Source: Candidatus Poriferihabitaceae bacterium (GTDB lineage Bacteria > Pseudomonadota > Gammaproteobacteria > Arenicellales > Poriferihabitantaceae). Taken from it: 64,000 nucleotides of DNA. Below are positions 1 to 64,000 of the stretch, in pieces. Where the stretch lies: positions 2,568,741-2,632,740 of the forward strand of contig CBDBJR010000002.1 in NCBI GenBank assembly GCA_965206445.1, given 5' to 3'. The notes under the pieces were generated by a model. That model searched no databases and had not been told where the DNA came from. It was given only the letters and a program-made list of their open reading frames with translations. Position numbers and translations under genes: made by a program. Positions within the stretch are counted from its first letter, which is position 1. Each line of letters opens with the position of its first letter.

Positions 1-990
<990 letters not shown>

Positions 991-1136
991 CCCGGGTTTG
1001 CGTCATGCCCGGATTGATGCGCGCAACCCCTTTGGTCATTGCCATTATTCTGTGCAGCGGTGCTTTGCCTGGCAGGATAACTTTAGTATGATCGGGAAAC
1101 AGCCAACCATAGATAACCCTGTTGAGGACCATGCAA

Positions 1137-2327
1137 ATGAAAAACACACTGAAAAATGCGGTGATTGCCGGCGCTCTGAGCGGCCTGATTGCGCAGGCCG
1201 CCGCCGCCGATGAAATCAAGATCGGCATCATTCTGGGCTTTACCGGCCCGATCGAATCATTGACCCCCGGCATGGCCGACAGCGCCGAGCTGGCCTTCAG
1301 CGAGGTCTCCGGCAGTCTGCTCGACGGGCGGGAAATCACCCCGGTGCGGGCGGATTCCACCTGTGTCGATTCATCGGCGGCGACCGCGGCCGCCGAAAGA
1401 CTGGTGACCGCCGATAACGTCGTGGCCATCATGGGCGCAGACTGCTCCGGCGTGACCACCGCCATCGCCAACAATGTTGCGGTCCCAAACGGCGTCGTCA
1501 TGGTGTCGCCGTCGGCAACCTCACCGGCGCTGTCCAGTCTTGAGGACAATGGCTTTTTCTTCCGCACCGCCCCGTCGGATGCGCGTCAGGGTGAGGTTCT
1601 GGCCACCGTTCTGCGGCAGCGCGGGATCACAAACGTTGCGATTACCTTTACCAATAACGACTACGGCAAAGGTCTGACCGAATCATTCACCCAGGCGTTT
1701 GCCGCGGTCGGCGGCACGGTGGCAATCAGCGCGGCGCATGAAGACGGCAAAGCGGATTATTCGGCCGAGGTCGGGGCGCTGGCCGCCGCCGGGGCCGAAG
1801 ATCTGGCCGTTTTCGGCTACCTTGATCAGGGCGGCAAGGGCATCATTCAGGCGGCCCTGGACTCGGATGCCTTCAGCCGCTTCATTCTGGCCGACGGGAT
1901 GATTGGCGCATCGTTGATCGACGCCATTGGCGACGACCTGAACGGCGCGATCGGCACCTTGCCCGGCGGGGCATCGCAGGGCGCGGCGCTGTTTGCCGAA
2001 TACGCCCAACAGCACGGCATCGCCGGTGACGGCCCCTATCAGGGCGAATCTTACGACGCCGCGGCGCTGCTGGCACTGGCGATCCAGGCCGCCGGCTCGA
2101 CCGATCGCAGTGCGATTCAAGCGCAGCTGATGGCGGTGGCGAATGCACCCGGTGAAAGAATTCTGCCCGGTGAGCTCACCCGCGGCCTGAAGATTCTCGC
2201 TGCCGGCGGCGATATCGATTATGTCGGCGCCACCAACGTGGAATTCAACTCGGTCGGCGAAGTGCTGGGCTCGTTCAAAGAAGTCGAAGTCCGGGCCGGC
2301 CAATTCGAAACCATCCACATTTACTAA
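1137..2327 (+). CDS. periplasmic substrate-binding protein, branched-chain amino acid (PBP1/LivK-like) family, orphan
   Basis: Signal peptide MKNTLKNAVIAGALSGLIAQAAAA followed by DEIKIGIILGFTGP, typical of Leu/Ile/Val-type binding proteins. The track start at 1122 is TTG. ATG 1137 has GAGGA 8 nt upstream; ATG 1131 is an alternative. Confidence 0.75.
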   Translation: MKNTLKNAVIAGALSGLIAQAAAADEIKIGIILGFTGPIESLTPGMADSAELAFSEVSGSLLDGREITPVRADSTCVDSSAATAAAERLVTADNVVAIMGADCSGVTTAIANNVAVPNGVVMVSPSATSPALSSLEDNGFFFRTAPSDARQGEVLATVLRQRGITNVAITFTNNDYGKGLTESFTQAFAAVGGTVAISAAHEDGKADYSAEVGALAAAGAEDLAVFGYLDQGGKGIIQAALDSDAFSRFILADGMIGASLIDAIGDDLNGAIGTLPGGASQGAALFAEYAQQHGIAGDGPYQGESYDAAALLALAIQAAGSTDRSAIQAQLMAVANAPGERILPGELTRGLKILAAGGDIDYVGATNVEFNSVGEVLGSFKEVEVRAGQFETIHIY

Positions 2328-2394
2328 CGCATTCCCGCCCGGCGACGCCGCGGCCGCCCAACCGCGGCGGCGCTCGCCGCGCGGTGGCACAGCG

Positions 2395-3585
2395 ATGAAA
2401 ATCACCGACGTCACCACCTGGGTGGTCGGCAATCCGCCGCCCCATTTCGGCGGCAGATATTTTATCTTCCTGAAATTGACCACCGATAACGGCCTGGTCG
2501 GTTATGGTGAGGTGTATGCCGCCACGTTCGGCCCGCAGGTGGTTGAAAAAATGATTGTGGATGTGTGCGACCGGCATGTCATCGGCCAACCGCCGTTCTC
2601 GATTGAAAAAATCTGGCGCAACGTTTACGGCAGCGGCTATAACCTGCGGCCGGATGTCTCGTTGATGGGGGTGCTGAGCGGGGTCGAAATGGCCTGCTGG
2701 GACATTGTCGGCAAGGCGCTGGAGCAGCCGGTTTATCAACTGCTTGGCGGCAAGGTGCACGACAAGTTGCGCAGCTATACCTACCTTTATCCGCAAGAGG
2801 GCGACAAAACCGACATCTACAGCGACCCCTGGCTGGCCGCCGAACGGGCGCTGGAATATGTCGAGCAGGGGTTTACGGCGTTGAAATTCGACCCCGCCAG
2901 GCCCTACAGCGTATACGACGGCCGCCAACCGATGCTGGATGAGCTGGAGCGTTCGACGCAATTTGTCAAACTGATTCGTGAGGCGGTCGGCACGCGGGCG
3001 GATTTGCTGTTCGGCACCCACGGGCAATTCTCCGCCGCCGGGGCCATCCGCCTGGCGCGGCGGCTGGAGGCGTATGACCCGCTGTGGTTTGAGGAGCCCA
3101 CCCCGCCGGAAAATACCGCGGAGATGGCCCGGGTTGCGCGCCAGACCTGCATTCCTGTCGCCACCGGCGAGCGCCTGACCACCAAGTATGAGTTTGCCAG
3201 GGTATTGGCGGATCAAGCGGCGGCGATATTGCAAATGGCGCTGGGCCGCGTCGGCGGCATCCTCGAGGCCAAAAAAATCGCCGGCATGGCGGAAACCTGC
3301 TACGCACAAATCGCCCCCCACCTGTATTGCGGCCCGATCGAAGGCGCGGCCAACATTCAGCTCAGCACCTGCACGCCGAATTTCCTGATTCTGGAGAGCA
3401 TCCAGACGTGGGGCGGTTTTCATGCCGACATTCTGAACCGGCCAATACAATGGCAGGACGGCTACGTGATCCCGCCCACTGAACCGGGGCTCGGGGTTGA
3501 GCTGAACGAGGCGGTGGCGGCGGCCCATCCTTACACCGGCACGGCGCTCCATCTGCAAATGCAGTCGTCGCCGGTGCTGCCTTGA
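2395..3585 (+). CDS. enolase-superfamily dehydratase (mandelate racemase/muconate lactonizing family, galactonate-dehydratase-like)
   Basis: MKITDVTTWVVGNPPPHFGGRYFIFLKLTTDNGLVGYGEVY is a typical N-terminus of this family. The internal ATG at 2395 was chosen; the upstream part of the ORF is low-complexity and overlaps the previous gene. Confidence 0.85.
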   Translation: MKITDVTTWVVGNPPPHFGGRYFIFLKLTTDNGLVGYGEVYAATFGPQVVEKMIVDVCDRHVIGQPPFSIEKIWRNVYGSGYNLRPDVSLMGVLSGVEMACWDIVGKALEQPVYQLLGGKVHDKLRSYTYLYPQEGDKTDIYSDPWLAAERALEYVEQGFTALKFDPARPYSVYDGRQPMLDELERSTQFVKLIREAVGTRADLLFGTHGQFSAAGAIRLARRLEAYDPLWFEEPTPPENTAEMARVARQTCIPVATGERLTTKYEFARVLADQAAAILQMALGRVGGILEAKKIAGMAETCYAQIAPHLYCGPIEGAANIQLSTCTPNFLILESIQTWGGFHADILNRPIQWQDGYVIPPTEPGLGVELNEAVAAAHPYTGTALHLQMQSSPVLP

Positions 3586-3658
3586 ATCGCAATCAACCCG
3601 GCGCACCACAGCGGGCGCTTTTCTTTGTCTGGCAAATAATGTTCGGAGCAAAAACAAC

Positions 3659-4633
3659 ATGAAAATCGGATTTATCGGTCTGGGCAACGTCGGCGGCAAG
3701 CTCGCCGGCAGCCTGTTGCGCAACGGTCTGGATTTAACCGTCCTTGACCTGGACAAATCGGTCGCGCAGGCCTTACTCGACAACGGCGCAAAATGGGGCG
3801 ACAGCCCGCGGAAAATGGCCGAATCGGTCGACGTCCTGATCACCTGCCTGCCCAGCCCCGAAGCCAGCGCGACGGTGATGGAGGCGCAAGACGGCGCGCT
3901 GGCCGGCCTGAGTGCGAGCAAAGTCTGGGCCGAAATGAGCACCACCGATGAAGCCGAGGTCAAGCGGCTGGGCGGCAAGGTCACCGCGCTCGGCGCACAG
4001 CCGATCGACTGCCCGGTATCGGGCGGCTGCCACCGGGCGGCCACCGGCAACATTGCCATTTTCGCCGGCTGTCAACGCCGCACGTTCGAGCAGATGCTGC
4101 CGGTACTGACCAAAATGGGCCGGCATATCCTGCACACCGGCGCACTGGGCTCGGCCTCGGTGCTGAAAGTCGTCACCAACTATCTGGCCACCGCCAACCT
4201 GCTGTCCCTGTGCGAAGCACTGGCAACGGCCAAAGTGGCCGGCATGGATCTGGCGACCACCTACGAAGCGATTCGCATCTCATCCGGCAACTCGTTTGTG
4301 CACGAAACCGAGAGCCAGGTCATCTTGAACGGCAGCCGCAACATCAATTTCACGATGGATCTGGTCTGCAAAGACATCGGCTTGTTCGCCGAGATAGCGC
4401 AACGCGGCAACGTGCCGTTAGAGCTGGCGCCGATGATGGTGGATATCTTCAACGACGGGCAGCAGCGCTACGGTAGCCGGGAATTTTCACCGAACATCGT
4501 TCGCCGGCTGGAAGAAACCTGCGCAGTCGAGTTGCTGGCGCCCGGCTTCCCGGCAGAAATCCGCGACAATGAACCGGAACAGCCCGGTTACGAAGTCAAA
4601 CCGACAAACCGGGCTGATACAGCGACCTCCTGA
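3659..4633 (+). CDS. NAD(P)-dependent beta-hydroxyacid dehydrogenase (3-hydroxyisobutyrate dehydrogenase family)
   Basis: Rossmann N-terminus MKIGFIGLGNVGGKLA. GGAG lies 10 nt upstream of the ATG. Confidence 0.85.
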   Translation: MKIGFIGLGNVGGKLAGSLLRNGLDLTVLDLDKSVAQALLDNGAKWGDSPRKMAESVDVLITCLPSPEASATVMEAQDGALAGLSASKVWAEMSTTDEAEVKRLGGKVTALGAQPIDCPVSGGCHRAATGNIAIFAGCQRRTFEQMLPVLTKMGRHILHTGALGSASVLKVVTNYLATANLLSLCEALATAKVAGMDLATTYEAIRISSGNSFVHETESQVILNGSRNINFTMDLVCKDIGLFAEIAQRGNVPLELAPMMVDIFNDGQQRYGSREFSPNIVRRLEETCAVELLAPGFPAEIRDNEPEQPGYEVKPTNRADTATS

Positions 4634-4756
4634 TTTTTAAACCGCGTCGATTGCACTGAACCGGGTAAAACCGCCGAAAACGCCGATCAGAAAAAGGCGC
4701 GCTTTAGCCGGGACTCTTGAACGAACCAGGCCGAATCCGGCGCATCAGCCGGCACC

Positions 4757-5248
4757 TCAGATGCCGCGTTGCGGCCGAAACAGTATCGAAAAACTGCCGA
4801 CACTGAGCGCCACCAGCCAGATCAGGCTCCACCCCGGCATACTGATGCCAAACAGGGTCCACAGCACATCGGCGCATTCGCCCGAGCCGCGCAGCACCGT
4901 CGCCAGCATTTTGGTAAACGGAAATACGTCCAGCATATAATCCAGGTCGGGGCCGCATTCCGGCACTTGATCCGTGGGCAGATTTTGTATCCACACATGA
5001 CGCGCCGCCAGCGCCGCCCCGATGACCCCCGCGATGCCCGCGAATACGGCGTACACGCACTGCCCGACCCGTTTGGGCCGATGCACACAGCCGGCCAGGC
5101 AAATCAAACCGACGAGGATGAACGCCACACGCTGAAATATGCACAGCGGACACGGATCCAGGCCTTCCGCGTATTGAAAATACAAAGCGGTGCCCAGCAG
5201 CAGCGCACAGATCAGGAACAGGATAAAAAACAGGCGATGGTTGGTCAT
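4757..5248 (-). CDS. dsbB: disulfide bond formation protein B
   Basis: 163 aa, four hydrophobic segments, CPLC motif (GLDPCPLCIFQR), typical DsbB. Confidence 0.9.
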   Translation of the reverse strand: MTNHRLFFILFLICALLLGTALYFQYAEGLDPCPLCIFQRVAFILVGLICLAGCVHRPKRVGQCVYAVFAGIAGVIGAALAARHVWIQNLPTDQVPECGPDLDYMLDVFPFTKMLATVLRGSGECADVLWTLFGISMPGWSLIWLVALSVGSFSILFRPQRGI

Positions 5249-5416
5249 GAAAGGCTGCTGGTATTTTGTTTTCTCTGCTGTCGGTGCGCGGCTTGCGTTG
5301 ACTGGGTGAAATCACCCATCCGCATCGGCAGCCCAATCGGCGGGATTGCGCCACCGGCAAGTGCGGATTATACGCCAAAAACAACCGCCCGACCGGCACG
5401 CGCCTGATCCCTGCCC

Positions 5417-5443
5417 GCGACGGGCCAACCCGCCGTCTTTTTT
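5417..5443 (+). terminator. orphan intrinsic-terminator-like hairpin plus T6
   Basis: GACGGG (5419-5424) pairs with CCCG-CCGTC (5429-5437, one bulge) and is followed by TTTTTT (5438-5443). No annotated plus-strand gene lies upstream. Confidence 0.35.
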
Positions 5444-5584
5444 GCTTCAATTTATCTGCATTGTCGATTATATTATGGTCATATAACAACTGGCCAATAT
5501 CACACCGAAAATGGCCGCCCGAACGCCGCGCTGTGGCGGGTTTCCAGCTCGGCGGTCAGATCACTTTTTCCCATTGCGAATCAA

Positions 5585-6184
5585 ATGAATACACCGGCAC
5601 ACGTTATTTTCAGCTTGTCTCTGCTGGGGCGCACACGGGCGGCCCGATTCGCCCTGCCGATTACCGCCGGTGCGCTGCTGCCCGACGTGTTGATGGTGAT
5701 GTTTTACATCTATGAAAAAATGCTCGGTGTGCCGGAACACATTATATGGAACCAGCATTACTTCCTGCCACACTGGCAGATGGTGTTCGATCTGCCGAAC
5801 TCATTTCCGTTGATTGCGATTGGCGCCATCATCGCCTGGCGCATCCGCTCGTCGGCATGGATATGCTTGTTTGCCAGCATGTGTGTCCATTGCATACTGG
5901 ATTTGCTGGTGCATCATGACGACGGCCACCGCCACTTTTTCCCGCTCAGTGATTTTCGCTTCCAAAGCCCGGTTTCGTACTGGGACCCGGCCCATTACGG
6001 CAGCATTGTATCGGTGCTGGAAGTCCTTCTGGTCGGTGCCGGGGTGATCTATCTATGGCTTGCCGAGCAGCAGAAAGCGGCGGTCGTATTTCCGCTCACG
6101 CGCCTGCGTCAGGTCGTGTTACTGGTCACTGCGATCTACGCCGCTTTCATGGTGTTTGCGGTGTTTAGCTGGTCTGCCGGCTGA
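5585..6184 (+). CDS. integral membrane protein, possible membrane-bound metal-dependent hydrolase (YdjM/DUF457-like)
   Basis: 199 aa and hydrophobic. His/Asp-rich motifs (LLPD, HCILDLLVHHDDGHRHF) resemble membrane metal-hydrolase families. The functional call is weak. Confidence 0.5.
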   Translation: MNTPAHVIFSLSLLGRTRAARFALPITAGALLPDVLMVMFYIYEKMLGVPEHIIWNQHYFLPHWQMVFDLPNSFPLIAIGAIIAWRIRSSAWICLFASMCVHCILDLLVHHDDGHRHFFPLSDFRFQSPVSYWDPAHYGSIVSVLEVLLVGAGVIYLWLAEQQKAAVVFPLTRLRQVVLLVTAIYAAFMVFAVFSWSAG

Positions 6185-6208
6185 CCTGCCCGGCCTCATC
6201 GCGGCCGC

Positions 6209-6730
6209 TCAGTCGTCGTCGGGGTGCAACGGGGTGACGGGCGACGGTGGAATGCGACTCGATTCGGCTTGACCATAGAGTTGATCGGCGCGTGCCAGCG
6301 CATCGGTATACGGCTTGCAATCCCGCATCGTCTTGACCTGCCGCACAGCGTGCGCCAACCCCAACTGCCGGTGCCAGGCCAGATACGCAACCGCCACCGC
6401 AGGCGAGCGCTCTTTGCCGGCGGTGCAATGCAGATACGTCAGGTGGCCGCACGCCAGCGTATCCGCCAGCAGCCGGGCGGCGTCCGGCAGGCGGGCAACC
6501 AGATCATCTTTATCGAAATCGATGATCGGCAGGCGATGCAGGGTCAGATTGAGGCGGCGATACGCCTGCGTCAACTGCGGCCAGTTTATCCCGTGGTGGT
6601 CGAAATCCTGGTCGGTTTGCAGATTCAAAATGGCCGTCATGCCGGCCTGTTTGAGTTGCTCGGCATCGGCCGGGGTGGTCGGGCAAACACCGACAAACAG
6701 CCGCTCTGCCACCCGGTCAAAGTCGATCAT
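6209..6730 (-). CDS. dual-specificity (Cys-based) protein phosphatase family protein
   Basis: Active-site signature HCxxGxxRS is present as LHCTAGKERSP. Confidence 0.8.
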   Translation of the reverse strand: MIDFDRVAERLFVGVCPTTPADAEQLKQAGMTAILNLQTDQDFDHHGINWPQLTQAYRRLNLTLHRLPIIDFDKDDLVARLPDAARLLADTLACGHLTYLHCTAGKERSPAVAVAYLAWHRQLGLAHAVRQVKTMRDCKPYTDALARADQLYGQAESSRIPPSPVTPLHPDDD

Positions 6731-6802
6731 GCCGCGCCAGCCGGCGCGCGCCGCCGGCTACAGAGCCGACCGTGGACGGCATCTGCCGCGGCTGCAAGGG
6801 GG

Positions 6803-6852
6803 CAATTATCGATAAATATCAGTTGATTTATGTGTGCCATGCTCGATAATTG
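6803..6852. promoter_or_regulatory. 10-bp inverted repeat in an AT-rich divergent promoter region
   Basis: CAATTATCGA (6803-6812) and TCGATAATTG (6843-6852) are exact reverse complements 30 nt apart. GATAAATATCAG and GATAATCAG half-repeats lie nearby, between the phosphatase gene (-) and mlaA (+). Confidence 0.3.
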
Positions 6853-6982
6853 GCGATAATCAGTTACTGTCGACTCTGCATCGCAGGCCGCTGTATGCGG
6901 TTGCCGCATCACCGGCGCGTCGGCATTGATGGGTTCACCGTAAAATTCCGATTCTACAATAACCGCCGACCACCGCATACGC

Positions 6983-7723
6983 ATGAACTACCCTACCCGC
7001 TTGCCCCGCATACTCCTGTTGCTCGGCGCACTTGCCGCTGTCGGCGGATGCGCCACCGCCCCCTCGTCTTACTCTGACCCGCTCGAACCGGTCAATCGGG
7101 CTGTGTTTGCGTTCAATACGCAATTGGACAAATATCTGCTGCGACCGGCGGCCAAGGCATATCGGCATGTTCCATCGCCGGTGCGCATCCGGATTGGCCA
7201 TGTCTTCTCCAATTTGACCGAGCCGTACACCGTGGCCAATGCTCTGCTGCAGGGAAAGTTTTACCAGGCCGGCCGCGATGCGGGGCGTTTTGCCATCAAC
7301 ACCAGCATCGGCTTTTTGGGGCTGAACGATGTTGCCGTTGAGCTCGGCCTGCCACAGCAGCGCGAAGATTTTGGCCAGACTCTGGCGGTCTGGGGGGTGC
7401 CGCCCGGGCCGTATCTGATGCTGCCACTGCTTGGGCCGGGCAATCTGCGTGACACCGCCGGATTGGTGCCGCAGTTTGCGATCGGTGATCCGCTGTCCGC
7501 ATTGGATGACTCGGCGGAGCGCTGGTATGCCACCGGCCTGCGCGTACTCGACGCACGCACCGAGCTGCTTGGCACCGATGAGGTGCTCGAATTGCAGCCC
7601 GATCGGTACCTGTTTCTGCGGGAAATTTACCGCAGCCGCCGGCAGCAGCAGATCCATGACGGTGCACCGCCCGCCTCACCGGACGATGAGATACTGCTGG
7701 ATGAGCTGTTTGAAGAAAGTTGA
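6983..7723 (+). CDS. mlaA: outer-membrane lipoprotein MlaA/VacJ
   Basis: Lipobox LGALAAVGGC followed by DPLEPVNRAVFAFN, characteristic of the MlaA family. Confidence 0.9.
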   Translation: MNYPTRLPRILLLLGALAAVGGCATAPSSYSDPLEPVNRAVFAFNTQLDKYLLRPAAKAYRHVPSPVRIRIGHVFSNLTEPYTVANALLQGKFYQAGRDAGRFAINTSIGFLGLNDVAVELGLPQQREDFGQTLAVWGVPPGPYLMLPLLGPGNLRDTAGLVPQFAIGDPLSALDDSAERWYATGLRVLDARTELLGTDEVLELQPDRYLFLREIYRSRRQQQIHDGAPPASPDDEILLDELFEES

Positions 7724-7796
7724 GCACGGCGATGAGCGCCCGCTGCGACCGCATACAGAACGCGCCTAGCGGCCACACCGGCCGCTGATTATCGCG

Positions 7797-8618
7797 ATGG
7801 CGGTCTATGCGGTGGGCGATGTGCAGGGGTGTGCGCAGTCGCTCGAAAAATTACTCGACTTGATCCGGTTTGACCCGGGCCCCGATCGGCTGTGGCTGTG
7901 CGGCGATCTGGTCAATCGCGGGCCCGACTCTTTGCAGACGCTGCGCCTGGTTTACGCCCTCGGGGACAGCGCGGTCTGCGTGCTCGGCAACCACGATTTG
8001 CACCTGCTGGCGGTCGCAGCCGGCGTCAAAGCGGCCAAACCGGGCGATACGCTGGCGGGTATTTTGCAGGCGCCCGACTGCGATTCGCTGCTGCACTGGC
8101 TGCGCCGACAGCCGCTGGTGCACGTCGATAGCGAGCTGAAGACGCTGATGGTGCATGCCGGGGTGTATCCCGGCTGGCCGCGTCACCAGCTGGTCGCGCA
8201 CGCCGAGGAAATTCAAACCCTGCTGCGCGGCGAGCACTACCGACAATTTCTCAAACACCTGTACGGCCACCGCCCGACGAGCTGGGATGCCGAGATGCGC
8301 GGCTGGCCGCGTGCGCGTTTCATCACCAACGCATTGACCCGGATGCGATATTGCGACCGCGACCGGCGTTTGGATTTCACCTGCAAAGACCCGCCCGGCA
8401 GCCAGCCGGCGGCTTTGATTCCCTGGTTCGAGCACCCGGACCTGGCGTGCCGGGACTGGCGGATTGTCAGCGGCCACTGGTCATCGCTTGGTTTTCTGCA
8501 TCGCCGGGGGATCATCGCGCTGGATAGCGGCTGTGTCTGGGGCGGCCATCTGACCGCCGTACGGCTGGACGGCGACGGCCCGCTGCAGCACTGGCAGCTT
8601 AGCTGCCATGCCGGCTAA
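7797..8618 (+). CDS. apaH: bis(5'-nucleosyl)-tetraphosphatase, symmetrical
   Basis: MAVYAVGDVQGC...LWLCGDLVNRGPDS...GNHD metallophosphatase motifs in ApaH order. Confidence 0.92.
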   Translation: MAVYAVGDVQGCAQSLEKLLDLIRFDPGPDRLWLCGDLVNRGPDSLQTLRLVYALGDSAVCVLGNHDLHLLAVAAGVKAAKPGDTLAGILQAPDCDSLLHWLRRQPLVHVDSELKTLMVHAGVYPGWPRHQLVAHAEEIQTLLRGEHYRQFLKHLYGHRPTSWDAEMRGWPRARFITNALTRMRYCDRDRRLDFTCKDPPGSQPAALIPWFEHPDLACRDWRIVSGHWSSLGFLHRRGIIALDSGCVWGGHLTAVRLDGDGPLQHWQLSCHAG

Positions 8619-8698
8619 ACTGCCGCTTGCCATCAGATTGTGGCTTAACGCACACTTTCGAACCGTCACTGCCGCCGACTTGCGCCACGCTATCGACC

Positions 8699-9997
8699 AT
8701 GCAACCGCTTGACCGCCAGACTGAACCACTGCTGCAATTCCTCGACCGCGCGCCGACCCCGTTTCACGCGGTCGAGCAATGCGTGCAGCAGCTCCAACAC
8801 GCCGGCTATCGACTGCTGTGTGAGTCCGACGCCTGGGGGCTGACCACGCCGGGGAAATACATGATCACCCGCAACGACTCATCGCTAGTGGCGTTTGCGC
8901 TGCATCAGCCGCCGCCGGCGCACGGCTTTCGCCTGGTCGGGGCGCACACCGACAGCCCCTGCCTGCGGGTCAAACCGAACGCCGTCACCACCGGCAACCG
9001 CTATGCCAGACTGGCGGTCGAGGTATACGGCGGCGCGCTGCTGAACCCCTGGTTTGACCGGGATTTATCCCTGGCCGGGCGCGTCAGCGGGCGCACCGCC
9101 GCCGGTGCGATCGACCACTGGCTGGTCGATTTTGACCGTCCGATCGCCTTCATACCGAGCCTGGCGATACATTTGCAGCGGCAGGTCAATGACCACCATC
9201 GCATCAACCAACAGCTGCACCTGCCGGCGATATTCTGCCGCATGGACGACACCGCACCGGATTTCAACGCCCTGCTCAAGGCGCAGGTAAACCGGCAACA
9301 CGGCGCCTCGGCGATCGAGGAGGTGCTGAGCTTTGAGTTGAGCTTATACGACCATCAGCCCGCTGCCGTGGTCGGACTGGAGTGCGAATTTATCGCCTCC
9401 GCACGGCTGGATAACCTGCTCAGTTGTTTTGCCGGCACCCGGGCCCTGATCGACAGCGGCGGGCCGGCCAATTGTGTGCTGGTGCTGAATGACCATGAGG
9501 AAGTCGGCAGCGCATCGCCCAGCGGCGCCGACGGGACGCTGCTGCAATCGGTGCTGGAGCGCATTTGCGGCGACAGCGAGAACCTGCGCCGGGCGCTTAG
9601 CCGCTCGATGCTGATTTCAGCCGACAACGCCCACGGCGTGCATCCGAACTACCCGGAAAAACATGAGCCCGATCACCGGCCGCTACTCAATGCCGGCCCG
9701 GTGATTAAAATCAATCACAACCAGCGCTATGCCACCAACAGCGAAACCGCGGCGCTGTTCCAACAGGTGTGTGCGCGCAACGAGCTGGATTATCAAACCA
9801 TGGTGGTGCGTTCGGATATGGGCTGCGGTTCGACTATCGGGCCGATTACCGCCGCCCGGCTTGGCGTCAGAACCGTCGATATTGGCGTTCCCCAGCTGGG
9901 CATGCACTCGATTCGGGAGCTGGCCGGCGTGCACGATCAACCCACCCTGGCGGCCGCACTGGGCGGATTTTTTCGCTTTTCCCCCTGGCCGTTTTGA
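8699..9997 (+). CDS. M18-family aminopeptidase (aspartyl aminopeptidase-like)
   Basis: GAHTDSPCLRVKP, NDHEEVGS and PQLGMHSIRE motifs. The internal ATG at 8699 (MQPLDRQTEPLLQFL) was chosen over the longer ORF. Confidence 0.88.
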   Translation: MQPLDRQTEPLLQFLDRAPTPFHAVEQCVQQLQHAGYRLLCESDAWGLTTPGKYMITRNDSSLVAFALHQPPPAHGFRLVGAHTDSPCLRVKPNAVTTGNRYARLAVEVYGGALLNPWFDRDLSLAGRVSGRTAAGAIDHWLVDFDRPIAFIPSLAIHLQRQVNDHHRINQQLHLPAIFCRMDDTAPDFNALLKAQVNRQHGASAIEEVLSFELSLYDHQPAAVVGLECEFIASARLDNLLSCFAGTRALIDSGGPANCVLVLNDHEEVGSASPSGADGTLLQSVLERICGDSENLRRALSRSMLISADNAHGVHPNYPEKHEPDHRPLLNAGPVIKINHNQRYATNSETAALFQQVCARNELDYQTMVVRSDMGCGSTIGPITAARLGVRTVDIGVPQLGMHSIRELAGVHDQPTLAAALGGFFRFSPWPF

Positions 9998-10069
9998 GCC
10001 CTTGCAGCGATGCGTGCCGGATGGATGCCGGCCTGGCCGGGTGTCGGTTGCGCGCTCGATTGGGCGACG

Positions 10070-10378
10070 TTACTCCACCGCCGTCAGCATATAATCGACA
10101 ATGGCTTTGACTTGCGCATCGGAAAGGTGGGTAAACCCGCCCTTGGCCGGCATCACGCCCGACTCCCCGACGTAGCCGTTGATCGCATGGTCGTATAGCC
10201 GCGCTACTCCCTGGTCGATGCGACCGACCCAATCGGCCCGGTCGCCCAGTTTCGGTGCACCGGCCACGCCGAAACCGTGACAGGCCGCGCAGGCGAGGTC
10301 AAAATCGGACTTGCCGTCAGCCCGGGCGGTCAAAACCGACAGCAGCATGATCAGCGGCAGCCACAGCTTGAATATCAT
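10070..10378 (-). CDS. cytochrome c5-type mono-haem cytochrome
   Basis: 102 aa with signal peptide MIFKLWLPLIMLLSVLTARA and a CAACHG haem site. The rest of the 379-aa ORF is antisense to the next gene and was discarded. Confidence 0.85.
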   Translation of the reverse strand: MIFKLWLPLIMLLSVLTARADGKSDFDLACAACHGFGVAGAPKLGDRADWVGRIDQGVARLYDHAINGYVGESGVMPAKGGFTHLSDAQVKAIVDYMLTAVE

Positions 10379-10627
10379 TTTCAGCACCAGAATGTTCACC
10401 TCGGATGGACGCGCCGGCAACCAGACCGACCCTGCGGATTGTAACCGGATTTCTCCGTCAAGTGGGCACGGGTCGGGCGATGCCGGGTGTCGACGCCCGG
10501 CGTCCGGGGCGGCGGCTGACCGCCGCGGCCGGCCTGGTACGCGGACAGATACAACCGCAGTCAAAACAAATATGCGACAATACGCGTGCGCCGGCAGCCC
10601 GGCTGCGGCACCGGAGGAACCAGTAGC

Positions 10628-11878
10628 ATGACCGAAAAAACAGTGACCGTGGTGGGCGCCGGCATCGTCGGCATATCCTGTGCGGTGCATCTTCAGCGGG
10701 CCGGCTATCGGGTGACCGTTATCGACCGCAAAGCGCCCGGCGAATCCTGCTCGGCCGGCAATGCGGGCATACTGGCGCGCGCCGCTCTGGTGCCGATTCC
10801 CATCCCGGGCATCTTGCGCAAAGCGCCCCAAATGCTGCTCGACCCGTTGGGGCCGTTGTTTTTCAGGTGGCGGTATCTGCCCCGGATGCTGCCCTGGCTG
10901 GCGGCATATATTCGCCATGGCGCCAACGACAAGGTGCAGCGGATTGCCGATGCGCTGGCCGACCTGGTTGGCGATACGGTGGAGCAGCATCAGAGTCTGA
11001 CGCACGCCACCGGCGCGCAGCGATATGTCCAAACGGCGCCGTATCTGTATGTGTATCAGGGCAAAAACCGGTTCGACGACGACGCCTACGCATGGAAATT
11101 GCGGCTGGATCGCGGCGTCAAGACCAGCATCCTCCGGGGCCCCGAAGTGCAGGCGTTCGAGCCCGCTCTGGCGGCCGATTATGACTATGCCGTGGTGCTC
11201 GATGGTCACGGCTTTTCATGCAATCCGCAAATGCTGGTCAAATCACTGGCGCAGGATTTTGCCGCCAACGGCGGGCAGATTTTGCGCCGGGAAATCACCC
11301 GTATCGACTATGCAAATGCGACCAACGGCATGATCAGCACCCCGACCGCGAAATATCCGGTCACCCGGCTGGTGATTGCCGCCGGCGCCTGGTCGAGTAA
11401 AATTGCCGCCCGGCTCGGCAGCCCGGTGCCGTTGGAAGCGGAGCGCGGCTATCACATCACGATAGCGGATGCACAAATCAGCCTGCGCAACCCGGTTATG
11501 TGCACCCGTGGCAAGCTGGTGGCGACGCCGATGGAAACCGGCATCCGGCTGGCCGGCCTGGTCGAGTTTGGCGGGCTGGCCGCCGGGCCACGGGCAAAAT
11601 GCACCGCGACGCTGCTGCACCATGCGCAACGACTGTTTCCCAATGCCAATCTTTCCCGCTTCAGCGAATGGATGGGGCACCGTCCTTCATTGCCGGACAG
11701 CCTGCCGGTGATCGGCCGCTCACCGCATTACCGGGACGTGTATTATGCCTTTGGCCATCAGCACGTGGGCTTGACCACCGGGCCAAAAACCGGGCGGCTG
11801 ATCACCGAGCTGCTCAGCGGGGCGGCGCCGTCGATTGATCTGACGCCGTTTCGCATCGACCGATTCGGGTGCGCGTAA
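10628..11878 (+). CDS. FAD-dependent oxidoreductase (D-amino-acid dehydrogenase-like)
   Basis: MTEKTVTVVGAGIVGISCAVHLQRAGYRVTVID dinucleotide-binding fold. GGAGGA lies upstream of ATG 10628. Confidence 0.85.
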   Translation: MTEKTVTVVGAGIVGISCAVHLQRAGYRVTVIDRKAPGESCSAGNAGILARAALVPIPIPGILRKAPQMLLDPLGPLFFRWRYLPRMLPWLAAYIRHGANDKVQRIADALADLVGDTVEQHQSLTHATGAQRYVQTAPYLYVYQGKNRFDDDAYAWKLRLDRGVKTSILRGPEVQAFEPALAADYDYAVVLDGHGFSCNPQMLVKSLAQDFAANGGQILRREITRIDYANATNGMISTPTAKYPVTRLVIAAGAWSSKIAARLGSPVPLEAERGYHITIADAQISLRNPVMCTRGKLVATPMETGIRLAGLVEFGGLAAGPRAKCTATLLHHAQRLFPNANLSRFSEWMGHRPSLPDSLPVIGRSPHYRDVYYAFGHQHVGLTTGPKTGRLITELLSGAAPSIDLTPFRIDRFGCA

Positions 11879-12100
11879 TCACCCGCAGCGCAATCCGGGC
11901 ATTTGGGGTAGCAAAACGGGCACCCGGGTTCATCAAACCGACACGTTCGCCGTCTGGAATTCAACTTGCCCGGGATAGTTTGACTGGCCGGCTCCGGATG
12001 GCGTATCGCCGCTACGTCAGGCGCGTTGTGCTCGTCTGCCCCGGGGTGGCACGGGGTGGGCAGCCACGGTCAGGCGTGCCGATTTTCGTCATTCAGTTCA

Positions 12101-12133
12101 GTTAAATTTCGGTTAAATTTCGGTTAAATCCGG
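12101..12133 (+). promoter_or_regulatory. three tandem 11-bp repeats directly upstream of the pstS RBS (Pho-box-like periodicity)
   Basis: GTTAAATTTCG (12101-12111), GTTAAATTTCG (12112-12122), GTTAAATCCGG (12123-12133), preceded by GTCATTCAGTTCA. AAGGAG follows at 12135-12140 and the ATG at 12147. Confidence 0.35.
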
Positions 12134-12146
12134 TAAGGAGATTGCA

Positions 12147-13193
12147 ATGTATACAACCCTGGTTTCAATTGCGCTGATCGGCCTGGTCGGCCTCGCCACC
12201 CCGGCAAGCGCACAACAGCGCAACTATATCCAAATCGTCGGCTCCTCCACCGTGTACCCTTTTGCCACGGTGGTGGCGGAGAAATTTGGCAAGACCAGCA
12301 GTTTCAAAACGCCGATTATCGAAGCCACCGGCTCCGGCGGCGGGCTGAAATTATTTTGCTCCGGGGTTGGCATCACCACCCCGGACTTTGCCAATTCTTC
12401 CCGGCGGATAAAACCTTCGGAGCTGGCGCGCTGCAAAGCCAACGGCGTGACCGGCATCATCGAGGTCAAAATTGGCTACGACGGCATCGTGCTGGCCAAT
12501 TCGACCGAGGCCGGGCAGTATGCCCTGAGCCGCCGGGAGATTTTCCTGGCGCTGGCCAAAAACGTACCCGCCGCCGATGGCAGTGAAACCGTGACGCCCA
12601 ATCCATACCGCACCTGGCGGCAGGTCAACCCGAACCTGCCGGACATCCGCATCGAGGTGTTGGGGCCGCCGCCGACCTCGGGCACGCGAGATGCCTTTGT
12701 CGAATTGGTGATGGAGGGCGGCTGCCAATCGATCGATTGGATTGCGGCGCTAAGGCAGACCGACAAATCCGCCTATCAGGCGCTTTGCCATACGCTCAGG
12801 GAAGACGGCGCTTTCATAGAGGTCGGCGAAAATGATAATCTGATTGTGCAGAAGCTCAAGGAAAACCCGGAGGCGCTGGGCATTTTCGGCTTCAGTTTCC
12901 TCGATCAAAACCTCGACCGGGTGCAGGGCGCGCGGATAGACGGGGTCATGCCCGAATTCGACGCCATTGCGGACGGCACCTACCCGATCTCCCGGGCGCT
13001 GTATTTTTACGCCAAAATAGCCCACCTCGACGTTATTCCCGGCATGGCCGAATACATGGCCGAGTTTACCGGCGAGGCCGCGTACGGCGAGGAAGGCTAC
13101 CTCACCGACCGGGGGCTGATTCCGATGCCGGTACAAGAACGGCAACTGTTCCGGCATAATGCCGACAGCCAACGGGCGCTCGAGACGCTCTGA
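12147..13193 (+). CDS. pstS: phosphate ABC transporter substrate-binding protein
   Basis: Signal peptide followed by IQIVGSSTVYPF and SGTRDAF motifs. First gene of a pstSCAB-phoU array. Confidence 0.9.
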   Translation: MYTTLVSIALIGLVGLATPASAQQRNYIQIVGSSTVYPFATVVAEKFGKTSSFKTPIIEATGSGGGLKLFCSGVGITTPDFANSSRRIKPSELARCKANGVTGIIEVKIGYDGIVLANSTEAGQYALSRREIFLALAKNVPAADGSETVTPNPYRTWRQVNPNLPDIRIEVLGPPPTSGTRDAFVELVMEGGCQSIDWIAALRQTDKSAYQALCHTLREDGAFIEVGENDNLIVQKLKENPEALGIFGFSFLDQNLDRVQGARIDGVMPEFDAIADGTYPISRALYFYAKIAHLDVIPGMAEYMAEFTGEAAYGEEGYLTDRGLIPMPVQERQLFRHNADSQRALETL

Positions 13194-13260
13194 GCGCCGG
13201 CCGATTCGACCTGACGACCGTCGCTGCGATGCATCACCACCGCGCCATCACCAACACAAC

Positions 13261-14265
13261 ATGGGCCTGCTGAGCGGTTTATTTGTCGGCTTCATCCTGG
13301 CCCCCGCCCTGCTGATTGCCGCCCTGCCCGCCTGCAAGCGCAACCGGGCGCTGCAAAACCGCATCGAAGCGATGATCCGGGGGTTTTTGATTGCCTGCGC
13401 CTGCCTGGCAATACTGGCCACCATTGGCATCGTGCTGTCGGTGCTGTTTGAATCGATTCGGTTTTTCAAGCTGGTGCCGCTGACCGATTTCCTGTTCGGG
13501 CTGAAGTGGTCGCCGCAGACCGCGATACGCACCGATCAAGTCGGCTCCTCGGGCGCGTTCGGCGCCGTACCGCTGTTTACCGGCACCTTCCTGATCACCG
13601 GCATCGCGGTCGTCGTCGCCGTGCCGATTGGCTTGATGTCGGCAATTTACCTGTCCGAATACGCCGGCGACCGGGTGCGCACATTCGGCAAGCCGCTGCT
13701 GGAAATTCTCGCCGGCATCCCTACCGTGGTGTACGGTTTTTTTGCCGTATTGACCGTCGCCCCGCTGATCCGCCACTATGCGCAATCGCTCGGCCTGTCG
13801 GTATCGAGTGAAAGCGCGCTGGCGGCCGGCCTGGTGATGGGGGTGATGATACTGCCGTTTATTTCTTCGCTATCGGATGACGTTATCACCGCCGTGCCGC
13901 AGTCGCTGCGAGACGGCTCGTACGGCCTCGGCGCGACCCGGCGGGAGACGATCTGCCGGGTCGTTCTGCCGGCCGCCCTGCCCGGCATCGTTGGCAGTAT
14001 TTTGCTGGCGACCTCCAGGGCAATCGGCGAAACCATGATTGTCGTCATGGCGGCGGGGCTGGCGGCCAACCTGACGGCCAACCCGTTTGCATCGGTGACC
14101 ACGGTCACCGTGCAGATTGTCACCCTGCTGGTCGGCGATCAGGAATTCGACAGCCCGAAAACGCTGGCGGCTTTTGCGCTCGGCCTGACCCTGTTTATCG
14201 TGACGCTGGTGCTGAATGTGATCGCGCTGCAGGTGGTGCGCAGATACCAGGAGCAATACGAGTGA
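13261..14265 (+). CDS. pstC: phosphate ABC transporter permease PstC
   Basis: Polytopic permease with the EAA-like region SRAIGETMIVVMAAG. The start at internal ATG 13261 is uncertain. Confidence 0.85.
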   Translation: MGLLSGLFVGFILAPALLIAALPACKRNRALQNRIEAMIRGFLIACACLAILATIGIVLSVLFESIRFFKLVPLTDFLFGLKWSPQTAIRTDQVGSSGAFGAVPLFTGTFLITGIAVVVAVPIGLMSAIYLSEYAGDRVRTFGKPLLEILAGIPTVVYGFFAVLTVAPLIRHYAQSLGLSVSSESALAAGLVMGVMILPFISSLSDDVITAVPQSLRDGSYGLGATRRETICRVVLPAALPGIVGSILLATSRAIGETMIVVMAAGLAANLTANPFASVTTVTVQIVTLLVGDQEFDSPKTLAAFALGLTLFIVTLVLNVIALQVVRRYQEQYE

Positions 14266-15530
14266 ACCGGCTGGCGATTGTACGCGCCGGGCTGCACCGA
14301 CGCTATCGGCGTGAGCGCCGCTTCCGGCGCTATGGCCAGCTGTCTGTGGGCATCGGCCTGTTGTTCCTGGCATTGCTGCTGGGCACGACGCTGGCGAGCG
14401 GCTACAGCGCGTTGCAGCAAACCTATATCGCGCTGGATATTGCACTCGATGCGGAGCATTTCGACGCCGATCTGAGCGCCGCGTCATTGTCCGGGGCCGA
14501 CTACGGCGGCCTGATCAAACAGGCGCTGAGAGCCGCCTTCCCCGAGGTCACCCAACGCCGGGATAAAAAAGCCCTGTACCGCATCATCAGCAGCGGCGCC
14601 GAATATGATCTCCGGCGGCACGTGATGGATGATCCGGCCAAAATCGGCGCCACCCACCGCTTCTGGCTATTGGCCGATGACGAAGTCGATGCGCTGGTCA
14701 AGGGCAAGGTAAACAAAACCGTGCCGCAGCAGGAGCGGCGGATCAAAGACCAGACGATTGACTGGGTCGAGCGGCTGACCGCCAATCGACAGGTTGAAAC
14801 CCGATTCAACCGGGTTTTCTTCACCACCGGCGATTCGCGCGACCCCGAACAAGCGGGCATCAAAGGCGCCGCAATGGGCTCTCTTTTCGTCATCTCCATC
14901 GCCATGCTGCTGTGTTTCCCGATCGGGGTTGCGGCCGCCGTCTACCTCGAAGAATTCGCCCCTGAAAATCGCATCACCCGGTTGATTGAAGTCAATATCA
15001 ACAACCTGGCGGCGGTGCCGTCGATTATTTTCGGCCTGCTCGGGCTGGCGATCCTGATCAATTATTTCGGGCTGCCGCGATCGGTGCCGCTGGTCGGCGG
15101 GATGGTGCTGGGGTTGATGACCCTGCCGACCATCATTATATCCAGCCGCGCCGCCCTGGCGGCGGTGCCGCCGAGTGTGCGTGAAGCCGCTCTCGCGGTC
15201 GGTGCGTCACCGGTGCAGACGGTGCTGCACCACACCATGCCGCTGGCGCTGCCCGGCATGCTGACCGGCGCCATCATTGGCCTGGCCAGAGCACTCGGCG
15301 AAACCGCGCCGTTGCTGGTGATCGGCATGGTCGCATTCATCGTTGACGTGCCGTCGAGCCCGCTGGAGCCCGCCACCGTCCTGCCGGTACAGATTTACCT
15401 CTGGGCCGACAGCCCCGAGCGGGCGTTTGTCGAGCGCACCTCGGCCGCCATCCTGGTACTGCTGCTGTTTCTGGTCGCCCTGAACGGCCTGATTGTGGTG
15501 CTGAGAAACAAGCTGGAAAAACGCTGGTAA
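14262..15530 (+). CDS. pstA: phosphate ABC transporter permease PstA (long form)
   Basis: GTG start overlaps the pstC stop (GTGA). [15 protein letters not shown] permease signature. Confidence 0.9.
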
Positions 15531-15552
15531 CCGCGCGCCCGCAGCCAACCGA

Positions 15553-16410
15553 ATGCCCATGCAAGACCGCACACCAACGCCGCCTGACGACCCGGTACAA
15601 CCCGACCCGGTTGATGACCCCGCATTCAAGACCGTCGGCGTCACTGCCGCCGCCGACCCGGTGATGACCTGCCGCAACGTCGATGTATATTATGCGGACA
15701 AACCGGCTATCGTTGATGTTTCGCTCGAGCTCGGCAGGCACGAAGTGCTGGCCATGATCGGCCCGTCGGGGTGCGGAAAATCCACCCTCATCCGATGCCT
15801 GAACCGCATGAACGACACGATCGACAGTTGCCGGGTGAGCGGGGAGATAAAACTGGAAGGCGACAATATTTACAGCCCCGGCATGGACGTGGTGCTGCTG
15901 CGGGCGCGGGTCGGCATGGTATTTCAAAAGCCCAACCCGTTTCCCAAATCGGTATACAACAATGTGGCCTACGGCATCCGCCTGCACGGCCTGGCCGCCG
16001 ACAAAACCGAGCTCGACGGCATGGTTGAAAACAGCCTGCGCAAAGCCGGACTATGGCAGGAGGTCAAAGACCGGCTCAACCAGCCCGGCACCGGGCTGTC
16101 GGGCGGACAGCAGCAGCGGCTGTGCATTGCCCGGGCGATCGCGATCAATCCGGAAATTATTCTGATGGACGAGCCCTGCTCCGCACTCGACCCGATCGCC
16201 ACCGCCCGCATCGAGGAGCTGATAGACGAACTGCGGCAGCAATTTTCGATTTGCATCGTGACCCACTCGATGCAGCAGGCCGCCAGGGTATCCCAGCGTA
16301 CCGCCTATTTTCATCTTGGCCGGCTGGTCGAAGCCGGCCTGACCGACGATATTTTCACCCACCCGCAGCATCGCCTGACGGAAGGCTATATAACCGGCAG
16401 ATTTGGCTAA
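15553..16410 (+). CDS. pstB: phosphate ABC transporter ATP-binding protein
   Basis: Walker [10 protein letters not shown], signature LSGGQQQRL and Walker B ILMDEP. Typical PstB C-terminus ...ITGRFG. Confidence 0.93.
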
Positions 16411-16427
16411 ACCCGACCCCCACAGCA

Positions 16428-17150
16428 ATGACACTCCCGACCGATCAACACATCTTCAAGCGCTTCGATAATGAAATGGCGCATTTGCACAGCCTGGTAC
16501 TGGACATGGGCCGACTGGCCGTGGCGCAGCTGACGGACGCAGTGCAAACCCTGAAAGACGAAAACGCCGACCGCGCAATCGAGGTCATCCGCAACGATAA
16601 AATGCTGAATGACCTGGACTTGCAGGTCGATGACGAGATCGCCCGCATCATTGCCAGGCGTCAGCCGATGGCGAAAGATTTGCGAGAAATTATCGCGGTG
16701 GCAAAAATCGCGGCCGAGCTGGAACGGTCGGGCGACGAGGCGCGCAAGATCGCCGGCCTGACGGTGCGGTTTTTCGACGCCGATGCCCCGCCGCCGAGCC
16801 GGCCGGTCCTGAACGATATATTTTTACTCGCCGAATACGTCGCGGATATGCTGTCAGTCAGCATACGGGCATTCGACCGTCTGGAACTGCAACTGGCGGC
16901 GGACGTGCTGCGCAAAGGGTTGAAACTGGAGCACGAATTGCAGTCCACGTTCCAGCGCCTGAGCGCCTGCATCCTGCAGGATGTGCGCAATGTCGCGCAT
17001 TTCATCGACCTGGTGCTGGGTATACGCGCGCTGGAGCGCTTCGGCGGGCATGCAAAAAATATCGTCGGCCATATCGTGTTTATCAAAAACGGCACCGACG
17101 TCAGACATCAAGACGACGCGTCGATACTGCGCAGCATAGAGCAGGCCTAG
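16428..17150 (+). CDS. phoU: phosphate signalling complex protein PhoU
   Basis: MTLPTDQHIFKRFDNEMAHL... and the repeated E(L)ERxGD motif (AAELERSGDEARKIA; ERFGGHAKNI). The ORF upstream of 16428 overlaps pstB in another frame. Confidence 0.9.
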   Translation: MTLPTDQHIFKRFDNEMAHLHSLVLDMGRLAVAQLTDAVQTLKDENADRAIEVIRNDKMLNDLDLQVDDEIARIIARRQPMAKDLREIIAVAKIAAELERSGDEARKIAGLTVRFFDADAPPPSRPVLNDIFLLAEYVADMLSVSIRAFDRLELQLAADVLRKGLKLEHELQSTFQRLSACILQDVRNVAHFIDLVLGIRALERFGGHAKNIVGHIVFIKNGTDVRHQDDASILRSIEQA

Positions 17151-18862
17151 CCAACCGGCCGGATGCCGACGAGGCCGCTATAGCCGGGGATTAAATCAAT
17201 CAGGTGGCGGCTGTATGCATGCGCCGGGCGTTCAAACAGCGCTTCGGTAGCGGCAATCTCGACCATCCTGCCGTTGTACATGACACCGACCCGATCACAC
17301 ATCTGCCGAATCACCGGCAGGTCGTGGCTGATGAACAGCATCGTCAGCCCGAGCTCCTGCTGCAAATCCTTGAGCAAATTGAGAATCTGCGCCTGAATCG
17401 ACACGTCCAAAGCCGAGGTCGGCTCATCGCAAATCAGAAAGCGCGGCCGGGTTGCCAGCGCGCGGGCAATCGAAATCCGCTGCCGCTGACCGCCGGAAAA
17501 CTCGTGCGGGTATTTGACCGCGGCTTTCGCCCCCAGGCCGACATGCTCGAGCAGATCGTTGACGATCTCACGGGTCTGCGCCCGCGAATCCGCCAGCCGG
17601 TGAAAGCGGATCGGCTCGGCGACAATATCGCGTACTTTCATGCGCGCATTGACCGACGAGAACGGGTCTTGAAAGATCATCTGCATTTGCCGGCGGTAGC
17701 GGTTGATCTGCTTGCGCTGGTCGAGTTTCGTCAGGTCGGCCCCGGCAAACTCGATCGTGCCGCCGACAGCCTGGTAAATCCCGGTGATCAAGCGCGCAAT
17801 CGTCGATTTTCCCGAGCCGGATTCACCGACGATGCCAAAGCACTCGCCGGGCTGAATATCGAAACTGACCCCGTCAACCACCCGCACCGCGCTGCCCCGG
17901 CGGCGAAAAACGCCGTCGGCTCTGAACGCCATCTGCAGATTCTTTACCGCCAGCAGCGGCCCTTCGCTGTGCCCGAAGTCGCGCACCTGACCGAGCCAGT
18001 GCGTGCGCAGATCCAGCGCCTTGCGTTCGCCCGCCGCCTCAATGCTGTCGACCATCGGAAAGCGATGCAGGCGGATATCCGGTCGCGGCACGGCGGAAAT
18101 CAGATTGCGGGTATACGGGTGGTCGGGGTCGCCGAGAATTTTCGCCGTCGCGCCGGTTTCGACTACCGCCCCCCGGTACATCACCGCGACCCGGTCGGCA
18201 ATCTCGGCAATCACCCCCATGTCGTGGGTAATGACAATCAGGCCGACGCGGTGTTCACGCACCAGCCCTTTCAGCAGCTTGAGAATCTGCGCCTGAATCG
18301 ACACATCCAGCGCGGTGGTCGGCTCATCCGCCAGGATCACCTGCGGCTGCGCGCACAGAGCCAGCGCAATCCCCACGCGCTGCCGCATGCCGCCGGAAAA
18401 TTGATGCGGATAGTGATCCGCCCGCACCTCGGGCTCGGCAATGCCCACCTGCCGCAGCAGTGCAACGGCCCGCTCCCGCGCCGCGGTGTTGGACAGGCCC
18501 AGGTGCGTCTGAATCGTGCCGATAAGCTGGCTTGCCACGCTTTCCAGCGGGTTGAGCGAGGTCAGCGGGTCTTGAAAAATCATCCCGATCCGCTTGCCGC
18601 GGATGGTGCGCATCGCCGCCTCGGGCAGCCCGCTGATCTTTTCGCCGGCCAGGAAAACCTCGCCGCCGCCGATGTGCCCGGGGGGATCGAGCAGGCCCAT
18701 AACCGCGTTGCCGACGGTCGATTTGCCGGCGCCGGATTCGCCGACCACCCCCAGTATCTCACCGCCGTCAACCAGCAGGCTGACCGCCCTGATCGCGCTG
18801 ACATCGCCGTGACGGGAGGGAAACTGTACGCTGAGGTCGCGGATATCCAGCAGGGCTTTCAT
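17147..18862 (-). CDS. fused double-ATPase subunit of a peptide/opine-type ABC importer (YejF-like)
   Basis: Two Walker A sites (GESGAGKST, GESGSGKST) and two LSGGxxQR signatures. ATG 18862 overlaps the upstream permease stop (ATGA). Confidence 0.88.
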   Translation of the reverse strand: MKALLDIRDLSVQFPSRHGDVSAIRAVSLLVDGGEILGVVGESGAGKSTVGNAVMGLLDPPGHIGGGEVFLAGEKISGLPEAAMRTIRGKRIGMIFQDPLTSLNPLESVASQLIGTIQTHLGLSNTAARERAVALLRQVGIAEPEVRADHYPHQFSGGMRQRVGIALALCAQPQVILADEPTTALDVSIQAQILKLLKGLVREHRVGLIVITHDMGVIAEIADRVAVMYRGAVVETGATAKILGDPDHPYTRNLISAVPRPDIRLHRFPMVDSIEAAGERKALDLRTHWLGQVRDFGHSEGPLLAVKNLQMAFRADGVFRRRGSAVRVVDGVSFDIQPGECFGIVGESGSGKSTIARLITGIYQAVGGTIEFAGADLTKLDQRKQINRYRRQMQMIFQDPFSSVNARMKVRDIVAEPIRFHRLADSRAQTREIVNDLLEHVGLGAKAAVKYPHEFSGGQRQRISIARALATRPRFLICDEPTSALDVSIQAQILNLLKDLQQELGLTMLFISHDLPVIRQMCDRVGVMYNGRMVEIAATEALFERPAHAYSRHLIDLIPGYSGLVGIRPVG

Positions 18863-19794
18863 CGCAGCTTCGGGTTCAGCGCATCCCGCAGCCAGTCGCC
18901 CAGAATATTGACCGAAAGCACCAGCACCACCAGGGCCGTGCCCGGGAAAATCGTGATCCACCACTCGCCGGAAAAAAGATAATCGTTGCCAATGCGAATC
19001 AGGGTGCCCAGCGACGGCGAGGTCGGCGGCACACCGACGCCGAGAAACGACAGCGTCGCCTCGGTAATCACCGCCAGCGCCAGTTGAATGGTCGCGATCA
19101 CCAATACCGGCCCCATGACATTCGGCAGAATATGGCGCAGCAAAATAATCCAGTCCGGCAGGCCGATAACCTGCCCGGCCAGCACGTATTCCTTGTTGCG
19201 CTCGACCATCACCGAGCTGCGCACCGTGCGCGCATACTGCACCCAGAAACTCAGGCCAATCGCCACAATCAGCACATAGATCGCCAGCTCATTGTGCGCC
19301 TCCCGCGGCAGAATGCCGCGCGCCACGCCGTCAATCAACAAGGCGATCAAAATCGCGGGAAAGGACAGCTGAATATCGGCAACCCGCATCAGAAAGGCAT
19401 CCAGCAGGCCGCCGGTGTAGCCCGAGATCAGCCCCACGGCGATGCCGATCACCGCCGCCAATGCAACCGAGGCAAAGCCGACAATCAGCGAAATCCGCGA
19501 ACCGTACAAAATAGTCGAGAAAATATCGCGCCCCTGATCATCGGTGCCCAGCAGATACGTGGCGCGGCCCTGCTCTTCCCAGGCCGGCGGCAGCAGCGCG
19601 TCAAACAGCCCCACCGTGGCCAGATCGAACGGGTTGTGCGGCGCCACCCAGTCGGCGAACAGCGCGCCGAAAACGATCAGCAGCGTAAGCACGGCCGCCA
19701 CAATCGCGCCGGGCGAATGCGTAAAGCTCCACCACAGATCGCTGTCGCGCAGCCGGGCTGCGATAGCGGCCCGCATACCGGCAGCCGTCGGCAT
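18859..19794 (-). CDS. ABC peptide-type permease (DppC/YejE-like)
   Basis: Polytopic protein of the binding-protein-dependent transport family. Translationally coupled on both sides. Confidence 0.88.
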   Translation of the reverse strand: MPTAAGMRAAIAARLRDSDLWWSFTHSPGAIVAAVLTLLIVFGALFADWVAPHNPFDLATVGLFDALLPPAWEEQGRATYLLGTDDQGRDIFSTILYGSRISLIVGFASVALAAVIGIAVGLISGYTGGLLDAFLMRVADIQLSFPAILIALLIDGVARGILPREAHNELAIYVLIVAIGLSFWVQYARTVRSSVMVERNKEYVLAGQVIGLPDWIILLRHILPNVMGPVLVIATIQLALAVITEATLSFLGVGVPPTSPSLGTLIRIGNDYLFSGEWWITIFPGTALVVLVLSVNILGDWLRDALNPKLR

Positions 19795-20762
19795 CAGCTT
19801 TGCACCCGCAGTCGGGGGTCAACAATGAAGTAGAGAATATCGACGATCAGGTTGATCACGACAAAAACGAAGGCGATCAACATCAGGTAGGCCGCCATAA
19901 CCGGAATATCGACCTCGCTCACCGCCTGAATAAACAGCAGCCCCATACCGGGCCACTGAAACACGCTTTCGGTGATGATGGCAAACGCGATAATCGAGCC
20001 GATCTGCAAGCCGATAATCGTAATCACCGGCACCAGCGTGTTGCGCAGGGCAATAGAAAAATTGATCATCCGCGGGCTTAGCCCGCGCGCATGGGCAAAC
20101 TTGATGTAATCGGTGCGCAGCACCTCGAGCATCTCGGCGCGCACCAGGCGGACAATCAGCGTCAGCTGAAAAACCGCCAGCGTAAAGGCCGGCATCAGCA
20201 GCGATTTCACCCCGCTGACGGTCAGAAACCCGGTGCTCCACCAGCCGAGATCGACCACCTCACCGCGGCCGAAAGTCGGCAGCCAGCGCAAGGTCACGCC
20301 GAAAAAAAGAATCAGCAGGATGCCGATCAGGAAAGTCGGCAGGGAAACCCCCACCAATGACAGCGCCATAAACCCGCGGCTGATCCAGTTTTTGGGTTTC
20401 AACGCGGTATAAATGCCCATCGGCACGCCCAGCGCCAATGCCAGCAGCGCCGAGACGAAAGAGAGCTCGAGCGTGGCCGGAAAGCGTTCGGCAATCAACC
20501 CGCTGACCGGTTGGCGCAGCCGGTAGGACATGCCCCAGTCTCCGCGCACCGCATTGGCAATAAACCGGCCGTACTGCACGACCACCGGGTCATTCAGCCC
20601 GAGCGACTCCGTCAGGGCCTCGCGCTCACTGAAGGTCGTATCCTGACCGACCATATTGTTGACCGGGTCGCCGACAAAGCGAAACAGGCCAAAGGCGATC
20701 AGCCCGACCACCAGCATGACGGCAATCGACTGCAACAGCCGTATGGAAACGAACCTGAGCAT
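19794..20762 (-). CDS. ABC peptide-type permease (DppB/YejB-like)
   Basis: MLRFVSIRLLQSIAVMLVVGLIAF is a typical DppB/OppB N-terminus. Confidence 0.88.
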   Translation of the reverse strand: MLRFVSIRLLQSIAVMLVVGLIAFGLFRFVGDPVNNMVGQDTTFSEREALTESLGLNDPVVVQYGRFIANAVRGDWGMSYRLRQPVSGLIAERFPATLELSFVSALLALALGVPMGIYTALKPKNWISRGFMALSLVGVSLPTFLIGILLILFFGVTLRWLPTFGRGEVVDLGWWSTGFLTVSGVKSLLMPAFTLAVFQLTLIVRLVRAEMLEVLRTDYIKFAHARGLSPRMINFSIALRNTLVPVITIIGLQIGSIIAFAIITESVFQWPGMGLLFIQAVSEVDIPVMAAYLMLIAFVFVVINLIVDILYFIVDPRLRVQS

Positions 20763-20889
20763 TTTCGCTCCCTCGACTTACACGCGGTTGTCAGCGCGGC
20801 GGCGGCAACCCGCAGGCCGACGCGACTGACGGCGCCGCGGATATGGGTCGCATTGCCTCACCGCAGGGCCGCCGTTACCGCAAGCCGAA

Positions 20890-22506
20890 TTACTCGATCA
20901 CAACGTTGCGAAAATCGAGCACATTGTCCGCCCGCTGCGCCACGGTTACCCCGGAGCGCACGCCCCAGGACAGCGGCTGCTGATGCAGCGGCAGGTAGCC
21001 GACCTCTTCCCGCAGGATGGTAAACGCCTCGGCCACCAGTTTCTGCCGCTGGGCCTGATCGGTTTCCTTTTCAACCGCTTTGGTAATCTCGTCAATGCGG
21101 GTGTTGGCATAGCGGCCGTAATTGAACTGGCCGGTATTGGTCTGGGGGTTGAACGACGACATCAGATTGAACAGCACGTTGTGCACGTCGATCGTCCCCG
21201 GCGTCCAGCCGAGCAGATAGAAAGACGAATCGAAGTCATTTTGCGGCGACACCTTGGCAAAGTACTTGGATTTCGGCTGCGCATTGAGATCGACCTTGAT
21301 GCCGATACGGGCCAGCAGGCCGACCACGGCCTGACAGATTTTTTCGTCGTTGACATAGCGATTGTTCGGGCAGTCCATGCCCAGCTCGAACCCGTCCGGG
21401 TAGCCGGCCTCGGCCAGCAATTGTTTTGATTTGGCCGCGTCATATGCGTAAGGCCGGTTCAGGCTCTGATCGAAACCGTTGATCTGCGGCGCAATCAGTA
21501 TACCGGCCGGCACCGCCGCCCCGCGCATGATCTTTTGGTTGATGGTATCGATATCGATGGCATGCGCCATGGCCGCCCGCACCCGCCTGTCTTGCAGCGG
21601 ATTTTTGCCCTTGATATTGGAATACAGCAGCTCATCGCGAAACTGATCCATGCCGAGAAAAATGGTGCGCGCCTCGGGGCCGGTCAGCGGCCGCACCCCG
21701 TCGGCACCGTCAAGCCGCTGCCAGTCCTGCACCGGCACCGGATACACCAGATCCAGATCGCCGGAAATCAGCGCCGCCACCCGGGTCGCATCCTGTCCAA
21801 TCGGCGTGAACTCGACCTCGGTCACGTTGCTCGGAATGTCTTTCCAATAATTGTTGAAGCGGGTAAACCGCGAGCGCACGTCCGGCTGCCGCTCGACCAG
21901 AATGAACGGCCCGGTGCCGTTGGCATTCTGCGCCGCATAGGTCGCAGTGGCATCGGCCGCCTTCGGGCTGGTTGCCTCAGTGGCGCCGTTTTTCTCCGAC
22001 CATTGCTTGTCCATGATGTAAAGAAACACCAGCTCACGCGGCAAAATGGGATTGGGCGCCGGCGTTTCAAGCTCAATCGTATAGTCGTCGATCTGCTTGA
22101 TATTCGCCATCTTCGCGCCATAGCCCTTCATATCGGAGCCTTCGGTGAGCGAGCGCTGCCAGGAAAAAATCACATCGGCGGCGGTAAAATCACCGCCATC
22201 GTGGAACTTCACGCCCTCGCGCAGCTTGAATACCCAGCTCGTCGGGCCGGTATTTTCCCAGCTTTCCGCCAGCCCCGGCTGCAAGCCCAGGTTTTGATCG
22301 TAGGCGGTCAGGCCTTCATAGACATTGCCGAGGTAGCCGAGCGTAAACGTCTCGTTCAAGCCGTGCGGGTCGAGCGATTGTATGTCCCCTTGAAAGGCCC
22401 ACTTAAACGTTTTCGCCCCGGCAGCAACCGGCGCGCTCAGCAGCGCAGCCGCGAGCAGTGCAAACAACCAACGGGAAGCGGTGTTATATACCGGTGCTAT
22501 AGACAT
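20890..22506 (-). CDS. ABC peptide/nickel-family (family 5) substrate-binding protein (YejA-like)
   Basis: Signal peptide after ATG 22506, with GGAGG 5 nt upstream. The SBP-permease-permease-fused ATPase order mirrors yejABEF. Confidence 0.85.
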   Translation of the reverse strand: MSIAPVYNTASRWLFALLAAALLSAPVAAGAKTFKWAFQGDIQSLDPHGLNETFTLGYLGNVYEGLTAYDQNLGLQPGLAESWENTGPTSWVFKLREGVKFHDGGDFTAADVIFSWQRSLTEGSDMKGYGAKMANIKQIDDYTIELETPAPNPILPRELVFLYIMDKQWSEKNGATEATSPKAADATATYAAQNANGTGPFILVERQPDVRSRFTRFNNYWKDIPSNVTEVEFTPIGQDATRVAALISGDLDLVYPVPVQDWQRLDGADGVRPLTGPEARTIFLGMDQFRDELLYSNIKGKNPLQDRRVRAAMAHAIDIDTINQKIMRGAAVPAGILIAPQINGFDQSLNRPYAYDAAKSKQLLAEAGYPDGFELGMDCPNNRYVNDEKICQAVVGLLARIGIKVDLNAQPKSKYFAKVSPQNDFDSSFYLLGWTPGTIDVHNVLFNLMSSFNPQTNTGQFNYGRYANTRIDEITKAVEKETDQAQRQKLVAEAFTILREEVGYLPLHQQPLSWGVRSGVTVAQRADNVLDFRNVVIE

Positions 22507-22739
22507 TTTTACCTCCTGAGTTTTTGATGTGTTCAAGACCATGTCGGCTGTATATGCGCCGCTCAGCCAACCACAAACCGAGGCTTTCCGCCGGCGAACG
22601 GCGCAAACAGCGCCACATATTCTGCTTTCGACCGCCCTGATTAGACTCGATTGAAAGCCAATTCGTCAAGGCCAAAATACCGCATTGACGGTTCGCGCTA
22701 TAATCCGGGCTGAACTCAACCCATACCACCCTGTCCGCC

Positions 22740-23537
22740 ATGAAAATCATCAGTTGGAACGTCAACGGTCTGCGTGCGGTCGCGCGTAAAAACGAATTGC
22801 AGCATCTGCTGCGCACGCAGCGGCCGGACATACTGATGCTGCAGGAAACCAAAGGCAGCGCTGAACAATTCGAGCCGCTGGTCGAGCAGCACCCGGATTA
22901 CCGCCAGTATTACAGCAGCGCCGACAAGAAAGGCTATGCTGGCACGTCGGTCTGGGCGTCAACCGGTTTCCTGCAAGCGGCGAGCGACGTCGAGTTTGCC
23001 GCCTCGGCGCCGGCAATACCGAATGCCGACGAGGGGCGGGTAGCGCATTTGTCGCTACAGCATGGCGGCGAGGCCTGGGATTTGTTCTGCATTTATTTTC
23101 CGAACGGCGGCAAAAGCGAACAGGCCTGGGTCGAAAAACTGGTGTTTTACGATCGCATACACGACTACATGAACCAGCGCCGCCGCCAGGGTCGGATTGT
23201 GGTGGTGGGCGGCGATATGAACGTGGCGCATACCGAAATCGATATTGCCCGCCCGAAGGACAACGACGGCAAAATCGGCTTCCACCCCAAAGAGCGCGCC
23301 TGGATGGATCGCTTGGTTGCCGACGACTGGTCGGACGTCTGGCGCAGCCGCAACCCGGGCGTCACCGACCAGTATTCCTGGTGGCACCTGCTCAGCCGCG
23401 GGCGCGAACGCAACGTCGGCTGGCGCATCGACTATTTTCTGATGGCGCAGAACCGGCTCGACCGGGTTGGCGAAATCACCTATCTGCACGCGCAAATGGG
23501 CTCGGATCATTGCCCGTTATCGATGGTGTTGACCTGA
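22740..23537 (+). CDS. xthA: exodeoxyribonuclease III
   Basis: MKIISWNVNGLRA...LQETK...GDMNVAH...SDHCP motifs of the EEP nuclease family. Confidence 0.93.
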   Translation: MKIISWNVNGLRAVARKNELQHLLRTQRPDILMLQETKGSAEQFEPLVEQHPDYRQYYSSADKKGYAGTSVWASTGFLQAASDVEFAASAPAIPNADEGRVAHLSLQHGGEAWDLFCIYFPNGGKSEQAWVEKLVFYDRIHDYMNQRRRQGRIVVVGGDMNVAHTEIDIARPKDNDGKIGFHPKERAWMDRLVADDWSDVWRSRNPGVTDQYSWWHLLSRGRERNVGWRIDYFLMAQNRLDRVGEITYLHAQMGSDHCPLSMVLT

Positions 23538-23564
23538 CCCGGCGACAGCCCGGCCGGCACGGCG

Positions 23565-24770
23565 TTATGCCGGTTGGCGCACCGCAATCACTTCAAACTC
23601 GGTCATCATGCCGGGGTAGGCCAGGTGCTCCAGCGGGATGCCGGTGGCGGCGGCCGGGTGGTGCGGGTGGCCGGAGCGGATTGCCAGGTTGGCGTGCAGT
23701 TGCTGCGGATGATTCGCCGGCCCATCCGCCGCCCGATAAAACGCATTGAGCTTGATCACGTCACGCCATTGCGCCCCCAGCCCGGCCAGCACGGCCTGAA
23801 TATTCTGCACGCTGATTTTACTCTGAGCGGCCGGGTCGTTCGGGTGCAGCACGTTGGCCTGCGCATCCATCGCCACCTGCCCGCCGGTAAAAATCAGATT
23901 GCCGCAGCGCAATCCATGTTTGAACGGCAGCCGAATCGGCCAATCCCAATGCCCCTGCGGCCAGCTGTGTTGACGCGCCAATTGCGCGCCGTTTTCACCG
24001 CGCATGATCCAGCAATCGGTTTGTATGCAGGCGCCCTGCGGGTACAGACGGGCCAGCGGCAGCCCGGTCGCAACCGGCCCCGGGTCGGGGTAGTAATCGG
24101 CGCGAATGGCCGCACCCCGGGCCCAATCTTCGGCATTATCCCGACCACTGTACCAGTTGTTGATTTTGACAATATCGGTTCGCCTGGCGGCATAGAACGC
24201 CAGGATAGCGTCGAGTTTTTGCAGGCTGATTCGGCTTTGCTCCACCACGTCACCGGGGCAGATCGGGTGGCCGGCGTCATCGACAGCCCGAATCGCGCCG
24301 ACAAAAATCATTTCCCCTTGCCCGAGGGCGGCGGGGAACGGCGAATCCGGGCCTGGCAGGCGCAAGCGCGGGCGACCGGATTGACGCAGGCCGTAAGCGT
24401 CTATTGACACCATGACACCGGGATAGAACAGCTGCGACAGCGGCACCGGCGTGATTACCGGCAACGCATCGCCGCCGAGCAGGTCGGCTATCGACTCGAG
24501 ACAGGCTTGTTCATCGACCCCGCCGGGGTTGACGTAATACACCACCAGCTTGGTCAGATCGGATAACCGGCAGCCGAGCTCATCTACCAGCCGCGCGATA
24601 TGCCGAACGACCGCACGCGACTGTGCCGTCAGGTTGCCGGGATTTTGCACCTCGCCTTGCGCCTGCAGATCCGCCTGTCCGGAAAGGCAGAACAGATCGC
24701 CGCACATAACCGCCATACTGTACGGCGTATCCACCCTGTGCCCGTGTTCAGGCGGGCGGATATGGCGCAT
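23565..24770 (-). CDS. protein with three tandem RidA/YjgF-like domains
   Basis: 401 aa that split by eye into three units of about 130 aa. Each unit has the pattern hydrophobic-x-SGQ/GGQ ... (NPG/PGD)...QS ...L ...D(V/I)(V/I)K(L/I)N. Confidence 0.75.
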   Translation of the reverse strand: MRHIRPPEHGHRVDTPYSMAVMCGDLFCLSGQADLQAQGEVQNPGNLTAQSRAVVRHIARLVDELGCRLSDLTKLVVYYVNPGGVDEQACLESIADLLGGDALPVITPVPLSQLFYPGVMVSIDAYGLRQSGRPRLRLPGPDSPFPAALGQGEMIFVGAIRAVDDAGHPICPGDVVEQSRISLQKLDAILAFYAARRTDIVKINNWYSGRDNAEDWARGAAIRADYYPDPGPVATGLPLARLYPQGACIQTDCWIMRGENGAQLARQHSWPQGHWDWPIRLPFKHGLRCGNLIFTGGQVAMDAQANVLHPNDPAAQSKISVQNIQAVLAGLGAQWRDVIKLNAFYRAADGPANHPQQLHANLAIRSGHPHHPAAATGIPLEHLAYPGMMTEFEVIAVRQPA

Positions 24771-24776
24771 CTTCAG

Positions 24777-25289
24777 TCAGCCCTGCGATGCCAGATAATC
24801 GACCACGTCCATGCTCGGCGGCCAGATCCCCTGCCGGGTCAGCACCGCATGCACCTGCCCGCGATGATGGGTCTGGTGGTTAAACAGCGTCATCAGAATC
24901 ACATCGACGGTTAGTTGCTGCTCGCCTTTGCCATCGAGGCGTGTGAACCGCACCGACCGCTTCACGCCCGCTGCATCGAGGCCGTTGACCAGCTCGATCA
25001 GGTGCGCATCTTCCTCCCGACGCGCCGCCGACAGGGCGACGAAATCGGCGTGCAGTTGTTGATCCAGCGCAACGACAGGATGCGCTGCGGCCTGTATTCG
25101 ACAGCGCCATAATATATCGACCAGCAGCAGATGATTCAGTGTGTCGTGCACCGATGAAAAAAACAAACCCTGCGCCGACGCATACACCTCGGCCGGCAGT
25201 TTTGCGACCTGTGCATACAGCTCCCGGTTGGCCCATCGGTTAAAGCCGGCCATCAGCGGCAAATGCGCATTCAAGTCGGGCTCAGCCAT
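24777..25289 (-). CDS. DinB-family (damage-inducible, four-helix bundle) protein
   Basis: FNRWANRELY N-terminus and conserved His residues (HDTLNH, HQTHHRGQ). Confidence 0.8.
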   Translation of the reverse strand: MAEPDLNAHLPLMAGFNRWANRELYAQVAKLPAEVYASAQGLFFSSVHDTLNHLLLVDILWRCRIQAAAHPVVALDQQLHADFVALSAARREEDAHLIELVNGLDAAGVKRSVRFTRLDGKGEQQLTVDVILMTLFNHQTHHRGQVHAVLTRQGIWPPSMDVVDYLASQG

Positions 25290-25303
25290 CGTTCAACCCG
25301 GCC

Positions 25304-25756
25304 TCAATGGCAGGCTTTGCCCCATTTTTTCAAGCGCCAATAGTTGTACGGCCAGGGCGCCAGAAACCCCGCCGCCAGCATCAGCGGCACGACCCACCAC
25401 GTGAGCACCGCCCCGCCCGTCAACAGCCAATCCACGCTGTTCATCACCGCTTCCATTGCGACCATCGACACCATGCTCATGCCGAGCGCGGTTTTGAGGG
25501 CGGCGGAAAAATGCATACCGCGCCGCAGCAGGATAACGGTTTCCAATGCAATGCTGGTGAGCAGGCCGTTGACTATCGCCAGCGCCATGATGCCGGCGGT
25601 CGGCCAGGGGATTTGCGTCAGCTGAAAGAAAATAATCGTACCGAAATCGCCGATAGAGCAGCCGGCGAGACACCACAGTGTGTTGCTCGCGCTGATGCGC
25701 CAGGTCGATTTGCAGCGCCAGAATACGGCAGGGAGGACGTCGGTGGATACATTCAT
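25304..25756 (-). CDS. small integral membrane protein (DUF4396-like)
   Basis: Four hydrophobic segments and the motif CLAGCSIGDFG. The start is uncertain (ATG 25756 or the longer ORF to 25828). Confidence 0.6.
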   Translation of the reverse strand: MNVSTDVLPAVFWRCKSTWRISASNTLWCLAGCSIGDFGTIIFFQLTQIPWPTAGIMALAIVNGLLTSIALETVILLRRGMHFSAALKTALGMSMVSMVAMEAVMNSVDWLLTGGAVLTWWVVPLMLAAGFLAPWPYNYWRLKKWGKACH

Positions 25757-26083
25757 CGCGGGTAACGGATAATCCGGTCGGTAAAAATCTGTCGGTTTGA
25801 TAGTAGCACTTTCGCGCCGCCGCGGCATCTGTTTGTTGCCAACTGTGAATTCAGCTTACAAGTGCAACGTCACCGACCCATACAGCGCCTTTTTATTGTG
25901 GCGTAGTAATGGTAGCCCTACCATCCATTTCACACCCATTCAGCCAGGCCAATGTCTCAATCTTCCAACATTTCCGCAGATTATTGTCGGCGGAAAATAC
26001 CGCCTAACGCCATCCCTCTCGCGCGGCTACGATAGAATGATGGACACCCTCACTGAACTCGTTGAGATGGAGCGCGCCGAACA

Positions 26084-27292
26084 ATGATTGATCGCCCGCT
26101 GATTTTGCCCTGCGGAGCGATTTTGCCGAATCGCATTACCAAAGCGGCAATGTCCGAAGCATTGGGCGATTCGCAAAACGACATTACCGACGGAATGATT
26201 AATCTCTACCGTCAATTCGCCGAGGGCGGCGCAGGAATGATTATCACCGGCAACATTCCGGTGGACCGAAATCATCTTGAGCACGCCGCCAATGTCGTTT
26301 TGGACGACGACTCTGATTTTGCGCAATTGCGTCGCCTCGCCGAAGCCGGAAAAAGCGGCGGCGGATTGTTTCTGGCGCAGATTAATCACGCCGGACGGCA
26401 AACGCCGGACTTCATTAATGCGCATCCGCTGTCGCTGTCGGAGGTGAAATTGGATTTGCCCGGCTACGGAATTCCACGCGAGGCGACTTCGACGGAATTG
26501 GAGAATGTCCCCGCTCAATTTGTCTGCGCCGCCGAATTAGCGAAAGTGGCCGGATTTGACGGCGTTGAAATTCATTCCGCGCACGGCTACCTGCTGAGTT
26601 CGTCGCTTTCTCCGCGAATCAATTTGCGAAGCGATGAATGGGGCGGGACGATAAAAAAACGCGCGCGTCTGCCGCTGGAAATTATTCGCGCCGTCCGAAT
26701 TGCACTTGGGGCGAAATTTATCGTCGGCGTAAAAATCAATTCATCCGATTTTCAGAAAGGCGGATTGAACAATGAAGACAGCGTTGCGACGGCGAAAATG
26801 ATTGAAGAAGCGGGGGCGGATTTTTTAGAAATTTCCGGCGGCAATTTTGAGCAACCGAAATCGTATGAGCATCAATCCGGCATCGTAAAAAATCCCGAGC
26901 GCGAGGCGTATTTTTTGGCGCATTCGCGGGCGGCGAAAGCGTCGCTGAAAATTCCGGTGATGGCGACCGGAGGGTTTCGCTCGCGCATCGCAATGGATTC
27001 GGCTTTGGCGAAAAACGGGGCGGATATTATCGGCATTGCGCGTCCTTTTGTTATCGCTCCGGATTTTCCGGCGAAATTGCTGGCGGGCGAAATTGATTCG
27101 GCCCCGGCGATGGAAAGGACTTTTCCACCGTCCGATGAATTGCCCCGCGTGGCGGTCTTGAATTGGTTTTGCCACCAATTGCTTTTGCGCGGAAAAAACG
27201 GCGCTGCGGATTTATCGCTGCCGATTTTGGCGGGACACGAAAAATACCTGGCTTTTGTCACTCATGCGTCCAACATTCGGAAGAAAAAGTGA
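26084..27292 (+). CDS. NADH:flavin oxidoreductase, old yellow enzyme family
   Basis: LPNRITKAAMSE, QINHAGRQ and HSAHGYLLSSSLSP motifs. Confidence 0.85.
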   Translation: MIDRPLILPCGAILPNRITKAAMSEALGDSQNDITDGMINLYRQFAEGGAGMIITGNIPVDRNHLEHAANVVLDDDSDFAQLRRLAEAGKSGGGLFLAQINHAGRQTPDFINAHPLSLSEVKLDLPGYGIPREATSTELENVPAQFVCAAELAKVAGFDGVEIHSAHGYLLSSSLSPRINLRSDEWGGTIKKRARLPLEIIRAVRIALGAKFIVGVKINSSDFQKGGLNNEDSVATAKMIEEAGADFLEISGGNFEQPKSYEHQSGIVKNPEREAYFLAHSRAAKASLKIPVMATGGFRSRIAMDSALAKNGADIIGIARPFVIAPDFPAKLLAGEIDSAPAMERTFPPSDELPRVAVLNWFCHQLLLRGKNGAADLSLPILAGHEKYLAFVTHASNIRKKK

Positions 27293-27369
27293 TTAAGCGA
27301 CCGTTTATTTGTGTCCAAAATTAAAAACAACGGCGGTTGACGACAATGATTTTCGGCGGTTAATTTGCC

Positions 27370-28540
27370 GTTAATGCGCTTCTTCCCAATTATTTCCGAT
27401 GCCGATATTGACTTCCAAAATCATTATCAGAGGCTGAATTCCATGCAACAGACACTTTCTGAAAACGGATTCGAGAAATTCCGTAAGAAGACCCGTAAAG
27501 AGCGGTTTCTGGAAGAGATGGAAACGATTATCCCCCGGGAGGAACTAGCCAAAGTCATTAAACCGTTTTACCCCCATCCAAAGGGTGCGGGGCGTCCCCC
27601 GATCGGGATTGAACGCATGCTGCGCATCCATTTTCTTCAGCACTGGTTTAATCTCTCCGACCCGGCCGTAGCAGAAGCGCTGTATGACTCGCACGCATTG
27701 CGCCGGTTTGTCGGTATAGACCTCGGTAGAGAGCCGGCTCCCGATGAGACCACGGTGTGCAAATTCCGCCATTTGATGGAGAAGCACGATCTGGGCGACC
27801 AACTGTTTCATCAGATGAATCAGTATCTGCAAGAAAATGGCCTGAAGGTCTCGCGTGGCACAATTGTTGATGCGAGCATCATACATGCCCTGAGTTCTAC
27901 CAGGAACAAGAAAAAAGAGCGCGACCCGGATATGCGTCAGGTTCGCAAGGGCAGGCAGTGGTATTTTGGAATGAAGGCGCACATTGGTGTGGGCAGTCGC
28001 ACCAGGCTGATTCATTCGGTGGTTGCAACGCCTGCGAATGTGCACGACGCCCAGGTTCTTAGCGACCTGCTGCACGGCGAGGAAACCCGTGTCTGGGGTG
28101 ATTCGGCCTATACGGGTCAGGGGCAAGTGATAACCGATTGTGCGCCGCAGGCAAGGGATTTCACGCAAGCGAAAAGCTGTAGGAACCGACCGGTGACGGA
28201 GCAGGAGCGTTGTGCAAACCGGAACAAATCCCGGGTCAGGGCCAAGGTGGAACATCAGTTTGGCATTATCAAACGACGGTTCGGGTTTTGCAAAGTGCGC
28301 TACCGTGGGCTGGATAAGAATGCGCATCGTCTGTTCGTGGCCTGTGCCTTGAGTAATCTGGTGATGGCCAAAACCTCGCTGTTGAGGCGAAAGCGGCTGG
28401 AATTGTGGGTAAGTTACGCCTGAAAAAAGTGAGATGGGGGAAGAAAAGCCCCGGAAGCGGTGAAACAGCACTTTTTGAGTCGAGTTCATCGGCATCAATG
28501 CCACATATCTGAATAGTGAAAGAGCGTTTCGCATTGAAAC
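27370..28540 (+). mobile_element. IS5-family insertion sequence (approximate ends)
   Basis: Contains an intact IS5-group transposase. Imperfect terminal inverted repeats were found by eye: the left end GTTAATGCGCTTCTTCCCAATTATT...GATGCCGAT matches the reverse complement of the right end ATCGGCATC...AATAGTGAAAGAGCGTTTCGCATTGAAAC. No flanking target duplication was recognised. Confidence 0.6.
27443..28423 (+). CDS. IS5-family DDE transposase
   Basis: Collinear with E. coli IS5 InsH as recalled: ERMLRIHFLQHWFNLSDPA, TIVDASII, KGRQWYFGMKAHIG, WGDSAY, RAKVEHQFGIIKRRFGF. Confidence 0.9.
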   Translation: MQQTLSENGFEKFRKKTRKERFLEEMETIIPREELAKVIKPFYPHPKGAGRPPIGIERMLRIHFLQHWFNLSDPAVAEALYDSHALRRFVGIDLGREPAPDETTVCKFRHLMEKHDLGDQLFHQMNQYLQENGLKVSRGTIVDASIIHALSSTRNKKKERDPDMRQVRKGRQWYFGMKAHIGVGSRTRLIHSVVATPANVHDAQVLSDLLHGEETRVWGDSAYTGQGQVITDCAPQARDFTQAKSCRNRPVTEQERCANRNKSRVRAKVEHQFGIIKRRFGFCKVRYRGLDKNAHRLFVACALSNLVMAKTSLLRRKRLELWVSYA

Positions 28541-28725
28541 TACAGTTTTCATGTGTTAATCAGATGTTCCTTAAATTATTGGTGTAAGTGCGTATAAAAA
28601 ATATGCCATGAAAAAGTGAAAAAAGATCGACTTTAGCGAAAAAATTATGGTATTTTCGAGGATGCCCGCGTAGGTGGGCGTCCATAATATTAAATTTTTT
28701 TATATTTACCAAACTGGAGGAAGCC

Positions 28726-30468
28726 ATGAAAAAATGTACCCTGCTGTTTTTGCTGTCAATGTTCGCTACGCTGGTAGTGTTTGTCGCGCCTGTTCAGGCT
28801 GATTTGGCCGCGGCGGAAAAGTGGATTGATAAAGAATTTCAACCTTCAACCCTGTCGCGCGGCGCTCAAGTTAAGGAAATGGAATGGTTTATTGATGCCG
28901 CCAAGCCTTTCGACGGTATGGAAATCAACGTTTTATCTGAGACAATTCCAACGCATTCCTACGAATCTGAAACACTCACCAAGGCGTTTGAAGAAATAAC
29001 CGGCATCAAGGTCAATCATCAGTTGCTTGGCGAAGGCGAAGTTGTGCAAGCGGTGCAGACACAAATGCAAACCAAGCGCAATCTTTACGATGCGTATATT
29101 AACGATTCAGATCTAATCGGCACGCATTCACGCTTGCAACTTGCAATTCCGCTGTCCGATTTCATGTCTGGCGAAGGTCGTGATGTAACGAACCCGGATT
29201 TGGATATTGATGATTTCATGGGCAAGTCTTTTACCACCGGTCCCGACGGCAAGCTCTATCAGCTGCCCGACCAACAGTTCGCGAACCTGTATTGGTTTCG
29301 GCACGATTGGTTCTCAAAACCGGAGTTGCAAAAACGCTTCAAGGAGAAATACGGGTATGAATTAGGGGTGCCGGTTAACTGGTCAGCTTATGAAGATATC
29401 GCCGATTTCTTTACCAATGATGTCAAAGAAATTGATGGCGTACGAATTTATGGCCATATGGATTACGGCAAACGCGCCCCTGACCTCGGCTGGCGTATGA
29501 CTGATGCCTGGCTTTCCATGGCTGGTGCTGGCTCCAAGGGATTGCCAAATGGTCGCCCCGTTGACGAGTGGGGCATTCGTATGGAGGAAGGTTCTTGCAA
29601 TCCGGTCGGCGCATCGGTGACCCGTGGTGGTGCTGCCAACGGACCTGCAGCGGTGTATGCAATTCGCAAGTGGGATGAGTGGCTTCGCAAGTATGCACCG
29701 CCGGGAGCTGCCGATTACGACTTCTATCAGTCGCTTCCGGCGCTGTCGCAGGGCAACGTGGCACAGCAAATTTTCTGGTATACCGCTTTCACTTCGAGCA
29801 TGGTTGCGCCGCGTAGTGAAGGCAATAATACGGTGGATAGCAATGGCAAGCCGTTGTGGAGAATGGCACCATCACCGCATGGCCCGTATTGGCAAGATGG
29901 GCAGAAGCTCGGTTATCAGGATGCCGGTTCATGGACATTGTTCAAGTCCACTCCTCTTAAACGCCGCAAAGCCGCTTGGTTATATGCGCAGTTCGTTGTC
30001 TCGAAAACGGTTTCGCTGAAGAAGACTCATGTTGGGCTAACGCCGATTCGAGATAGCGATATACGACATGCGTCTTTCACCGAACGCGCACCGAACCTCG
30101 GCGGGTTGGTCGAGTTCTATCGTTCACCTGACCGTGTTCGGTGGTCACCCACTGGCGTCAATGTTCCGGATTATCCGAAACTTGCACAGATCTGGTGGCA
30201 ACAAATCGGAGATGTGAACTCCGGTGCTTTTACGCCACAACAAGCAATGGACCGTCTTGCCAAAGAAATGGATACGACTATGGCACGTATGCAGTCGGCG
30301 GATGAAAAAGCAGGAGTGTATGGCGGCTGTGGTCCGCGCCTCAACGAAGAACGTGATCCCGATTATTGGCTCAAGCGCTCCGGTTCTCCGAAAGCGAAGT
30401 TGGCAAACGAGAAACCTGGAGGTGAAACCATCGCCTACGAAGATTTGATCAAACGCTGGAATCAGTAA
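28726..30468 (+). CDS. large (580 aa) extracellular solute-binding protein, probable glycerol-binding component of the adjacent ABC system
   Basis: Signal peptide MKKCTLLFLLSMFATLVVFVAPVQA, with GGAGG upstream. The size and context match the SBP of rhizobial-type glycerol ABC loci, as recalled from memory. Confidence 0.75.
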   Translation: MKKCTLLFLLSMFATLVVFVAPVQADLAAAEKWIDKEFQPSTLSRGAQVKEMEWFIDAAKPFDGMEINVLSETIPTHSYESETLTKAFEEITGIKVNHQLLGEGEVVQAVQTQMQTKRNLYDAYINDSDLIGTHSRLQLAIPLSDFMSGEGRDVTNPDLDIDDFMGKSFTTGPDGKLYQLPDQQFANLYWFRHDWFSKPELQKRFKEKYGYELGVPVNWSAYEDIADFFTNDVKEIDGVRIYGHMDYGKRAPDLGWRMTDAWLSMAGAGSKGLPNGRPVDEWGIRMEEGSCNPVGASVTRGGAANGPAAVYAIRKWDEWLRKYAPPGAADYDFYQSLPALSQGNVAQQIFWYTAFTSSMVAPRSEGNNTVDSNGKPLWRMAPSPHGPYWQDGQKLGYQDAGSWTLFKSTPLKRRKAAWLYAQFVVSKTVSLKKTHVGLTPIRDSDIRHASFTERAPNLGGLVEFYRSPDRVRWSPTGVNVPDYPKLAQIWWQQIGDVNSGAFTPQQAMDRLAKEMDTTMARMQSADEKAGVYGGCGPRLNEERDPDYWLKRSGSPKAKLANEKPGGETIAYEDLIKRWNQ

Positions 30469-30500
30469 GTGCTGCGTGCGACATAGCATTGGTTGCCTTA

Positions 30501-30538
30501 GAAACGCCCGGTCGTGTTCGTTCAAGACGGGCGTTTTC
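30501..30538 (+). terminator. rho-independent terminator after the SBP gene
   Basis: AAACGCCCG (30502-30510) pairs with CGGGCGTTT (30528-30536) and is followed by a T run. Confidence 0.6.
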
Positions 30539-30718
30539 TATGGTAACCAACGGATGAGTAGCGCCGTACTTTGCTCCGCGTCGTTAACATTGACCGCGGC
30601 CTCGCTGACTATTTTGTTAGCAGTCGCAGTCATTTGAAGGTGTTTTACCCAGCGCCATCAAGAAACGAGATGCGAAGTCACCGTTGTTTTTTCGGGAAAA
30701 GCATCACAAATCTGCACT

Positions 30719-32245
30719 ATGACTGACTATGATCTAGTTATTGTTGGTGGCGGGATCAATGGTTGTGGTATTGCCCGCGATGCCGCTGGACGCGGACTGA
30801 AAGTGCTATTGTGCGAAAAAGGAGATCTGGCATCATCCACTTCGTCGGCGAGCACCAAACTGATACACGGCGGGTTGCGGTACCTTGAGCAGGGCGATTT
30901 TCGGTTGGTACGCGAATCTTTACTTGAGCGTGAGCGGCTACTTCGCATGGCCCCCCACCTGATTCGCCCGATGCGTTTTGTGTTGCCGCACAGCAAAGGC
31001 ATGCGTCCTGCATGGTTGATTCGGTTGGGACTGTTTTTATACGATCACATGGGTGGTCGTCGCTTGCTACCGGCCACGCGTAGTCTGGATTTGGCTGCCG
31101 ATGCGGCAGGCAAACCGCTGATTTTGGGTATCGGAGCAGCATACGAGTATTCCGATTGCTGGGTTGATGACACCCGACTGGTGGTGTTGAACGCACTTGA
31201 TGCCGCTGAACGTGGCGCGGATATCCGAACGTATGCGAAGTGCGTTTCCGCACGGCGTGAAAATAGCGCATGGCGCATCAAGATTGCCGCAAAAGACGGT
31301 AGCGACACCGTGTCATCTCGCACCCTCGTCAACGCCGCCGGATTATGGGCGGGCGAATTCCGTGCCGACGTGTTGGGCGAAGCGGGTCATCAAAATCGTA
31401 CCATTCGTATGGTACGAGGTAGTCACATCGTCGTATCAAAATTATTTGAAGGCGAACACGCATACATTTTGCAAAATAAAGATCAACGAATTACTTTCGC
31501 TATACCCTATGAAAACGATTATACTTTGATTGGAACCACGGAATGTGAATACAGCGGTAATGGAGAAAACATCCAAATTACTGACGGAGAAGTCGAGTAC
31601 TTATTGCATGCCATTGGGCATTATTTCAAAACTCCTTGCACCAGAGATAATATCGTCTGGACTTACTCTGGTGTGCGCTCGCTGTTTGACGATGGCACTG
31701 AGAATTTGTCTAAGGTAACGCGCGATTATGTGTTGGCTTTGGATCACGGCATACCTGCATTGCTGAATATTTTTGGTGGAAAAATCACCACCTACCGTCA
31801 ACTGTCGGAAAAAGCGGTCGATCTTCTGGCATCGTTTATTCCCGGCACAAAGGGCAAGTGGACCGCTACATCTTCGTTGGTGGGCGGTGATTTTCCCGTG
31901 TATGGAGTCGATAACCTGGCCTTGAAATTGCGTGCAACTTGCGCTGGATTGAGCAAGGTGCAGTCACTGCGAATGGTGCGTGCTTATGGAACGCGAGTGT
32001 TTAATGTGATTGCAGAAGCGAACAGCGTCAATGATTTTGAAATACATTTTGGTGCTGGTTTGTACGAACTAGAAGTGAAGTATATGATGGATTTTGAATG
32101 GGCGAAGTCGGTTGAAGATATACTATGGCGGCGAAGTAAATTCGGTTTGCTCATGAATGACGCCGAAAAAATACATCTCGCCAAATGGATGCAACAAAGG
32201 CATGTTGCTGCCGATGATCACTCCGCAAAAATGGTCACCAACTGA
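30719..32245 (+). CDS. glpD: FAD-dependent glycerol-3-phosphate dehydrogenase
   Basis: MTDYDLVIVGGGINGCGIARDAAGRGLKVLLCEKGDLASSTSSASTKLIHGGLRYLE, a canonical GlpD N-terminus. Confidence 0.92.
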   Translation: MTDYDLVIVGGGINGCGIARDAAGRGLKVLLCEKGDLASSTSSASTKLIHGGLRYLEQGDFRLVRESLLERERLLRMAPHLIRPMRFVLPHSKGMRPAWLIRLGLFLYDHMGGRRLLPATRSLDLAADAAGKPLILGIGAAYEYSDCWVDDTRLVVLNALDAAERGADIRTYAKCVSARRENSAWRIKIAAKDGSDTVSSRTLVNAAGLWAGEFRADVLGEAGHQNRTIRMVRGSHIVVSKLFEGEHAYILQNKDQRITFAIPYENDYTLIGTTECEYSGNGENIQITDGEVEYLLHAIGHYFKTPCTRDNIVWTYSGVRSLFDDGTENLSKVTRDYVLALDHGIPALLNIFGGKITTYRQLSEKAVDLLASFIPGTKGKWTATSSLVGGDFPVYGVDNLALKLRATCAGLSKVQSLRMVRAYGTRVFNVIAEANSVNDFEIHFGAGLYELEVKYMMDFEWAKSVEDILWRRSKFGLLMNDAEKIHLAKWMQQRHVAADDHSAKMVTN

Positions 32246-32255
32246 GTGCGCGCCA

Positions 32256-33332
32256 ATGCTTGAATTAAAAAATATTTCCTACTTGGATGCGAGTACGACG
32301 CACATCTATCCAACCGATTTGTCATTGCAGCCGGGCGAATTTAACAATCTGCTCGGTGCTACGCTGTCCGGAAAAACGACACTAATACGCTTAATGGCAG
32401 GGCTCGAACAACCGAGCGCCGGTTGTGTGCTGTTCGATGGCGAAGATGTTACCGCTCAATCAGTGCGTGACCGCGATGTTTCGATGGTATACCAGCAGTT
32501 TGTCAACTATCCGACGATGAACGTGTTCGATAACATTGCTTCTCCGTTATGCGCCCGCGGCCGGCCACCATCGGACTGGAAACATCGTGTCGGCGAGGTC
32601 GCCGAAATGATACGTATATCAGATTTGCTGGATCGGATGCCACATGAACTTTCCGGCGGACAACAGCAACGTATCGCAATCGCACGATCATTAGTGCGCC
32701 CTACCAGGCTGGTGTTGCTCGATGAACCGCTGGCAAATCTCGATTATAAATTGCGCGAAGAATTATGTGAAGAATTGCCGCGGCTGTTCGCTGATCGGGG
32801 TTCTGTAATCGTTTATGCGACTACTGATCCCAGAGAGGCACTGCTGATGGGCGGTAATACGGTATTACTATACCAGGGTCGAGTCATTCAATTTGGTTGT
32901 ACAACCGATGTTTACCATCATCCAAAAACACTTTTGGCGGTGCGCAGTTTTTCCAATCCGCCGCTCAACGAAATGACGATGGTGATGCGTGATGGAAAAG
33001 TAGTTTCCGAAACAGCCGGTATAGTCATGCCCTTGCATCGAAAATTTTCAGCGTTATCAAGAGGACCATGCGAGGTTGTATTTCGTCCGCACCACCTTAA
33101 ACTTGGCCCGCCACCGAGGGGTTCCGAGTGGATGCCGTTACGAGGAGAAGTAATTCTGACCGAAATTTCCGGATCAGAAAGTTTTGTTCATGTGCGAGTC
33201 GGCTCTTGTGAATGGATATTGCACACTCATAAAATAATTTCGCATGCGCAAAACGAGAAAATAGAAATGCATATATCCATTGACAACGTGATGGTGTTCG
33301 CCAAAGTGGGTAACAGCGCGGAGACGACCTGA
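32256..33332 (+). CDS. ABC transporter ATP-binding protein 1 (MalK/UgpC-like)
   Basis: Walker A-like [22 protein letters not shown] and LLDEPL. The internal ATG at 32256 lies just after the glpD stop. Confidence 0.88.
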   Translation: MLELKNISYLDASTTHIYPTDLSLQPGEFNNLLGATLSGKTTLIRLMAGLEQPSAGCVLFDGEDVTAQSVRDRDVSMVYQQFVNYPTMNVFDNIASPLCARGRPPSDWKHRVGEVAEMIRISDLLDRMPHELSGGQQQRIAIARSLVRPTRLVLLDEPLANLDYKLREELCEELPRLFADRGSVIVYATTDPREALLMGGNTVLLYQGRVIQFGCTTDVYHHPKTLLAVRSFSNPPLNEMTMVMRDGKVVSETAGIVMPLHRKFSALSRGPCEVVFRPHHLKLGPPPRGSEWMPLRGEVILTEISGSESFVHVRVGSCEWILHTHKIISHAQNEKIEMHISIDNVMVFAKVGNSAETT

Positions 33333-34417
33333 TGGCAGAATTACGTTTTGATTGTCTTGCACATACCTATCTGAAAAATCCCGGAGCGCCCGGCGGACCG
33401 GATTGGTCGTTGAAGGAGATGAGCCAAATCTGGCAAGACGGCGGTTCATTTGCACTACTTGGTCCATCGGGTTGTGGCAAGACCACACTACTGAACATTC
33501 TCTCCGGTTTGTTGGTGCCGACTTGTGGCTGTGTTTTTTTTGATGACAAAAATGTTGTCGGCTTGTCACCGCAACAACGTAATATCGCCCAGATTTTTCA
33601 GTTTCCGGTTGTTTATGATACGATGTCGGTTTATGATAATCTTGCATTTCCGTTGCGTAATCGTGGCCTTGCCGAGAACGAAATCACCAAACGGGTTTCC
33701 CAGGTTGCAGAAGCATTAGAGTTGGGTTCACGACTTCAACGGCGCGCCTCCGATCTGACCGCCGATGCCAAGCAGAAAATTTCCATGGGGCGCGGGTTGG
33801 TACGAACCGATGTCAGCGCCATTTTGCTCGATGAGCCGCTCACTGTGATTGACCCGGAACTTAAATGGCGACTGCGCTCCAACCTCAAGGCGTTATACCG
33901 TCAATTCCGGCACACGATGATTTATGTTACCCACGATCAAACCGAAGCTCTGACTTTTGCCGACTCAATCCTGGTCATGCACGATGGTAGAATTGTGCAA
34001 CAAGGTAGTGCGGTGGAGTTGTTCGAGACACCATGTCACAAGTTTGTCGGTCATTTCATCGGCTCTCCAGGTATGAATTTTGCCTCTTGTCAAGTTGAAA
34101 ATGGCGCAGCGCTACTTAATGGTATCAGAGTCGATTTAGCATGCAAAGTGGCACTCCCACCGAGTGGAGCGACAGTCGAACTCGGCGTTCGCCCCGAGTT
34201 CGTTAAACTTGGACGCGAAGGGATCCCCGCCAAGGTGCAGCGTATGACGGATATCGGACATCACCGCATTGCCGATTTGTCAATCGACGGTATAGCGCCG
34301 CGTTTCAAAGCCCTGATTTCTGCGGAAGATAATATCCCGACTGAGGTCAAGGTATCCTTCGCGCCTGAGCGAACCTATGTTTACTACGACGGCTGGATGG
34401 CGGCAGCGGCGACATGA
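33332..34417 (+). CDS. ABC transporter ATP-binding protein 2 (MalK/UgpC-like)
   Basis: GPSGCGKTT and LLDEPL motifs. The start overlaps the previous stop (TGATG). Confidence 0.88.
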   Translation: MAELRFDCLAHTYLKNPGAPGGPDWSLKEMSQIWQDGGSFALLGPSGCGKTTLLNILSGLLVPTCGCVFFDDKNVVGLSPQQRNIAQIFQFPVVYDTMSVYDNLAFPLRNRGLAENEITKRVSQVAEALELGSRLQRRASDLTADAKQKISMGRGLVRTDVSAILLDEPLTVIDPELKWRLRSNLKALYRQFRHTMIYVTHDQTEALTFADSILVMHDGRIVQQGSAVELFETPCHKFVGHFIGSPGMNFASCQVENGAALLNGIRVDLACKVALPPSGATVELGVRPEFVKLGREGIPAKVQRMTDIGHHRIADLSIDGIAPRFKALISAEDNIPTEVKVSFAPERTYVYYDGWMAAAAT

Positions 34418-35289
34418 TTCGACGCACCGTCAACAAACGTGCATGGCTGCTGGTTCTTCCAGTGCTGGTTGTTGTGGCATTCAATGCGGTAGTACCACTG
34501 ATGACGGTCGTCAACTACTCGGTACAAGAAACCTTCGGCGACAACTTATTTTTATGGCATGGCATGGGTTGGTTTTACGATGTGCTTAACTCCAGTCGTT
34601 TCCGCGAAGCGCTTGGCAGGCAGCTTCTTTTCACCGCATCCATACTGATCATTGAAATTCCATTGGGCATTGCGATCGCGGTGACGATGCCACGCAAAGG
34701 AATCGGGGTAACGATTTGTCTGGTGCTGATGGCATTGCCATTGTTAATCCCCTGGAATGTTGTCGGTGCGATGTGGAATATTTTCGCCCTGCCCGATGTT
34801 GGATTGCTGGGATGGACGCTCAATGAAATGGGGATTCCCTACAACTTCACCCGGCAGCCACTCTCGGCGTGGCTCACGGTGTTGGCGATGGACGTCTGGC
34901 ACTGGACTTCGATGGTTGTGTTGCTCGCCTATGCCGGTTTGGTTGCGATTTCGCCTGCCTACTATCAAGCGGCGAGAATTGACGGCGCCTCACGCTGGGC
35001 AGTGTTTCGTTACATTGAGTTACCCAAGATGAAGCATGTATTGACCATCGCCATTCTGTTGCGGTTTATGGATAGCTTCATGATTTATACCGAACCTTTT
35101 GTCCTTACCGGTGGCGGTCCCGGCAATGCCACCGCGTTTCTTTCCATTGATCTGGTGAAAATCGCACTCGGTCAGTTTGATCTAGGCCCGGCTGCGGCGA
35201 TGTCATTGATTTACTTTTTCTTTATTCTGCTGGTATGCTGGCTGTTTTACAATATCATCATGTCAAATGAAGGAGAGAACCAACAATGA
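34414..35289 (+). CDS. ABC sugar-type permease 1
   Basis: Polytopic protein with the EAA loop YYQAARIDGASRWAVFRYIELP. ATGA coupling to the previous gene. Confidence 0.88.
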   Translation: MIRRTVNKRAWLLVLPVLVVVAFNAVVPLMTVVNYSVQETFGDNLFLWHGMGWFYDVLNSSRFREALGRQLLFTASILIIEIPLGIAIAVTMPRKGIGVTICLVLMALPLLIPWNVVGAMWNIFALPDVGLLGWTLNEMGIPYNFTRQPLSAWLTVLAMDVWHWTSMVVLLAYAGLVAISPAYYQAARIDGASRWAVFRYIELPKMKHVLTIAILLRFMDSFMIYTEPFVLTGGGPGNATAFLSIDLVKIALGQFDLGPAAAMSLIYFFFILLVCWLFYNIIMSNEGENQQ

Positions 35290-36083
35290 AATGGGCACGT
35301 ATAGTCCCAGCTGTCTACATCATTTTTTTGATGCTGCCGATCTACTGGCTATTGAGCATGTCCTTCCGCACCACAAACGAAATTCTGGGCGGGTTCTCTC
35401 TGTTCCCAAGGAATATTACGTTTGAAAATTATAAAACCATCTTCACCGATCCAACCTGGTACTGGGGTTATTTCAATTCGTTAATTTACGTCTCCATCAA
35501 CACGGTTTTTTCGGTGGCAATGGCACTGCCCGCTGCTTACGCCTTTTCACGCTACCGCTTTTTAGGTGACCGGCACTTGTTTTTCTGGTTGTTGAGCAAT
35601 CGCATGGCACCGCCGGCAGTATTTGCATTGCCGTTTTTTCAACTCTACTCATCGGTCGGACTGTTTGATACACATATCGCCGTAGCATGTGCGCATTTTT
35701 TGTTTAACGTACCCCTTGCAGTCTGGATACTGGAGGGTTTTATATCCGGCATACCCAAAGAACTTGATGAAATGTCATTCATTGACGGCTACTCGTTTCC
35801 GCGTTTTTTCGTCAAAATATTATTGCCTGTAATCGTTTCGGGAGTCGGAGTTGCTGCATTTTTTTGCTTCATGTTTTCATGGGTTGAGCTGCTATTGGCA
35901 AAAACGCTTACGGCGGTGGAGGCAAAACCTATTGCAGCTACGATGACACGTACGGCAAGCACCTCGGGCTACGAGCTCGGGTTGTTGGCAGCAGCAGGCT
36001 CGCTGACACTGGTGCCAGGGGCGATGGTCATCTGGTTTGTGCGCGATTACATCGCCAAAGGATTTTCGATGGGCAGGGTCTGA
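35286..36083 (+). CDS. ABC sugar-type permease 2
   Basis: Polytopic protein with the EAA-like loop LDEMSFIDGYSFPRFFVKILLP. ATGA coupling to the previous gene. Confidence 0.88.
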   Translation: MKWARIVPAVYIIFLMLPIYWLLSMSFRTTNEILGGFSLFPRNITFENYKTIFTDPTWYWGYFNSLIYVSINTVFSVAMALPAAYAFSRYRFLGDRHLFFWLLSNRMAPPAVFALPFFQLYSSVGLFDTHIAVACAHFLFNVPLAVWILEGFISGIPKELDEMSFIDGYSFPRFFVKILLPVIVSGVGVAAFFCFMFSWVELLLAKTLTAVEAKPIAATMTRTASTSGYELGLLAAAGSLTLVPGAMVIWFVRDYIAKGFSMGRV

Positions 36084-36092
36084 GAGCATACG

Positions 36093-36368
36093 ATGAGCTG
36101 GATGGCCTGGACATGGCAAACAGCGGTGTTCTTTATTATCATCGCGGCGCTGCTTATAGCAATGACAGTATGGGAATCCCTATCCCCAGGCGGCGGTGCA
36201 CGAAAAGGAATTTTTCGACTGTATACGACGCGCGGTGATCGATTATTTATCTCACTTCTCGGCAGTGCGTATATTCACATGATCTGGATCGCTTTCGTTT
36301 CGGCGCATATCACCTGGGCGATGCTCATCAGCCTGGCGTGGGCGTATTTTGTATTTCGTCGCGTTTAG
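36093..36368 (+). CDS. small two-TM membrane protein (DUF2160-like) associated with glycerol ABC loci
   Basis: 91 aa, hydrophobic, located between the permease and glpK, as in rhizobial-type glycerol loci (recalled from memory). Confidence 0.6.
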   Translation: MSWMAWTWQTAVFFIIIAALLIAMTVWESLSPGGGARKGIFRLYTTRGDRLFISLLGSAYIHMIWIAFVSAHITWAMLISLAWAYFVFRRV

Positions 36369-36407
36369 CCGCAGGATGACATGACATTCACAGCATAGAT
36401 TATATTA

Positions 36408-37895
36408 ATGAGCGAGCCTTACATATTGGTATTGGATCAGGGCACTACCAGCTCCCGCGCGATTTTGTTTGACCGTGATGGTATTACTCGATACACCGCA
36501 CAGAAAGAACTGACTCAACACTACCCGGCGGACGGCTGGGTTGAACACGACGCGGATGAAATCGTTGCGGGCGCGCTTGCAGTATGCGGCGAAGCGATTG
36601 TTCATGCCGACCGCAACGATTTGCAAATTGCCGCACTCGGTATCACCAACCAGCGTGAGACGACGGTGGTGTGGGAGCGGCAAAGCGGCAAACCGCTCCA
36701 TCGTGCCATCGTGTGGCAGGATCGGCGCACCACTGATGTGTGTGAAGCCCTGCGCGAGCTGGGCATTGAGCCTGAAGTCAACTCGCGCAGCGGGCTGCTG
36801 ATTGATCCGTATTTTTCAGCCACCAAAATTGCCTGGATCCTTGACCATGTAGCAGGCGCACGGCAGCGTGCCGAACGTGGTGAGCTCGCTTTTGGCACCA
36901 CCGATTGTTATCTGTTGTGGCGCCTCACCGGTGGACGGGTGCACGCGACCGATGCGACCAACGCTTCGCGCACCCTGCTGTTCAACATCCACACCGGGCA
37001 GTGGGATGATGTGCTGCTCAGACACTTTAACGTGCCGCGCGAGATGTTGCCGGAAGTCAAAGATTGTGCCGCCGACTACGGCAATGTGTCTTTACCGGGT
37101 GCCATATTGCCGCTGTGCGGAGTCGCAGGTGACCAGCAAGCGGCGGCAATCGGGCAAGCATGTTTCCACCCGGGTATGGTCAAGAGCACTTACGGCACCG
37201 GCTGTTTCGTGCTGATGCACACCGGCGAGCAGCAAGTGCAATCGAAAAATCGCCTGCTCACCACCATCGCCTGGCGTCTCGACGGCAACACACGTTACGC
37301 GCTGGAAGGCTCCATATTCAACGCCGGCTCCACGGTGCAATGGTTGCGCGATGGCCTGGGGTTGCTTGAATCCGCCGAAGACAGTGAGCGCATGGCGCAA
37401 CAACGCGATTCAAACAACGGTGTGTATCTGGTGCCGGCATTCACCGGACTTGGGGCGCCGCACTGGGATGCGCGCGCGCGCGGCGGCATTTTTGGATTGA
37501 CCCGCGATACTACGGCGGCCGACTTTGCACGCGCCGCATTGGAATCCGTGTGCTATCAGACCTTTGATCTTCTCGAAGCGATGAGCGACGATGCCGGAAA
37601 GCCAAACGCGATACGCGTAGACGGTGGCATGTGCGTGAATAACTGGCTGATGCAGTTTCTGGCGGACATTGTGCAACTGCCGGTGGAGCGCCCACAAATT
37701 GTCGAGACCACTGCGCTCGGTGCGGCCTTCCTTGCGGGGTTGCAGTGTGGCGTGTATGCCGGGCTTGACGACCTGAGTCAACGTTATGCGTTGCAACGGC
37801 GGTTTACTCCGGCGATGGATGAGCAACAACGCGCAGCTCTGTGCGCGGCATGGAGACGCTCGGTGCAACGGATACGGAGCGAGCAGAGAAATTAG
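36408..37895 (+). CDS. glpK: glycerol kinase
   Basis: [31 protein letters not shown] and [15 protein letters not shown] are canonical GlpK motifs. Confidence 0.95.
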
Positions 37896-38063
37896 ACCTA
37901 CCGGTGTACGCCGACCGCCAGCACCGAAACGACTGATTCACCGAAGCGTAACCCGCCCCCCTGGCAAGCGCCGGCACGAGGCCGGCGGCAATCCGTATCG
38001 GTAGCGCTTCGCACCGCACCCGAAACCACAAACGCGGCGCCGTCAAACCCGCCAGCCATGCGA

Positions 38064-39035
38064 TCAGGAATGCCGGTTCTGCGGTTGGTTGACCGGCGTA
38101 AGCGGGGCATCGCCGTACAAAACAGCGGTAACATTGTCCGCCACCAGTTCCGCCATACGCCGCCGGGTATGTATGGTTGCGCTACCTTGATGCGACGACA
38201 AAACCACGTTATCCATCGCCAGCAGCGTGTCCGGCACATTGGGCTCATTGGCAAATACATCCAGCGCAGCGCCTTTGATAACCCCGTTTTGCAAAGCGGT
38301 AATCAACGCATCCTGGTCCACCAGCGCGCCACGTGCGACATTAATCAAGTAGCCATCGGCACCCAACGCGCTCAATACTTCCGCATTCACCATGTTGCGC
38401 GTTTGCGCGGTTGCCGGCATGCAAACGCAGAGAATATCGCAGCCCGCCGCCAGCGTGGACGGACTGTCAGCCCATTGATGCGGCACATCCGACTTGACCT
38501 TTGTCGCGTGATAGGAGACGGCCATATCAAACGCCAGTGCCCGCCGCACGATGGCGCTACCTATGCGCCCCATGCCCAACATACCGAGACGCTTGCCGGT
38601 CAGTCGATCGGTAAGCGCAAAGTCGCCGTGCTTTTTCCATTCACCGTTGCGCACATAGCGATCCACTTGCGGAAGTTGACGCATCAGCGCCAGCATCAAC
38701 GCCAGTGCCAAATCGGCAACATCATCATTCAACACATCCGGCGTATTGCTCACCCATGCACCGCGTTCTGCAGCTGCCGCAGTGTCGATACCGTCGTAAC
38801 CGACACCATAGCATCCGATGATCTGTAGATTCGGCATTTGATCCATCATGGCCGCATCCGCCTTCGTGTTGCCGGCGGTGATCAGCGCGCTGATATTCTG
38901 GCCGTGGTCGGCGAGAAATTTCGCACTTGCATCGCCGCCTGAAGAAAACTGGTGCAAGGTGAACGATGCCGACAAACGCGCGCACACGTCTGCCGGTAAA
39001 ATACCCCCAATGAGAACAATTTCTGCACTGCTCAT
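38064..39035 (-). CDS. D-isomer-specific 2-hydroxyacid dehydrogenase (glyoxylate/hydroxypyruvate reductase-like)
   Basis: GMLGMGRIGSAIVRRA NAD fold, NVARGALVD, and catalytic His in SSHQGSAT. Confidence 0.88.
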   Translation of the reverse strand: MSSAEIVLIGGILPADVCARLSASFTLHQFSSGGDASAKFLADHGQNISALITAGNTKADAAMMDQMPNLQIIGCYGVGYDGIDTAAAAERGAWVSNTPDVLNDDVADLALALMLALMRQLPQVDRYVRNGEWKKHGDFALTDRLTGKRLGMLGMGRIGSAIVRRALAFDMAVSYHATKVKSDVPHQWADSPSTLAAGCDILCVCMPATAQTRNMVNAEVLSALGADGYLINVARGALVDQDALITALQNGVIKGAALDVFANEPNVPDTLLAMDNVVLSSHQGSATIHTRRRMAELVADNVTAVLYGDAPLTPVNQPQNRHS

Positions 39036-39922
39036 GTTACTACCCCCTCTTTCAAGAATTGGTAAAGCGCACTGTGGTCGACCTCGCCAAAGCCGGCGGC
39101 TATCATCTGTACAAACATCCCGGTCGCGGTGGTTGTTATTGGAATTTCGACTCCGCAGTTTGCCGCTTCCTGTGCGGCGTTTTGCAAATCGCGGAGTTGG
39201 TATTTAGCCGGGCCGCCGGGAGTGAAATCACCCTTCAACATGCGCTCGCCGTGCTGGCGCAGCACCAGGGAATCAGCGAAACCGCCCATCAACGCGTCAC
39301 GCACCGCAACCCCGTTTGCCCCGCCGGCCTGCGCCAGAATCAGCGCCTCGGCGACCACTGCGATCGTGGCACCGACAATCGCCTGATTCGCCAGTTTCGC
39401 CAGTTGTCCGCAACCGACTGCGCCGATGTATTTGGGAACACCGATAACGCGCAACAATGGTTGGGCGCGGGCAAATGTTTCCGCGTCGCCACCGCACATG
39501 ATGACCAGCCTGCCCTCTTTCGCGCCTTTTTCCCCGCCAGAGACCGGAGCGTCCAAATACGCCGCGCCGACTTGCGCGCATTGCCGCGCCAGATCGCGTG
39601 CGGTTTGTGGTGTAAGGGTGCTGGACACAATGATGCAGGCGCCTTCGGCGAGGCTGCTGCAGGCACCTTGTTCACCAAACAAAACCGAATCGACCGCAGT
39701 GCCGTCGCTGACCATCACCACGATAAACTCTGAGCCATCCGCTGCGGCCGCCGGAGATGCGGCAATGACCGCACCATCCGCCGCCAGCGGGCGTGATTTT
39801 TCCGGCGTACGATTCCAGACAGACAACGGATAACCGGCCACCAATAGATTGTGTGCCATTGGCAGGCCCATGATGCCGGTGCCTAACAAAGCGACCCGCG
39901 GCATCGGTTGTTTTTCATTCAT
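39032..39922 (-). CDS. NAD(P)-dependent beta-hydroxyacid dehydrogenase (tartronate semialdehyde / 3-hydroxyisobutyrate reductase family)
   Basis: VALLGTGIMGLPMAHNL and DAPVSGGEKGA motifs. ATGA coupling to the downstream gene. Confidence 0.85.
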   Translation of the reverse strand: MNEKQPMPRVALLGTGIMGLPMAHNLLVAGYPLSVWNRTPEKSRPLAADGAVIAASPAAAADGSEFIVVMVSDGTAVDSVLFGEQGACSSLAEGACIIVSSTLTPQTARDLARQCAQVGAAYLDAPVSGGEKGAKEGRLVIMCGGDAETFARAQPLLRVIGVPKYIGAVGCGQLAKLANQAIVGATIAVVAEALILAQAGGANGVAVRDALMGGFADSLVLRQHGERMLKGDFTPGGPAKYQLRDLQNAAQEAANCGVEIPITTTATGMFVQMIAAGFGEVDHSALYQFLKEGVVT

Positions 39923-40119
39923 GGATTGACTCCCGATCTTGCAGACTGGTGCAAAGCGATGCTACTACATATCCAACAAGAAGTGTTATCATTGCATCTG
40001 CATTGGGCTATCAAACAATCTCAACCTGCCATGACCGGCCGGCATCTGGCGGAAAAAATCAGCGACGCAGAAAGCATTGACGGAAGCATGGCTGGGTGGC
40101 AACACCGGGCTGAATAAGC

Positions 40120-41895
40120 ATGAAAAAACTTCGTAGCAGAGAATGGTTCGACAATGCCGTCGACCCGGGCATGACCGCGCTTTATCTGGAACGCCAACTT
40201 AACTTTGGACTGACCAGAGAAGAGTTGCAATCCGGCAGACCTGTCATCGGCATCTCCCAGACTGGCAGCGACATCGCACCTTGTAACCGCATACATCTGG
40301 CGCTGGTGCAGCGGGTCAAAGAAGGCGTGCGCGCCGGCGGCGGTCTGCCGCTGGAGTTTCCAGTGCATCCTATTCAGGAAACGTTGCGTCGTCCGACTGC
40401 CGCGCTGGATCGCAATCTTGCCTACCTCGGTTTGGTGGAAATTTTGCACGGTTACCCGCTGGATGGCGTGGTGCTGACTACCGGTTGCGATAAAACCACA
40501 CCAGCCGCCCTGATGGCCGCGGCCACCGCAGATTTGCCAGCCATCGTTCTTTCCGGTGGGCCCATGCTGGATGGCTGGTACAACGGGGAACGAGCGGGTT
40601 CCGGTATGGTGATCTGGCACGGGCGGCAGTTGCGTGCCGCCGGCAAAATTAACGATGAGGAGTTTATGGAGATGGCCGCCGCCTCCGCCCCTTCCGCCGG
40701 GCACTGCAACACCATGGGCACTGCGCTGACGATGAACTCGCTGGCCGAAGCGCTGGGCATGTCGCTGCCGGGCTGCGCCGCCATACCCGCACCGTTGCGT
40801 GAACGCGCGCAAATGGCTTTTTTTACCGGCCAACGTGCGGTCGCCATGGTGCGCGAGGATTTGCGCCCATCTAAAATCTTGACGCGCAAAGCCGTGGAAA
40901 ATGCCATCGTCGTCAACAGTGCCATCGGCGGGTCAACGAATGCACCGATTCACATCACGGCGATTGCGCGCCATGCCGGTCTGGAGCTGCCGATTGATGA
41001 GTGGCAGCGCATCGGCTTGCCCATTCCGTTGCTGGTGAATTGCCAACCGGCCGGCGAATATTTAGGCGAGAGCTATCATCGCGCCGGCGGCGTGCCGGCG
41101 GTATGTGCGGAGCTGCTGACGGCAAAAAAACTGCATGGAAATGTCCTCACCGTGACCGGGAAAACCCTCGCCCAGAACCTCAAACAATATTTTTCGAGCG
41201 TCGGCAAAGTCGATCGACGGGTGATCTTCCCGTTCAAAAAACCACTCAAGAAACGCGCCGGATTCATCGTCTTGCGCGGTAATTTATTTGACTCGGCGAT
41301 CATGAAAACCTCGGTCATCAGCGAGGAGTTTACGCAACGACATCTTCGCAAACACGGACGCCCCAACATCCTGGAAGGCCGCGTCGTTGTGTTTGAAGGG
41401 TCGGAAGATTATCGCCGGCGGATTGACGATCCCGCACTTAAAATCGACGCCGAAACCATTCTGGTGGTGCGTGGCGTCGGTGTTTCAGGCTGGCCCGGTG
41501 CTGCTGAGGTTGTGAACATGGAGCCGCCGGCAAAATTGATCAAACGCGGCATTACATCGCTGCCTTGCATTGGCGACGGTCGTCAATCCGGCACATCGGC
41601 CAGCCCTTCGATTTTAAATGCCACACCGGAGGCCGCCATTGGCGGCGGTTTGGCGCTCATCAAAACCGGCGACCGGGTGCGCATAGATTTGACTAAAGGT
41701 ACGGCCAATATGCTGATTGCCGATGACGAACTGGCAGGCCGCAAAAAAGCGTGGAACCCACCCAGACTCGAAAACCAGACGCCATGGCAGGAACTGTTTC
41801 GCAGAGAAACAGGGCAACTGGAGACTGGCGCCTGCCTGGATTTTGCCGTGGCCAAACGCCGCGTCACGCGCAAAACCCCGCGCCACAATCACTAA
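40120..41895 (+). CDS. IlvD/Edd-family sugar-acid dehydratase (arabonate/xylonate dehydratase-like)
   Basis: MKKLRSREWF..., TTGCDKTTPA, GHCNTMGTA and SAIGGSTNA motifs. Confidence 0.9.
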   Translation: MKKLRSREWFDNAVDPGMTALYLERQLNFGLTREELQSGRPVIGISQTGSDIAPCNRIHLALVQRVKEGVRAGGGLPLEFPVHPIQETLRRPTAALDRNLAYLGLVEILHGYPLDGVVLTTGCDKTTPAALMAAATADLPAIVLSGGPMLDGWYNGERAGSGMVIWHGRQLRAAGKINDEEFMEMAAASAPSAGHCNTMGTALTMNSLAEALGMSLPGCAAIPAPLRERAQMAFFTGQRAVAMVREDLRPSKILTRKAVENAIVVNSAIGGSTNAPIHITAIARHAGLELPIDEWQRIGLPIPLLVNCQPAGEYLGESYHRAGGVPAVCAELLTAKKLHGNVLTVTGKTLAQNLKQYFSSVGKVDRRVIFPFKKPLKKRAGFIVLRGNLFDSAIMKTSVISEEFTQRHLRKHGRPNILEGRVVVFEGSEDYRRRIDDPALKIDAETILVVRGVGVSGWPGAAEVVNMEPPAKLIKRGITSLPCIGDGRQSGTSASPSILNATPEAAIGGGLALIKTGDRVRIDLTKGTANMLIADDELAGRKKAWNPPRLENQTPWQELFRRETGQLETGACLDFAVAKRRVTRKTPRHNH

Positions 41896-41925
41896 GCCGC
41901 TTACCTCTCCCGGTCGGGAATCAGG

Positions 41926-43443
41926 TTACATGATTGCGCCAACATGCCACGGCACAAATTCATAGTCACCCAGCCCCTGGGCTTCGCTCCATGTCTGCTC
42001 GCCGGAAGCCACGGTAATCAGTTTGCGGAATATTTCTTCACCAACCGATGACACCGATGCCTTGCCGTCCAGAATTGCGCCGGCATTAATGTCCATATCC
42101 TCCGGCATGCGGCGAAAAATTTCACTGTTACTGGAAATTTTCATGCACGGCGCCGGCTTGCTGCCAAAAGCGGAACCGCGCCCGGTTGTAAATGCGATAA
42201 GGTTACACCCGCCGGCGATTTCGCCGGTTACCGAGGCCGGATCGTACCCGGGCGTATCCATCAAGACAAAACCTTTTTGCTTGACGCTTTCAGCGTAACG
42301 ATATACGCCGTTGAGATTTGTAGTGCCGCCTTTGGCGACAGCGCCGAGTGATTTTTCCAAAATGGTTGTCAACCCCCCGCGCTTGTTTCCCGGGGTTGGG
42401 TTATTGTTCATCGTGCCCTTGTTCCTGGCACTGTAATCTTCCCACCATAAAATACGATCAATCAGTTCCTGCGCAACTTGCGGCTTGCAGGCGCGCCTCG
42501 TGAGGAGGTGTTCGGCACCATAGACTTCAGGGGTTTCAGCAAGGACGGCAGTGCCGCCGTGTTGCACCAGAAGGTCGACCGCAGCACCCAGCGCCGGGTT
42601 GGCGGTGACACCCGACCAGCCATCGGAGCCGCCACATTGCAACCCCAGAGTCAGCCCCGCTACCGGACACAGCTCACGCCGTGCCTGATTGGCCAGCGGC
42701 AGCATTTCTTCGATGGCGCGAATACCCAGTTCAATGGTTTTACGCAAACCGCCGCAGCCCTGTATGTTCATGGTTTTGCGCACGGTGGCATCTTTTAATA
42801 CCCCTTTCGCATAAAATTCAACTTGATTTACTTCGCAACCGAGCCCGACCATGAGCGCACCGGCGATATTGGGGTGACGGGCGTACCCGCTCATCACCCG
42901 GCGCAGATTAGCGGCGCCTTCACCACTGCCGTCAATGCCGCAGCCGCCATCGTGAACAAACGCGGTAACGCCGTCAATGTTAGGGAAGGCCGCGAGTTTG
43001 TCGCAGGTGAAATGCGCGGCAATCAGGCGAGCGGCGGTGGCGGAACAATTGACACTGGAAAGAACGCCGATAAAATTGCGTGTACCAATGCCGCCGTCGG
43101 CACGCCGATAGCCCATGAACATGGCGCGCTCCTTGTCGGGCACGAACGCTGTCGGATTTGTCTTGGTGCACATTTCATAATCGTGCTCGGTGCCGCGAAA
43201 ACCAACGTTTTGAACGTGTACATGCGTGCCGACGGCGATGCTGTCGGTGGCTTCGCCAATAAACTGGCCGTATTTTTTAACCGGCTGTCCGGCGGAAATC
43301 GAGGCGATGGAGATTTTATGTCCTTTAGGAATATGGTCGACAACCTGCACGCCTTCGATGTTTTCTTTACGTTGCAAATTACGCGCTGCAATCGCGATAT
43401 TATCGCTGTCGTTCAGTACGATTATGGATTTATTTTCAAACAT
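41926..43443 (-). CDS. UxaA/GarD-family (altronate/galactarate dehydratase-like) sugar-acid dehydratase
   Basis: 505 aa with an N-terminal SAF-like region (DNIAIAARNLQRKE...PKGHKISI). The remainder is collinear with UxaA-family proteins. Confidence 0.85.
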   Translation of the reverse strand: MFENKSIIVLNDSDNIAIAARNLQRKENIEGVQVVDHIPKGHKISIASISAGQPVKKYGQFIGEATDSIAVGTHVHVQNVGFRGTEHDYEMCTKTNPTAFVPDKERAMFMGYRRADGGIGTRNFIGVLSSVNCSATAARLIAAHFTCDKLAAFPNIDGVTAFVHDGGCGIDGSGEGAANLRRVMSGYARHPNIAGALMVGLGCEVNQVEFYAKGVLKDATVRKTMNIQGCGGLRKTIELGIRAIEEMLPLANQARRELCPVAGLTLGLQCGGSDGWSGVTANPALGAAVDLLVQHGGTAVLAETPEVYGAEHLLTRRACKPQVAQELIDRILWWEDYSARNKGTMNNNPTPGNKRGGLTTILEKSLGAVAKGGTTNLNGVYRYAESVKQKGFVLMDTPGYDPASVTGEIAGGCNLIAFTTGRGSAFGSKPAPCMKISSNSEIFRRMPEDMDINAGAILDGKASVSSVGEEIFRKLITVASGEQTWSEAQGLGDYEFVPWHVGAIM

Positions 43444-43551
43444 AACAGATGCCCCTCATGATGTAGTAGCCGGATTCGATTTGTTCGATAATGGCCATGG
43501 CGGTCGGCGTAAAACCAAATATTGCGATGGTGTTTCCGGGCTCGCTTTTTT

Positions 43552-44403
43552 CTATCGGCTGCGCTCGGCGACCACCTGCTGGCGTTGTTCGCCCAACCCG
43601 TCGATGCCGAGCGCCACCCCCTGCCCCGCGCGCAAATACACCGGCGGCTTTCTCCCCAGACCGACGCCTTGCGGTGTTCCGGTCGAGATGATATCACCGG
43701 ATTGTAAAGACATGAATTGACTCAAATATGAAATCACATAAGGCACATTGAATATCATGTCGGCGGTATTGCTATCCTGGCGCATTTCGCCATCCACGCT
43801 CAGCCACAACCGAAGATTATCGGGCGCTTTGATTTCATCCGGTGTTACCAGGTACGGGCCGGTCGGACCGAAGGTGTCACAGCTTTTTCCTTTAATCCAT
43901 TGCCCATCTCGCTCCAACTGAAACGCGCGTTCGGAAATATCATGTATCACGCAGTAGCCCGCAATATGTGCAGGCGCGTCTTGTTCGTGCGTATATTTTG
44001 CCGGGCGCCCGATGACTACCCCCAATTCCACTTCCCAGTCCACTTTGCTTGCCCCTTTGGGAATAACGATATCGTCATTCGGGCCGCACATGGCACTGGT
44101 CGCTTTACCAAAAATTACCGGCTCGCGCGGCAACTCCGCCCCCGACTCAATGGCATGCTGCGCATAGTTCAAGCCGATGCAAATAAACTTGCCGGGACGG
44201 GCGATGCAGGATCCCAGGCGCGGTGACCCGGACGCTGCCGGAAAATTTGACACCTCCATGGTTGAAATTTCAGCCAGGTTTTCCGGCAAAAGCGCGTCAC
44301 CGTGCCAATCATCAACCACCGATGACAGGTCACGAATCGTACCGGTTTCATCCAGCAGCCCCGGCTTTTCACAGCCAATTTCGCCAAAACGCAACAGTTT
44401 CAT
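43552..44403 (-). CDS. fumarylacetoacetate hydrolase-family protein (2,4-diketo-3-deoxy-acid hydrolase-like)
   Basis: MKLLRFG..., GLNYAQH, DWEVELGVVIG and GDIISTGTPQGVG motifs. GAGGA lies upstream of ATG 44403. Confidence 0.88.
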   Translation of the reverse strand: MKLLRFGEIGCEKPGLLDETGTIRDLSSVVDDWHGDALLPENLAEISTMEVSNFPAASGSPRLGSCIARPGKFICIGLNYAQHAIESGAELPREPVIFGKATSAMCGPNDDIVIPKGASKVDWEVELGVVIGRPAKYTHEQDAPAHIAGYCVIHDISERAFQLERDGQWIKGKSCDTFGPTGPYLVTPDEIKAPDNLRLWLSVDGEMRQDSNTADMIFNVPYVISYLSQFMSLQSGDIISTGTPQGVGLGRKPPVYLRAGQGVALGIDGLGEQRQQVVAERSR

Positions 44404-44466
44404 AATGCAGTCCTCGGTCGATTGTATTGTTACCAATATAAGTTCACGGATCAGACGCTTACGTGA

Positions 44467-45189
44467 TTAATTTGCCCAGCCGCCGTCGATAACATGAATG
44501 GCACCGGTAGTGAACGCAGATTCATCCGAAGCAAGATACGCCGCCAGCGCCGCAATCTCTTCGGCACTACCCAGTCGCCCCATCGGCTGTCGCGCCACAA
44601 AAGAATCCACCGCCGCTTGATAATCGCCCCCCAATGCCGAGACGCGATCCTCCCAGGAAGGTGTATGCACTGTGCCCGGACAAATTGCATTGCAACGAAT
44701 CCCTTGCGTAACAAAATCCGCAGCGATGGATTTAGTCAAACCGATGACCGCCGCTTTGGTCGCGCCATACACAAACCGGGACGGTGCCCCTTTCACCGAA
44801 GACACAACCGATGACATATTAACAATGGCACCGCCGCCGTTCGCGATCATATCCGGCAAAAAGGCGCGGATTACCCGGTACATGCTTTTCACATTCAGAT
44901 CAAAAGAAAAGTCCCAATCCTTTTCATCGCACTCCAGAATCGTGCCGTGATGCACAAACCCGGCGCAATTAAAAAGAACATCGATCGGACCGGTTTGTTT
45001 AACCAGTGCCTTGATTGCCGTATCGTCCAGTACATCCAGTCGACAGGTTTCACACCCGTCGAGATCCACTGCATTCACATCGGTCGCGATAACACGCGCA
45101 CCTTCGGCAATAAATCTTTGCGCGGTAGCGCGCCCGATACCCTGCGCGGCGGCGGTCACCAGTGCGGTTTTGTTTTTGAGTTTGCTCAT
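44467..45189 (-). CDS. short-chain dehydrogenase/reductase (BDH2 / 2-keto-3-deoxy-L-fuconate dehydrogenase-like)
   Basis: TALVTAAAQGIGRA, NMSS and YGATKAAV SDR motifs. Confidence 0.9.
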   Translation of the reverse strand: MSKLKNKTALVTAAAQGIGRATAQRFIAEGARVIATDVNAVDLDGCETCRLDVLDDTAIKALVKQTGPIDVLFNCAGFVHHGTILECDEKDWDFSFDLNVKSMYRVIRAFLPDMIANGGGAIVNMSSVVSSVKGAPSRFVYGATKAAVIGLTKSIAADFVTQGIRCNAICPGTVHTPSWEDRVSALGGDYQAAVDSFVARQPMGRLGSAEEIAALAAYLASDESAFTTGAIHVIDGGWAN

Positions 45190-45198
45190 TTGGAAGTT

Positions 45199-46266
45199 TT
45201 ATGTTTCGATTCTATTTTCGGTTTTCGGATCAAACAAATGAATTTTATCCGGATTCACGTAAAAGTTGAAGGTGTCGCCCGGCGACAGCGCTTTACTTTC
45301 GTCATATGAGATTTGTAATACAATTCTCTCTTCGCCTAGCATTGCGTGAATGATAGCACCCCCGCCAGTTGGTTCAATCAATTGAACAGTGGCAGCAAGA
45401 GAAGAATTTCCATTGCCGTCTGCCAGTAACAGATCATGCGGACGAATACAGTAAAAAACGTTTTTTGGTAGAGAAACTCGCTCTGGCAAGGGGAATTTTT
45501 TACCATCGATTACGCAATACCCGCCATCAACGACACCTTCAAACACATTAATCTCCGGCGAGCCAACGAAAGTCGCAACATACAGATTGGTTGGCAATGA
45601 ATATATTTCATCCGGACTGCCGATCTGATCAATCCCGCCGTTTCGCATCACCATGATTCGATCGCCCATCGTTATTGCTTCTATTTGGTCGTGAGTAACA
45701 TAAATGGTCGTGGTAGATAAAGATCTGTGTAACGACTTAATCTCACTTCGCACCTTTGCACGAAGTCGAGCATCCAAGTTAGAAAGTGGTTCATCAAAAA
45801 GAAACACGCGTGGGCTTCGAACCATCGCGCGACCCATCGCAACTCGTTGGCGTTGCCCACCTGACAATTCCCCCGGCCGATGCTTGAAATGCTGCTGTAG
45901 CCCGAGCATACTTGCCACCTCTTGCACACGTTTATCAATATCGGCTTTCGCCATCTTTCGAATTTTCAGGCTAAATGCAAGATTTTCATACACCGTCATC
46001 AACGGATACAATGCATAATTTTGAAATACCATCGCAACACCACGCTCACGAGGATGTATCTCGCTCACATTCTTGTCACCAATAAAAACATCTCCGCTGG
46101 TTTGTTTTTCTAATCCTGCTATGATTCTCAACAGCGTGGACTTACCACACCCGGAAGGTCCTAGCATTACCAAAAATTCGCCGTCAGTAACCTCTAAATC
46201 CACTTTGTCCAGCACAATAGAGTTGCCATAGTGCTTTGAGATACGGCTACAAACTACTTGAGACAT
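45199..46266 (-). CDS. ABC sugar-transport ATP-binding protein (MalK/UgpC-like)
   Basis: [23 protein letters not shown] and LFDEPLSNLD motifs. Confidence 0.9.
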   Translation of the reverse strand: MSQVVCSRISKHYGNSIVLDKVDLEVTDGEFLVMLGPSGCGKSTLLRIIAGLEKQTSGDVFIGDKNVSEIHPRERGVAMVFQNYALYPLMTVYENLAFSLKIRKMAKADIDKRVQEVASMLGLQQHFKHRPGELSGGQRQRVAMGRAMVRSPRVFLFDEPLSNLDARLRAKVRSEIKSLHRSLSTTTIYVTHDQIEAITMGDRIMVMRNGGIDQIGSPDEIYSLPTNLYVATFVGSPEINVFEGVVDGGYCVIDGKKFPLPERVSLPKNVFYCIRPHDLLLADGNGNSSLAATVQLIEPTGGGAIIHAMLGEERIVLQISYDESKALSPGDTFNFYVNPDKIHLFDPKTENRIET

Positions 46267-46269
46267 GAT

Positions 46270-47571
46270 TCAAAACTCCATACTTTCGAGAATGCCACAG
46301 TCATCGGCAACATCCAGAATCGTGAAACGGTCACGAATAAACCTCCCATACTTAATCGCATCAATATAAAACTCCGCATCAAAACCCAAATCGCCAGGCG
46401 TCATGTGGGCACCGGCAGCTACCAAAGGTGCTGAAATTTCTTTCACGCTTAACATAACATTGCGAAGCGGTACTACGAATTCATCCCAGTTGTCAGCGAG
46501 ATGTACATTCCACTTGTAAACCAAATCCCTGGTAAATTCTTTTTTTGCATAACATGCAGCGAATTCTGATGTTCCTTGCGAACCAAATTTAGTGGCGAAG
46601 AAATGATTATTGCGCTTAGTATATTGCAGTTGAGGTGGCGTATTTGAATGCAGAATTTTGTTCTGTATTCGTGAGATTGATAATGAGGTAACACCAACTT
46701 GTTCACCGTGCAGGGTTCCTGGATGTTTATCACCTGCAAACATGTCCAAGTAATGCGAAACCATATGTTCAGCCATACTGCCTGGGTGTGTCGTGCCGAC
46801 AACTGCACTGCCAAGACCGTTCAAAGCACAAGTTCGAACCAGCGACGCCAACACATCAAAGTCGCGTTCATGCAGATGCTGGGCGTTGGCAAAAAGAGAT
46901 TCTTCGTCATATGCAAGAAGAGTGTATGGAATTTTGCTATACGGCGTATCCCAAAAAGCTTGCGACAATAGCCAGTCAACTTGTGCAGTTGAGCGACATA
47001 CTACATCGGATAATGCACTATTAACTAACTGCTTTGGGCAGTCGGAAAGAATTTTAAGATCTACGAATACACCCTTTGCACTATGCGCCGGCAACGAGCG
47101 CTTTGTACCACCCTGCGTAATTGATGCAGTGCCCGTAGTGTACGCATTCATTGGAGAAGTTGGGAATACCGAGTAGGTTTTTTTACTGAGAAAGGATGCG
47201 TATTTAATTAAATCGCTAACCGTGCCGGACCCCACCGCAACCAAAATATCTGCATTTCGAGTCAGGTGTTGCAATTCTTTTACACCTTCCATGGTCGACT
47301 TAGGATTGTGCAATGCCAGTAAATCACAGCATCCACCTATACTGGCGGCTACACGGCTACCTAAAATCCCCTCGGTTATCTGGTCACAGACGACGAGGAT
47401 TTTTCCCTTGCCGTGCAACGATCGAATCAATTCGCCCTCAATACCATCCAGCGTATCGCGGATTTCAATGGATTTTATCGGAATGGTCAGGCGTGCGCCA
47501 GAATCCGCGTCTTGCCATGTTCCAGAAACCAATTCGTGCAACACCCCAAGATAGTTGGGTTGTGTATTCAT
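46270..47571 (-). CDS. iron-containing alcohol dehydrogenase superfamily protein, sn-glycerol-1-phosphate dehydrogenase (AraM/EgsA)-like
   Basis: 433 aa with the nucleotide-binding turn AVGSGTVSDLIKYAS and His-rich metal-site region (HPGSMAEHMVSHYLD...HGEQVG). The substrate is unknown. Confidence 0.7.
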   Translation of the reverse strand: MNTQPNYLGVLHELVSGTWQDADSGARLTIPIKSIEIRDTLDGIEGELIRSLHGKGKILVVCDQITEGILGSRVAASIGGCCDLLALHNPKSTMEGVKELQHLTRNADILVAVGSGTVSDLIKYASFLSKKTYSVFPTSPMNAYTTGTASITQGGTKRSLPAHSAKGVFVDLKILSDCPKQLVNSALSDVVCRSTAQVDWLLSQAFWDTPYSKIPYTLLAYDEESLFANAQHLHERDFDVLASLVRTCALNGLGSAVVGTTHPGSMAEHMVSHYLDMFAGDKHPGTLHGEQVGVTSLSISRIQNKILHSNTPPQLQYTKRNNHFFATKFGSQGTSEFAACYAKKEFTRDLVYKWNVHLADNWDEFVVPLRNVMLSVKEISAPLVAAGAHMTPGDLGFDAEFYIDAIKYGRFIRDRFTILDVADDCGILESMEF

Positions 47572-47580
47572 GTTACGCGG

Positions 47581-49077
47581 TTATGTGCTCGCTGTTGACA
47601 TGGCAACTGATTTTGCTGCCGGATAAAGTTCAGTGTAGGCGTTTAGTAGATGTTTATACTCACCAGCATTACATCCGGGTTCAAAACTCGCGGTTATCTT
47701 ACCACACATGTTTTTGCAAGATTGAAGTATCGATGGAAACAACCCGGCACCAGCCGCAGCCACCATTCCAGCCCCCAGTGCTGATGCTTCAATGGTGTCG
47801 GTTCTACATACTAATCGATCAAAGCAATCGGCAAAAATCTGGCACCACATATCGCTTTGTGCGCCACCGCCAACCACATAATACTGCTTGACCGACACGC
47901 CAGTGTCGCGTTCAATCATACGCATGCAATCTGCTTGATCGAGCGCAATCCCTTCCATAACTGCACGATAAAGATGCGCTCGCCCATGACTTCCACCAAG
48001 GCCAAAAATCGCACCTCGTGCGCTTGTATCCCAATGCGGATTCATAGCCCCAGACCAATACGGCAACACTCGCACACCATCTGAACCAGCCGGCAAACTT
48101 GCGGCTTGTGACTCGAGAGCGTCGAATTCACCGCCATTTTTGCCAGCAAATATTTCTCCTACAAGCCAGTTTAAAAGAAACGTGCCAGACCGCAGACAAC
48201 TCTCCATGATATATCCATCGCCGCTCATTGAAGTCATGGTGCGCCACGCATCACCATATACGTATTTGCTGTGATGTGCACCGCAAACTACCGCAGTTCC
48301 TATATTGACATACGCAGTGCTGGCACTCACAACCCCCATTGCAAGTCCGGCGCATTGTCCATCGCCACCGCCTGCAATAACCAGTATTCCTTGCGGAAGC
48401 CCGGTCTGCGACGCGGCTTCTGCATTTATTTCCCCGAGCGGTGTTCCAGGTTTTTCGGCATGCGGAAAAATACTGTCGCTCCAACCCAACTCGCTAAGAA
48501 TTTCATTGGACCAGCATTTGTCTGTGATATTCCAGCAACCCATCGGATCAGCACTCGCCCAACTGGTTTTGAATACGCCAGTTAATCGTTTAACCAGAAA
48601 TCCCTGTACATCGCTTATTACTTGAATGTCGCTGCAGATTTTTGGTTCGTGCTTTCGCATCCAAGCCAACCGATAAACCACTGGCGTTATGTCTTTGTGC
48701 TTACCAGTTATGCGGTGGATTTTGTCTGCGCCGATCTTCTCGGCAAATTCGTCAACCTCATCACGAGCTCGCTCGTCCAGCCAAACAATGGCTGGTGCCA
48801 CAGAATCCGCATTGTTGGTCAAAAACGCCACGGTCTCTCGCTGATTTGAAATCGCCAAAGCGATTGCATTACCCACATCCAATATCTTGCTTAATTCAGA
48901 AATCGCGGTGATAAAAGCCCCCCACCAATGGACTGGGTCTTGTTCATAAATGCCGGGCGCCGGCGTATTTAGCGGAATATCGCATCTTCCTGTGCCGAGA
49001 TTAGCCCCTGAACTACTCCATGCCACAACTTTAGCGGCAGTGGTTGAAATGTCAACTCCAAGTATGAACTTTTCCAT
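47581..49077 (-). CDS. FGGY-family carbohydrate kinase
   Basis: FILGVDISTTAAKVVAW N-terminus, ISNQRETVAF and the GGGAQS C-terminal motif. Confidence 0.88.
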   Translation of the reverse strand: MEKFILGVDISTTAAKVVAWSSSGANLGTGRCDIPLNTPAPGIYEQDPVHWWGAFITAISELSKILDVGNAIALAISNQRETVAFLTNNADSVAPAIVWLDERARDEVDEFAEKIGADKIHRITGKHKDITPVVYRLAWMRKHEPKICSDIQVISDVQGFLVKRLTGVFKTSWASADPMGCWNITDKCWSNEILSELGWSDSIFPHAEKPGTPLGEINAEAASQTGLPQGILVIAGGGDGQCAGLAMGVVSASTAYVNIGTAVVCGAHHSKYVYGDAWRTMTSMSGDGYIMESCLRSGTFLLNWLVGEIFAGKNGGEFDALESQAASLPAGSDGVRVLPYWSGAMNPHWDTSARGAIFGLGGSHGRAHLYRAVMEGIALDQADCMRMIERDTGVSVKQYYVVGGGAQSDMWCQIFADCFDRLVCRTDTIEASALGAGMVAAAGAGLFPSILQSCKNMCGKITASFEPGCNAGEYKHLLNAYTELYPAAKSVAMSTAST

Positions 49078-49155
49078 TTATTATCGACTCGAAAAATACG
49101 CCGGGGGCAATACAACCCCCGGCGCTTTCAAACATCACAGATAAACAAAGCCCGG

Positions 49156-50670
49156 TTAGTAACGCGAAAAGGCTTTATCAACGCCTTTGGAAATTACATC
49201 CAACACTTCTTTGGGCGATGTATAGTCACCAGCAAAAAAGCGTCCCAGTTCAACCGGGATCACACCGTTTGAAACCTCAGCCCAAGCCGGGTGGTCTGGC
49301 TCCGACCCCATGTAACCCTCTATTGCCTTGCGGGTAACATCGAAGTGTCGCGTCGTTCCTGCACCCGGTTGTGCTTTGGCGAGTATCCGCGGGTCTTCGT
49401 AAGTGCTACGTCGCATCGGACTCGCACCGCCACCCAACAACGAGACGCGAATATTCATATCTGCGGACGATCCCCATTGCGCGAAAACCCAAGCCGCATC
49501 AAGATTTTTCGAGTATCTAGATATAGCTAACGCGCTACCTCCTTGGTGAGCGGTGCCTGGTATCTCCCCATGACCTGCCTCGCTTGCCTTGCGCAACTCA
49601 CGCGAAGGCCTTAGTGGTAATGATGGCTCCAGAAGCCCTGACACTTTTGAGTTTTCTGGATTATCCAGACCCGGAAAAAACTCGCCCCACGAATAAACCT
49701 GTGCAGCCAAACCTTGCGCCATTGAAGTAAACTCGCCATCCCAAGTCCAGTTCAGGACATCAGGTGGCATGTTTTCTTTAAGACGAGTCCAGTATTCCAT
49801 TGCATCAATTCCACGTTGGTCGTTGCCAGAAAACTTGCCATCGGGCGAGAATATGGAACCGCCATGCCCCCATAGCCAATTAGTCCAGTCGCACTCCAGG
49901 CTATAATGACCGCTTTTCATCTGCCCAGTTGTGCCGAATAATTTTCCACCGTATTCAGCTTGAATTGCACGGGCGTTGTCAAGATACTGGGTATAAGTAG
50001 TCGGCGCACTCAGTCCCAATTTATCGTAGATATCCTTGCGATACATCACGATAAAAATCGGAATATCGAAAGGCACTCCGACCATTTTACCGCGAAACAT
50101 GCTGATTCCTTCGGTAAGCGGTGCCAGAAAATCATCAAAATCATAATCTGGCATCGCAAGGTCGGGCTTATTGCGGTAGATCTCGCGTGGATCGACGGTG
50201 TCGTTCGAGAATGAAGCCATCCAACTCTGATCGAGATAGTAAAGATCATAAGATCCAATACCGCCAGCAACGTCTTGGGTCAGTTTTTGCAGCACTTGTT
50301 CAAGCGGCACGATCTCCACCTGAACCTCAATGCCAGTATATTTGGTAAAGTCATTCTTCACCAACGTGGACAAAACCTGGCTCGGTGGCGTGGCTTCAGT
50401 GGCATATTTTATGGTGATATCTTTGCCTTTGAACCCTCGGCCGACGTCTTTCAGCCAGGCCGTAATCTCAGGCGACTGCTCGCCCTCGTTGGCAGCATGC
50501 GCCGCTGATATTGGCGAGAATGAGCGATTCGCTAAACCACCAAAAAGACCGGCACCACCAGCAACAAATCCCAACACAGCGGATTGTCGTAGAAAATCTC
50601 TGCGACTGATTTTACCGCAGACAAGTTTCTCAGTAAGTTTTGCCAAATGTTGCATATTAATCGCTTTCAT
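49156..50670 (-). CDS. ABC sugar-type (family 1) substrate-binding protein with a Tat-like signal
   Basis: ISRRDFLRQSAVLGFVAGGAGL twin-arginine leader. GGAGG lies 4 nt upstream of ATG 50670. Confidence 0.85.
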   Translation of the reverse strand: MKAINMQHLAKLTEKLVCGKISRRDFLRQSAVLGFVAGGAGLFGGLANRSFSPISAAHAANEGEQSPEITAWLKDVGRGFKGKDITIKYATEATPPSQVLSTLVKNDFTKYTGIEVQVEIVPLEQVLQKLTQDVAGGIGSYDLYYLDQSWMASFSNDTVDPREIYRNKPDLAMPDYDFDDFLAPLTEGISMFRGKMVGVPFDIPIFIVMYRKDIYDKLGLSAPTTYTQYLDNARAIQAEYGGKLFGTTGQMKSGHYSLECDWTNWLWGHGGSIFSPDGKFSGNDQRGIDAMEYWTRLKENMPPDVLNWTWDGEFTSMAQGLAAQVYSWGEFFPGLDNPENSKVSGLLEPSLPLRPSRELRKASEAGHGEIPGTAHQGGSALAISRYSKNLDAAWVFAQWGSSADMNIRVSLLGGGASPMRRSTYEDPRILAKAQPGAGTTRHFDVTRKAIEGYMGSEPDHPAWAEVSNGVIPVELGRFFAGDYTSPKEVLDVISKGVDKAFSRY

Positions 50671-50981
50671 AATTACCTCCCCACCCTCTCGGGCATCAAC
50701 ACGCCAGGCACTATTGCCTAACGTAAATCGAGCATAGCATATAGCCGCCACCTTGATAATACCACCTATAAATCCACCTTATGCCGTGTTATAAGTATAT
50801 TTAACAAAAATGGCTAGCCACACCAACCATGCAAGTTTCTGAATGTCCGCCAAATATCGTTATCGAACAGCATAAAACGTACACCATATAGAGTTTAAAA
50901 AGCAATGGAAAACTTAAGTTCTTTGGAAGCAGATTCTGCTCAATGCACCTGTGGATATATTAAATATTATTTGCAGCACTC

Positions 50982-51878
50982 TTACTTTAAAGACCCAAGC
51001 GTCAGCCCTCTAACCAAATGCTTTTGTACCAGCACAATAAATATGAACGATGGCAGAATAGCAGCACAGGTTAGCGCCGCCATGTAACCCCAAGCGGTGC
51101 CAGTTGATGTGACAAAAGTTGATGCTGCAACTGGTACTGTATTCACTTTGGCTTGCGTGAGTGAAAGTATGAATAGAAATTCTGTCCAACTAAAAATAAA
51201 ACACAACACAGCGGTCGCTGCAATGCCACCACGCATAGATGGCACGACCAACTGCATAAAAACAGTCAGGCGTGACGCTCCATCCAACATTGCAGCCTCG
51301 TCAATTTCTTTTGGAATGTCATCGATAAAACTTTTGAGTAGTAGCACTGCCAATGGTAAATTCATCAGCGCGTGAATCAGAATCGCTCCAGTATATGTGT
51401 CGATCAGGCCAAACTCGCGATATAAAAAAAACATCGGAAGGGCTACTGCTACCGGCGGCATCATGCGAGTCGACAAAATCCAAAAAACAAAATGATGCCG
51501 GCCAGAAAAACGCATTCGCGATAGCGCGTACGCAGCCAAAACTGAAATTATGACAGTGACAATTGTGCTTGCAATGCTGATATAAACACTATCCAAAAGA
51601 ACTGGCAAGGCAAAAGTTGAACTGCTTTCGCCCCAATGCACAGCACCGCCTTTTTCAATTGATGTTGAGGATGGCGATATTCCAAGCAACACTACTTTGT
51701 AGGACTTAAAGGTTACATCCGGCACAAATAATTTTGGCGGTTTGTTAAATATGTCCTGATCGACCCGTAACGAGACAGAAACCCACCAGTAAAGTGGAAA
51801 CATAAAAGCCACAACCACAAACCACGCTATTGTGGCGCGCAACAAACGCTGCCAGATTTGCGGCTTAGTGATCACCAT
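50982..51878 (-). CDS. ABC sugar-type permease
   Basis: Polytopic protein with EAA loop EIDEAAMLDGASRLTVFMQLVVP. Confidence 0.88.
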   Translation of the reverse strand: MVITKPQIWQRLLRATIAWFVVVAFMFPLYWWVSVSLRVDQDIFNKPPKLFVPDVTFKSYKVVLLGISPSSTSIEKGGAVHWGESSSTFALPVLLDSVYISIASTIVTVIISVLAAYALSRMRFSGRHHFVFWILSTRMMPPVAVALPMFFLYREFGLIDTYTGAILIHALMNLPLAVLLLKSFIDDIPKEIDEAAMLDGASRLTVFMQLVVPSMRGGIAATAVLCFIFSWTEFLFILSLTQAKVNTVPVAASTFVTSTGTAWGYMAALTCAAILPSFIFIVLVQKHLVRGLTLGSLK

Positions 51879-52750
51879 TTAACCCTGGCCGCCTTAATAA
51901 ATATATTTGCAACCACGATTAAAAAAATCAGGGCGAACAAACTCAGCGTCGCCGCATAACCCCATTTCACGAACGAAAAGCTCTGCTTCCATGTATAAAA
52001 GCTTAAAGTTTGCGTGGCGATACCGGGACCACCAGATGTCATAACAAAAACATAATCAAACATCCGAAACAAATCAATGCCTCGGATAAGAACCGCCACG
52101 GCAATAATCGGTCGTAGCATCGGCAAGGTTAAATGCAATAACACATGGCGGAATCTTGCACCATCAATCATAGCCGCCTCAAATGGCTCTCTCGGCAAGG
52201 CGTGCAATCCAGCCAACATGATCAACACCATAAACGGCGTCCACTGCCAAATATCAGCAAGCATAACGCCGACCAAAGCGGTTTTGGGTGATGTTAAAAG
52301 TGGTGCGCCGGGTGCAATCAATCCCAGCCACTGCAACATCCACGACAGCACTCCAAATTGCGAATCTTCCATTAACAAAAACATCATGCCAACCACCGCC
52401 GGCGGCACCACCAACGGCAAAAGCAGCAGGCTTCTAATAATGCTATAGCCGGCGCTGTCAGTGTTGATTAGTATAGCGATGCCCAAACCAAGCACGAATT
52501 GCACTACTAAGCAAACTACTAAATAAATGATGTTCACACCGAAAGCCCGCCACATTTGCTCGTCTTCAAACATGCCGCGCCAGTTGTCAAACCCGACGAA
52601 AGTGAAACTTCGCCTGAATGAATTAAACTCGTGGAAACTCAGGTAGATGTTGTAGAAAAACGGAAACAACGTGAATACGGCAAGCACACAAACAAGCGGA
52701 GCAAGCCATACCCATGGCCGGTCCAGCGACAAAATGGAAAACCTGCTCAT
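51872..52750 (-). CDS. ABC sugar-type permease
   Basis: Polytopic protein with EAA loop PFEAAMIDGARFRHVLLHLTLP. The track start at 52756 is GTG; ATG 52750 was preferred. Confidence 0.86.
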   Translation of the reverse strand: MSRFSILSLDRPWVWLAPLVCVLAVFTLFPFFYNIYLSFHEFNSFRRSFTFVGFDNWRGMFEDEQMWRAFGVNIIYLVVCLVVQFVLGLGIAILINTDSAGYSIIRSLLLLPLVVPPAVVGMMFLLMEDSQFGVLSWMLQWLGLIAPGAPLLTSPKTALVGVMLADIWQWTPFMVLIMLAGLHALPREPFEAAMIDGARFRHVLLHLTLPMLRPIIAVAVLIRGIDLFRMFDYVFVMTSGGPGIATQTLSFYTWKQSFSFVKWGYAATLSLFALIFLIVVANIFIKAARVKW

Positions 52751-52763
52751 ACCCACTTTGTGC

Positions 52764-53408
52764 TCACGATTTTAATCCGTAGTCACGAAACTTCTCAACA
52801 ACATGCATGATCTCATTATCGGGTAGCAGATTCGGACCTCCGAGTAATTTTGAGAATACATACTGCTGCGCCAGCACTTCAATCTCTTTTGCAAGCCACA
52901 AGGCTTTTGCGATACTAGGGCCGGTGGCTATGACACCGTGATTTGCAAGTAAGCACCCATTCCTCCCATCAAGTGCGGTGAGAGCTTGCTCAGACAAGCC
53001 GGGGGTGCCAAATGTTTTGTAGTCGCTGCAACGAATTGTCGGCCCACCAGCAGCGGCGATCATGTAATGCACCGCAGGGATACTCTCGCCCCGAATAGAT
53101 AGAATTGATGCATACATGGAATGCGTATGCACTATGGCGTTGACATCCTCGCGCTTTCGGGTTATATCAAGGTGAAACCGCCATTCGGTCGACGGAACAC
53201 CATCGCCCTCGCGTCCGCCCTCCCAATCAACAAAAACAATGCTGTCCGGCTTCATCGCCTCATATGGAACAGCCGATGGGGTGACCAAAATCCCACCATC
53301 TACTCTCGCACTCACGTTGCCGGAAGTACCTTGGTTAATTCCCATATCGTTCATTTTAATACAGGTTTCAATAATCTCTCGCCTGATGTCGACGCTGGTT
53401 TTTTTCAT
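52764..53408 (-). CDS. class II (metal-dependent) aldolase/adducin-family protein (FucA/AraD-like)
   Basis: GTSGNVSAR and HTHS motifs. GGAGAA RBS upstream. First gene of the minus-strand operon. Confidence 0.88.
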   Translation of the reverse strand: MKKTSVDIRREIIETCIKMNDMGINQGTSGNVSARVDGGILVTPSAVPYEAMKPDSIVFVDWEGGREGDGVPSTEWRFHLDITRKREDVNAIVHTHSMYASILSIRGESIPAVHYMIAAAGGPTIRCSDYKTFGTPGLSEQALTALDGRNGCLLANHGVIATGPSIAKALWLAKEIEVLAQQYVFSKLLGGPNLLPDNEIMHVVEKFRDYGLKS

Positions 53409-53443
53409 GGATTTTCTCCGATTGAAGTTGCAAGATGGCAGTG

Positions 53444-53520
53444 ATTATAAACCAAACCAATTGTGTGGACACTCCGAAACGAAAATCTCTATTTGATATA
53501 GAAAGTAACCCAGCCCCAGG
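53444..53520 (-). repeat. 16S-tail / spacer-start repeat, copy 1
   Basis: The core AATTGTGTGGACACTCCGAAAC (53459-53480) matches 59550-59571 at 19 of 22 positions in the same orientation. The flanks show weaker, gapped similarity. Confidence 0.65.
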
Positions 53521-53885
53521 CTCCCCCGGAGCTACCGTGTCACGGCTTCACCCCAGCCATGAACCATACCGTAGTAACCGCTCCCTCGAAGGTAAGCCAG
53601 CCACTTCTGGCACAGCCCACTCCCATGGTGTGACGGACGGTGTGTACAAGCCCCGGAAACATATTCACCGCGGCATTCTGACCCACGGTTCCCGGCGATT
53701 TCGACTTCATGGAGCCGAGTTGCAGACACCAATCCGGACTACGACCGGTTTTCCGGGATTGGCTTGCTCTCGCGACCCTCTGTACCGGCCATTGTAGCAG
53801 GTGGGCAGCCCTGCCTATAAGAGCCATGATGACTTGACGCCATTCCCCCCTTCCTCCGGTTTATCACCGGCAGGCTCCTATACTG
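53497..53885 (-). pseudogene. degenerate 3'-domain fragment of a 16S rRNA gene (roughly E. coli positions 1160-1542)
   Basis: The plus strand reads as the reverse complement of a 16S 3' end. Examples: ...CTTCACCCCAGCCATGAACCAT..., CCCACTCCCATGGTGTGACGGACGGTGTGTACAAGCCCCGGAAACATATTCACCGCGGCATTCTGA, GACTTCATGGAGCCGAGTTGCAGACACCAATCCGGACTACGA, CATTGTAGCAGGTG, CCATGATGACTTGACGCCATTCCCCCCTTCCTCCGGTTTATCACCGGCAGGCTCC. There are many substitutions at universally conserved positions. Confidence 0.85.
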
Positions 53886-53997
53886 GATTGAGAGACTTCC
53901 AGCGAATCGAAGCACCCACACAAAACGCATAGATTGATAGCATAAAACTATCATGAGATGATCATATATCGTCAGAAAATATCAGAGCGGGGTGCAT

Positions 53998-54981
53998 TCA
54001 GGAAATTTCGCGCCAGCGGATGCAGGCGACCTGACGATTGTCGCCGGCGTCTTCCAGTAACGGGATTTGTTCGGCGCATTGCAATTTGGCGTGCGGACAG
54101 CGTCCGCGAAAGACGCAACCGGACGGCGGCGAAAGCGGTGACGGCGGTTCGCCGGACAAGGTCGGCGGCTTCCATGCGCGCGCGGCGTTGGCATCCAGGG
54201 GCGGCGCGCTTGCCAGCAGTCCGCGCGTGTAGGGGTGCAGCGGCGCGCGAAACAGGTTATCCGCAGCGCCCGTTTCCATGACCCGCCCCAGATATAAAAC
54301 CATGACCCGCCCGCTTGATGCGCGCACCACCGACAAGTCGTGGCTGATAAACAGCATCCCCAGTTTTTGTTGTGCGCGAATGTCGGTGAGCAAATTCAAA
54401 ATTTGCGCCTGCACCGAAACATCCAGCGCCGACACCGGTTCATCGCACACCAAAAGCCGCGGCGCCAAAATCAGCGCCCGCGCGATGCCGATGCGTTGCG
54501 CTTGCCCACCGGAAAACTCGTGCGGATAGCGCACCGCCGCCGACTGTGGAAGGCCTACTTTGTCCATCAATTCCAGCGCCCGCTCGCGCCGCGCCGCCAC
54601 CGTTAGTTCGGGGGCAAACACGCGCAGCGGTTCCGCCACAATGTCGCATGCGGTCATACGCGGGTTTAACGACGCCAACGGATCTTGAAAAATTATTTGC
54701 ATGATGCGTCGCCGTTTTTGCAGCTCACGCGAAGGCAGGACAGACAAATCCTCGCCGTCCAGCAGTACGCGCCCGCCGGCAGGGCGTATCAAAAACATCA
54801 CCGCACGCGCCAGTGTGGATTTACCACAACCGGATTCGCCCACAATGCCCAGTGTTTCGTCTTTGGCAAGGTCAAAGGAAACCTGTGAAAGCGCGTGCAA
54901 CGACCGTTGCACAAAAAAACCGACGCGCGCCTTATAGGTGACGGTTAGATTTTCCGCCCGTAGTAGCGGATTTGTCATCAT
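53998..54981 (-). CDS. peptide ABC transporter ATP-binding protein (OppF/DppF-like)
   Basis: GESGCGKST, FSGGQAQRIGIARA and a C-terminal Cys-rich oligopeptide-ATPase tail. Confidence 0.9.
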   Translation of the reverse strand: MMTNPLLRAENLTVTYKARVGFFVQRSLHALSQVSFDLAKDETLGIVGESGCGKSTLARAVMFLIRPAGGRVLLDGEDLSVLPSRELQKRRRIMQIIFQDPLASLNPRMTACDIVAEPLRVFAPELTVAARRERALELMDKVGLPQSAAVRYPHEFSGGQAQRIGIARALILAPRLLVCDEPVSALDVSVQAQILNLLTDIRAQQKLGMLFISHDLSVVRASSGRVMVLYLGRVMETGAADNLFRAPLHPYTRGLLASAPPLDANAARAWKPPTLSGEPPSPLSPPSGCVFRGRCPHAKLQCAEQIPLLEDAGDNRQVACIRWREIS

Positions 54982-56015
54982 GCGACGGGAGCAGGCGGCG
55001 AGAGTCGGGTGTCATCCGGGCGGGCGTGAAAGGCCGCGATGGAAATTTCTTCCTCCCGATGGCATGCGGCATAGCGGTTTGTTCCGCGCGGCGACAACTC
55101 CGGACACTCGGTATGGCAACGCGGCATGACAAAGGGACAGCGCGCCGCAAACGGGCAACCGCTCTCTTGCGTCCCGGGTTCCGGCGGGTGTCCGGAAATG
55201 ACCGGCAGGCGCACACCGGGGCGGGCGGTTTCCAGCCGCGGCGTGGATGCCATCAGCCCCGCGGTGTAAGGATGGCGCGGAGTGGAAAGCACTTCGCTGA
55301 CCGGGCCGATTTCCATCGCGCGGCCGGCGTACATGACCAGCATGCGGTCGCATAACCCCGCCACCACCGCCAAATCGTGGGTGATAATCGCTGTTGCCAG
55401 CGAAAATTGTTCGCGCAGTTTTGCCAACAGGGCGATAATCTGCGCCTGCACGGTCGCATCCAAAGCGGTGGTGGGTTCATCGGCGACGAGTAGCGTCGGT
55501 TCGCACAAAAGCGCCATGGCGATGACAGCGCGCTGTCGCAGTCCGCCGGACAATTCGTGCGGATAGGTCGAAAGCCGCTGTGCTGCGTCCGGCACGCCTA
55601 CCAGCTCCAGCATGGCTGCCGCCTTTTTGCGCGCTTCTGCGCGCGTCCACTTCATGCGCCGACGCGGACCTTCGGTCAATTGTGTTACCAGGCGCATGGA
55701 CGGGTTCAGCGCGGTCATCGGGTCTTGAAAAATCATTGCCAGCTCGCCGCCGCGCAACTCGTCGAGCGTACGCCGGTCCATTGCCAGCAGATCGCGACCG
55801 CGATACAGCGCGCTTCCTTCCGCCCGACCGCCGGGCGATAAAAGCCCCAGCAGTGATAAAAACAGCTGCGTTTTTCCGCTTCCGGATTCGCCGACGATCG
55901 CCAACGCCTCGCCGGGAAACAAGTCAAATGACAAATCACGCACTACCGCAATGTCACGCCCGTCGCGCCGGTGGCGGACGGTTACATTGCGCACGGAAAG
56001 CAAGGGCGACGGCAT
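54978..56015 (-). CDS. peptide ABC transporter ATP-binding protein (OppD/DppD-like)
   Basis: GESGSGKTQ and LSGGLRQRAVIAMA motifs. The start is ATG 56015 or ATG 56057; the latter overlaps the permease by 29 nt. Confidence 0.88.
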   Translation of the reverse strand: MPSPLLSVRNVTVRHRRDGRDIAVVRDLSFDLFPGEALAIVGESGSGKTQLFLSLLGLLSPGGRAEGSALYRGRDLLAMDRRTLDELRGGELAMIFQDPMTALNPSMRLVTQLTEGPRRRMKWTRAEARKKAAAMLELVGVPDAAQRLSTYPHELSGGLRQRAVIAMALLCEPTLLVADEPTTALDATVQAQIIALLAKLREQFSLATAIITHDLAVVAGLCDRMLVMYAGRAMEIGPVSEVLSTPRHPYTAGLMASTPRLETARPGVRLPVISGHPPEPGTQESGCPFAARCPFVMPRCHTECPELSPRGTNRYAACHREEEISIAAFHARPDDTRLSPPAPVA

Positions 56016-56028
56016 GCGCGATATGCGA

Positions 56029-56919
56029 TTACGTTTTGTGCTGCGGGTCCAGCGCATCGCGCAACCCGTCGCCGATAAAAATCAGACTCAGCAGGGCGCA
56101 AGACAGCACCGCCCCCGGGAACGCCAGCATCCACGGATAAATCCCCAGTTTGTCCGCACCTTCGCTGATCAGTACGCCCAGCGAAGTGCGCGGCTCCTGT
56201 ACGCCAAACCCCAGATAAGAAAGAAAACTTTCGGTCAGCATGATTTCCGGCACGGTCAACGCGGCATAAATGACCACGGGGCCGACCAGATTGGGGGCGA
56301 TGTGGCGAAAAATAATCGCCGTCGAAGAAAGCCCCGCCGCGCGCGCCGCCTCGACAAACTCTCGCTCGCGCAGACTGAGGGTTTGTCCGCGCACAATGCG
56401 CGCCATCGTGATCCATTCCAACAACCCGATGCCGAGGTACAAAAGAATCTCGTGACGACCAAAAATGACCATCAGCAAAATCACAAAAAGAATGTAGGGC
56501 AGCGCGTAGAGGATATCCACAAAGCGCATCATCGCTTCATCCACTCGGCCACCAAAATATCCCGCCGCCGCACCGTAGGCGACACCGACCGCAACCGAAA
56601 CGGCGGTGGCAATGAGGGCGACTTGCAGGGATACGCGCAGCCCCAGCAAAGTGCGTGCAAACAGACAGCGTCCGTTGACGTCAAAACCGAAAATATGAAA
56701 CCCGCCATCCAACGTCGGGCCGGCCTTGATTTTGTCCCAAAAAATGTCGTCGTACGTGTGCGGCAGCAAAAATGGCACGACAATCGCCGCCAACGCCAGC
56801 GTCAACAACACCCCCGCCGCCGTCATTGCCATCGGCGAATCGGCGAAACGCCGTGCGGCCTGCCGCCAGGGGCCGCGCGCCGCGTCTTCTTTCGTCCGCC
56901 GCCAGCTGCCGAACATCAT
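56029..56919 (-). CDS. peptide ABC permease (OppC/DppC-like)
   Basis: Polytopic protein with EAA loop EFVEAARAAGLSSTAIIFRHIAPN. Confidence 0.88.
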   Translation of the reverse strand: MMFGSWRRTKEDAARGPWRQAARRFADSPMAMTAAGVLLTLALAAIVVPFLLPHTYDDIFWDKIKAGPTLDGGFHIFGFDVNGRCLFARTLLGLRVSLQVALIATAVSVAVGVAYGAAAGYFGGRVDEAMMRFVDILYALPYILFVILLMVIFGRHEILLYLGIGLLEWITMARIVRGQTLSLREREFVEAARAAGLSSTAIIFRHIAPNLVGPVVIYAALTVPEIMLTESFLSYLGFGVQEPRTSLGVLISEGADKLGIYPWMLAFPGAVLSCALLSLIFIGDGLRDALDPQHKT

Positions 56920-57839
56920 CGGTGACGGACGCGCGGGTCGAGCAGCGCATACAGCATATCAACTACCAGATTGAGCGCGAGAATGAGAAACAGATAAAAC
57001 ACCACGGTGCCAAGCACCATGCCGTAGTCCCGGCTGAGCGCCGCATCAATAAAAAATTTCCCCACGCCCGGCAGTCCGAAGATGTTTTCCACCACAATGG
57101 AGCCGGTGAGCAAATAGCCGGCAGCCGGTCCGAGATAGGACACTACCGGCGACAGTGCCGGACGCACCGCATGGCGGAAAATCACCGCGCCTTCACCCAG
57201 CCCTTTTGCCCGAGCGACCCGCACAAAATTTACGTTCATCACTTCCAGTAGCGCACCGCGCATCAGTCGCGACACGCGCGCCGCATGCGGCAATGACAGC
57301 ACAATCACCGGTAGCATCAGATATGCCCAGCCGCCGTCCCCCCAACCGCCAATTTTCAGCCAGTCAACGTGTTTGCCGACATACTCCTGCAACAGCGGAC
57401 CGACGAGGAAATTCGGTATGACCAAACCGGCGAGAACAAAAACGGTGACACCGGTTTCCAACGGTCTCCCGGGGCGCAAGGCGGAGTAAATTCCACAAAG
57501 AATCCCAATCAGCGTACCGCCCAAAAGCGCCCACCCGCCCAGCTCCAATGTGTAGGGCAGCCCCTTGCTGATTTTTTCGTTGACCGTGTAGGTGTAATCG
57601 GTAAACGAAGGCCCCAGGTCTCCGCGCACCAGTCTGCCGAGATACAGGACGTATTGCTCTAACAATGGGCGGTCCAGGTGATAGTGCTGCTCCAGATTTT
57701 CACGGATTTGTCTGGGCAGCGGGCGTTCTTCATCAAACGGCCCACCGGGCGCCAGGCGCAACATAAAAAAGCAGGCACTCACGGCGATGAACGCCACCGG
57801 CAGGGCGGTCATCAACCGCCGCAAAGCGTAGCGCAACAT
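56916..57839 (-). CDS. peptide ABC permease (OppB/DppB-like)
   Basis: MLRYALRRLMTALPVAFIAVSACFFMLRLAPGGPFDEE is a canonical OppB/DppB N-terminus. Confidence 0.9.
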   Translation of the reverse strand: MLRYALRRLMTALPVAFIAVSACFFMLRLAPGGPFDEERPLPRQIRENLEQHYHLDRPLLEQYVLYLGRLVRGDLGPSFTDYTYTVNEKISKGLPYTLELGGWALLGGTLIGILCGIYSALRPGRPLETGVTVFVLAGLVIPNFLVGPLLQEYVGKHVDWLKIGGWGDGGWAYLMLPVIVLSLPHAARVSRLMRGALLEVMNVNFVRVARAKGLGEGAVIFRHAVRPALSPVVSYLGPAAGYLLTGSIVVENIFGLPGVGKFFIDAALSRDYGMVLGTVVFYLFLILALNLVVDMLYALLDPRVRHR

Positions 57840-57877
57840 CGCCTGCTTCCCTTACGTCCGTGATAACGGGGCGAGTG

Positions 57878-59458
57878 TTATTCCGACTTTGTCAGATAGC
57901 GGGTGCGGTGAATATCGCGGGCGTTGTTGACGAATCCGCGAATTTTCGGCGAGACAATGTTGCGCGACACATAATAATAAATCGGTATCGCCGCCGAGTG
58001 GTCAATCGCAATCTGCTCTGCCTGCAAAAACAAATCGGCGCGTTTTTCCAGGTCGCTTTCTTTTTCCGCCTGCGACATCAACTCGCCGAACTCTTCGTTG
58101 TGCCAGCGTCCGTAATTGTACGGACTGTCGGGCGACAGCAGTTCCAGCATGTTCACCGGGTCGTTGTAGTCCGCCAGCCAGCCGGCGCGGGCGATGTCAA
58201 AACCGGTGTTTTCCGTCAGGTCATCGTAGTGCACCTTGACCTCGGAGTTGATCAGCTCGACGCGCACGTCTAGCGGCTTCCACATACCGGCGATAGCGAC
58301 TGCCACCCGTTTGTGGTTTTCATCGGTGTTGTAGCGCAGCGCCAGTTTGAGTGGATTGTCCGGGCTGTAGCCGGCCTCGGTCATCCGTTGTCTGGCGTGT
58401 TGCAGGCGCTCGCCGTAGGGCGTGTCTTTCCATTTCGCCTGATAGGGCGTTCGGGAATTGTCCATGCCCGGCGGCACCCATGAATACGCAGCGATTTCGC
58501 CGGTGCCGATAATTTTCTCCACAATGATCTCGCGGTTGATCGCCATGGAAAGCGCCTCGCGCACGCGCACATCTTTCAACGCGGGCGTGTTGTGATTGAA
58601 GACATAATAATAAAGCCCCTGAAACGGTGCGATAAAAAGTTCGTCCGGGCGCTCGGCGCGCAAGCGGTCAATGTGATCGGTGGGAAACGCCGTCAAAATA
58701 TCAAACTCGCCGGCTTCGTAGCGCTTTAATGCGGCCGAGTTGTCTTCCAGCGCATAATAAATTACCTCGTCAATATCCAGCCGGTCGGCGGCATGATGCA
58801 TTGAATTAACCACCGAGCGCACATGCGAACCGGGAACCCATTCCACCGCCTTGTAAGGGCCGTTGGAAACAATGTTTTCCGGCCTCACCCAGTTGTCACC
58901 ATGCCGGTCATATACATGGCGGGGAATGGGGTAAGCGGTGTAGTGCGTCAGCGCGCCAAGGAAATAGGGCACCGAATTTTGCAGCGTGATGCGAAAAGTG
59001 CGGTCGTTTACCGCCTTCACGCCCAACTCGCTCACTTCTTTTTTGCCGGCGTTGATCGCCTCGCCGTTTTTAATCGGAAACTGAAGCCACGCATATTTCG
59101 CCGCCGTTTTCGGGTCCATCAATCGCCGTAATGCGAAGACAAAGTCGTGCGCGGTCACCGGCTCACCGTCCGACCACCTGGCGTCCCGCAAATAAAAAGT
59201 ATAGACCAGCCCATCGTCCGAAACCTCCCATCGCTCCGCCATGCCGGCAACCGGGTATGCGCGCGGGCCTTCGGTCACCAGCCCTTCAAACAAATCACCG
59301 ACAATGCGGTTTTCCCAGTCGCCCGACACTTTGTGCGGGTCCAGCGATGACGGGTCTCCGCCGTTGTGCATGTGCAGGGTTTTCGCCGCCACCGGCAGCG
59401 TGACCAGCGCAATAGTCAGAGTACAGGCGAGCAATGCGCCCGGCAGTTTCTTCGTCAT
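57878..59458 (-). CDS. peptide/nickel-family (family 5) substrate-binding protein
   Basis: Signal peptide MTKKLPGALLACTLTIALVTLPVAA. GGAGAG RBS upstream of ATG 59458. Confidence 0.88.
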   Translation of the reverse strand: MTKKLPGALLACTLTIALVTLPVAAKTLHMHNGGDPSSLDPHKVSGDWENRIVGDLFEGLVTEGPRAYPVAGMAERWEVSDDGLVYTFYLRDARWSDGEPVTAHDFVFALRRLMDPKTAAKYAWLQFPIKNGEAINAGKKEVSELGVKAVNDRTFRITLQNSVPYFLGALTHYTAYPIPRHVYDRHGDNWVRPENIVSNGPYKAVEWVPGSHVRSVVNSMHHAADRLDIDEVIYYALEDNSAALKRYEAGEFDILTAFPTDHIDRLRAERPDELFIAPFQGLYYYVFNHNTPALKDVRVREALSMAINREIIVEKIIGTGEIAAYSWVPPGMDNSRTPYQAKWKDTPYGERLQHARQRMTEAGYSPDNPLKLALRYNTDENHKRVAVAIAGMWKPLDVRVELINSEVKVHYDDLTENTGFDIARAGWLADYNDPVNMLELLSPDSPYNYGRWHNEEFGELMSQAEKESDLEKRADLFLQAEQIAIDHSAAIPIYYYVSRNIVSPKIRGFVNNARDIHRTRYLTKSE

Positions 59459-59533
59459 GAACTCTCTCCGTTTAATATGGGTGAATCGGCATACTGCCAT
59501 AATAAATCGAAATACGCCAACACCATAAGCACA

Positions 59534-59612
59534 TTAACAACCTCAAGCACATTGTGTGGACGCTCCGAGACTGGCTCGCTATAGGTTTGGGAGGTGTAAC
59601 TCCCCCCCACAG
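59534..59612 (-). repeat. 16S-tail / spacer-start repeat, copy 2
   Basis: Core CATTGTGTGGACGCTCCGAGAC (59550-59571). On the minus strand it is preceded by CCUGUGGGGGGGAGUUACACCUCCCAAA, which resembles the last ~28 nt of a 16S rRNA with CACCUCC intact. Confidence 0.6.
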
Positions 59613-59764
59613 GGCGGCCAAAATCAGTAAGCGATGCAGGTCCCGTGCTCGTGCCCCTGCAAGTGCCGGGCAGCCCGAATCAACGCGGCTCAATACGCCA
59701 AAACCGTTTGTCAGCGCTATGTTCGACTTTGGGTTGGCGGCAGACACCAGCGCCGCCAATCGCG

Positions 59765-60094
59765 CTATTTATCCGGGGTGCGCGACAACGATGCATACCA
59801 TGCCGCCAATGCCTTCACATCCTCTTTGCTCAAGCTCTTTACAATCAAATCCATTCGCCGGTCCTGGCGGTTGCCGCGGATGAAATCGGTCAAGCTTTTC
59901 TCGAGGTAAATCACCGGTTGACCGGCGAGATGCGGCACTTCCGGGTCGCGCGAGATTCCTTGTTTGCCGTGACAAACCGAGCACCGGTGTGAAAGGATTT
60001 TTCCGGCTTCCAGGTCTTGTGCCGACGCAACATTCACGGCAGCGTAAAATACGGCGACGGCAAACAGTCGATGAAAAAAACGCATTGCTCGCAA
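59765..60094 (-). CDS. class I c-type cytochrome
   Basis: Signal peptide and CSVCHG haem site. The track start is TTG 60094; ATG 60085 is an alternative. Confidence 0.8.
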   Translation of the reverse strand: MRAMRFFHRLFAVAVFYAAVNVASAQDLEAGKILSHRCSVCHGKQGISRDPEVPHLAGQPVIYLEKSLTDFIRGNRQDRRMDLIVKSLSKEDVKALAAWYASLSRTPDK

Positions 60095-60136
60095 AAAAGA
60101 AAAGGTTGCCCATGCACCGAAGCGCGCGAGGCATGT

Positions 60137-61396
60137 CTATTGTGAAGAATAAGTGATGCGGTAGATCGCGCCGGCGAAGTCATCGGAGACCAGCAGCGAG
60201 CCGTCTTTCATCTGCGCGACATCAACCGGGCGACCGTCGTATCCGCCGTTTTTATTCAGCCAGCCTTCGGCGAATGGCGCGATCCTGGCGTGACCTTTGG
60301 AATCGATAAAGGTGACCATCACGCGCGCGCCGATCGGCGTTGTGCGGTTCCACGAACCGTGCTGGGCGGAGAATATCGCGTTTTTGTATTGCGCAGGAAA
60401 CATCTTGCCGGTGTAAAAAGTCATGCCCAGATCGGCTGCATGCGCGACCGTCTCGACCACCGGATGGACCACATCAACCGGCACTTTCTGCCCTCTGTAC
60501 TCATGGGTGCGCACCTTGCCGCCGCCGAACCACGGGTGGCCAAAATGCTGCCCCTTCGCAGTCTGGCGGTTGATTTCACCGGGCGGAATGTCATCGCCCA
60601 TGCCATCGACTTGATTATCCGTCCACCACAACTCGCCGGTCTCCGGGTGGAAGTCATGACCGACCGAATTGCGCACACCGTAAGTATAGACCTCACGGTT
60701 GGAGCCATCGCGGTTCATGCGGATAATGCCGCCGATGCCCGTTTTTGTGTATAAGTCCAGTTTCTCCGCCGGCGCAACATTGAACGGTTGCCCGAGCGAG
60801 ATGTAGAGTTTGTCATCCGGCCCGACTTTCACCACACGGGCGGTGTGGTTGTAGCTTTCTTCATCGACCGGAATCAACTCGCCCTGCGGCACAATCGGAA
60901 CCGCAGCCACATCCGGGCTTTCCTGAAAAAACTCCGCTGCCGGATACATCATTACGCGGTTGCGTTCGGCGACATACAGAAAGCCGTCGTTAGTGAATGC
61001 GACGCCATTGGGTACATCCATCTCAATCGACGGCGCGAAATCCTTCACTTCATCGGCGACGCCGTCGCGGTTGCGGTCCATCACCGCCCACACCTTTTTC
61101 TTTCTGGTGCCGACAAACAGCACTGTGCCCTGCGGTGCCATCGCCATGTGACGCGCGTCGGGCACCAATGCATAGAGTTCGATATTGAACCCCTCAGGCA
61201 GGGTGATGCGCTTCAATGTTTCGCGAATGGCATCTGCCTTCAGCGCATTTTGATCGACATAAATATGCTCCGAAGTACCGGCCATCTTAAACACGCCCGA
61301 CTTGGCCAAATTGCTTTGTACCAACGCCGACGAAACCAACAAAAAAGCCGCCGCAAACAAGGCGCGAACCGCGTGTATCTTCCGCATGGTTTTCAT
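60137..61396 (-). CDS. PQQ-dependent sugar (sorbosone/glucose-type) dehydrogenase, soluble beta-propeller
   Basis: GVRNSVGHDFHPETGELWWTDNQVDGMGDDIPPGEINRQTAKGQHFGHPW is typical of the sorbosone dehydrogenase family. A signal peptide is present. Confidence 0.82.
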   Translation of the reverse strand: MKTMRKIHAVRALFAAAFLLVSSALVQSNLAKSGVFKMAGTSEHIYVDQNALKADAIRETLKRITLPEGFNIELYALVPDARHMAMAPQGTVLFVGTRKKKVWAVMDRNRDGVADEVKDFAPSIEMDVPNGVAFTNDGFLYVAERNRVMMYPAAEFFQESPDVAAVPIVPQGELIPVDEESYNHTARVVKVGPDDKLYISLGQPFNVAPAEKLDLYTKTGIGGIIRMNRDGSNREVYTYGVRNSVGHDFHPETGELWWTDNQVDGMGDDIPPGEINRQTAKGQHFGHPWFGGGKVRTHEYRGQKVPVDVVHPVVETVAHAADLGMTFYTGKMFPAQYKNAIFSAQHGSWNRTTPIGARVMVTFIDSKGHARIAPFAEGWLNKNGGYDGRPVDVAQMKDGSLLVSDDFAGAIYRITYSSQ

Positions 61397-61701
61397 TTAA
61401 TCCTCCACATTGATTGGTTATCGAGCAACCGCTTGCGTTGCCGACCGGGATACCCTATACGAAAACCCGGATAATACAAGTATGTTGTATGGGTGGGTGA
61501 ATGCAACCCCGAAATGCACCAGGAGGGGATTAAACGGCCCGGCGGCAGGCACGTGACCTGCCGGTTGCAACTTCGGGGTAAATCCACCAATCCATACAGG
61601 ATGTTGACAGCGCACCGAGAATTTGCGATAACAGCACGCACCCGTGCCGCCGTCTTTCACGTCGGCACCCGCCAAATCTGCAATGCGAGGAAAAATCGAA
61701 C

Positions 61702-62661
61702 ATGAAAAAATATGCCGTTTTACCCAAATGCCTGTCCTGCCTGGCGATTGTTTTGCCGCTGGCGATAGCGCTGCCGGCGAGTGCGCAGGTCGAGTCTACC
61801 GATCCGATCAGGCTCACTATCCACGACTGGACCGGGCAGTACATTACCACCAATATCATGGGGGAAGTGCTGCAACGCGCCGGCTACAACGTCGAGTATG
61901 TGCAGGCCGACTATATCGCGCAGTTTGCCGGCCTCGAGTCGGGCGATTTGCACATTGCGATGGAAATGTGGGAAACCACCGGCAAACAGGCGATGGAAGC
62001 GTCTTTGGCCACCGGCAAAACGGTCGATCTCGGTGAAACCGGCATGGATGCGAAAGAGGAGTGGTGGTATCCGTCGTATATGAAGCAGCGATGCCCCGGC
62101 TTGCCGGACTGGCAGGCGCTGAACGATTGCGCGGAGGTATTCGCCACCGCCGACACCGCGCCCAAGGGCCGGTATCTGGGCGGGCCGGTCACCTGGGCCG
62201 GGTTCGATGATGAGCGGGTCGAAGCGCTGGGGCTCGATTATGAAGTGGTGCATGCCGGCACCGACGCGGCACTGTTTGCCGAGCTGGAGTCGGCCATTCA
62301 ACGCCAGGCGCCGATCCTGCTGTGGATCTATGCGCCACATTGGGCGGTGGCAAAATATGACGGTGAATGGGTCGAGTTTCCCGAGTATACCGATGCCTGC
62401 TACAACGACCCCGGCTGGGGCATGAACCCACAGCTGGCCTATGATTGCGGCAAACCGTTCGGCTGGATCAAGAAAGTCGGCTGGAAAGACGGCGCGGCGA
62501 AATGGCCGGGGGCGTATAAAGCGGTGCGGCAGTTTCGCATCGACAACGCCGCGATGAGCCAGATGATTGTCGAGGTTGACCTCGAGGGCAAATCGGTCGA
62601 AGACACGGTGGCCAACTGGATGACGCAAAACGAAGCCGTGTGGAAAGCCTGGGTCGAGTAG
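61702..62661 (+). CDS. glycine betaine/choline-type ABC substrate-binding protein (ProX-like)
   Basis: Signal peptide, then DWTGQYITTNIMGEVLQRAGYNVEYV and a Trp-rich ligand-box region (EMWETTG, WWYPSY). Confidence 0.82.
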   Translation: MKKYAVLPKCLSCLAIVLPLAIALPASAQVESTDPIRLTIHDWTGQYITTNIMGEVLQRAGYNVEYVQADYIAQFAGLESGDLHIAMEMWETTGKQAMEASLATGKTVDLGETGMDAKEEWWYPSYMKQRCPGLPDWQALNDCAEVFATADTAPKGRYLGGPVTWAGFDDERVEALGLDYEVVHAGTDAALFAELESAIQRQAPILLWIYAPHWAVAKYDGEWVEFPEYTDACYNDPGWGMNPQLAYDCGKPFGWIKKVGWKDGAAKWPGAYKAVRQFRIDNAAMSQMIVEVDLEGKSVEDTVANWMTQNEAVWKAWVE

Positions 62662-62957
62662 CCCGGTTTTGCCGCTGGCCGTGCATCCGTGCCGCGCGGT
62701 AACCGGCGGCATCGGCGTACCATTCACCGCCGAATGCCGGCTACCGGTTCGGTGCCGGTTCGGGTTGATGGCCGCCGGCGCTGTCAATGCGTCGGCGGGC
62801 ACGCGCTCGATGCCCAATGCCGATAACCCGCCCGCAAGCCCGATCGACGCGACCGACAGCCTGACTCCGAATGCGATACGGCACGCGCCGTGCACGACCG
62901 GCGCCCTGCCCCCGCAGGCGACCGGAACCGCCGCCGGCATCGCCATCCGACAATGAG

Positions 62958-64000
62958 GTGAACACGCCACTCCGCTTGCGCCTGCGCCGTAGCCGGTGGG
63001 GCGTTGTATGCGCCGCCGTAATACTGCTGGCGGTTTTGCTGCCGGTCGGCCGCGAGCAGGTGCCGTGGGCATTTGCCTATCCGCGCGAGTGGCAATTGCC
63101 GCTGAATGTCTGGCTGTCGGCGTTGATGCAATGGCTGATCAACCGGTTCGATCTCGGCCTGTTCACCTTCAAGGAGCTGACCCGGGCACTGGCATGGCTG
63201 ATCGAGCAGCCGTACTGGCTGGTGCGCAGCCTGCTGGCCACCGGATTTTTGCGCGGCACCGGCAGCTATGCCGTCGAGCTGCTGCCGCGTCTGTCCTGGG
63301 TCGCGCTGATTGCCGGGGCGATGCTGTTCGGGCACTACGCCAGCGGCTGGCGATTGGCGCTGCTGGTCGGCGGCTGTTTTTGCTACCTGGTGGTTTTCGG
63401 CCAATGGGACAGCGCGATGCTGACCTTGAGCTCAATCGCCATTGCCGCGCCGGTCGGGGTGGCCGGCGGCTTGCTGCTGGGCATCGCCGGCTACCGCTCG
63501 CCGCGCTTCAAAACGGCGTTGACGCCGCTGCTCGATTTGATGCAGACGGTGCCGGTGTTCGCGTATCTGGTGCCGGTACTGCTGCTGTTCGGCTTCGGCC
63601 CGGTCGCGGCGATCATCGCAACCATTATTTATGCCATGCCGCCGATGGTGCGGGTGACGATGCTGGCACTCGCTCAGGTCAGCGATGAGGTGGTGCAGGC
63701 GGGCATCATGTGCGGCTGCACGCGGCGCCAACTGCTGTACAAGGTGCTGCTGCCGTCGGCCCGCCATTCGCTGATGGTCGGGGTCAATCAGGTGGTGATG
63801 CTGTCGCTGAACATGGTCATCATCGCGTCGATGATCGGCGCCGGCGGCCTGGGCTACGACGTGCTGACGGCGTTAAAACGGCTTCAGATCGGCGCCGGGA
63901 TAGAATCGGGCATCGCCATCACCCTGCTGGCCATCGCCCTCGATCGGCTGAGTCAGGCGGTTGCCGCCCGACCGCCGTCCGCGCCTCGCGCCACGCCGCG
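62958..64000 (+). CDS. glycine betaine/proline-type ABC permease (ProW/ChoW-like), 3' end outside window
   Basis: Not in the ORF track because it has no stop in the window. The frame with codon starts divisible by 3 reads ...LTPLLDLMQTVPVFAYLVPVLLLFGFGPVAAIIATIIYAMPPMVRVTMLAL...IIASMIGAGGLGYDVL. The start is GTG 62958 or ATG 62871. Confidence 0.8.
   Translation, partial: MNTPLRLRLRRSRWGVVCAAVILLAVLLPVGREQVPWAFAYPREWQLPLNVWLSALMQWLINRFDLGLFTFKELTRALAWLIEQPYWLVRSLLATGFLRGTGSYAVELLPRLSWVALIAGAMLFGHYASGWRLALLVGGCFCYLVVFGQWDSAMLTLSSIAIAAPVGVAGGLLLGIAGYRSPRFKTALTPLLDLMQTVPVFAYLVPVLLLFGFGPVAAIIATIIYAMPPMVRVTMLALAQVSDEVVQAGIMCGCTRRQLLYKVLLPSARHSLMVGVNQVVMLSLNMVIIASMIGAGGLGYDVLTALKRLQIGAGIESGIAITLLAIALDRLSQAVAARPPSAPRATP

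Follow-up and report, generated by a model that had tools for sequence, protein, structure and literature searches.

The window, a 64-kb stretch of DNA from a Candidatus Poriferihabitaceae bacterium, carries an unbroken run of minus-strand open reading frames across positions 41926-53408. This co-directional string, correctly recognized in an earlier note, was thought to hold eleven genes; the count is ten. The families proposed for them, including the "BDH2-like SDR" and the "AraM-like" enzyme, were all supported by Pfam, NCBIfam, and PDB or fold matches. The genes of the string, together with the features lying between and beside them, are as follows.

52764..53408, minus strand, FucA-type class II (Zn) ketose-1-phosphate aldolase (214 aa; Pfam Aldolase_II 6e-50)
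51872..52756, minus strand, CUT1 ABC permease 1, MalF/UgpA-like (Pfam BPD_transp_1; 84% identical to an Arenicellales cassette homologue)
50982..51878, minus strand, CUT1 ABC permease 2, MalG/UgpE-like (Pfam BPD_transp_1; 85% identical to an Arenicellales homologue)
50671..50981, minus strand, spacer (311 nt, 40% G+C)
49156..50670, minus strand, Tat-exported solute-binding protein (504 aa; SBP_bac_1 3e-25; SRRDFL motif)
49098..49125, minus strand, G+C-rich hairpin with a T-run, just 3' of the binding-protein gene (11-bp stem, 9 G-C pairs)
47581..49077, minus strand, FGGY-family carbohydrate kinase (498 aa; FGGY_N and FGGY_C)
46270..47571, minus strand, AraM/G1PDH-like metal-dependent dehydrogenase (433 aa; Fe-ADH_2 1e-23)
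45199..46266, minus strand, MalK/UgpC-type ABC ATPase with TOBE domain (ABC_tran and TOBE_2; NF008653 443 bits, cutoff 432)
44467..45189, minus strand, L-2-keto-3-deoxyfuconate (KD-acid) 4-dehydrogenase-type SDR, BDH2-like (PDB 8xwk, L-KDF dehydrogenase, 2.7e-94)
43552..44406 (alternative 44436), minus strand, FAH-family 2,4-diketo-3-deoxy-acid hydrolase (NF053535 363 bits, cutoff 500)
43458..43498, minus strand, deletion scar with 41 nt left from the start of an enolase-superfamily (MR_MLE) gene
41926..43443, minus strand, UxaA/GarD-family acid-sugar dehydratase (505 aa; GD_AH_C 4e-100; PDB 6u7l 1.7e-91)
40120..41895, plus strand, IlvD/EDD-family dehydratase, convergent with UxaA (PF00920; NF009560 988 bits)

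The base composition of the string changes in a single step. The seven genes from the aldolase to the ATPase (unit A, or the cassette; 45199-53408) have 45-50% G+C and a GC3 of 42-56%, the SDR, FAH, and UxaA genes (unit B; 41926-45189) have 54-55% and 55-61%, and the flanking genes have 56-65% and 64-80%. Overall, G+C is 47% in the cassette and about 60% in the flanks, the GC3 of the cassette is 20-30 points under that of neighboring genes, and the step from 45 to 54% falls exactly at the ATPase/SDR junction. The rise in G+C along the string that had been reported earlier is thus real as a step at this boundary, but the gradient is much weaker than claimed: the SDR and FAH genes measured 54-55% rather than 52-68%, and UxaA, at 55% instead of "about 70%", is not G+C-rich.

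We compared the window by blastn with three contigs of the same species (L085, L093, and L094), which share 97-99% nucleotide identity with it. The features that delimit the cassette are the following.

45190..53691, minus strand, strain-variable segment (8,502 bp in the window, L093, and L094; missing from L085)
53409..53497, minus strand, leader (89 nt separating the 16S fragment from the aldolase start codon, read from the sequence)
53498..53880 (5' end approximate), minus strand, degenerate 3'-terminal 16S rRNA gene fragment (Rfam RF00177, 273 bits, model positions about 1140-1533)

L085 matches the window at 96.7-97.9% identity on either side of the cassette and has at its site 184 bp with a tRNA-Ile(GAT). 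L093 and L094, each 3.9 Mb long and matching the window at 99.3-99.4% identity, contain both the cassette and the MR_MLE/TRAP genes described below; the fusion of the cassette to the SDR gene is kept in three of four haplotypes, including the dominant ones. The upstream boundary is formed by the 16S fragment, which in L085 stops at about model position 1335 and is followed by the tRNA; a scan of the whole window with RF00177 gave two matches above the gathering score. The foreign part of the segment is probably 45190-53497. We presume that the leader contains the cassette promoter; a TATAAT-like hexamer is visible there, while a consensus promoter scan found promoter-like sites no more often than in shuffled sequence.

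Because of its low G+C content and the tRNA-Ile in L085, we favor insertion of the cassette over its loss from L085 and infer that unit A was horizontally acquired. The opposite history, an ancestral cassette at this site that L085 lost and that owes its composition to something other than recent import, appears unlikely. It would agree with the presence of the cassette in three of the four haplotypes, with the failure to find an integrase, a transposase, direct repeats, or a target duplication flanking it, and with the loss from L085 itself of about 200 nt at the end of the 16S fragment. However, the tRNA-Ile(GAT) of L085 is intact and sits exactly where expected in a 16S-ITS remnant, which fits replacement of that segment by the cassette. 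The depressed GC3 also argues against an ancestral cassette, as do its closest homologues (72-85% amino acid identity), which are found in other sponge-associated gammaproteobacterial MAGs.

Unit B appears to be what is left of a resident Route III acid-sugar cluster. The SDR also matched human BDH2 (2ag5, 4e-84), and its R138, R182, and R200 align with Arg148/192/214, the substrate-binding residues of L-KDFDH (PMC11199699), so that all three arginines are kept. The FAH protein matched L-2,4-diketo-3-deoxyrhamnonate hydrolase (PDB 8gsr, 8.7e-83), with an H84..E87 dyad comparable to the His83/Glu86 reported in PMC6336799. UxaA scored 378 bits against TIGR03248 (cutoff 731), and its C133, C168, C203, and C270 are spaced like the four conserved cysteines that bind Fe. 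Route III is documented, and the dehydratase role in the non-phosphorylative route that the earlier note mentioned has indeed been reported for UxaA-family members (PMC6336799). The SDR and the FAH hydrolase are close relatives of known Route III enzymes, and the biochemistry of the acid-sugar half has been described already. The dehydratase would yield a 2-keto-3-deoxy acid, which the SDR would oxidize at C4 before the hydrolase releases pyruvate and glycolate, lactate, or glycerate. Genes resembling glyoxylate reductase and tartronate-semialdehyde reductase are found nearby.

The gap preceding UxaA, which is exactly 108 nt as previously given, marks a deletion. Its junction at 43458-43460 shows CAT microhomology, and L085, L093, and L094 carry the rest of the MR_MLE gene plus DctPQM (4.2 kb), in L085 between FAH and UxaA. 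SDR and FAH originally had an enolase-superfamily enzyme and a TRAP importer as partners, kept in the related contigs and lost in the window. Without them, unit B of the window could be fed only via UxaA or the adjoining IlvD-type enzyme. The latter is a conserved partner of UxaA in a more distant relative, and the UxaA-IlvD pair is 79% identical in nucleotide sequence to L086.

The cassette, by comparison, is a widespread and self-contained module. We surveyed 80 loci with G1PDH-like homologues in other genomes (10 kb, E<=1e-5), 45 of which were fully flanked. In 74 of the 80, the FGGY gene lies immediately upstream of the G1PDH-like gene, and the pair is usually accompanied by the same transporter and often by the aldolase (28 of the 45 fully flanked loci). 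Among the marine and soil MAG loci compared, those that reach far enough have the same transporter beside the pair, Verrucomicrobia excepted, and the combination also occurs in rhizobial replicons. FAH, UxaA, and IlvD were found within 10 kb at none of the 80 loci. We found no paper describing the cassette.

These data leave little room for the proposal that a single undescribed route, co-regulated for one substrate, comprises all ten genes in a kinase/aldolase and a dehydratase/SDR/FAH branch; we regard it as very improbable. In its favor, the genes are co-directional, only 9 nt separate the ATPase stop codon from the SDR start codon with no terminator-like site between the units, the arrangement recurs in three haplotypes, and C2 units could arise from both branches, beside which the two reductase-like genes lie. 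However, the absence of FAH, UxaA, and IlvD within 10 kb at all 80 related loci, the SDR-FAH-MR_MLE-TRAP-UxaA cluster that L085 carries without the cassette, the cluster's own importer and enolase-type enzyme, the G+C step exactly at the junction, and the already described biochemistry of the acid-sugar half all speak against it. Moreover, the string holds no isomerase, sugar 1-dehydrogenase, or lactonase, as had been remarked before, and the latter two would be needed to turn a neutral import into an acid sugar. The statement that no regulator gene is present was borne out for the SorC type, the family screened and the usual one for the cluster, which has no homologue in the whole 64-kb window. 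The strain comparison directly shows the joining of modules of different origin that the earlier note suspected. The string is a mosaic, a probably imported cassette directly upstream of a partly deleted, known acid-sugar cluster, and it is likely that a recent, strain-specific genome rearrangement joined two unrelated catabolic units in it.

The binding protein, the two permeases, and the MalK-type ATPase of unit A, the last cassette gene, would import a neutral polyol or ketose. The binding protein carries the twin-arginine motif SRRDFL, and its real start lies at about 50670, which gives 504 aa and matches its homologues. It is 55-57% identical to those of the rhizobial version of the cluster, while the closest solved structure, 5iai (1.3e-30), is only about 27% identical; 5iai holds ribitol (PMC8468352). 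Our best guess for the substrate is a pentitol such as D-arabitol or ribitol. The hairpin behind the binding-protein gene is probably an attenuator that adjusts how much binding protein is made relative to the membrane components. The spacer before that gene has no homologue in related cassettes, its equivalent in L005 being about 83 nt.

The aldolase aligned over its full length with E. coli FucA (1fua, 1.7e-63; NF005984 245 bits, cutoff 264) and keeps its catalytic and Zn residues (N29, S71, E73, H92, H94, Y113, H155, and Y209). The kinase has XylB as its best NCBIfam match (280 bits, below the cutoff of 380), 130 bits against FucK (cutoff 471), and PDB matches to xylulokinase, glycerol kinase, and gluconokinase all near 1e-40. 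The G1PDH-like enzyme scored 147 bits against NF002022 (cutoff 413). Its AlphaFold model (pLDDT 92) is closest in fold to B. subtilis AraM (9h4x, TM 0.76/0.83), followed by M. jannaschii G1PDH, and its motifs GSGT..D, D189, EH269..SH273, LH288GEQ, and IRDRFTIL align with true G1PDHs. We propose that the kinase phosphorylates a terminal hydroxyl, the G1PDH-like enzyme oxidizes the adjacent C2-OH to a ketose-1-phosphate, as in the conversion of G1P to DHAP, and the aldolase cleaves the product into DHAP and a short aldehyde, glycolaldehyde or lactaldehyde.

A phosphorylated substrate of the G1PDH-like enzyme is favored because many relatives also have GpsA-like or GlpD-like enzymes, of types known to use polyol phosphates, and because the pair persists with no aldolase within 10 kb in 17 of the 45 fully flanked loci. 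Less probable, though a serious competitor, is the reverse order, in which the enzyme oxidizes a free polyol like glycerol dehydrogenase, the kinase makes the ketose-1-phosphate, and the aldolase cleaves it. FucK and RhaB make ketose-1-phosphates, and classical pentitol operons combine a polyol dehydrogenase with an FGGY ketose kinase, a layout that this order reproduces. Glycerol dehydrogenases are the next-best fold matches after the G1PDHs, and the kinase, which matches xylulokinase best in NCBIfam and is equidistant from the three PDB families, could act on a ketose. However, AraM and G1PDH are closer matches to the enzyme than GldA is, the enzyme has its C-terminal IRxRxTIL motif in common with M. 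jannaschii G1PDH, and in relatives it stands beside a separate SDR or MDR polyol dehydrogenase. We give little credence to a role in reducing the aldehyde released by the aldolase, analogous to that of FucO or the haloarchaeal glycolaldehyde reductase. The fuc regulon does unite an FGGY kinase, a class II aldolase, and an Fe-ADH, and there is a precedent in Halobacterium VNG_6270G, annotated as a G1PDH but really a glycolaldehyde reductase downstream of a FucA-type ribulose-1-phosphate aldolase (PMC9700705). Yet the gene is coupled to the kinase, the aldolase being absent from those 17 loci and often divergent or distant elsewhere, and FucO (1rrm) ranks just 47th among the fold matches. Phosphorylation before oxidation, and with it a path from a pentitol-type polyol through a ketose-1-phosphate to DHAP and glycolaldehyde, remains our best guess.

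Units A and B are not predicted to share an intermediate. The cassette would have landed immediately before the SDR start codon, displacing the gene's own 5' region, so that unit B would probably be transcribed by read-through from unit A. The tight fusion of the two and its retention in three haplotypes make selection for their co-expression possible, and the two units might meet at the level of C2 products (glycolaldehyde and glycolate).

We found ten consecutive minus-strand ORFs, from 53408 to 41926, where the earlier note had counted eleven, and searches with Pfam and NCBIfam confirmed every family that it had named.

Genes of the minus-strand string, from aldolase to UxaA
52764-53408, minus strand, aldolase: class II aldolase
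51872-52756, minus strand, permease 1: CUT1 ABC permease
50982-51878, minus strand, permease 2: CUT1 ABC permease
49156-50670, minus strand, binding protein: 504 aa, with a twin-arginine motif (SRRDFL)
47581-49077, minus strand, kinase: FGGY family
46270-47571, minus strand, dehydrogenase: Fe-ADH_2, G1PDH-like
45199-46266, minus strand, ATPase: MalK/UgpC type
44467-45189, minus strand, SDR: short-chain dehydrogenase
43552-44406, minus strand, FAH: FAH-family hydrolase
41926-43443, minus strand, UxaA: UxaA/GarD-family dehydratase

The intergenic distances, in the same order, are 7, -7, 311, 78, 9, 3, 9, 60, and 108 nt, so that the reported 108-nt gap before UxaA is exact. The seven upstream genes, hereafter the cassette, have a G+C content of 45 to 50% (GC3 42 to 56%), SDR, FAH, and UxaA reach 54 to 55%, and the surrounding genes lie at 56 to 65% (GC3 64 to 80%). 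The rise in G+C along the string described in the note therefore holds qualitatively, but its figures do not, as UxaA is nowhere near the ~70% given for it. Apart from these percentages and the count of eleven genes, the original observation was mostly right. A promoter scan returned sites no more numerous than in shuffled sequence; thus, transcription units are drawn from gene spacing only. Directly 3' of the binding-protein gene lies a strong G+C-rich hairpin followed by a T-run (49098-49125, minus strand), an arrangement that often serves for attenuation ahead of downstream ABC genes. The 311-nt spacer that separates the binding-protein gene from permease 2 (50671-50981, 40% G+C) is only ~83 nt in L005, the Arenicellales contig with the closest cassette. 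It matches no Rfam family and is repeated nowhere else in the window; it could be an internal promoter site or a small insertion.

The joining of modules of different origin, as the note had proposed, was demonstrated with related contigs of other arrangement. Of these same-species contigs, L085 was reached through the UxaA protein (99% identical to that of the window), while L093 and L094, both ~3.9 Mb long and from the same sample, were reached through the G1PDH-like protein. L085 matches the window at 96.7 to 97.9% nucleotide identity on both sides of a missing segment: positions 45190-53691 are absent, with 184 bp, including an intact tRNA-Ile(GAT), in their place. L085 has an additional 4.2 kb between FAH and UxaA, with genes for an enolase-superfamily (MR_MLE) enzyme and for a TRAP transporter (DctP, DctQ, and DctM). 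Over 14.1 kb, L093 and L094 match the window at 99.3 to 99.4%, and they contain the cassette as well as the MR_MLE/TRAP genes (at 14074-18312), so that their string has 14 genes. The window represents a third arrangement, with the cassette present and the MR_MLE/TRAP block missing. Thus, both composition and polymorphism support horizontal acquisition of the cassette, which has 47% G+C as compared to ~60% in its flanks and is absent from L085 (97% flanking identity) but present in L093 and L094. Pfam and NCBIfam detected no integrase or transposase within 45190-53691, no direct repeats were found at the cassette borders, and a megablast of the whole string against the PLSDB plasmid collection gave no match.

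Both internal borders of the string carry traces of these events. Of the MR_MLE gene, the window keeps the initial 41 nt (43458-43498), and the junction at 43458-43460 shows CAT microhomology. The 108-bp gap therefore marks a deletion, with the window in the derived state. At the other border, homology with L085 restarts exactly at the start codon of SDR, which in the cassette-bearing strains lies 9 nt past the ATPase stop codon; thus, the SDR of these strains is left without its own upstream region. Comparison of the window with L085 revealed 14 mismatches in 44940-45189, the first 250 nt of SDR, and 26 over the 1,480 nt that follow, so that this initial part is about three times as divergent as the rest of SDR-FAH. 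The pattern suggests a recombination tract ending within the SDR gene and hints that the cassette haplotype may have spread in the population through homologous recombination.

Immediately upstream of the aldolase, between it and an Opp/Dpp operon, lies a degenerate 3' fragment of a 16S rRNA gene (~53498-53880, minus strand; Rfam model positions ~1140-1533) with a mutated anti-Shine-Dalgarno sequence. The L085 copy is shorter, ending near model position 1335, and next to it comes tRNA-Ile(GAT), normally the first gene of the 16S-23S spacer. This is most simply explained by a dead rRNA-operon remnant at the ancestral site, the spacer and tRNA part of which was then replaced by the cassette. We also considered a transfer from a gammaproteobacterium to an alphaproteobacterium, as the named matches of UxaA are alphaproteobacterial. 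This was rejected because a housekeeping-type M18 aminopeptidase, a single and weak marker, suggests an uncultured host among the sponge-associated Gammaproteobacteria, the same broad group that holds the closest cassette homologues.

The composition of the window is patchy throughout its 26-53-kb part. An IS5-type DDE transposase gene (27365-28423, plus strand) adjoins a second low-GC block, which extends to 36083 (48 to 51% G+C) and encodes a rhizobial-type glycerol system: GlpD and an ABC importer with two permeases, two ATPases, and a binding protein of 580 aa. A GlpK gene of normal G+C (36408-37895) comes next. The glycerol block may be another acquired module.

Next to the cassette, the acid-sugar genes correspond to known biochemistry, in decay. 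The closest scheme is Route III, in which a dehydratase, a 4-dehydrogenase, and a hydrolase yield pyruvate and lactate or glycolate, and which includes a UxaA/GarD-family D-arabinonate dehydratase (PMC6336799). SDR matched the L-2-keto-3-deoxyfuconate 4-dehydrogenase (L-KDFDH) of Herbaspirillum huttiense (8xwk) at 2.7e-94 and human BDH2 at 4e-84, and three of its arginines, R138, R182, and R200, correspond in the alignment to Arg148, Arg192, and Arg214, which bind the substrate in L-KDFDH, as expected of a Route III enzyme. FAH matched L-2,4-diketo-3-deoxyrhamnonate hydrolase (8gsr) at 8.7e-83 and has H84..E87, candidates for the His/Glu catalytic pair, although its NF053535 score of 363 bits is under the cutoff of 500. 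The UxaA/GarD-family enzyme, with four conserved cysteines, adjoins SDR and FAH. In Route III of H. huttiense and Sphingomonas, SDR has its counterpart in L-KDFDH and FAH probably in the diketo-acid hydrolase; an adjacent UxaA/GarD-family dehydratase is also seen in the D-arabinose cluster. In contrast to Route III, the window has no sugar dehydrogenase, lactonase, or importer for this pathway, and its native enolase-type partner and TRAP transporter are deleted. Consistent with the note, Pfam and NCBIfam detected no sugar 1-dehydrogenase or lactonase in the string, which also contains no acid-sugar importer, so that the Route III entry step is missing. What the window retains is an intact SDR and FAH with neither an importer nor a dedicated dehydratase.

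UxaA itself is more stably linked to a convergent IlvD-family dehydratase gene (40120-41895) than to SDR and FAH: in L086, a more distant relative, the UxaA-IlvD pair is present at 79% nucleotide identity, while SDR and FAH are not adjacent. Near this pair, L086 also encodes a DUF1537-type kinase and a RuBisCO-like protein (16427-19071) that are absent from the window; the two are known to occur together in the catabolism of D-apionate and acid sugars. We considered whether the MR_MLE enzyme of the related contigs is an L-fuconate dehydratase and rejected this, as its best matches are 2ovl, an uncharacterised "racemase", and 3,6-anhydro-L-galactonate cycloisomerase. The latter is the best characterised relative of the enzyme in L085, L093, and L094, which hints that the substrate of the resident cluster may be a red-algal acid sugar rather than fuconate. 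Between the window and L085, SDR and FAH together differ by 23 synonymous and 11 non-synonymous codon changes, as compared to 32 and 4 in three Opp genes; this non-synonymous share is suggestive of relaxed selection, but the sites are far too few to claim it.

We evaluated the conservation of the cassette by searching for relatives of its G1PDH-like protein. A word-indexed search gave 724 matches at E<=1e-10, hundreds of them full-length, and 397 clusters were found at E<=1e-30 among 1.84 billion representatives, which gives a family of ~400 clusters at 50% identity from marine, sponge-associated, soil, and rhizobial genomes. Eighty genomic loci from species-representative genomes, 45 of them fully flanked, were then compared with the window proteins. 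In 74 of the 80, the FGGY kinase gene lies immediately before the gene for the G1PDH-like enzyme. The same two permeases, a binding protein of ~500 aa, and an ATPase accompany this pair in Gamma-, Alpha-, and Deltaproteobacteria, while the Verrucomicrobia version carries a different (CUT2) transporter. The fully flanked loci frequently contain a divergent SorC-type regulator (32/45), a FucA-like aldolase of 46 to 80% identity (28/45), a second SDR with only weak similarity (31 to 34%) to that of the window (25/45), a homologue of the NAD-dependent glycerol-3-phosphate dehydrogenase GpsA (21/45), and RpiB (13/45); an HAD phosphatase or an MDR dehydrogenase is a further common extra. None of these extras (SorC, GpsA-like, RpiB, HAD, and MDR) has a homologue anywhere in the window. 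The setting of the G1PDH-like gene in the 80 loci is catabolic, with a kinase, a transporter, and an aldolase, and in passing no ether-lipid gene was noticed among them. FAH, UxaA, and IlvD homologues were found in none of the 80, even at E<=1e-5, which leaves the note's single combined undescribed pathway unsupported. Thus, the seven-gene block is a conserved, self-contained, and widespread module with its own ABC importer.

The closest cassettes, with 72 to 85% protein and 71 to 77% DNA identity, occur in sponge-associated Arenicellales and gammaproteobacterial MAGs. A rhizobial version is carried by Rhizobium etli p42a, R. leguminosarum, and a Sinorhizobium meliloti replicon; the version on an Acidiphilium plasmid has a CUT2-type transporter instead. 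Across these records, the FGGY and SorC genes are divergent from the remaining ones, which encode the G1PDH-like enzyme, HAD-IIB, GlpD, two permeases, a binding protein (55 to 57% identical to that of the window), SDR, UgpC, an aldolase/SDR fusion, and GpsA. The presence of HAD-IIB, GlpD, GpsA-like, and the aldolase/SDR fusion varies by rhizobial or Acidiphilium record. We found no paper describing the kinase/G1PDH-like/aldolase combination, which is weak evidence, as the search was thin on subscription journals.

Of the cassette enzymes, the aldolase gave an end-to-end alignment to E. coli FucA (1fua; 1.7e-63). It keeps the zinc ligands H92, H94, and H155, the catalytic E73, Y113, and Y209, and the phosphate-pocket N29 and S71, roles established by structural work on FucA, while FucA S72 is conservatively replaced by threonine. 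Its NF005984 score of 245 bits is just under the cutoff of 264. Because these residues are conserved, the aldolase should cleave a ketose-1-phosphate to DHAP and an aldehyde. The kinase fell below every NCBIfam equivalog cutoff, scoring 130 bits against 471 for FucK. The structure model of the dehydrogenase (pLDDT 92) gave as best fold matches AraM (9h4x; TM 0.76/0.83) and the G1PDHs of M. jannaschii and P. calidifontis; AraM and the archaeal G1PDHs ranked above glycerol dehydrogenases, with FucO well behind. Its D189, H269/H273, and H288 line up with the motifs of G1PDHs and do not vary within the family, and it shares with G1PDHs the NAD motif, the Asp/His/His metal motifs, and a C-terminal IRxRxTIL. 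Only 15 to 19% of its residues are identical to those of solved G1PDHs, the protein is ~80-100 aa longer than the archaeal enzymes, and it scored 147 bits against the G1PDH equivalog NF002022 (cutoff 413). The closest solved relative of the binding protein is 5iai (1.3e-30), which was crystallised with ribitol (PMC8468352).

Four described systems resemble the cassette in part. With the E. coli L-fucose/D-arabinose route (FucK, FucA, and FucO), it shares an FGGY kinase, a class II zinc aldolase, and a member of the Fe-ADH superfamily, and the products would likewise be DHAP and lactaldehyde or glycolaldehyde. In contrast to that route, the cassette has no FucI-type isomerase, its kinase is no FucK equivalog, its third enzyme is AraM/G1PDH-like rather than FucO-like, and uptake is by a CUT1 ABC importer instead of FucP. 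As the note had stated, no isomerase was detected in the string with Pfam and NCBIfam, and neither FucI nor RhaA was found in the string or in the related loci. The Bacillus subtilis araABDLMNPQ operon shares the FGGY kinase, class II aldolase-family, and G1PDH-like families as well as the CUT1 binding protein and two permeases; its HAD phosphatase is found in cassette relatives but not in the window. AraM is a Ni-dependent G1P dehydrogenase, to which the window enzyme is only 18% identical, and the cassette aldolase is FucA-like rather than an AraD-type epimerase (245 bits as compared to 67). The G1P made by AraM goes into an ether lipid, and arabinose can be used without this enzyme (PMC4244643).

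The erythritol route of Brucella and rhizobia, in which the kinase EryA is followed by the erythritol-phosphate dehydrogenase EryB, with the SorC-type EryD and RpiB, has the same logic as the one we propose for the cassette, and cassette relatives carry SorC, GlpD- or GpsA-like enzymes, and RpiB. The 64-kb window itself contains no homologue of SorC, GpsA-like, or RpiB, and its only GlpD is encoded in the glycerol block (30719-32245). EryB is an FAD-dependent GlpD homologue, whereas the cassette dehydrogenase is an NAD(P)- and metal-dependent G1PDH homologue of a different superfamily, probably with opposite stereochemistry, and the cassette ends in aldol cleavage rather than isomerisation to erythrose-4-phosphate. 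Last, the haloarchaeal non-carboxylating pentose bisphosphate pathway shares a FucA-type aldolase, which converts a pentulose-1-phosphate to DHAP and glycolaldehyde, and includes a protein annotated as G1PDH (PMC9700705). Unlike the cassette, this pathway starts from nucleosides and has neither an FGGY kinase nor an ABC importer.

We favour an order in which the kinase acts before the G1PDH-like enzyme and the aldolase comes last. The FGGY kinase would convert a polyol to a polyol-1-phosphate, the G1PDH-like enzyme is predicted to oxidise it to a ketose-1-phosphate, and the FucA-like aldolase would split the product into DHAP and an aldehyde. It is somewhat doubtful that the dehydrogenase acts first, oxidising the polyol before the kinase step, although this is the classical logic of pentitol operons. 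The near-invariant coupling of the dehydrogenase to the kinase argues for a phosphorylated polyol as its substrate, as does its persistence where no aldolase is nearby; moreover, GpsA- or GlpD-like enzymes are frequent alongside, and the known homologues act on phosphorylated polyols. A role as an aldehyde reductase has a precedent in the Halobacterium "G1PDH", which is really a glycolaldehyde reductase, reducing the aldehyde while being inactive on G1P and DHAP (PMC9700705); for the cassette enzyme, whose genomic associations favour a phosphorylated polyol, we regard such a role as improbable. Under the favoured kinase-first order, if the C2 stereochemistry of the G1P type and the (3R,4R) specificity of the FucA type are both kept, D-arabitol, L-fucitol, or related hexitols would fit, with D-arabitol passing via D-ribulose-1-phosphate and giving glycolaldehyde. 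Tentatively, the FGGY kinase and the AraM/G1PDH-like enzyme could constitute a polyol entry that phosphorylates first and oxidises next to the phosphate; it would parallel EryA/EryB, but with NAD(P) dependence and opposite stereochemistry.

Ten tightly spaced co-directional genes with complementary-looking chemistry are thus the product of an insertion and deletion accident, which calls for caution in genome mining; the mosaic became visible only thanks to conspecific strains with other arrangements. In addition, the acid-sugar genes lost their own 5' region when the cassette was inserted, which makes the locus a natural example of how horizontal transfer can rewire regulation. The cassette, for which we found no assigned substrate, is a clean target, and its plasmid- and chromid-borne versions in culturable bacteria offer tractable systems for finding that substrate; Pelagibius litoralis DSM 21314 and Parasalinivibrio latis are further culturable carriers. 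If the proposed entry is true, bacterial G1PDH homologues would have a role in catabolism, which we did not find described. The cassette thereby makes testable what the bacterial homologues of "archaeal" G1P dehydrogenases do beyond lipid synthesis.

Follow-up and report, generated by a model that had tools for sequence, protein, structure and literature searches.

Direct repeats flanking a peptide ABC transporter operon in a Candidatus Poriferihabitaceae bacterium originate from 16S rRNA transcription units and are probably their decaying remnants

In this work we present an analysis of two direct repeats found in a 64,000-nt stretch of Candidatus Poriferihabitaceae DNA (hereafter the window), which enclose an operon for a peptide ABC transporter. 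Both repeats come from rrn units, more precisely from the junction between the 16S 3' end and the following spacer, both have decayed, and the arrangement is present in three assemblies. In our judgement they are most probably decaying remains of transcription units for small-subunit rRNA, without a function of their own. We infer the lack of function for both copies, and by analogy they would represent two separate former rrn units. The features concerned, all located on the minus strand, are as follows.

43460..53408, minus strand: sugar uptake/catabolism block of nine genes, GC 0.41-0.53, starting right after copy 1
53442..53499, minus strand: spacer stub of copy 1, including the core at 53459-53480 and ending in TATAAT at 53446-53451 (profile alignment)
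53500..53879, minus strand: 16S pseudogene fragment (relic 1), positions ~1148 to the 3' end (Rfam RF00177, nhmmer)
53876..53938, minus strand: 16S leader remnant, joined at ~53876-53879 to 16S position ~1148 (blastn, nhmmer)
53998..59458, minus strand: peptide ABC operon of five genes, i.e. SBP_bac_5, two permeases and two ATPases (ORFs, Pfam)
59531..59598, minus strand: copy 2, consisting of the last ~9-11 nt of 16S (CACCTCC at 59590-59596) and ~60 nt of spacer stub
59550..59571, minus strand: core of copy 2, within the 3' strand of a former processing helix (~59541-59570)

A 22-nt core occurring twice had been described from the DNA alone, and this description holds in sequence, coordinates and spacing: AATTGTGTGGACACTCCGAAAC at 53459-53480 and CATTGTGTGGACGCTCCGAGAC at 59550-59571, both on the minus strand and in the same orientation, are identical at 19 of 22 positions and lie 6,091 bp apart. 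Shuffle controls place the pair far above chance. A degenerate 21-mer of the core matched the 64 kb only twice with up to 3 mismatches allowed and not once in 100 dinucleotide shuffles, while aligning the two intergenic regions locally gave a score of 34 versus 16.6 +/- 2.2 for shuffles (maximum 28, with 0 of 500 attaining 34). The wider, gapped similarity proposed for the copies is real, but it is detectable only through a profile built from the intact rrn units of relatives, since direct pairwise comparison of copy 1 with copy 2 extends over ~39 nt only. In the window this profile finds exactly three matches (nhmmer), namely 53442-53879, 53876-53938 (leader) and 59531-59598. The distances from core to start codon, 50 nt for the aldolase gene and 91 nt for the SBP gene, had also been given correctly, and the flanked 6.1 kb comprises, according to ORF and Pfam analysis, the five-gene operon and the 16S relic alone, just as supposed.

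The source of the repeats was established by comparison with gammaproteobacterial sponge symbionts of the Ca. Poriferihabitaceae (Arenicellales), relatives whose ApaH is just 57-66% identical to that of the window. The 18-mer TCGGAGYGTCCACACAAT yielded 18 matches among 185,579 species genomes, 16 of them within Ca. Poriferihabitaceae. Within the family it is positioned ~20-25 nt 3' of CACCTCC, in 11 loci carrying complete or locus-cut 16S genes. Sequence comparison thereby confirms that, in intact rRNA units of Ca. Poriferihabitaceae/Spongiihabitans, the core corresponds to the start of the 16S-23S spacer, and the sequence-only reading was right to derive both copies from a 16S-3'-end/spacer junction, as the 18-mer follows intact 16S genes in relatives. 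A REP- or MITE-like dispersed intergenic repeat was considered and rejected, given two copies in the 64 kb and in-family occurrences that all adjoin 16S genes or 16S fragments. Copy 1 and copy 2 each resemble the family consensus more closely than they resemble one another.

Intact units of relatives are ordered as promoter, leader, 16S, short spacer stub and, often, terminator. Several family genomes have a 16S gene with no 23S within the 5-6 kb covered at the locus, and protein genes begin there 50-290 nt after the stub. Relics are found as well, at least six additional ones in 18 loci (L003, L005, L008, L014, L019 and L024 among them), in which the 3' end and the spacer stub are preferentially kept. 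In L003 an intact 16S with its stub is followed by three genes and then by a 16S 3' relic with the stub of another allele, all in one orientation. Throughout Ca. Poriferihabitaceae, 16S genes without a linked 23S are common, and so are 16S relics.

Copy 1 belongs to a 438-nt match of the family rrn profile (53442-53879, E 4e-127, nhmmer). The 16S relic noticed beside it is borne out by two minus-strand matches to RF00177, 53511-53642 at 87.2 bits and 53705-53793 at 62.7 bits, which cover model positions 1229-1520 and exceed the gathering score of 50. Over its 16S part the relic shows 84.8% identity to the family consensus, versus 95.7% among family members. The 16S body retained 307 of 354 family-invariant columns, 47 (~13%) being changed, and the spacer stub, with 25 of 28 such columns kept, fares no better. 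The anti-Shine-Dalgarno CACCTCC has become TACTTTC. A working 16S gene is full-length, with its universally conserved positions and its anti-Shine-Dalgarno sequence intact; we regard relic 1 as a pseudogene because only the part from ~1148 to the end is present, 47 of 354 columns are changed and CACCTCC is lost. The leader remnant (best E 1e-8 by blastn against leaders of 8 relatives, E 9e-4 by nhmmer) contains the 5' strand of the processing helix, TTTGTGTGGGTGCTTCGA at 53907-53924, together with a decayed boxA-like stretch. No promoter was recognisable for relic 1, either by alignment to the promoter/leader regions of relatives or by promoter scan. Truncation of a 16S gene by the opp operon was rejected as an origin of relic 1, which is an internally deleted gene with its leader still attached.

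Copy 2 is much shorter. It matches the family rrn profile at 59531-59598 (E 4.7e-8, nhmmer) and 11 intact units with 79-96% identity (blastn, E about 1e-5 to 1e-6), and it has neither a 16S body nor a leader: from 59599 to the stop of the upstream gene at 59769 nothing was found by blastn or nhmmer. The missing 16S body had thus been reported correctly. Regarding the 16S tail of ~28 nt proposed for this copy, the CACCTCC end stands, while a helix-45 remnant at 59597-59612 is plausible, though without statistical support. The copy also varies among strains. Its core carries three substitutions in L002 (at 59555, 59557 and 59570), and L001 differs at 59533, the -10-like GTTAAT reading GTTAAC in this strain; the whole intergenic stretch is 94% identical between strains versus ~99% overall. 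Copy 1 is invariant in three strains, which is uninformative on constraint because it sits in a low-divergence block.

In seven intact units, folding predicts 26 uninterrupted base pairs between leader and stub (consensus energy -42 kcal/mol), the conserved stub element TCGGAGCGTCCACACAATTTGCTTGG pairing with a leader segment that precedes the 16S start by ~90-110 nt. Every pair is invariant across these units, so the helix is without covariation support. On this folding, the core is the 3' strand of a predicted leader/spacer helix of ~26 bp in the intact units of relatives. No other non-rRNA part of the unit is as well conserved as the helix element, which therefore stays recognisable longest. 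Relic 1 possesses both strands, with four outer pairs broken and with two substitutions, C to T in each strand, that preserve G-U pairs. Copy 2 forms no helix because its leader partner is absent. In position and sequence the helix matches the pre-16S RNase III stem of E. coli, and RNase III would probably have been the enzyme acting on the ancestral helix.

The genes around the repeats have different histories. The opp operon has a GC content of 0.56-0.66, like the remaining genome, and is not rrn-derived; relatives with 76-82% identical OppA carry it in other contexts with no rrn relic nearby. Relic 1 marks the upstream edge of a 10.5-kb low-GC sugar block with its own strain history, which encodes a class II aldolase, two permeases, a binding protein, an FGGY kinase, an Fe-ADH, an ATPase, an SDR and an FAA hydrolase. 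Proteins of this block are identical across three contigs, and its strain divergence amounts to 0.25% versus 1.5-1.7% for the opp operon, the switch being located at 53993 in comparison with L001 and inside relic 1 in comparison with L002. The genes that follow cytochrome c in relatives differ from those of the window. Since the opp operon of relatives lies elsewhere and the post-cytochrome-c genes differ, the local gene order is derived and insertions are likely. A comparable edge is seen in L024, where a low-GC stretch of 3.65 kb containing a restriction-modification gene is bordered on its left by a nearly undecayed 16S piece with stub and terminator; in L025 this stretch is absent between the same two genes. 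The block edges at relic 1 and in L024 fit an origin by gene acquisition better than simple decay in place.

We propose that relic 1 was a whole unit which would have lost ~1.24 kb internally, between the leader and 16S position ~1148, and would then have drifted, and that copy 2 would be the remainder of a second unit, in which everything ahead of the final ~10 nt of 16S (possibly ~35 nt) would have been deleted. The likeness of the copies reflects the descent of each from an rrn unit; neither was copied from the other. Both units may have decayed where they stood, or one stub or both may have come in at the edge of an inserted block of genes. The former presence of two units in place is argued by analogy, because no relative has an intact 16S at either position, and there is no indication that the opp operon would have created the repeats. 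Such relics look like decay products, ordinary in kind, and not like a new mechanism, a repeat element or a regulatory signal.

The strongest competitor, which we consider unlikely, is that the 16S 3' end with its stub travels with downstream blocks between genomes or loci, or serves as a conserved homologous anchor for their integration by homology-facilitated illegitimate recombination, the opposite end being joined illegitimately, so that the window would hold two serial blocks, stub plus opp and relic plus sugar genes. It is supported by the coincidence of the upstream end of relic 1 with both the GC shift and the switch in divergence from 0.25% to 1.6%, by the 16S/stub at the edge of the low-GC stretch of L024 that L025 does not have, and by a context of the opp operon that differs in every relative examined. 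In addition, where the flanks could be resolved, most of the family's unlinked 16S genes and relics precede co-oriented genes, which are unrelated between loci. However, co-orientation may merely reflect leading-strand bias, L025 may equally have lost the segment, and the GC-shift cases number two. No integrase, transposase or target duplication was found at either junction. Relic 1 is old, with 13% decay, in contrast to the recent spread of the block among strains, and it may predate that spread because L002 places part of it in resident, normally diverged DNA. An integrative-element att site was rejected: the flanked 6.1 kb contains no site-specific recombinase (the nearest transposase being at 27.4-28.6 kb), the core is identical at 19 of 22 positions only, the repeats extend over about 70 nt in copy 2 and about 500 nt in relic 1, and among the relatives examined none with an empty or single-copy site was found. 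As a tentative and rather doubtful extension, the 16S 3' end and stub may repeatedly have served this sponge-associated clade as an anchor or breakpoint for recombination when genes were acquired. Equally speculative, modules of 16S, stub and cargo would then form, move between genomes and leave stub relics at the upstream edge of acquired blocks, the window recording two serial events and L024 a recent one. An rRNA gene end would in that case be a functional analogue of tRNA-gene att sites that works without an integrase.

Improbable in our view is co-option of the repeats as leaders, in which the stub would give a promoter, a processing site or a stability element to the aldolase and opp operons. 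Both copies do precede co-oriented operons, at a distance of 50-91 nt from the first gene, relic 1 retains both helix strands with G-U pairs preserved, and promoter-like motifs are present, TGTCCA-16-TATAAT in copy 1 (TATAAT 38 nt before the aldolase ATG) and CGTCCA-18-GTTAAT in copy 2. A perfect TATAAT 16 nt after GTCCA makes some promoter use of copy 1 possible. Against this, the stub of copy 1 has decayed as much as the dead 16S body, copy 2 has drifted, with three core changes in L002 and its -10-like hexamer hit in L001, and no consensus sigma-70 site was found on the minus strand at the threshold of the promoter scan. The helix is impossible for copy 2, and relic 1 has its outer four pairs broken. 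Moreover, a separate candidate -10, TTTATTATGG, lies downstream of copy 2, is conserved in all three strains and resembles TGTATTATA upstream of oppA in L021 and L023, which have no stub. The suggestion of rrn-derived leaders, one of the options raised at the outset, is for these reasons disfavoured.

Local segmental duplication, i.e. a single stub duplicated here by unequal crossing-over or template switching and diverging afterwards, is no less improbable. The copies are co-oriented, have a similar extent on the 3' side and are decayed to a comparable degree relative to the family consensus, as this would require, but the two flanks share no other duplicated sequence and convincing derived changes shared by the copies were not found. 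They differ most between CACCTCC and the core, where they resemble different family alleles, and copy 2 cannot descend from the present copy 1 because CACCTCC is kept in the former and lost in the latter.

An assembly chimera, suggested by the tendency of conserved rRNA segments to cause metagenome mis-joins and by scattered 16S pieces of L007, sharing 98-99% identity with the intact gene and possibly an artefact there, or else a generic repeat or protein-binding site with no rrn link, has a negligible chance: the chimera is excluded because three independent assemblies agree on the layout, two further contigs of 3.9-4.0 Mb showing it at ~99% identity with strain-level differences, the heavily mutated relic could not be produced by a mis-join, and the motif occurs just twice in 64 kb and is elsewhere tied to 16S genes and relics.

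Read as remnants of rRNA units, the repeats offer a clean dissection of bacterial 16S pseudogenes, whose last survivors are the 3' domain and the strands of the processing helix. Many relics beside unlinked 16S genes bear on 16S copy counts and on amplicon and binning artefacts, and those of the family inform the reconstruction of rRNA operon dismantling in host-associated bacteria. Should stubs prove to be linked to the borders of acquired DNA, this would point to rRNA gene ends as hotspots of gene gain, which would be of wider interest.

In E. coli, a leader/spacer helix around pre-16S is cleaved by RNase III. The E. coli spacer sequence given in the sequence-only reading proved exact, directly following the 16S genes at 7 places per genome. 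Like its E. coli counterpart, the family element starts ~24 nt after CACCTCC, and it shares a CACACA-ATTG core with E. coli GTGCTCACACAGATTGTCTGAT. The window differs in that its helix encloses no working 16S, relic 1 bracketing a 380-nt dead fragment, and in that copy 2 is without a partner strand.

With tRNA-gene att sites and with illegitimate recombination the window has in common that direct repeats of a stable-RNA 3' end flank genes and that a relic lies at a low-GC edge. Unlike att sites, it shows no integrase, its repeats are non-identical with very unequal 16S extents, and no functional 16S is restored. Homology-facilitated illegitimate recombination is described by de Vries & Wackernagel 2002 and Prudhomme et al. 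2002, as referred to in PMC3646047.

[quoted passage not shown] Relic 1 has the layout of the family's unlinked 16S genes, with protein genes after the stub. The unlinked genes described in these papers are intact, whereas the units of the window are dead and truncated, with two stubs in tandem; a term search of bioRxiv 10.1101/705046 returned no mention of relics or processing stems. Fragments of bacterial rRNA pseudogenes are rarely described, and literature text searches gave scattered mentions only. The relic of the window resembles them as a truncated and mutated 16S for which ribosome function is impossible, and differs from them in its recurrence across the family, with at least six further relics in 18 loci.

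In this part we compare the two 22-nt cores that bracket the five-gene opp operon (a peptide ABC transporter, 53998..59458, minus strand). As the sequence-only reading described, copy 1 (53459-53480) and copy 2 (59550-59571) agree at 19 of 22 positions and lie co-oriented, 6,091 bp apart. A degenerate 21-mer allowed up to 3 mismatches matched the 64-kb window twice, both times at the repeats, and gave no match in 100 shuffles. When the two intergenic regions were aligned locally, the score was 34 vs 16.6 +/- 2.2 for dinucleotide shuffles, none of 500 reaching 34; direct alignment between these regions spans only about 39 nt. The minus-strand 16S fragment adjoining copy 1 was confirmed by Rfam.

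TCGGAGYGTCCACACAAT was searched in one genome per species for 185,579 species, a collection that does not contain the source species (neither window copy was matched). The search returned 18 matches, 16 of them in MAGs assigned to Ca. Spongiihabitans or Ca. Poriferihabitaceae; these belong to the gammaproteobacterial order Arenicellales and are called here the family. At 11 loci, with the 16S complete or cut by the locus end, the motif lies 20-25 nt 3' of CACCTCC. The family consensus is GGATCACCTCCT AAACCAAATAGAGATTCTCGTT TCGGAGCGTCCACACAAT TTGCTTGG. An rrn profile built from 8 intact family units matched the window at three places only:

Matches of the family rrn profile in the window
53442-53879: first match, E 4e-127
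53876-53938: second match, the 16S leader, E 9e-4
59531-59598: third match, E 4.7e-8

Both copies can be aligned to the consensus and are matched by the profile, which establishes the rrn derivation first proposed for them from the sequence; the leader match at 53876-53938 had been overlooked. In relatives this leader segment is located about 90-110 nt 5' of the 16S start and 3' of a boxA-like TTGTTCTTTTACAAC and a promoter of textbook form (TTGACG, 17 nt, TATAAT, then CCGCGC). The leader element CAAGCAGATTGTGTGGGCGCTTCGA and the stub, a short piece of 16S-23S spacer after the 16S 3' end, form 26 continuous pairs in 7 of 7 intact units tested; because all 26 pairs are invariant, the helix is supported by complementarity and not by covariation. 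The E. coli counterpart, GTGCTCACACAGATTGTCTGAT, lies at equal offset after CACCTCC, and the E. coli spacer sequence quoted in the earlier reading was exact. This pairing and the equally placed E. coli element identify the core as the 3' side of the pre-16S processing helix, which in this clade would, by analogy with E. coli, be cleaved by RNase III.

Relic 1, the 16S rRNA pseudogene that includes copy 1, is preserved in far more of its length than the unit at copy 2:

Remnants of the two 16S units
53938-53876, minus strand: leader remnant of relic 1
~53876-53879, minus strand: deletion junction of relic 1, with ~1.24 kb missing
53879 to ~53500, minus strand: 16S from position ~1148 to the 3' end, relic 1
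53499-53442, minus strand: spacer stub of relic 1
53408, minus strand: aldolase ATG, after the relic 1 stub
59590-59596: CACCTCC of copy 2, with a stub of ~60 nt and nothing more of the unit

Relic 1 carries an internal deletion and was not cut short by the opp operon. Its 16S part matches the family consensus at 84.8% identity, vs a mean of 95.7% among family members, with 47 of 354 family-invariant columns altered and transitions making up 48 of the 60 substitutions. The anti-Shine-Dalgarno has changed from CACCTCC to TACTTTC, four outer pairs of the processing helix are broken, and the stub retains 25 of 28 invariant columns, a loss rate equal to that of the 16S part. No promoter of relic 1 is recognisable, its expected place being occupied by the oppF stop codon (53998). 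The helix 45 relic with the mutated, T-rich anti-SD (GGTTACTTTC, 53511-53534, minus strand) has a terminator-like score, and a weak terminator separating the opp and sugar operons may have arisen as the 16S end decayed. Upstream of copy 2, as far as the upstream gene, permissive blastn and nhmmer found no more traces of 16S or leader; a helix-45 remnant just upstream of it is possible but unsupported. The most economical reading is that of two independently truncated 16S transcription units, now non-functional, whose common core would be the best-conserved flanking element of 16S units.

The 16S units may have come to bracket the opp operon simply by decay in place. Relatives with OppA 76-82% identical have the operon elsewhere, free of any rrn trace, and those with the PQQ dehydrogenase and cytochrome c genes, the only context conserved across the relatives compared, have different genes beyond this pair; the gene order of the window is therefore derived. 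Synteny via OppA and PQQ dehydrogenase homologues disclosed neither an empty site nor an intact 16S at either copy, and with a different context in each relative the comparison recovered no ancestral arrangement.

Another possibility is that an acquired block has its upstream edge at one or both stubs; this refines the earlier proposal of scars left by serial insertion or recombination in a former rrn operon. A point in its favour is the sugar block, a nine-gene stretch starting directly after copy 1, with GC of 0.41-0.53 vs 0.56-0.66 in the opp operon. The window layout recurs at ~99% identity in a further pair of contigs (L001 and L002, 3.9-4.0 Mb) of a metagenome assembly, the window's own contig (3.36 Mb) being the third. 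All nine sugar-block proteins are identical in three contigs and the neighbours on both sides are strain-variable; strains differ at 24-25 of 9,881 positions in the sugar block and at 83-95 of 5,461 in the opp operon. Divergence switches at 53993 against L001 and between 53440 and 53637 against L002, and the left limit of the low-divergence block was placed indirectly, by exact-protein look-ups, at ~43.5 kb. Such low divergence and identical proteins amid variable neighbours mean that the sugar block spread or recombined recently among strains, its upstream limit falling at or inside relic 1.

Taken with relic 1, the low-GC sugar operon block measures 10.5 kb (43460-53993) and is 0.25% divergent in the three strains, the adjacent opp operon being 1.5-1.7% divergent; this suggests that it was recently transferred, or swept through the population. 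GC of the family MAG loci is 0.41-0.54. The host ApaH is 60-66% identical to proteins of gammaproteobacterial MAGs, among which it places the host, and 57-58% to those of Spongiihabitans. A second low-GC region lies at ~26-36 kb, and an IS with a DDE_Tnp_1 transposase (27380-28600) shares, when translated, ~91-95% identity with an IS in L001 (813-1793). The latter sits upstream of the PQQ dehydrogenase gene, a site free of it in the window and L002, so transposition in the species is active and strain-specific.

Co-option of the stubs as leaders of the downstream operons is less likely. Copy 2 is drifting between strains: L002 has three core substitutions within an intergenic stretch 94% identical, and in L001 the -10-like GTTAAT has become GTTAAC. 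A scan found no consensus promoter above its threshold on the minus strand in either copy, and a separate candidate -10 downstream of copy 2, TTTATTATGG, is conserved in all three strains and similar to TGTATTATA upstream of oppA in two stub-free relatives (L021 and L023). Copy 1 shows no differences across the three strains, which is uninformative because it is located in the low-divergence block; its stub ends in a perfect TATAAT, a point in favour of co-option, and copy 1 could still have a minor promoter role. Local duplication of one stub is also less likely. A derived GTTA for GAT before CACC in both copies, which would mean duplication after pseudogenisation, was considered and rejected, as copy 1 aligns gap-free (GGGTTACTTTCT vs GGATCACCTCCT). 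An assembly chimera, also suggested from the sequence, is excluded by the layout common to three contigs.

Truncated 16S units occur elsewhere in the family too. Several of its genomes have no 23S within 5-6 kb after the 16S at the locus examined. Co-oriented protein genes begin 50-290 nt after the stub, sometimes with a terminator in between, and those following several unlinked intact 16S genes are unrelated to one another. At least six further stub-retaining 16S relics were found in Ca. Spongiihabitans or Poriferihabitaceae MAGs (L003, L005, L007, L008, L014, L019), among them:

Stub-retaining relics in related genomes
L003: second 16S 3' relic with stub, co-oriented with an intact 16S that lies 3.3 kb upstream of it, and of a different spacer allele
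L005: 16S positions ~1150-1300 joined to the stub
L008: 16S tail and stub, then an apparent decayed tRNA gene (read by eye)
L014 and L019: approximately the last 170-240 nt of 16S with the stub

The L003 arrangement is the architecture of the window. In L019 the relic is joined to a LysE 5' pseudogene, both parts being ~90% identical to sequences 4.4 kb apart in L018; a circular intermediate or tandem duplication is unsupported here, as the flanking operons differ. By-eye reading of translations showed ordinary transporters and enzymes and one helicase-like protein adjoining the relics in relatives, with no apparent recombinase. L007 (OZ253546.1) has three 16S pieces across 6 kb (1486-1661, 5561-6036 and 7532-7670), 98-99% identical to the intact 16S of that genome, two of which overlap by ~45 nt of 16S (~positions 894-938) and flank ~3.9 kb including a helicase-like gene; the pieces reflect either very recent disruption or an artefact of assembling a conserved gene. 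A separate observation is a group I intron (RF00028, 69.7 bits) at 4513-4799 of L010 (OZ242212.1), a Ca. Spongiihabitans MAG, within a 23S whose match is 4,015 nt vs a 2,925-position model.

In L024, a GC-rich relative sharing the PQQ dehydrogenase and cytochrome c genes with the window, a nearly undecayed 16S piece (~positions 965-1050; V6 97.7% identical to family 16S genes) is followed, through GCTG microhomology, by 16S tail, stub and terminator. A 3.65-kb low-GC stretch (16628-20276), flanked by a HAD hydrolase gene and SelR, has this relic at its left edge and carries a type IIG restriction-modification gene; L025 (12478-12793) has the same two flanking genes without the stretch.

In the literature on bacterial 16S pseudogenes and on rRNA genes as recombination anchors we found nothing directly comparable. 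Ribosomal RNA pseudogenes and unlinked rRNA genes are of an already known kind (bioRxiv 10.1101/705046; PMC7761764); what is of interest here is how common 3'-end/stub relics are across the family, and that they may be linked to acquired DNA.
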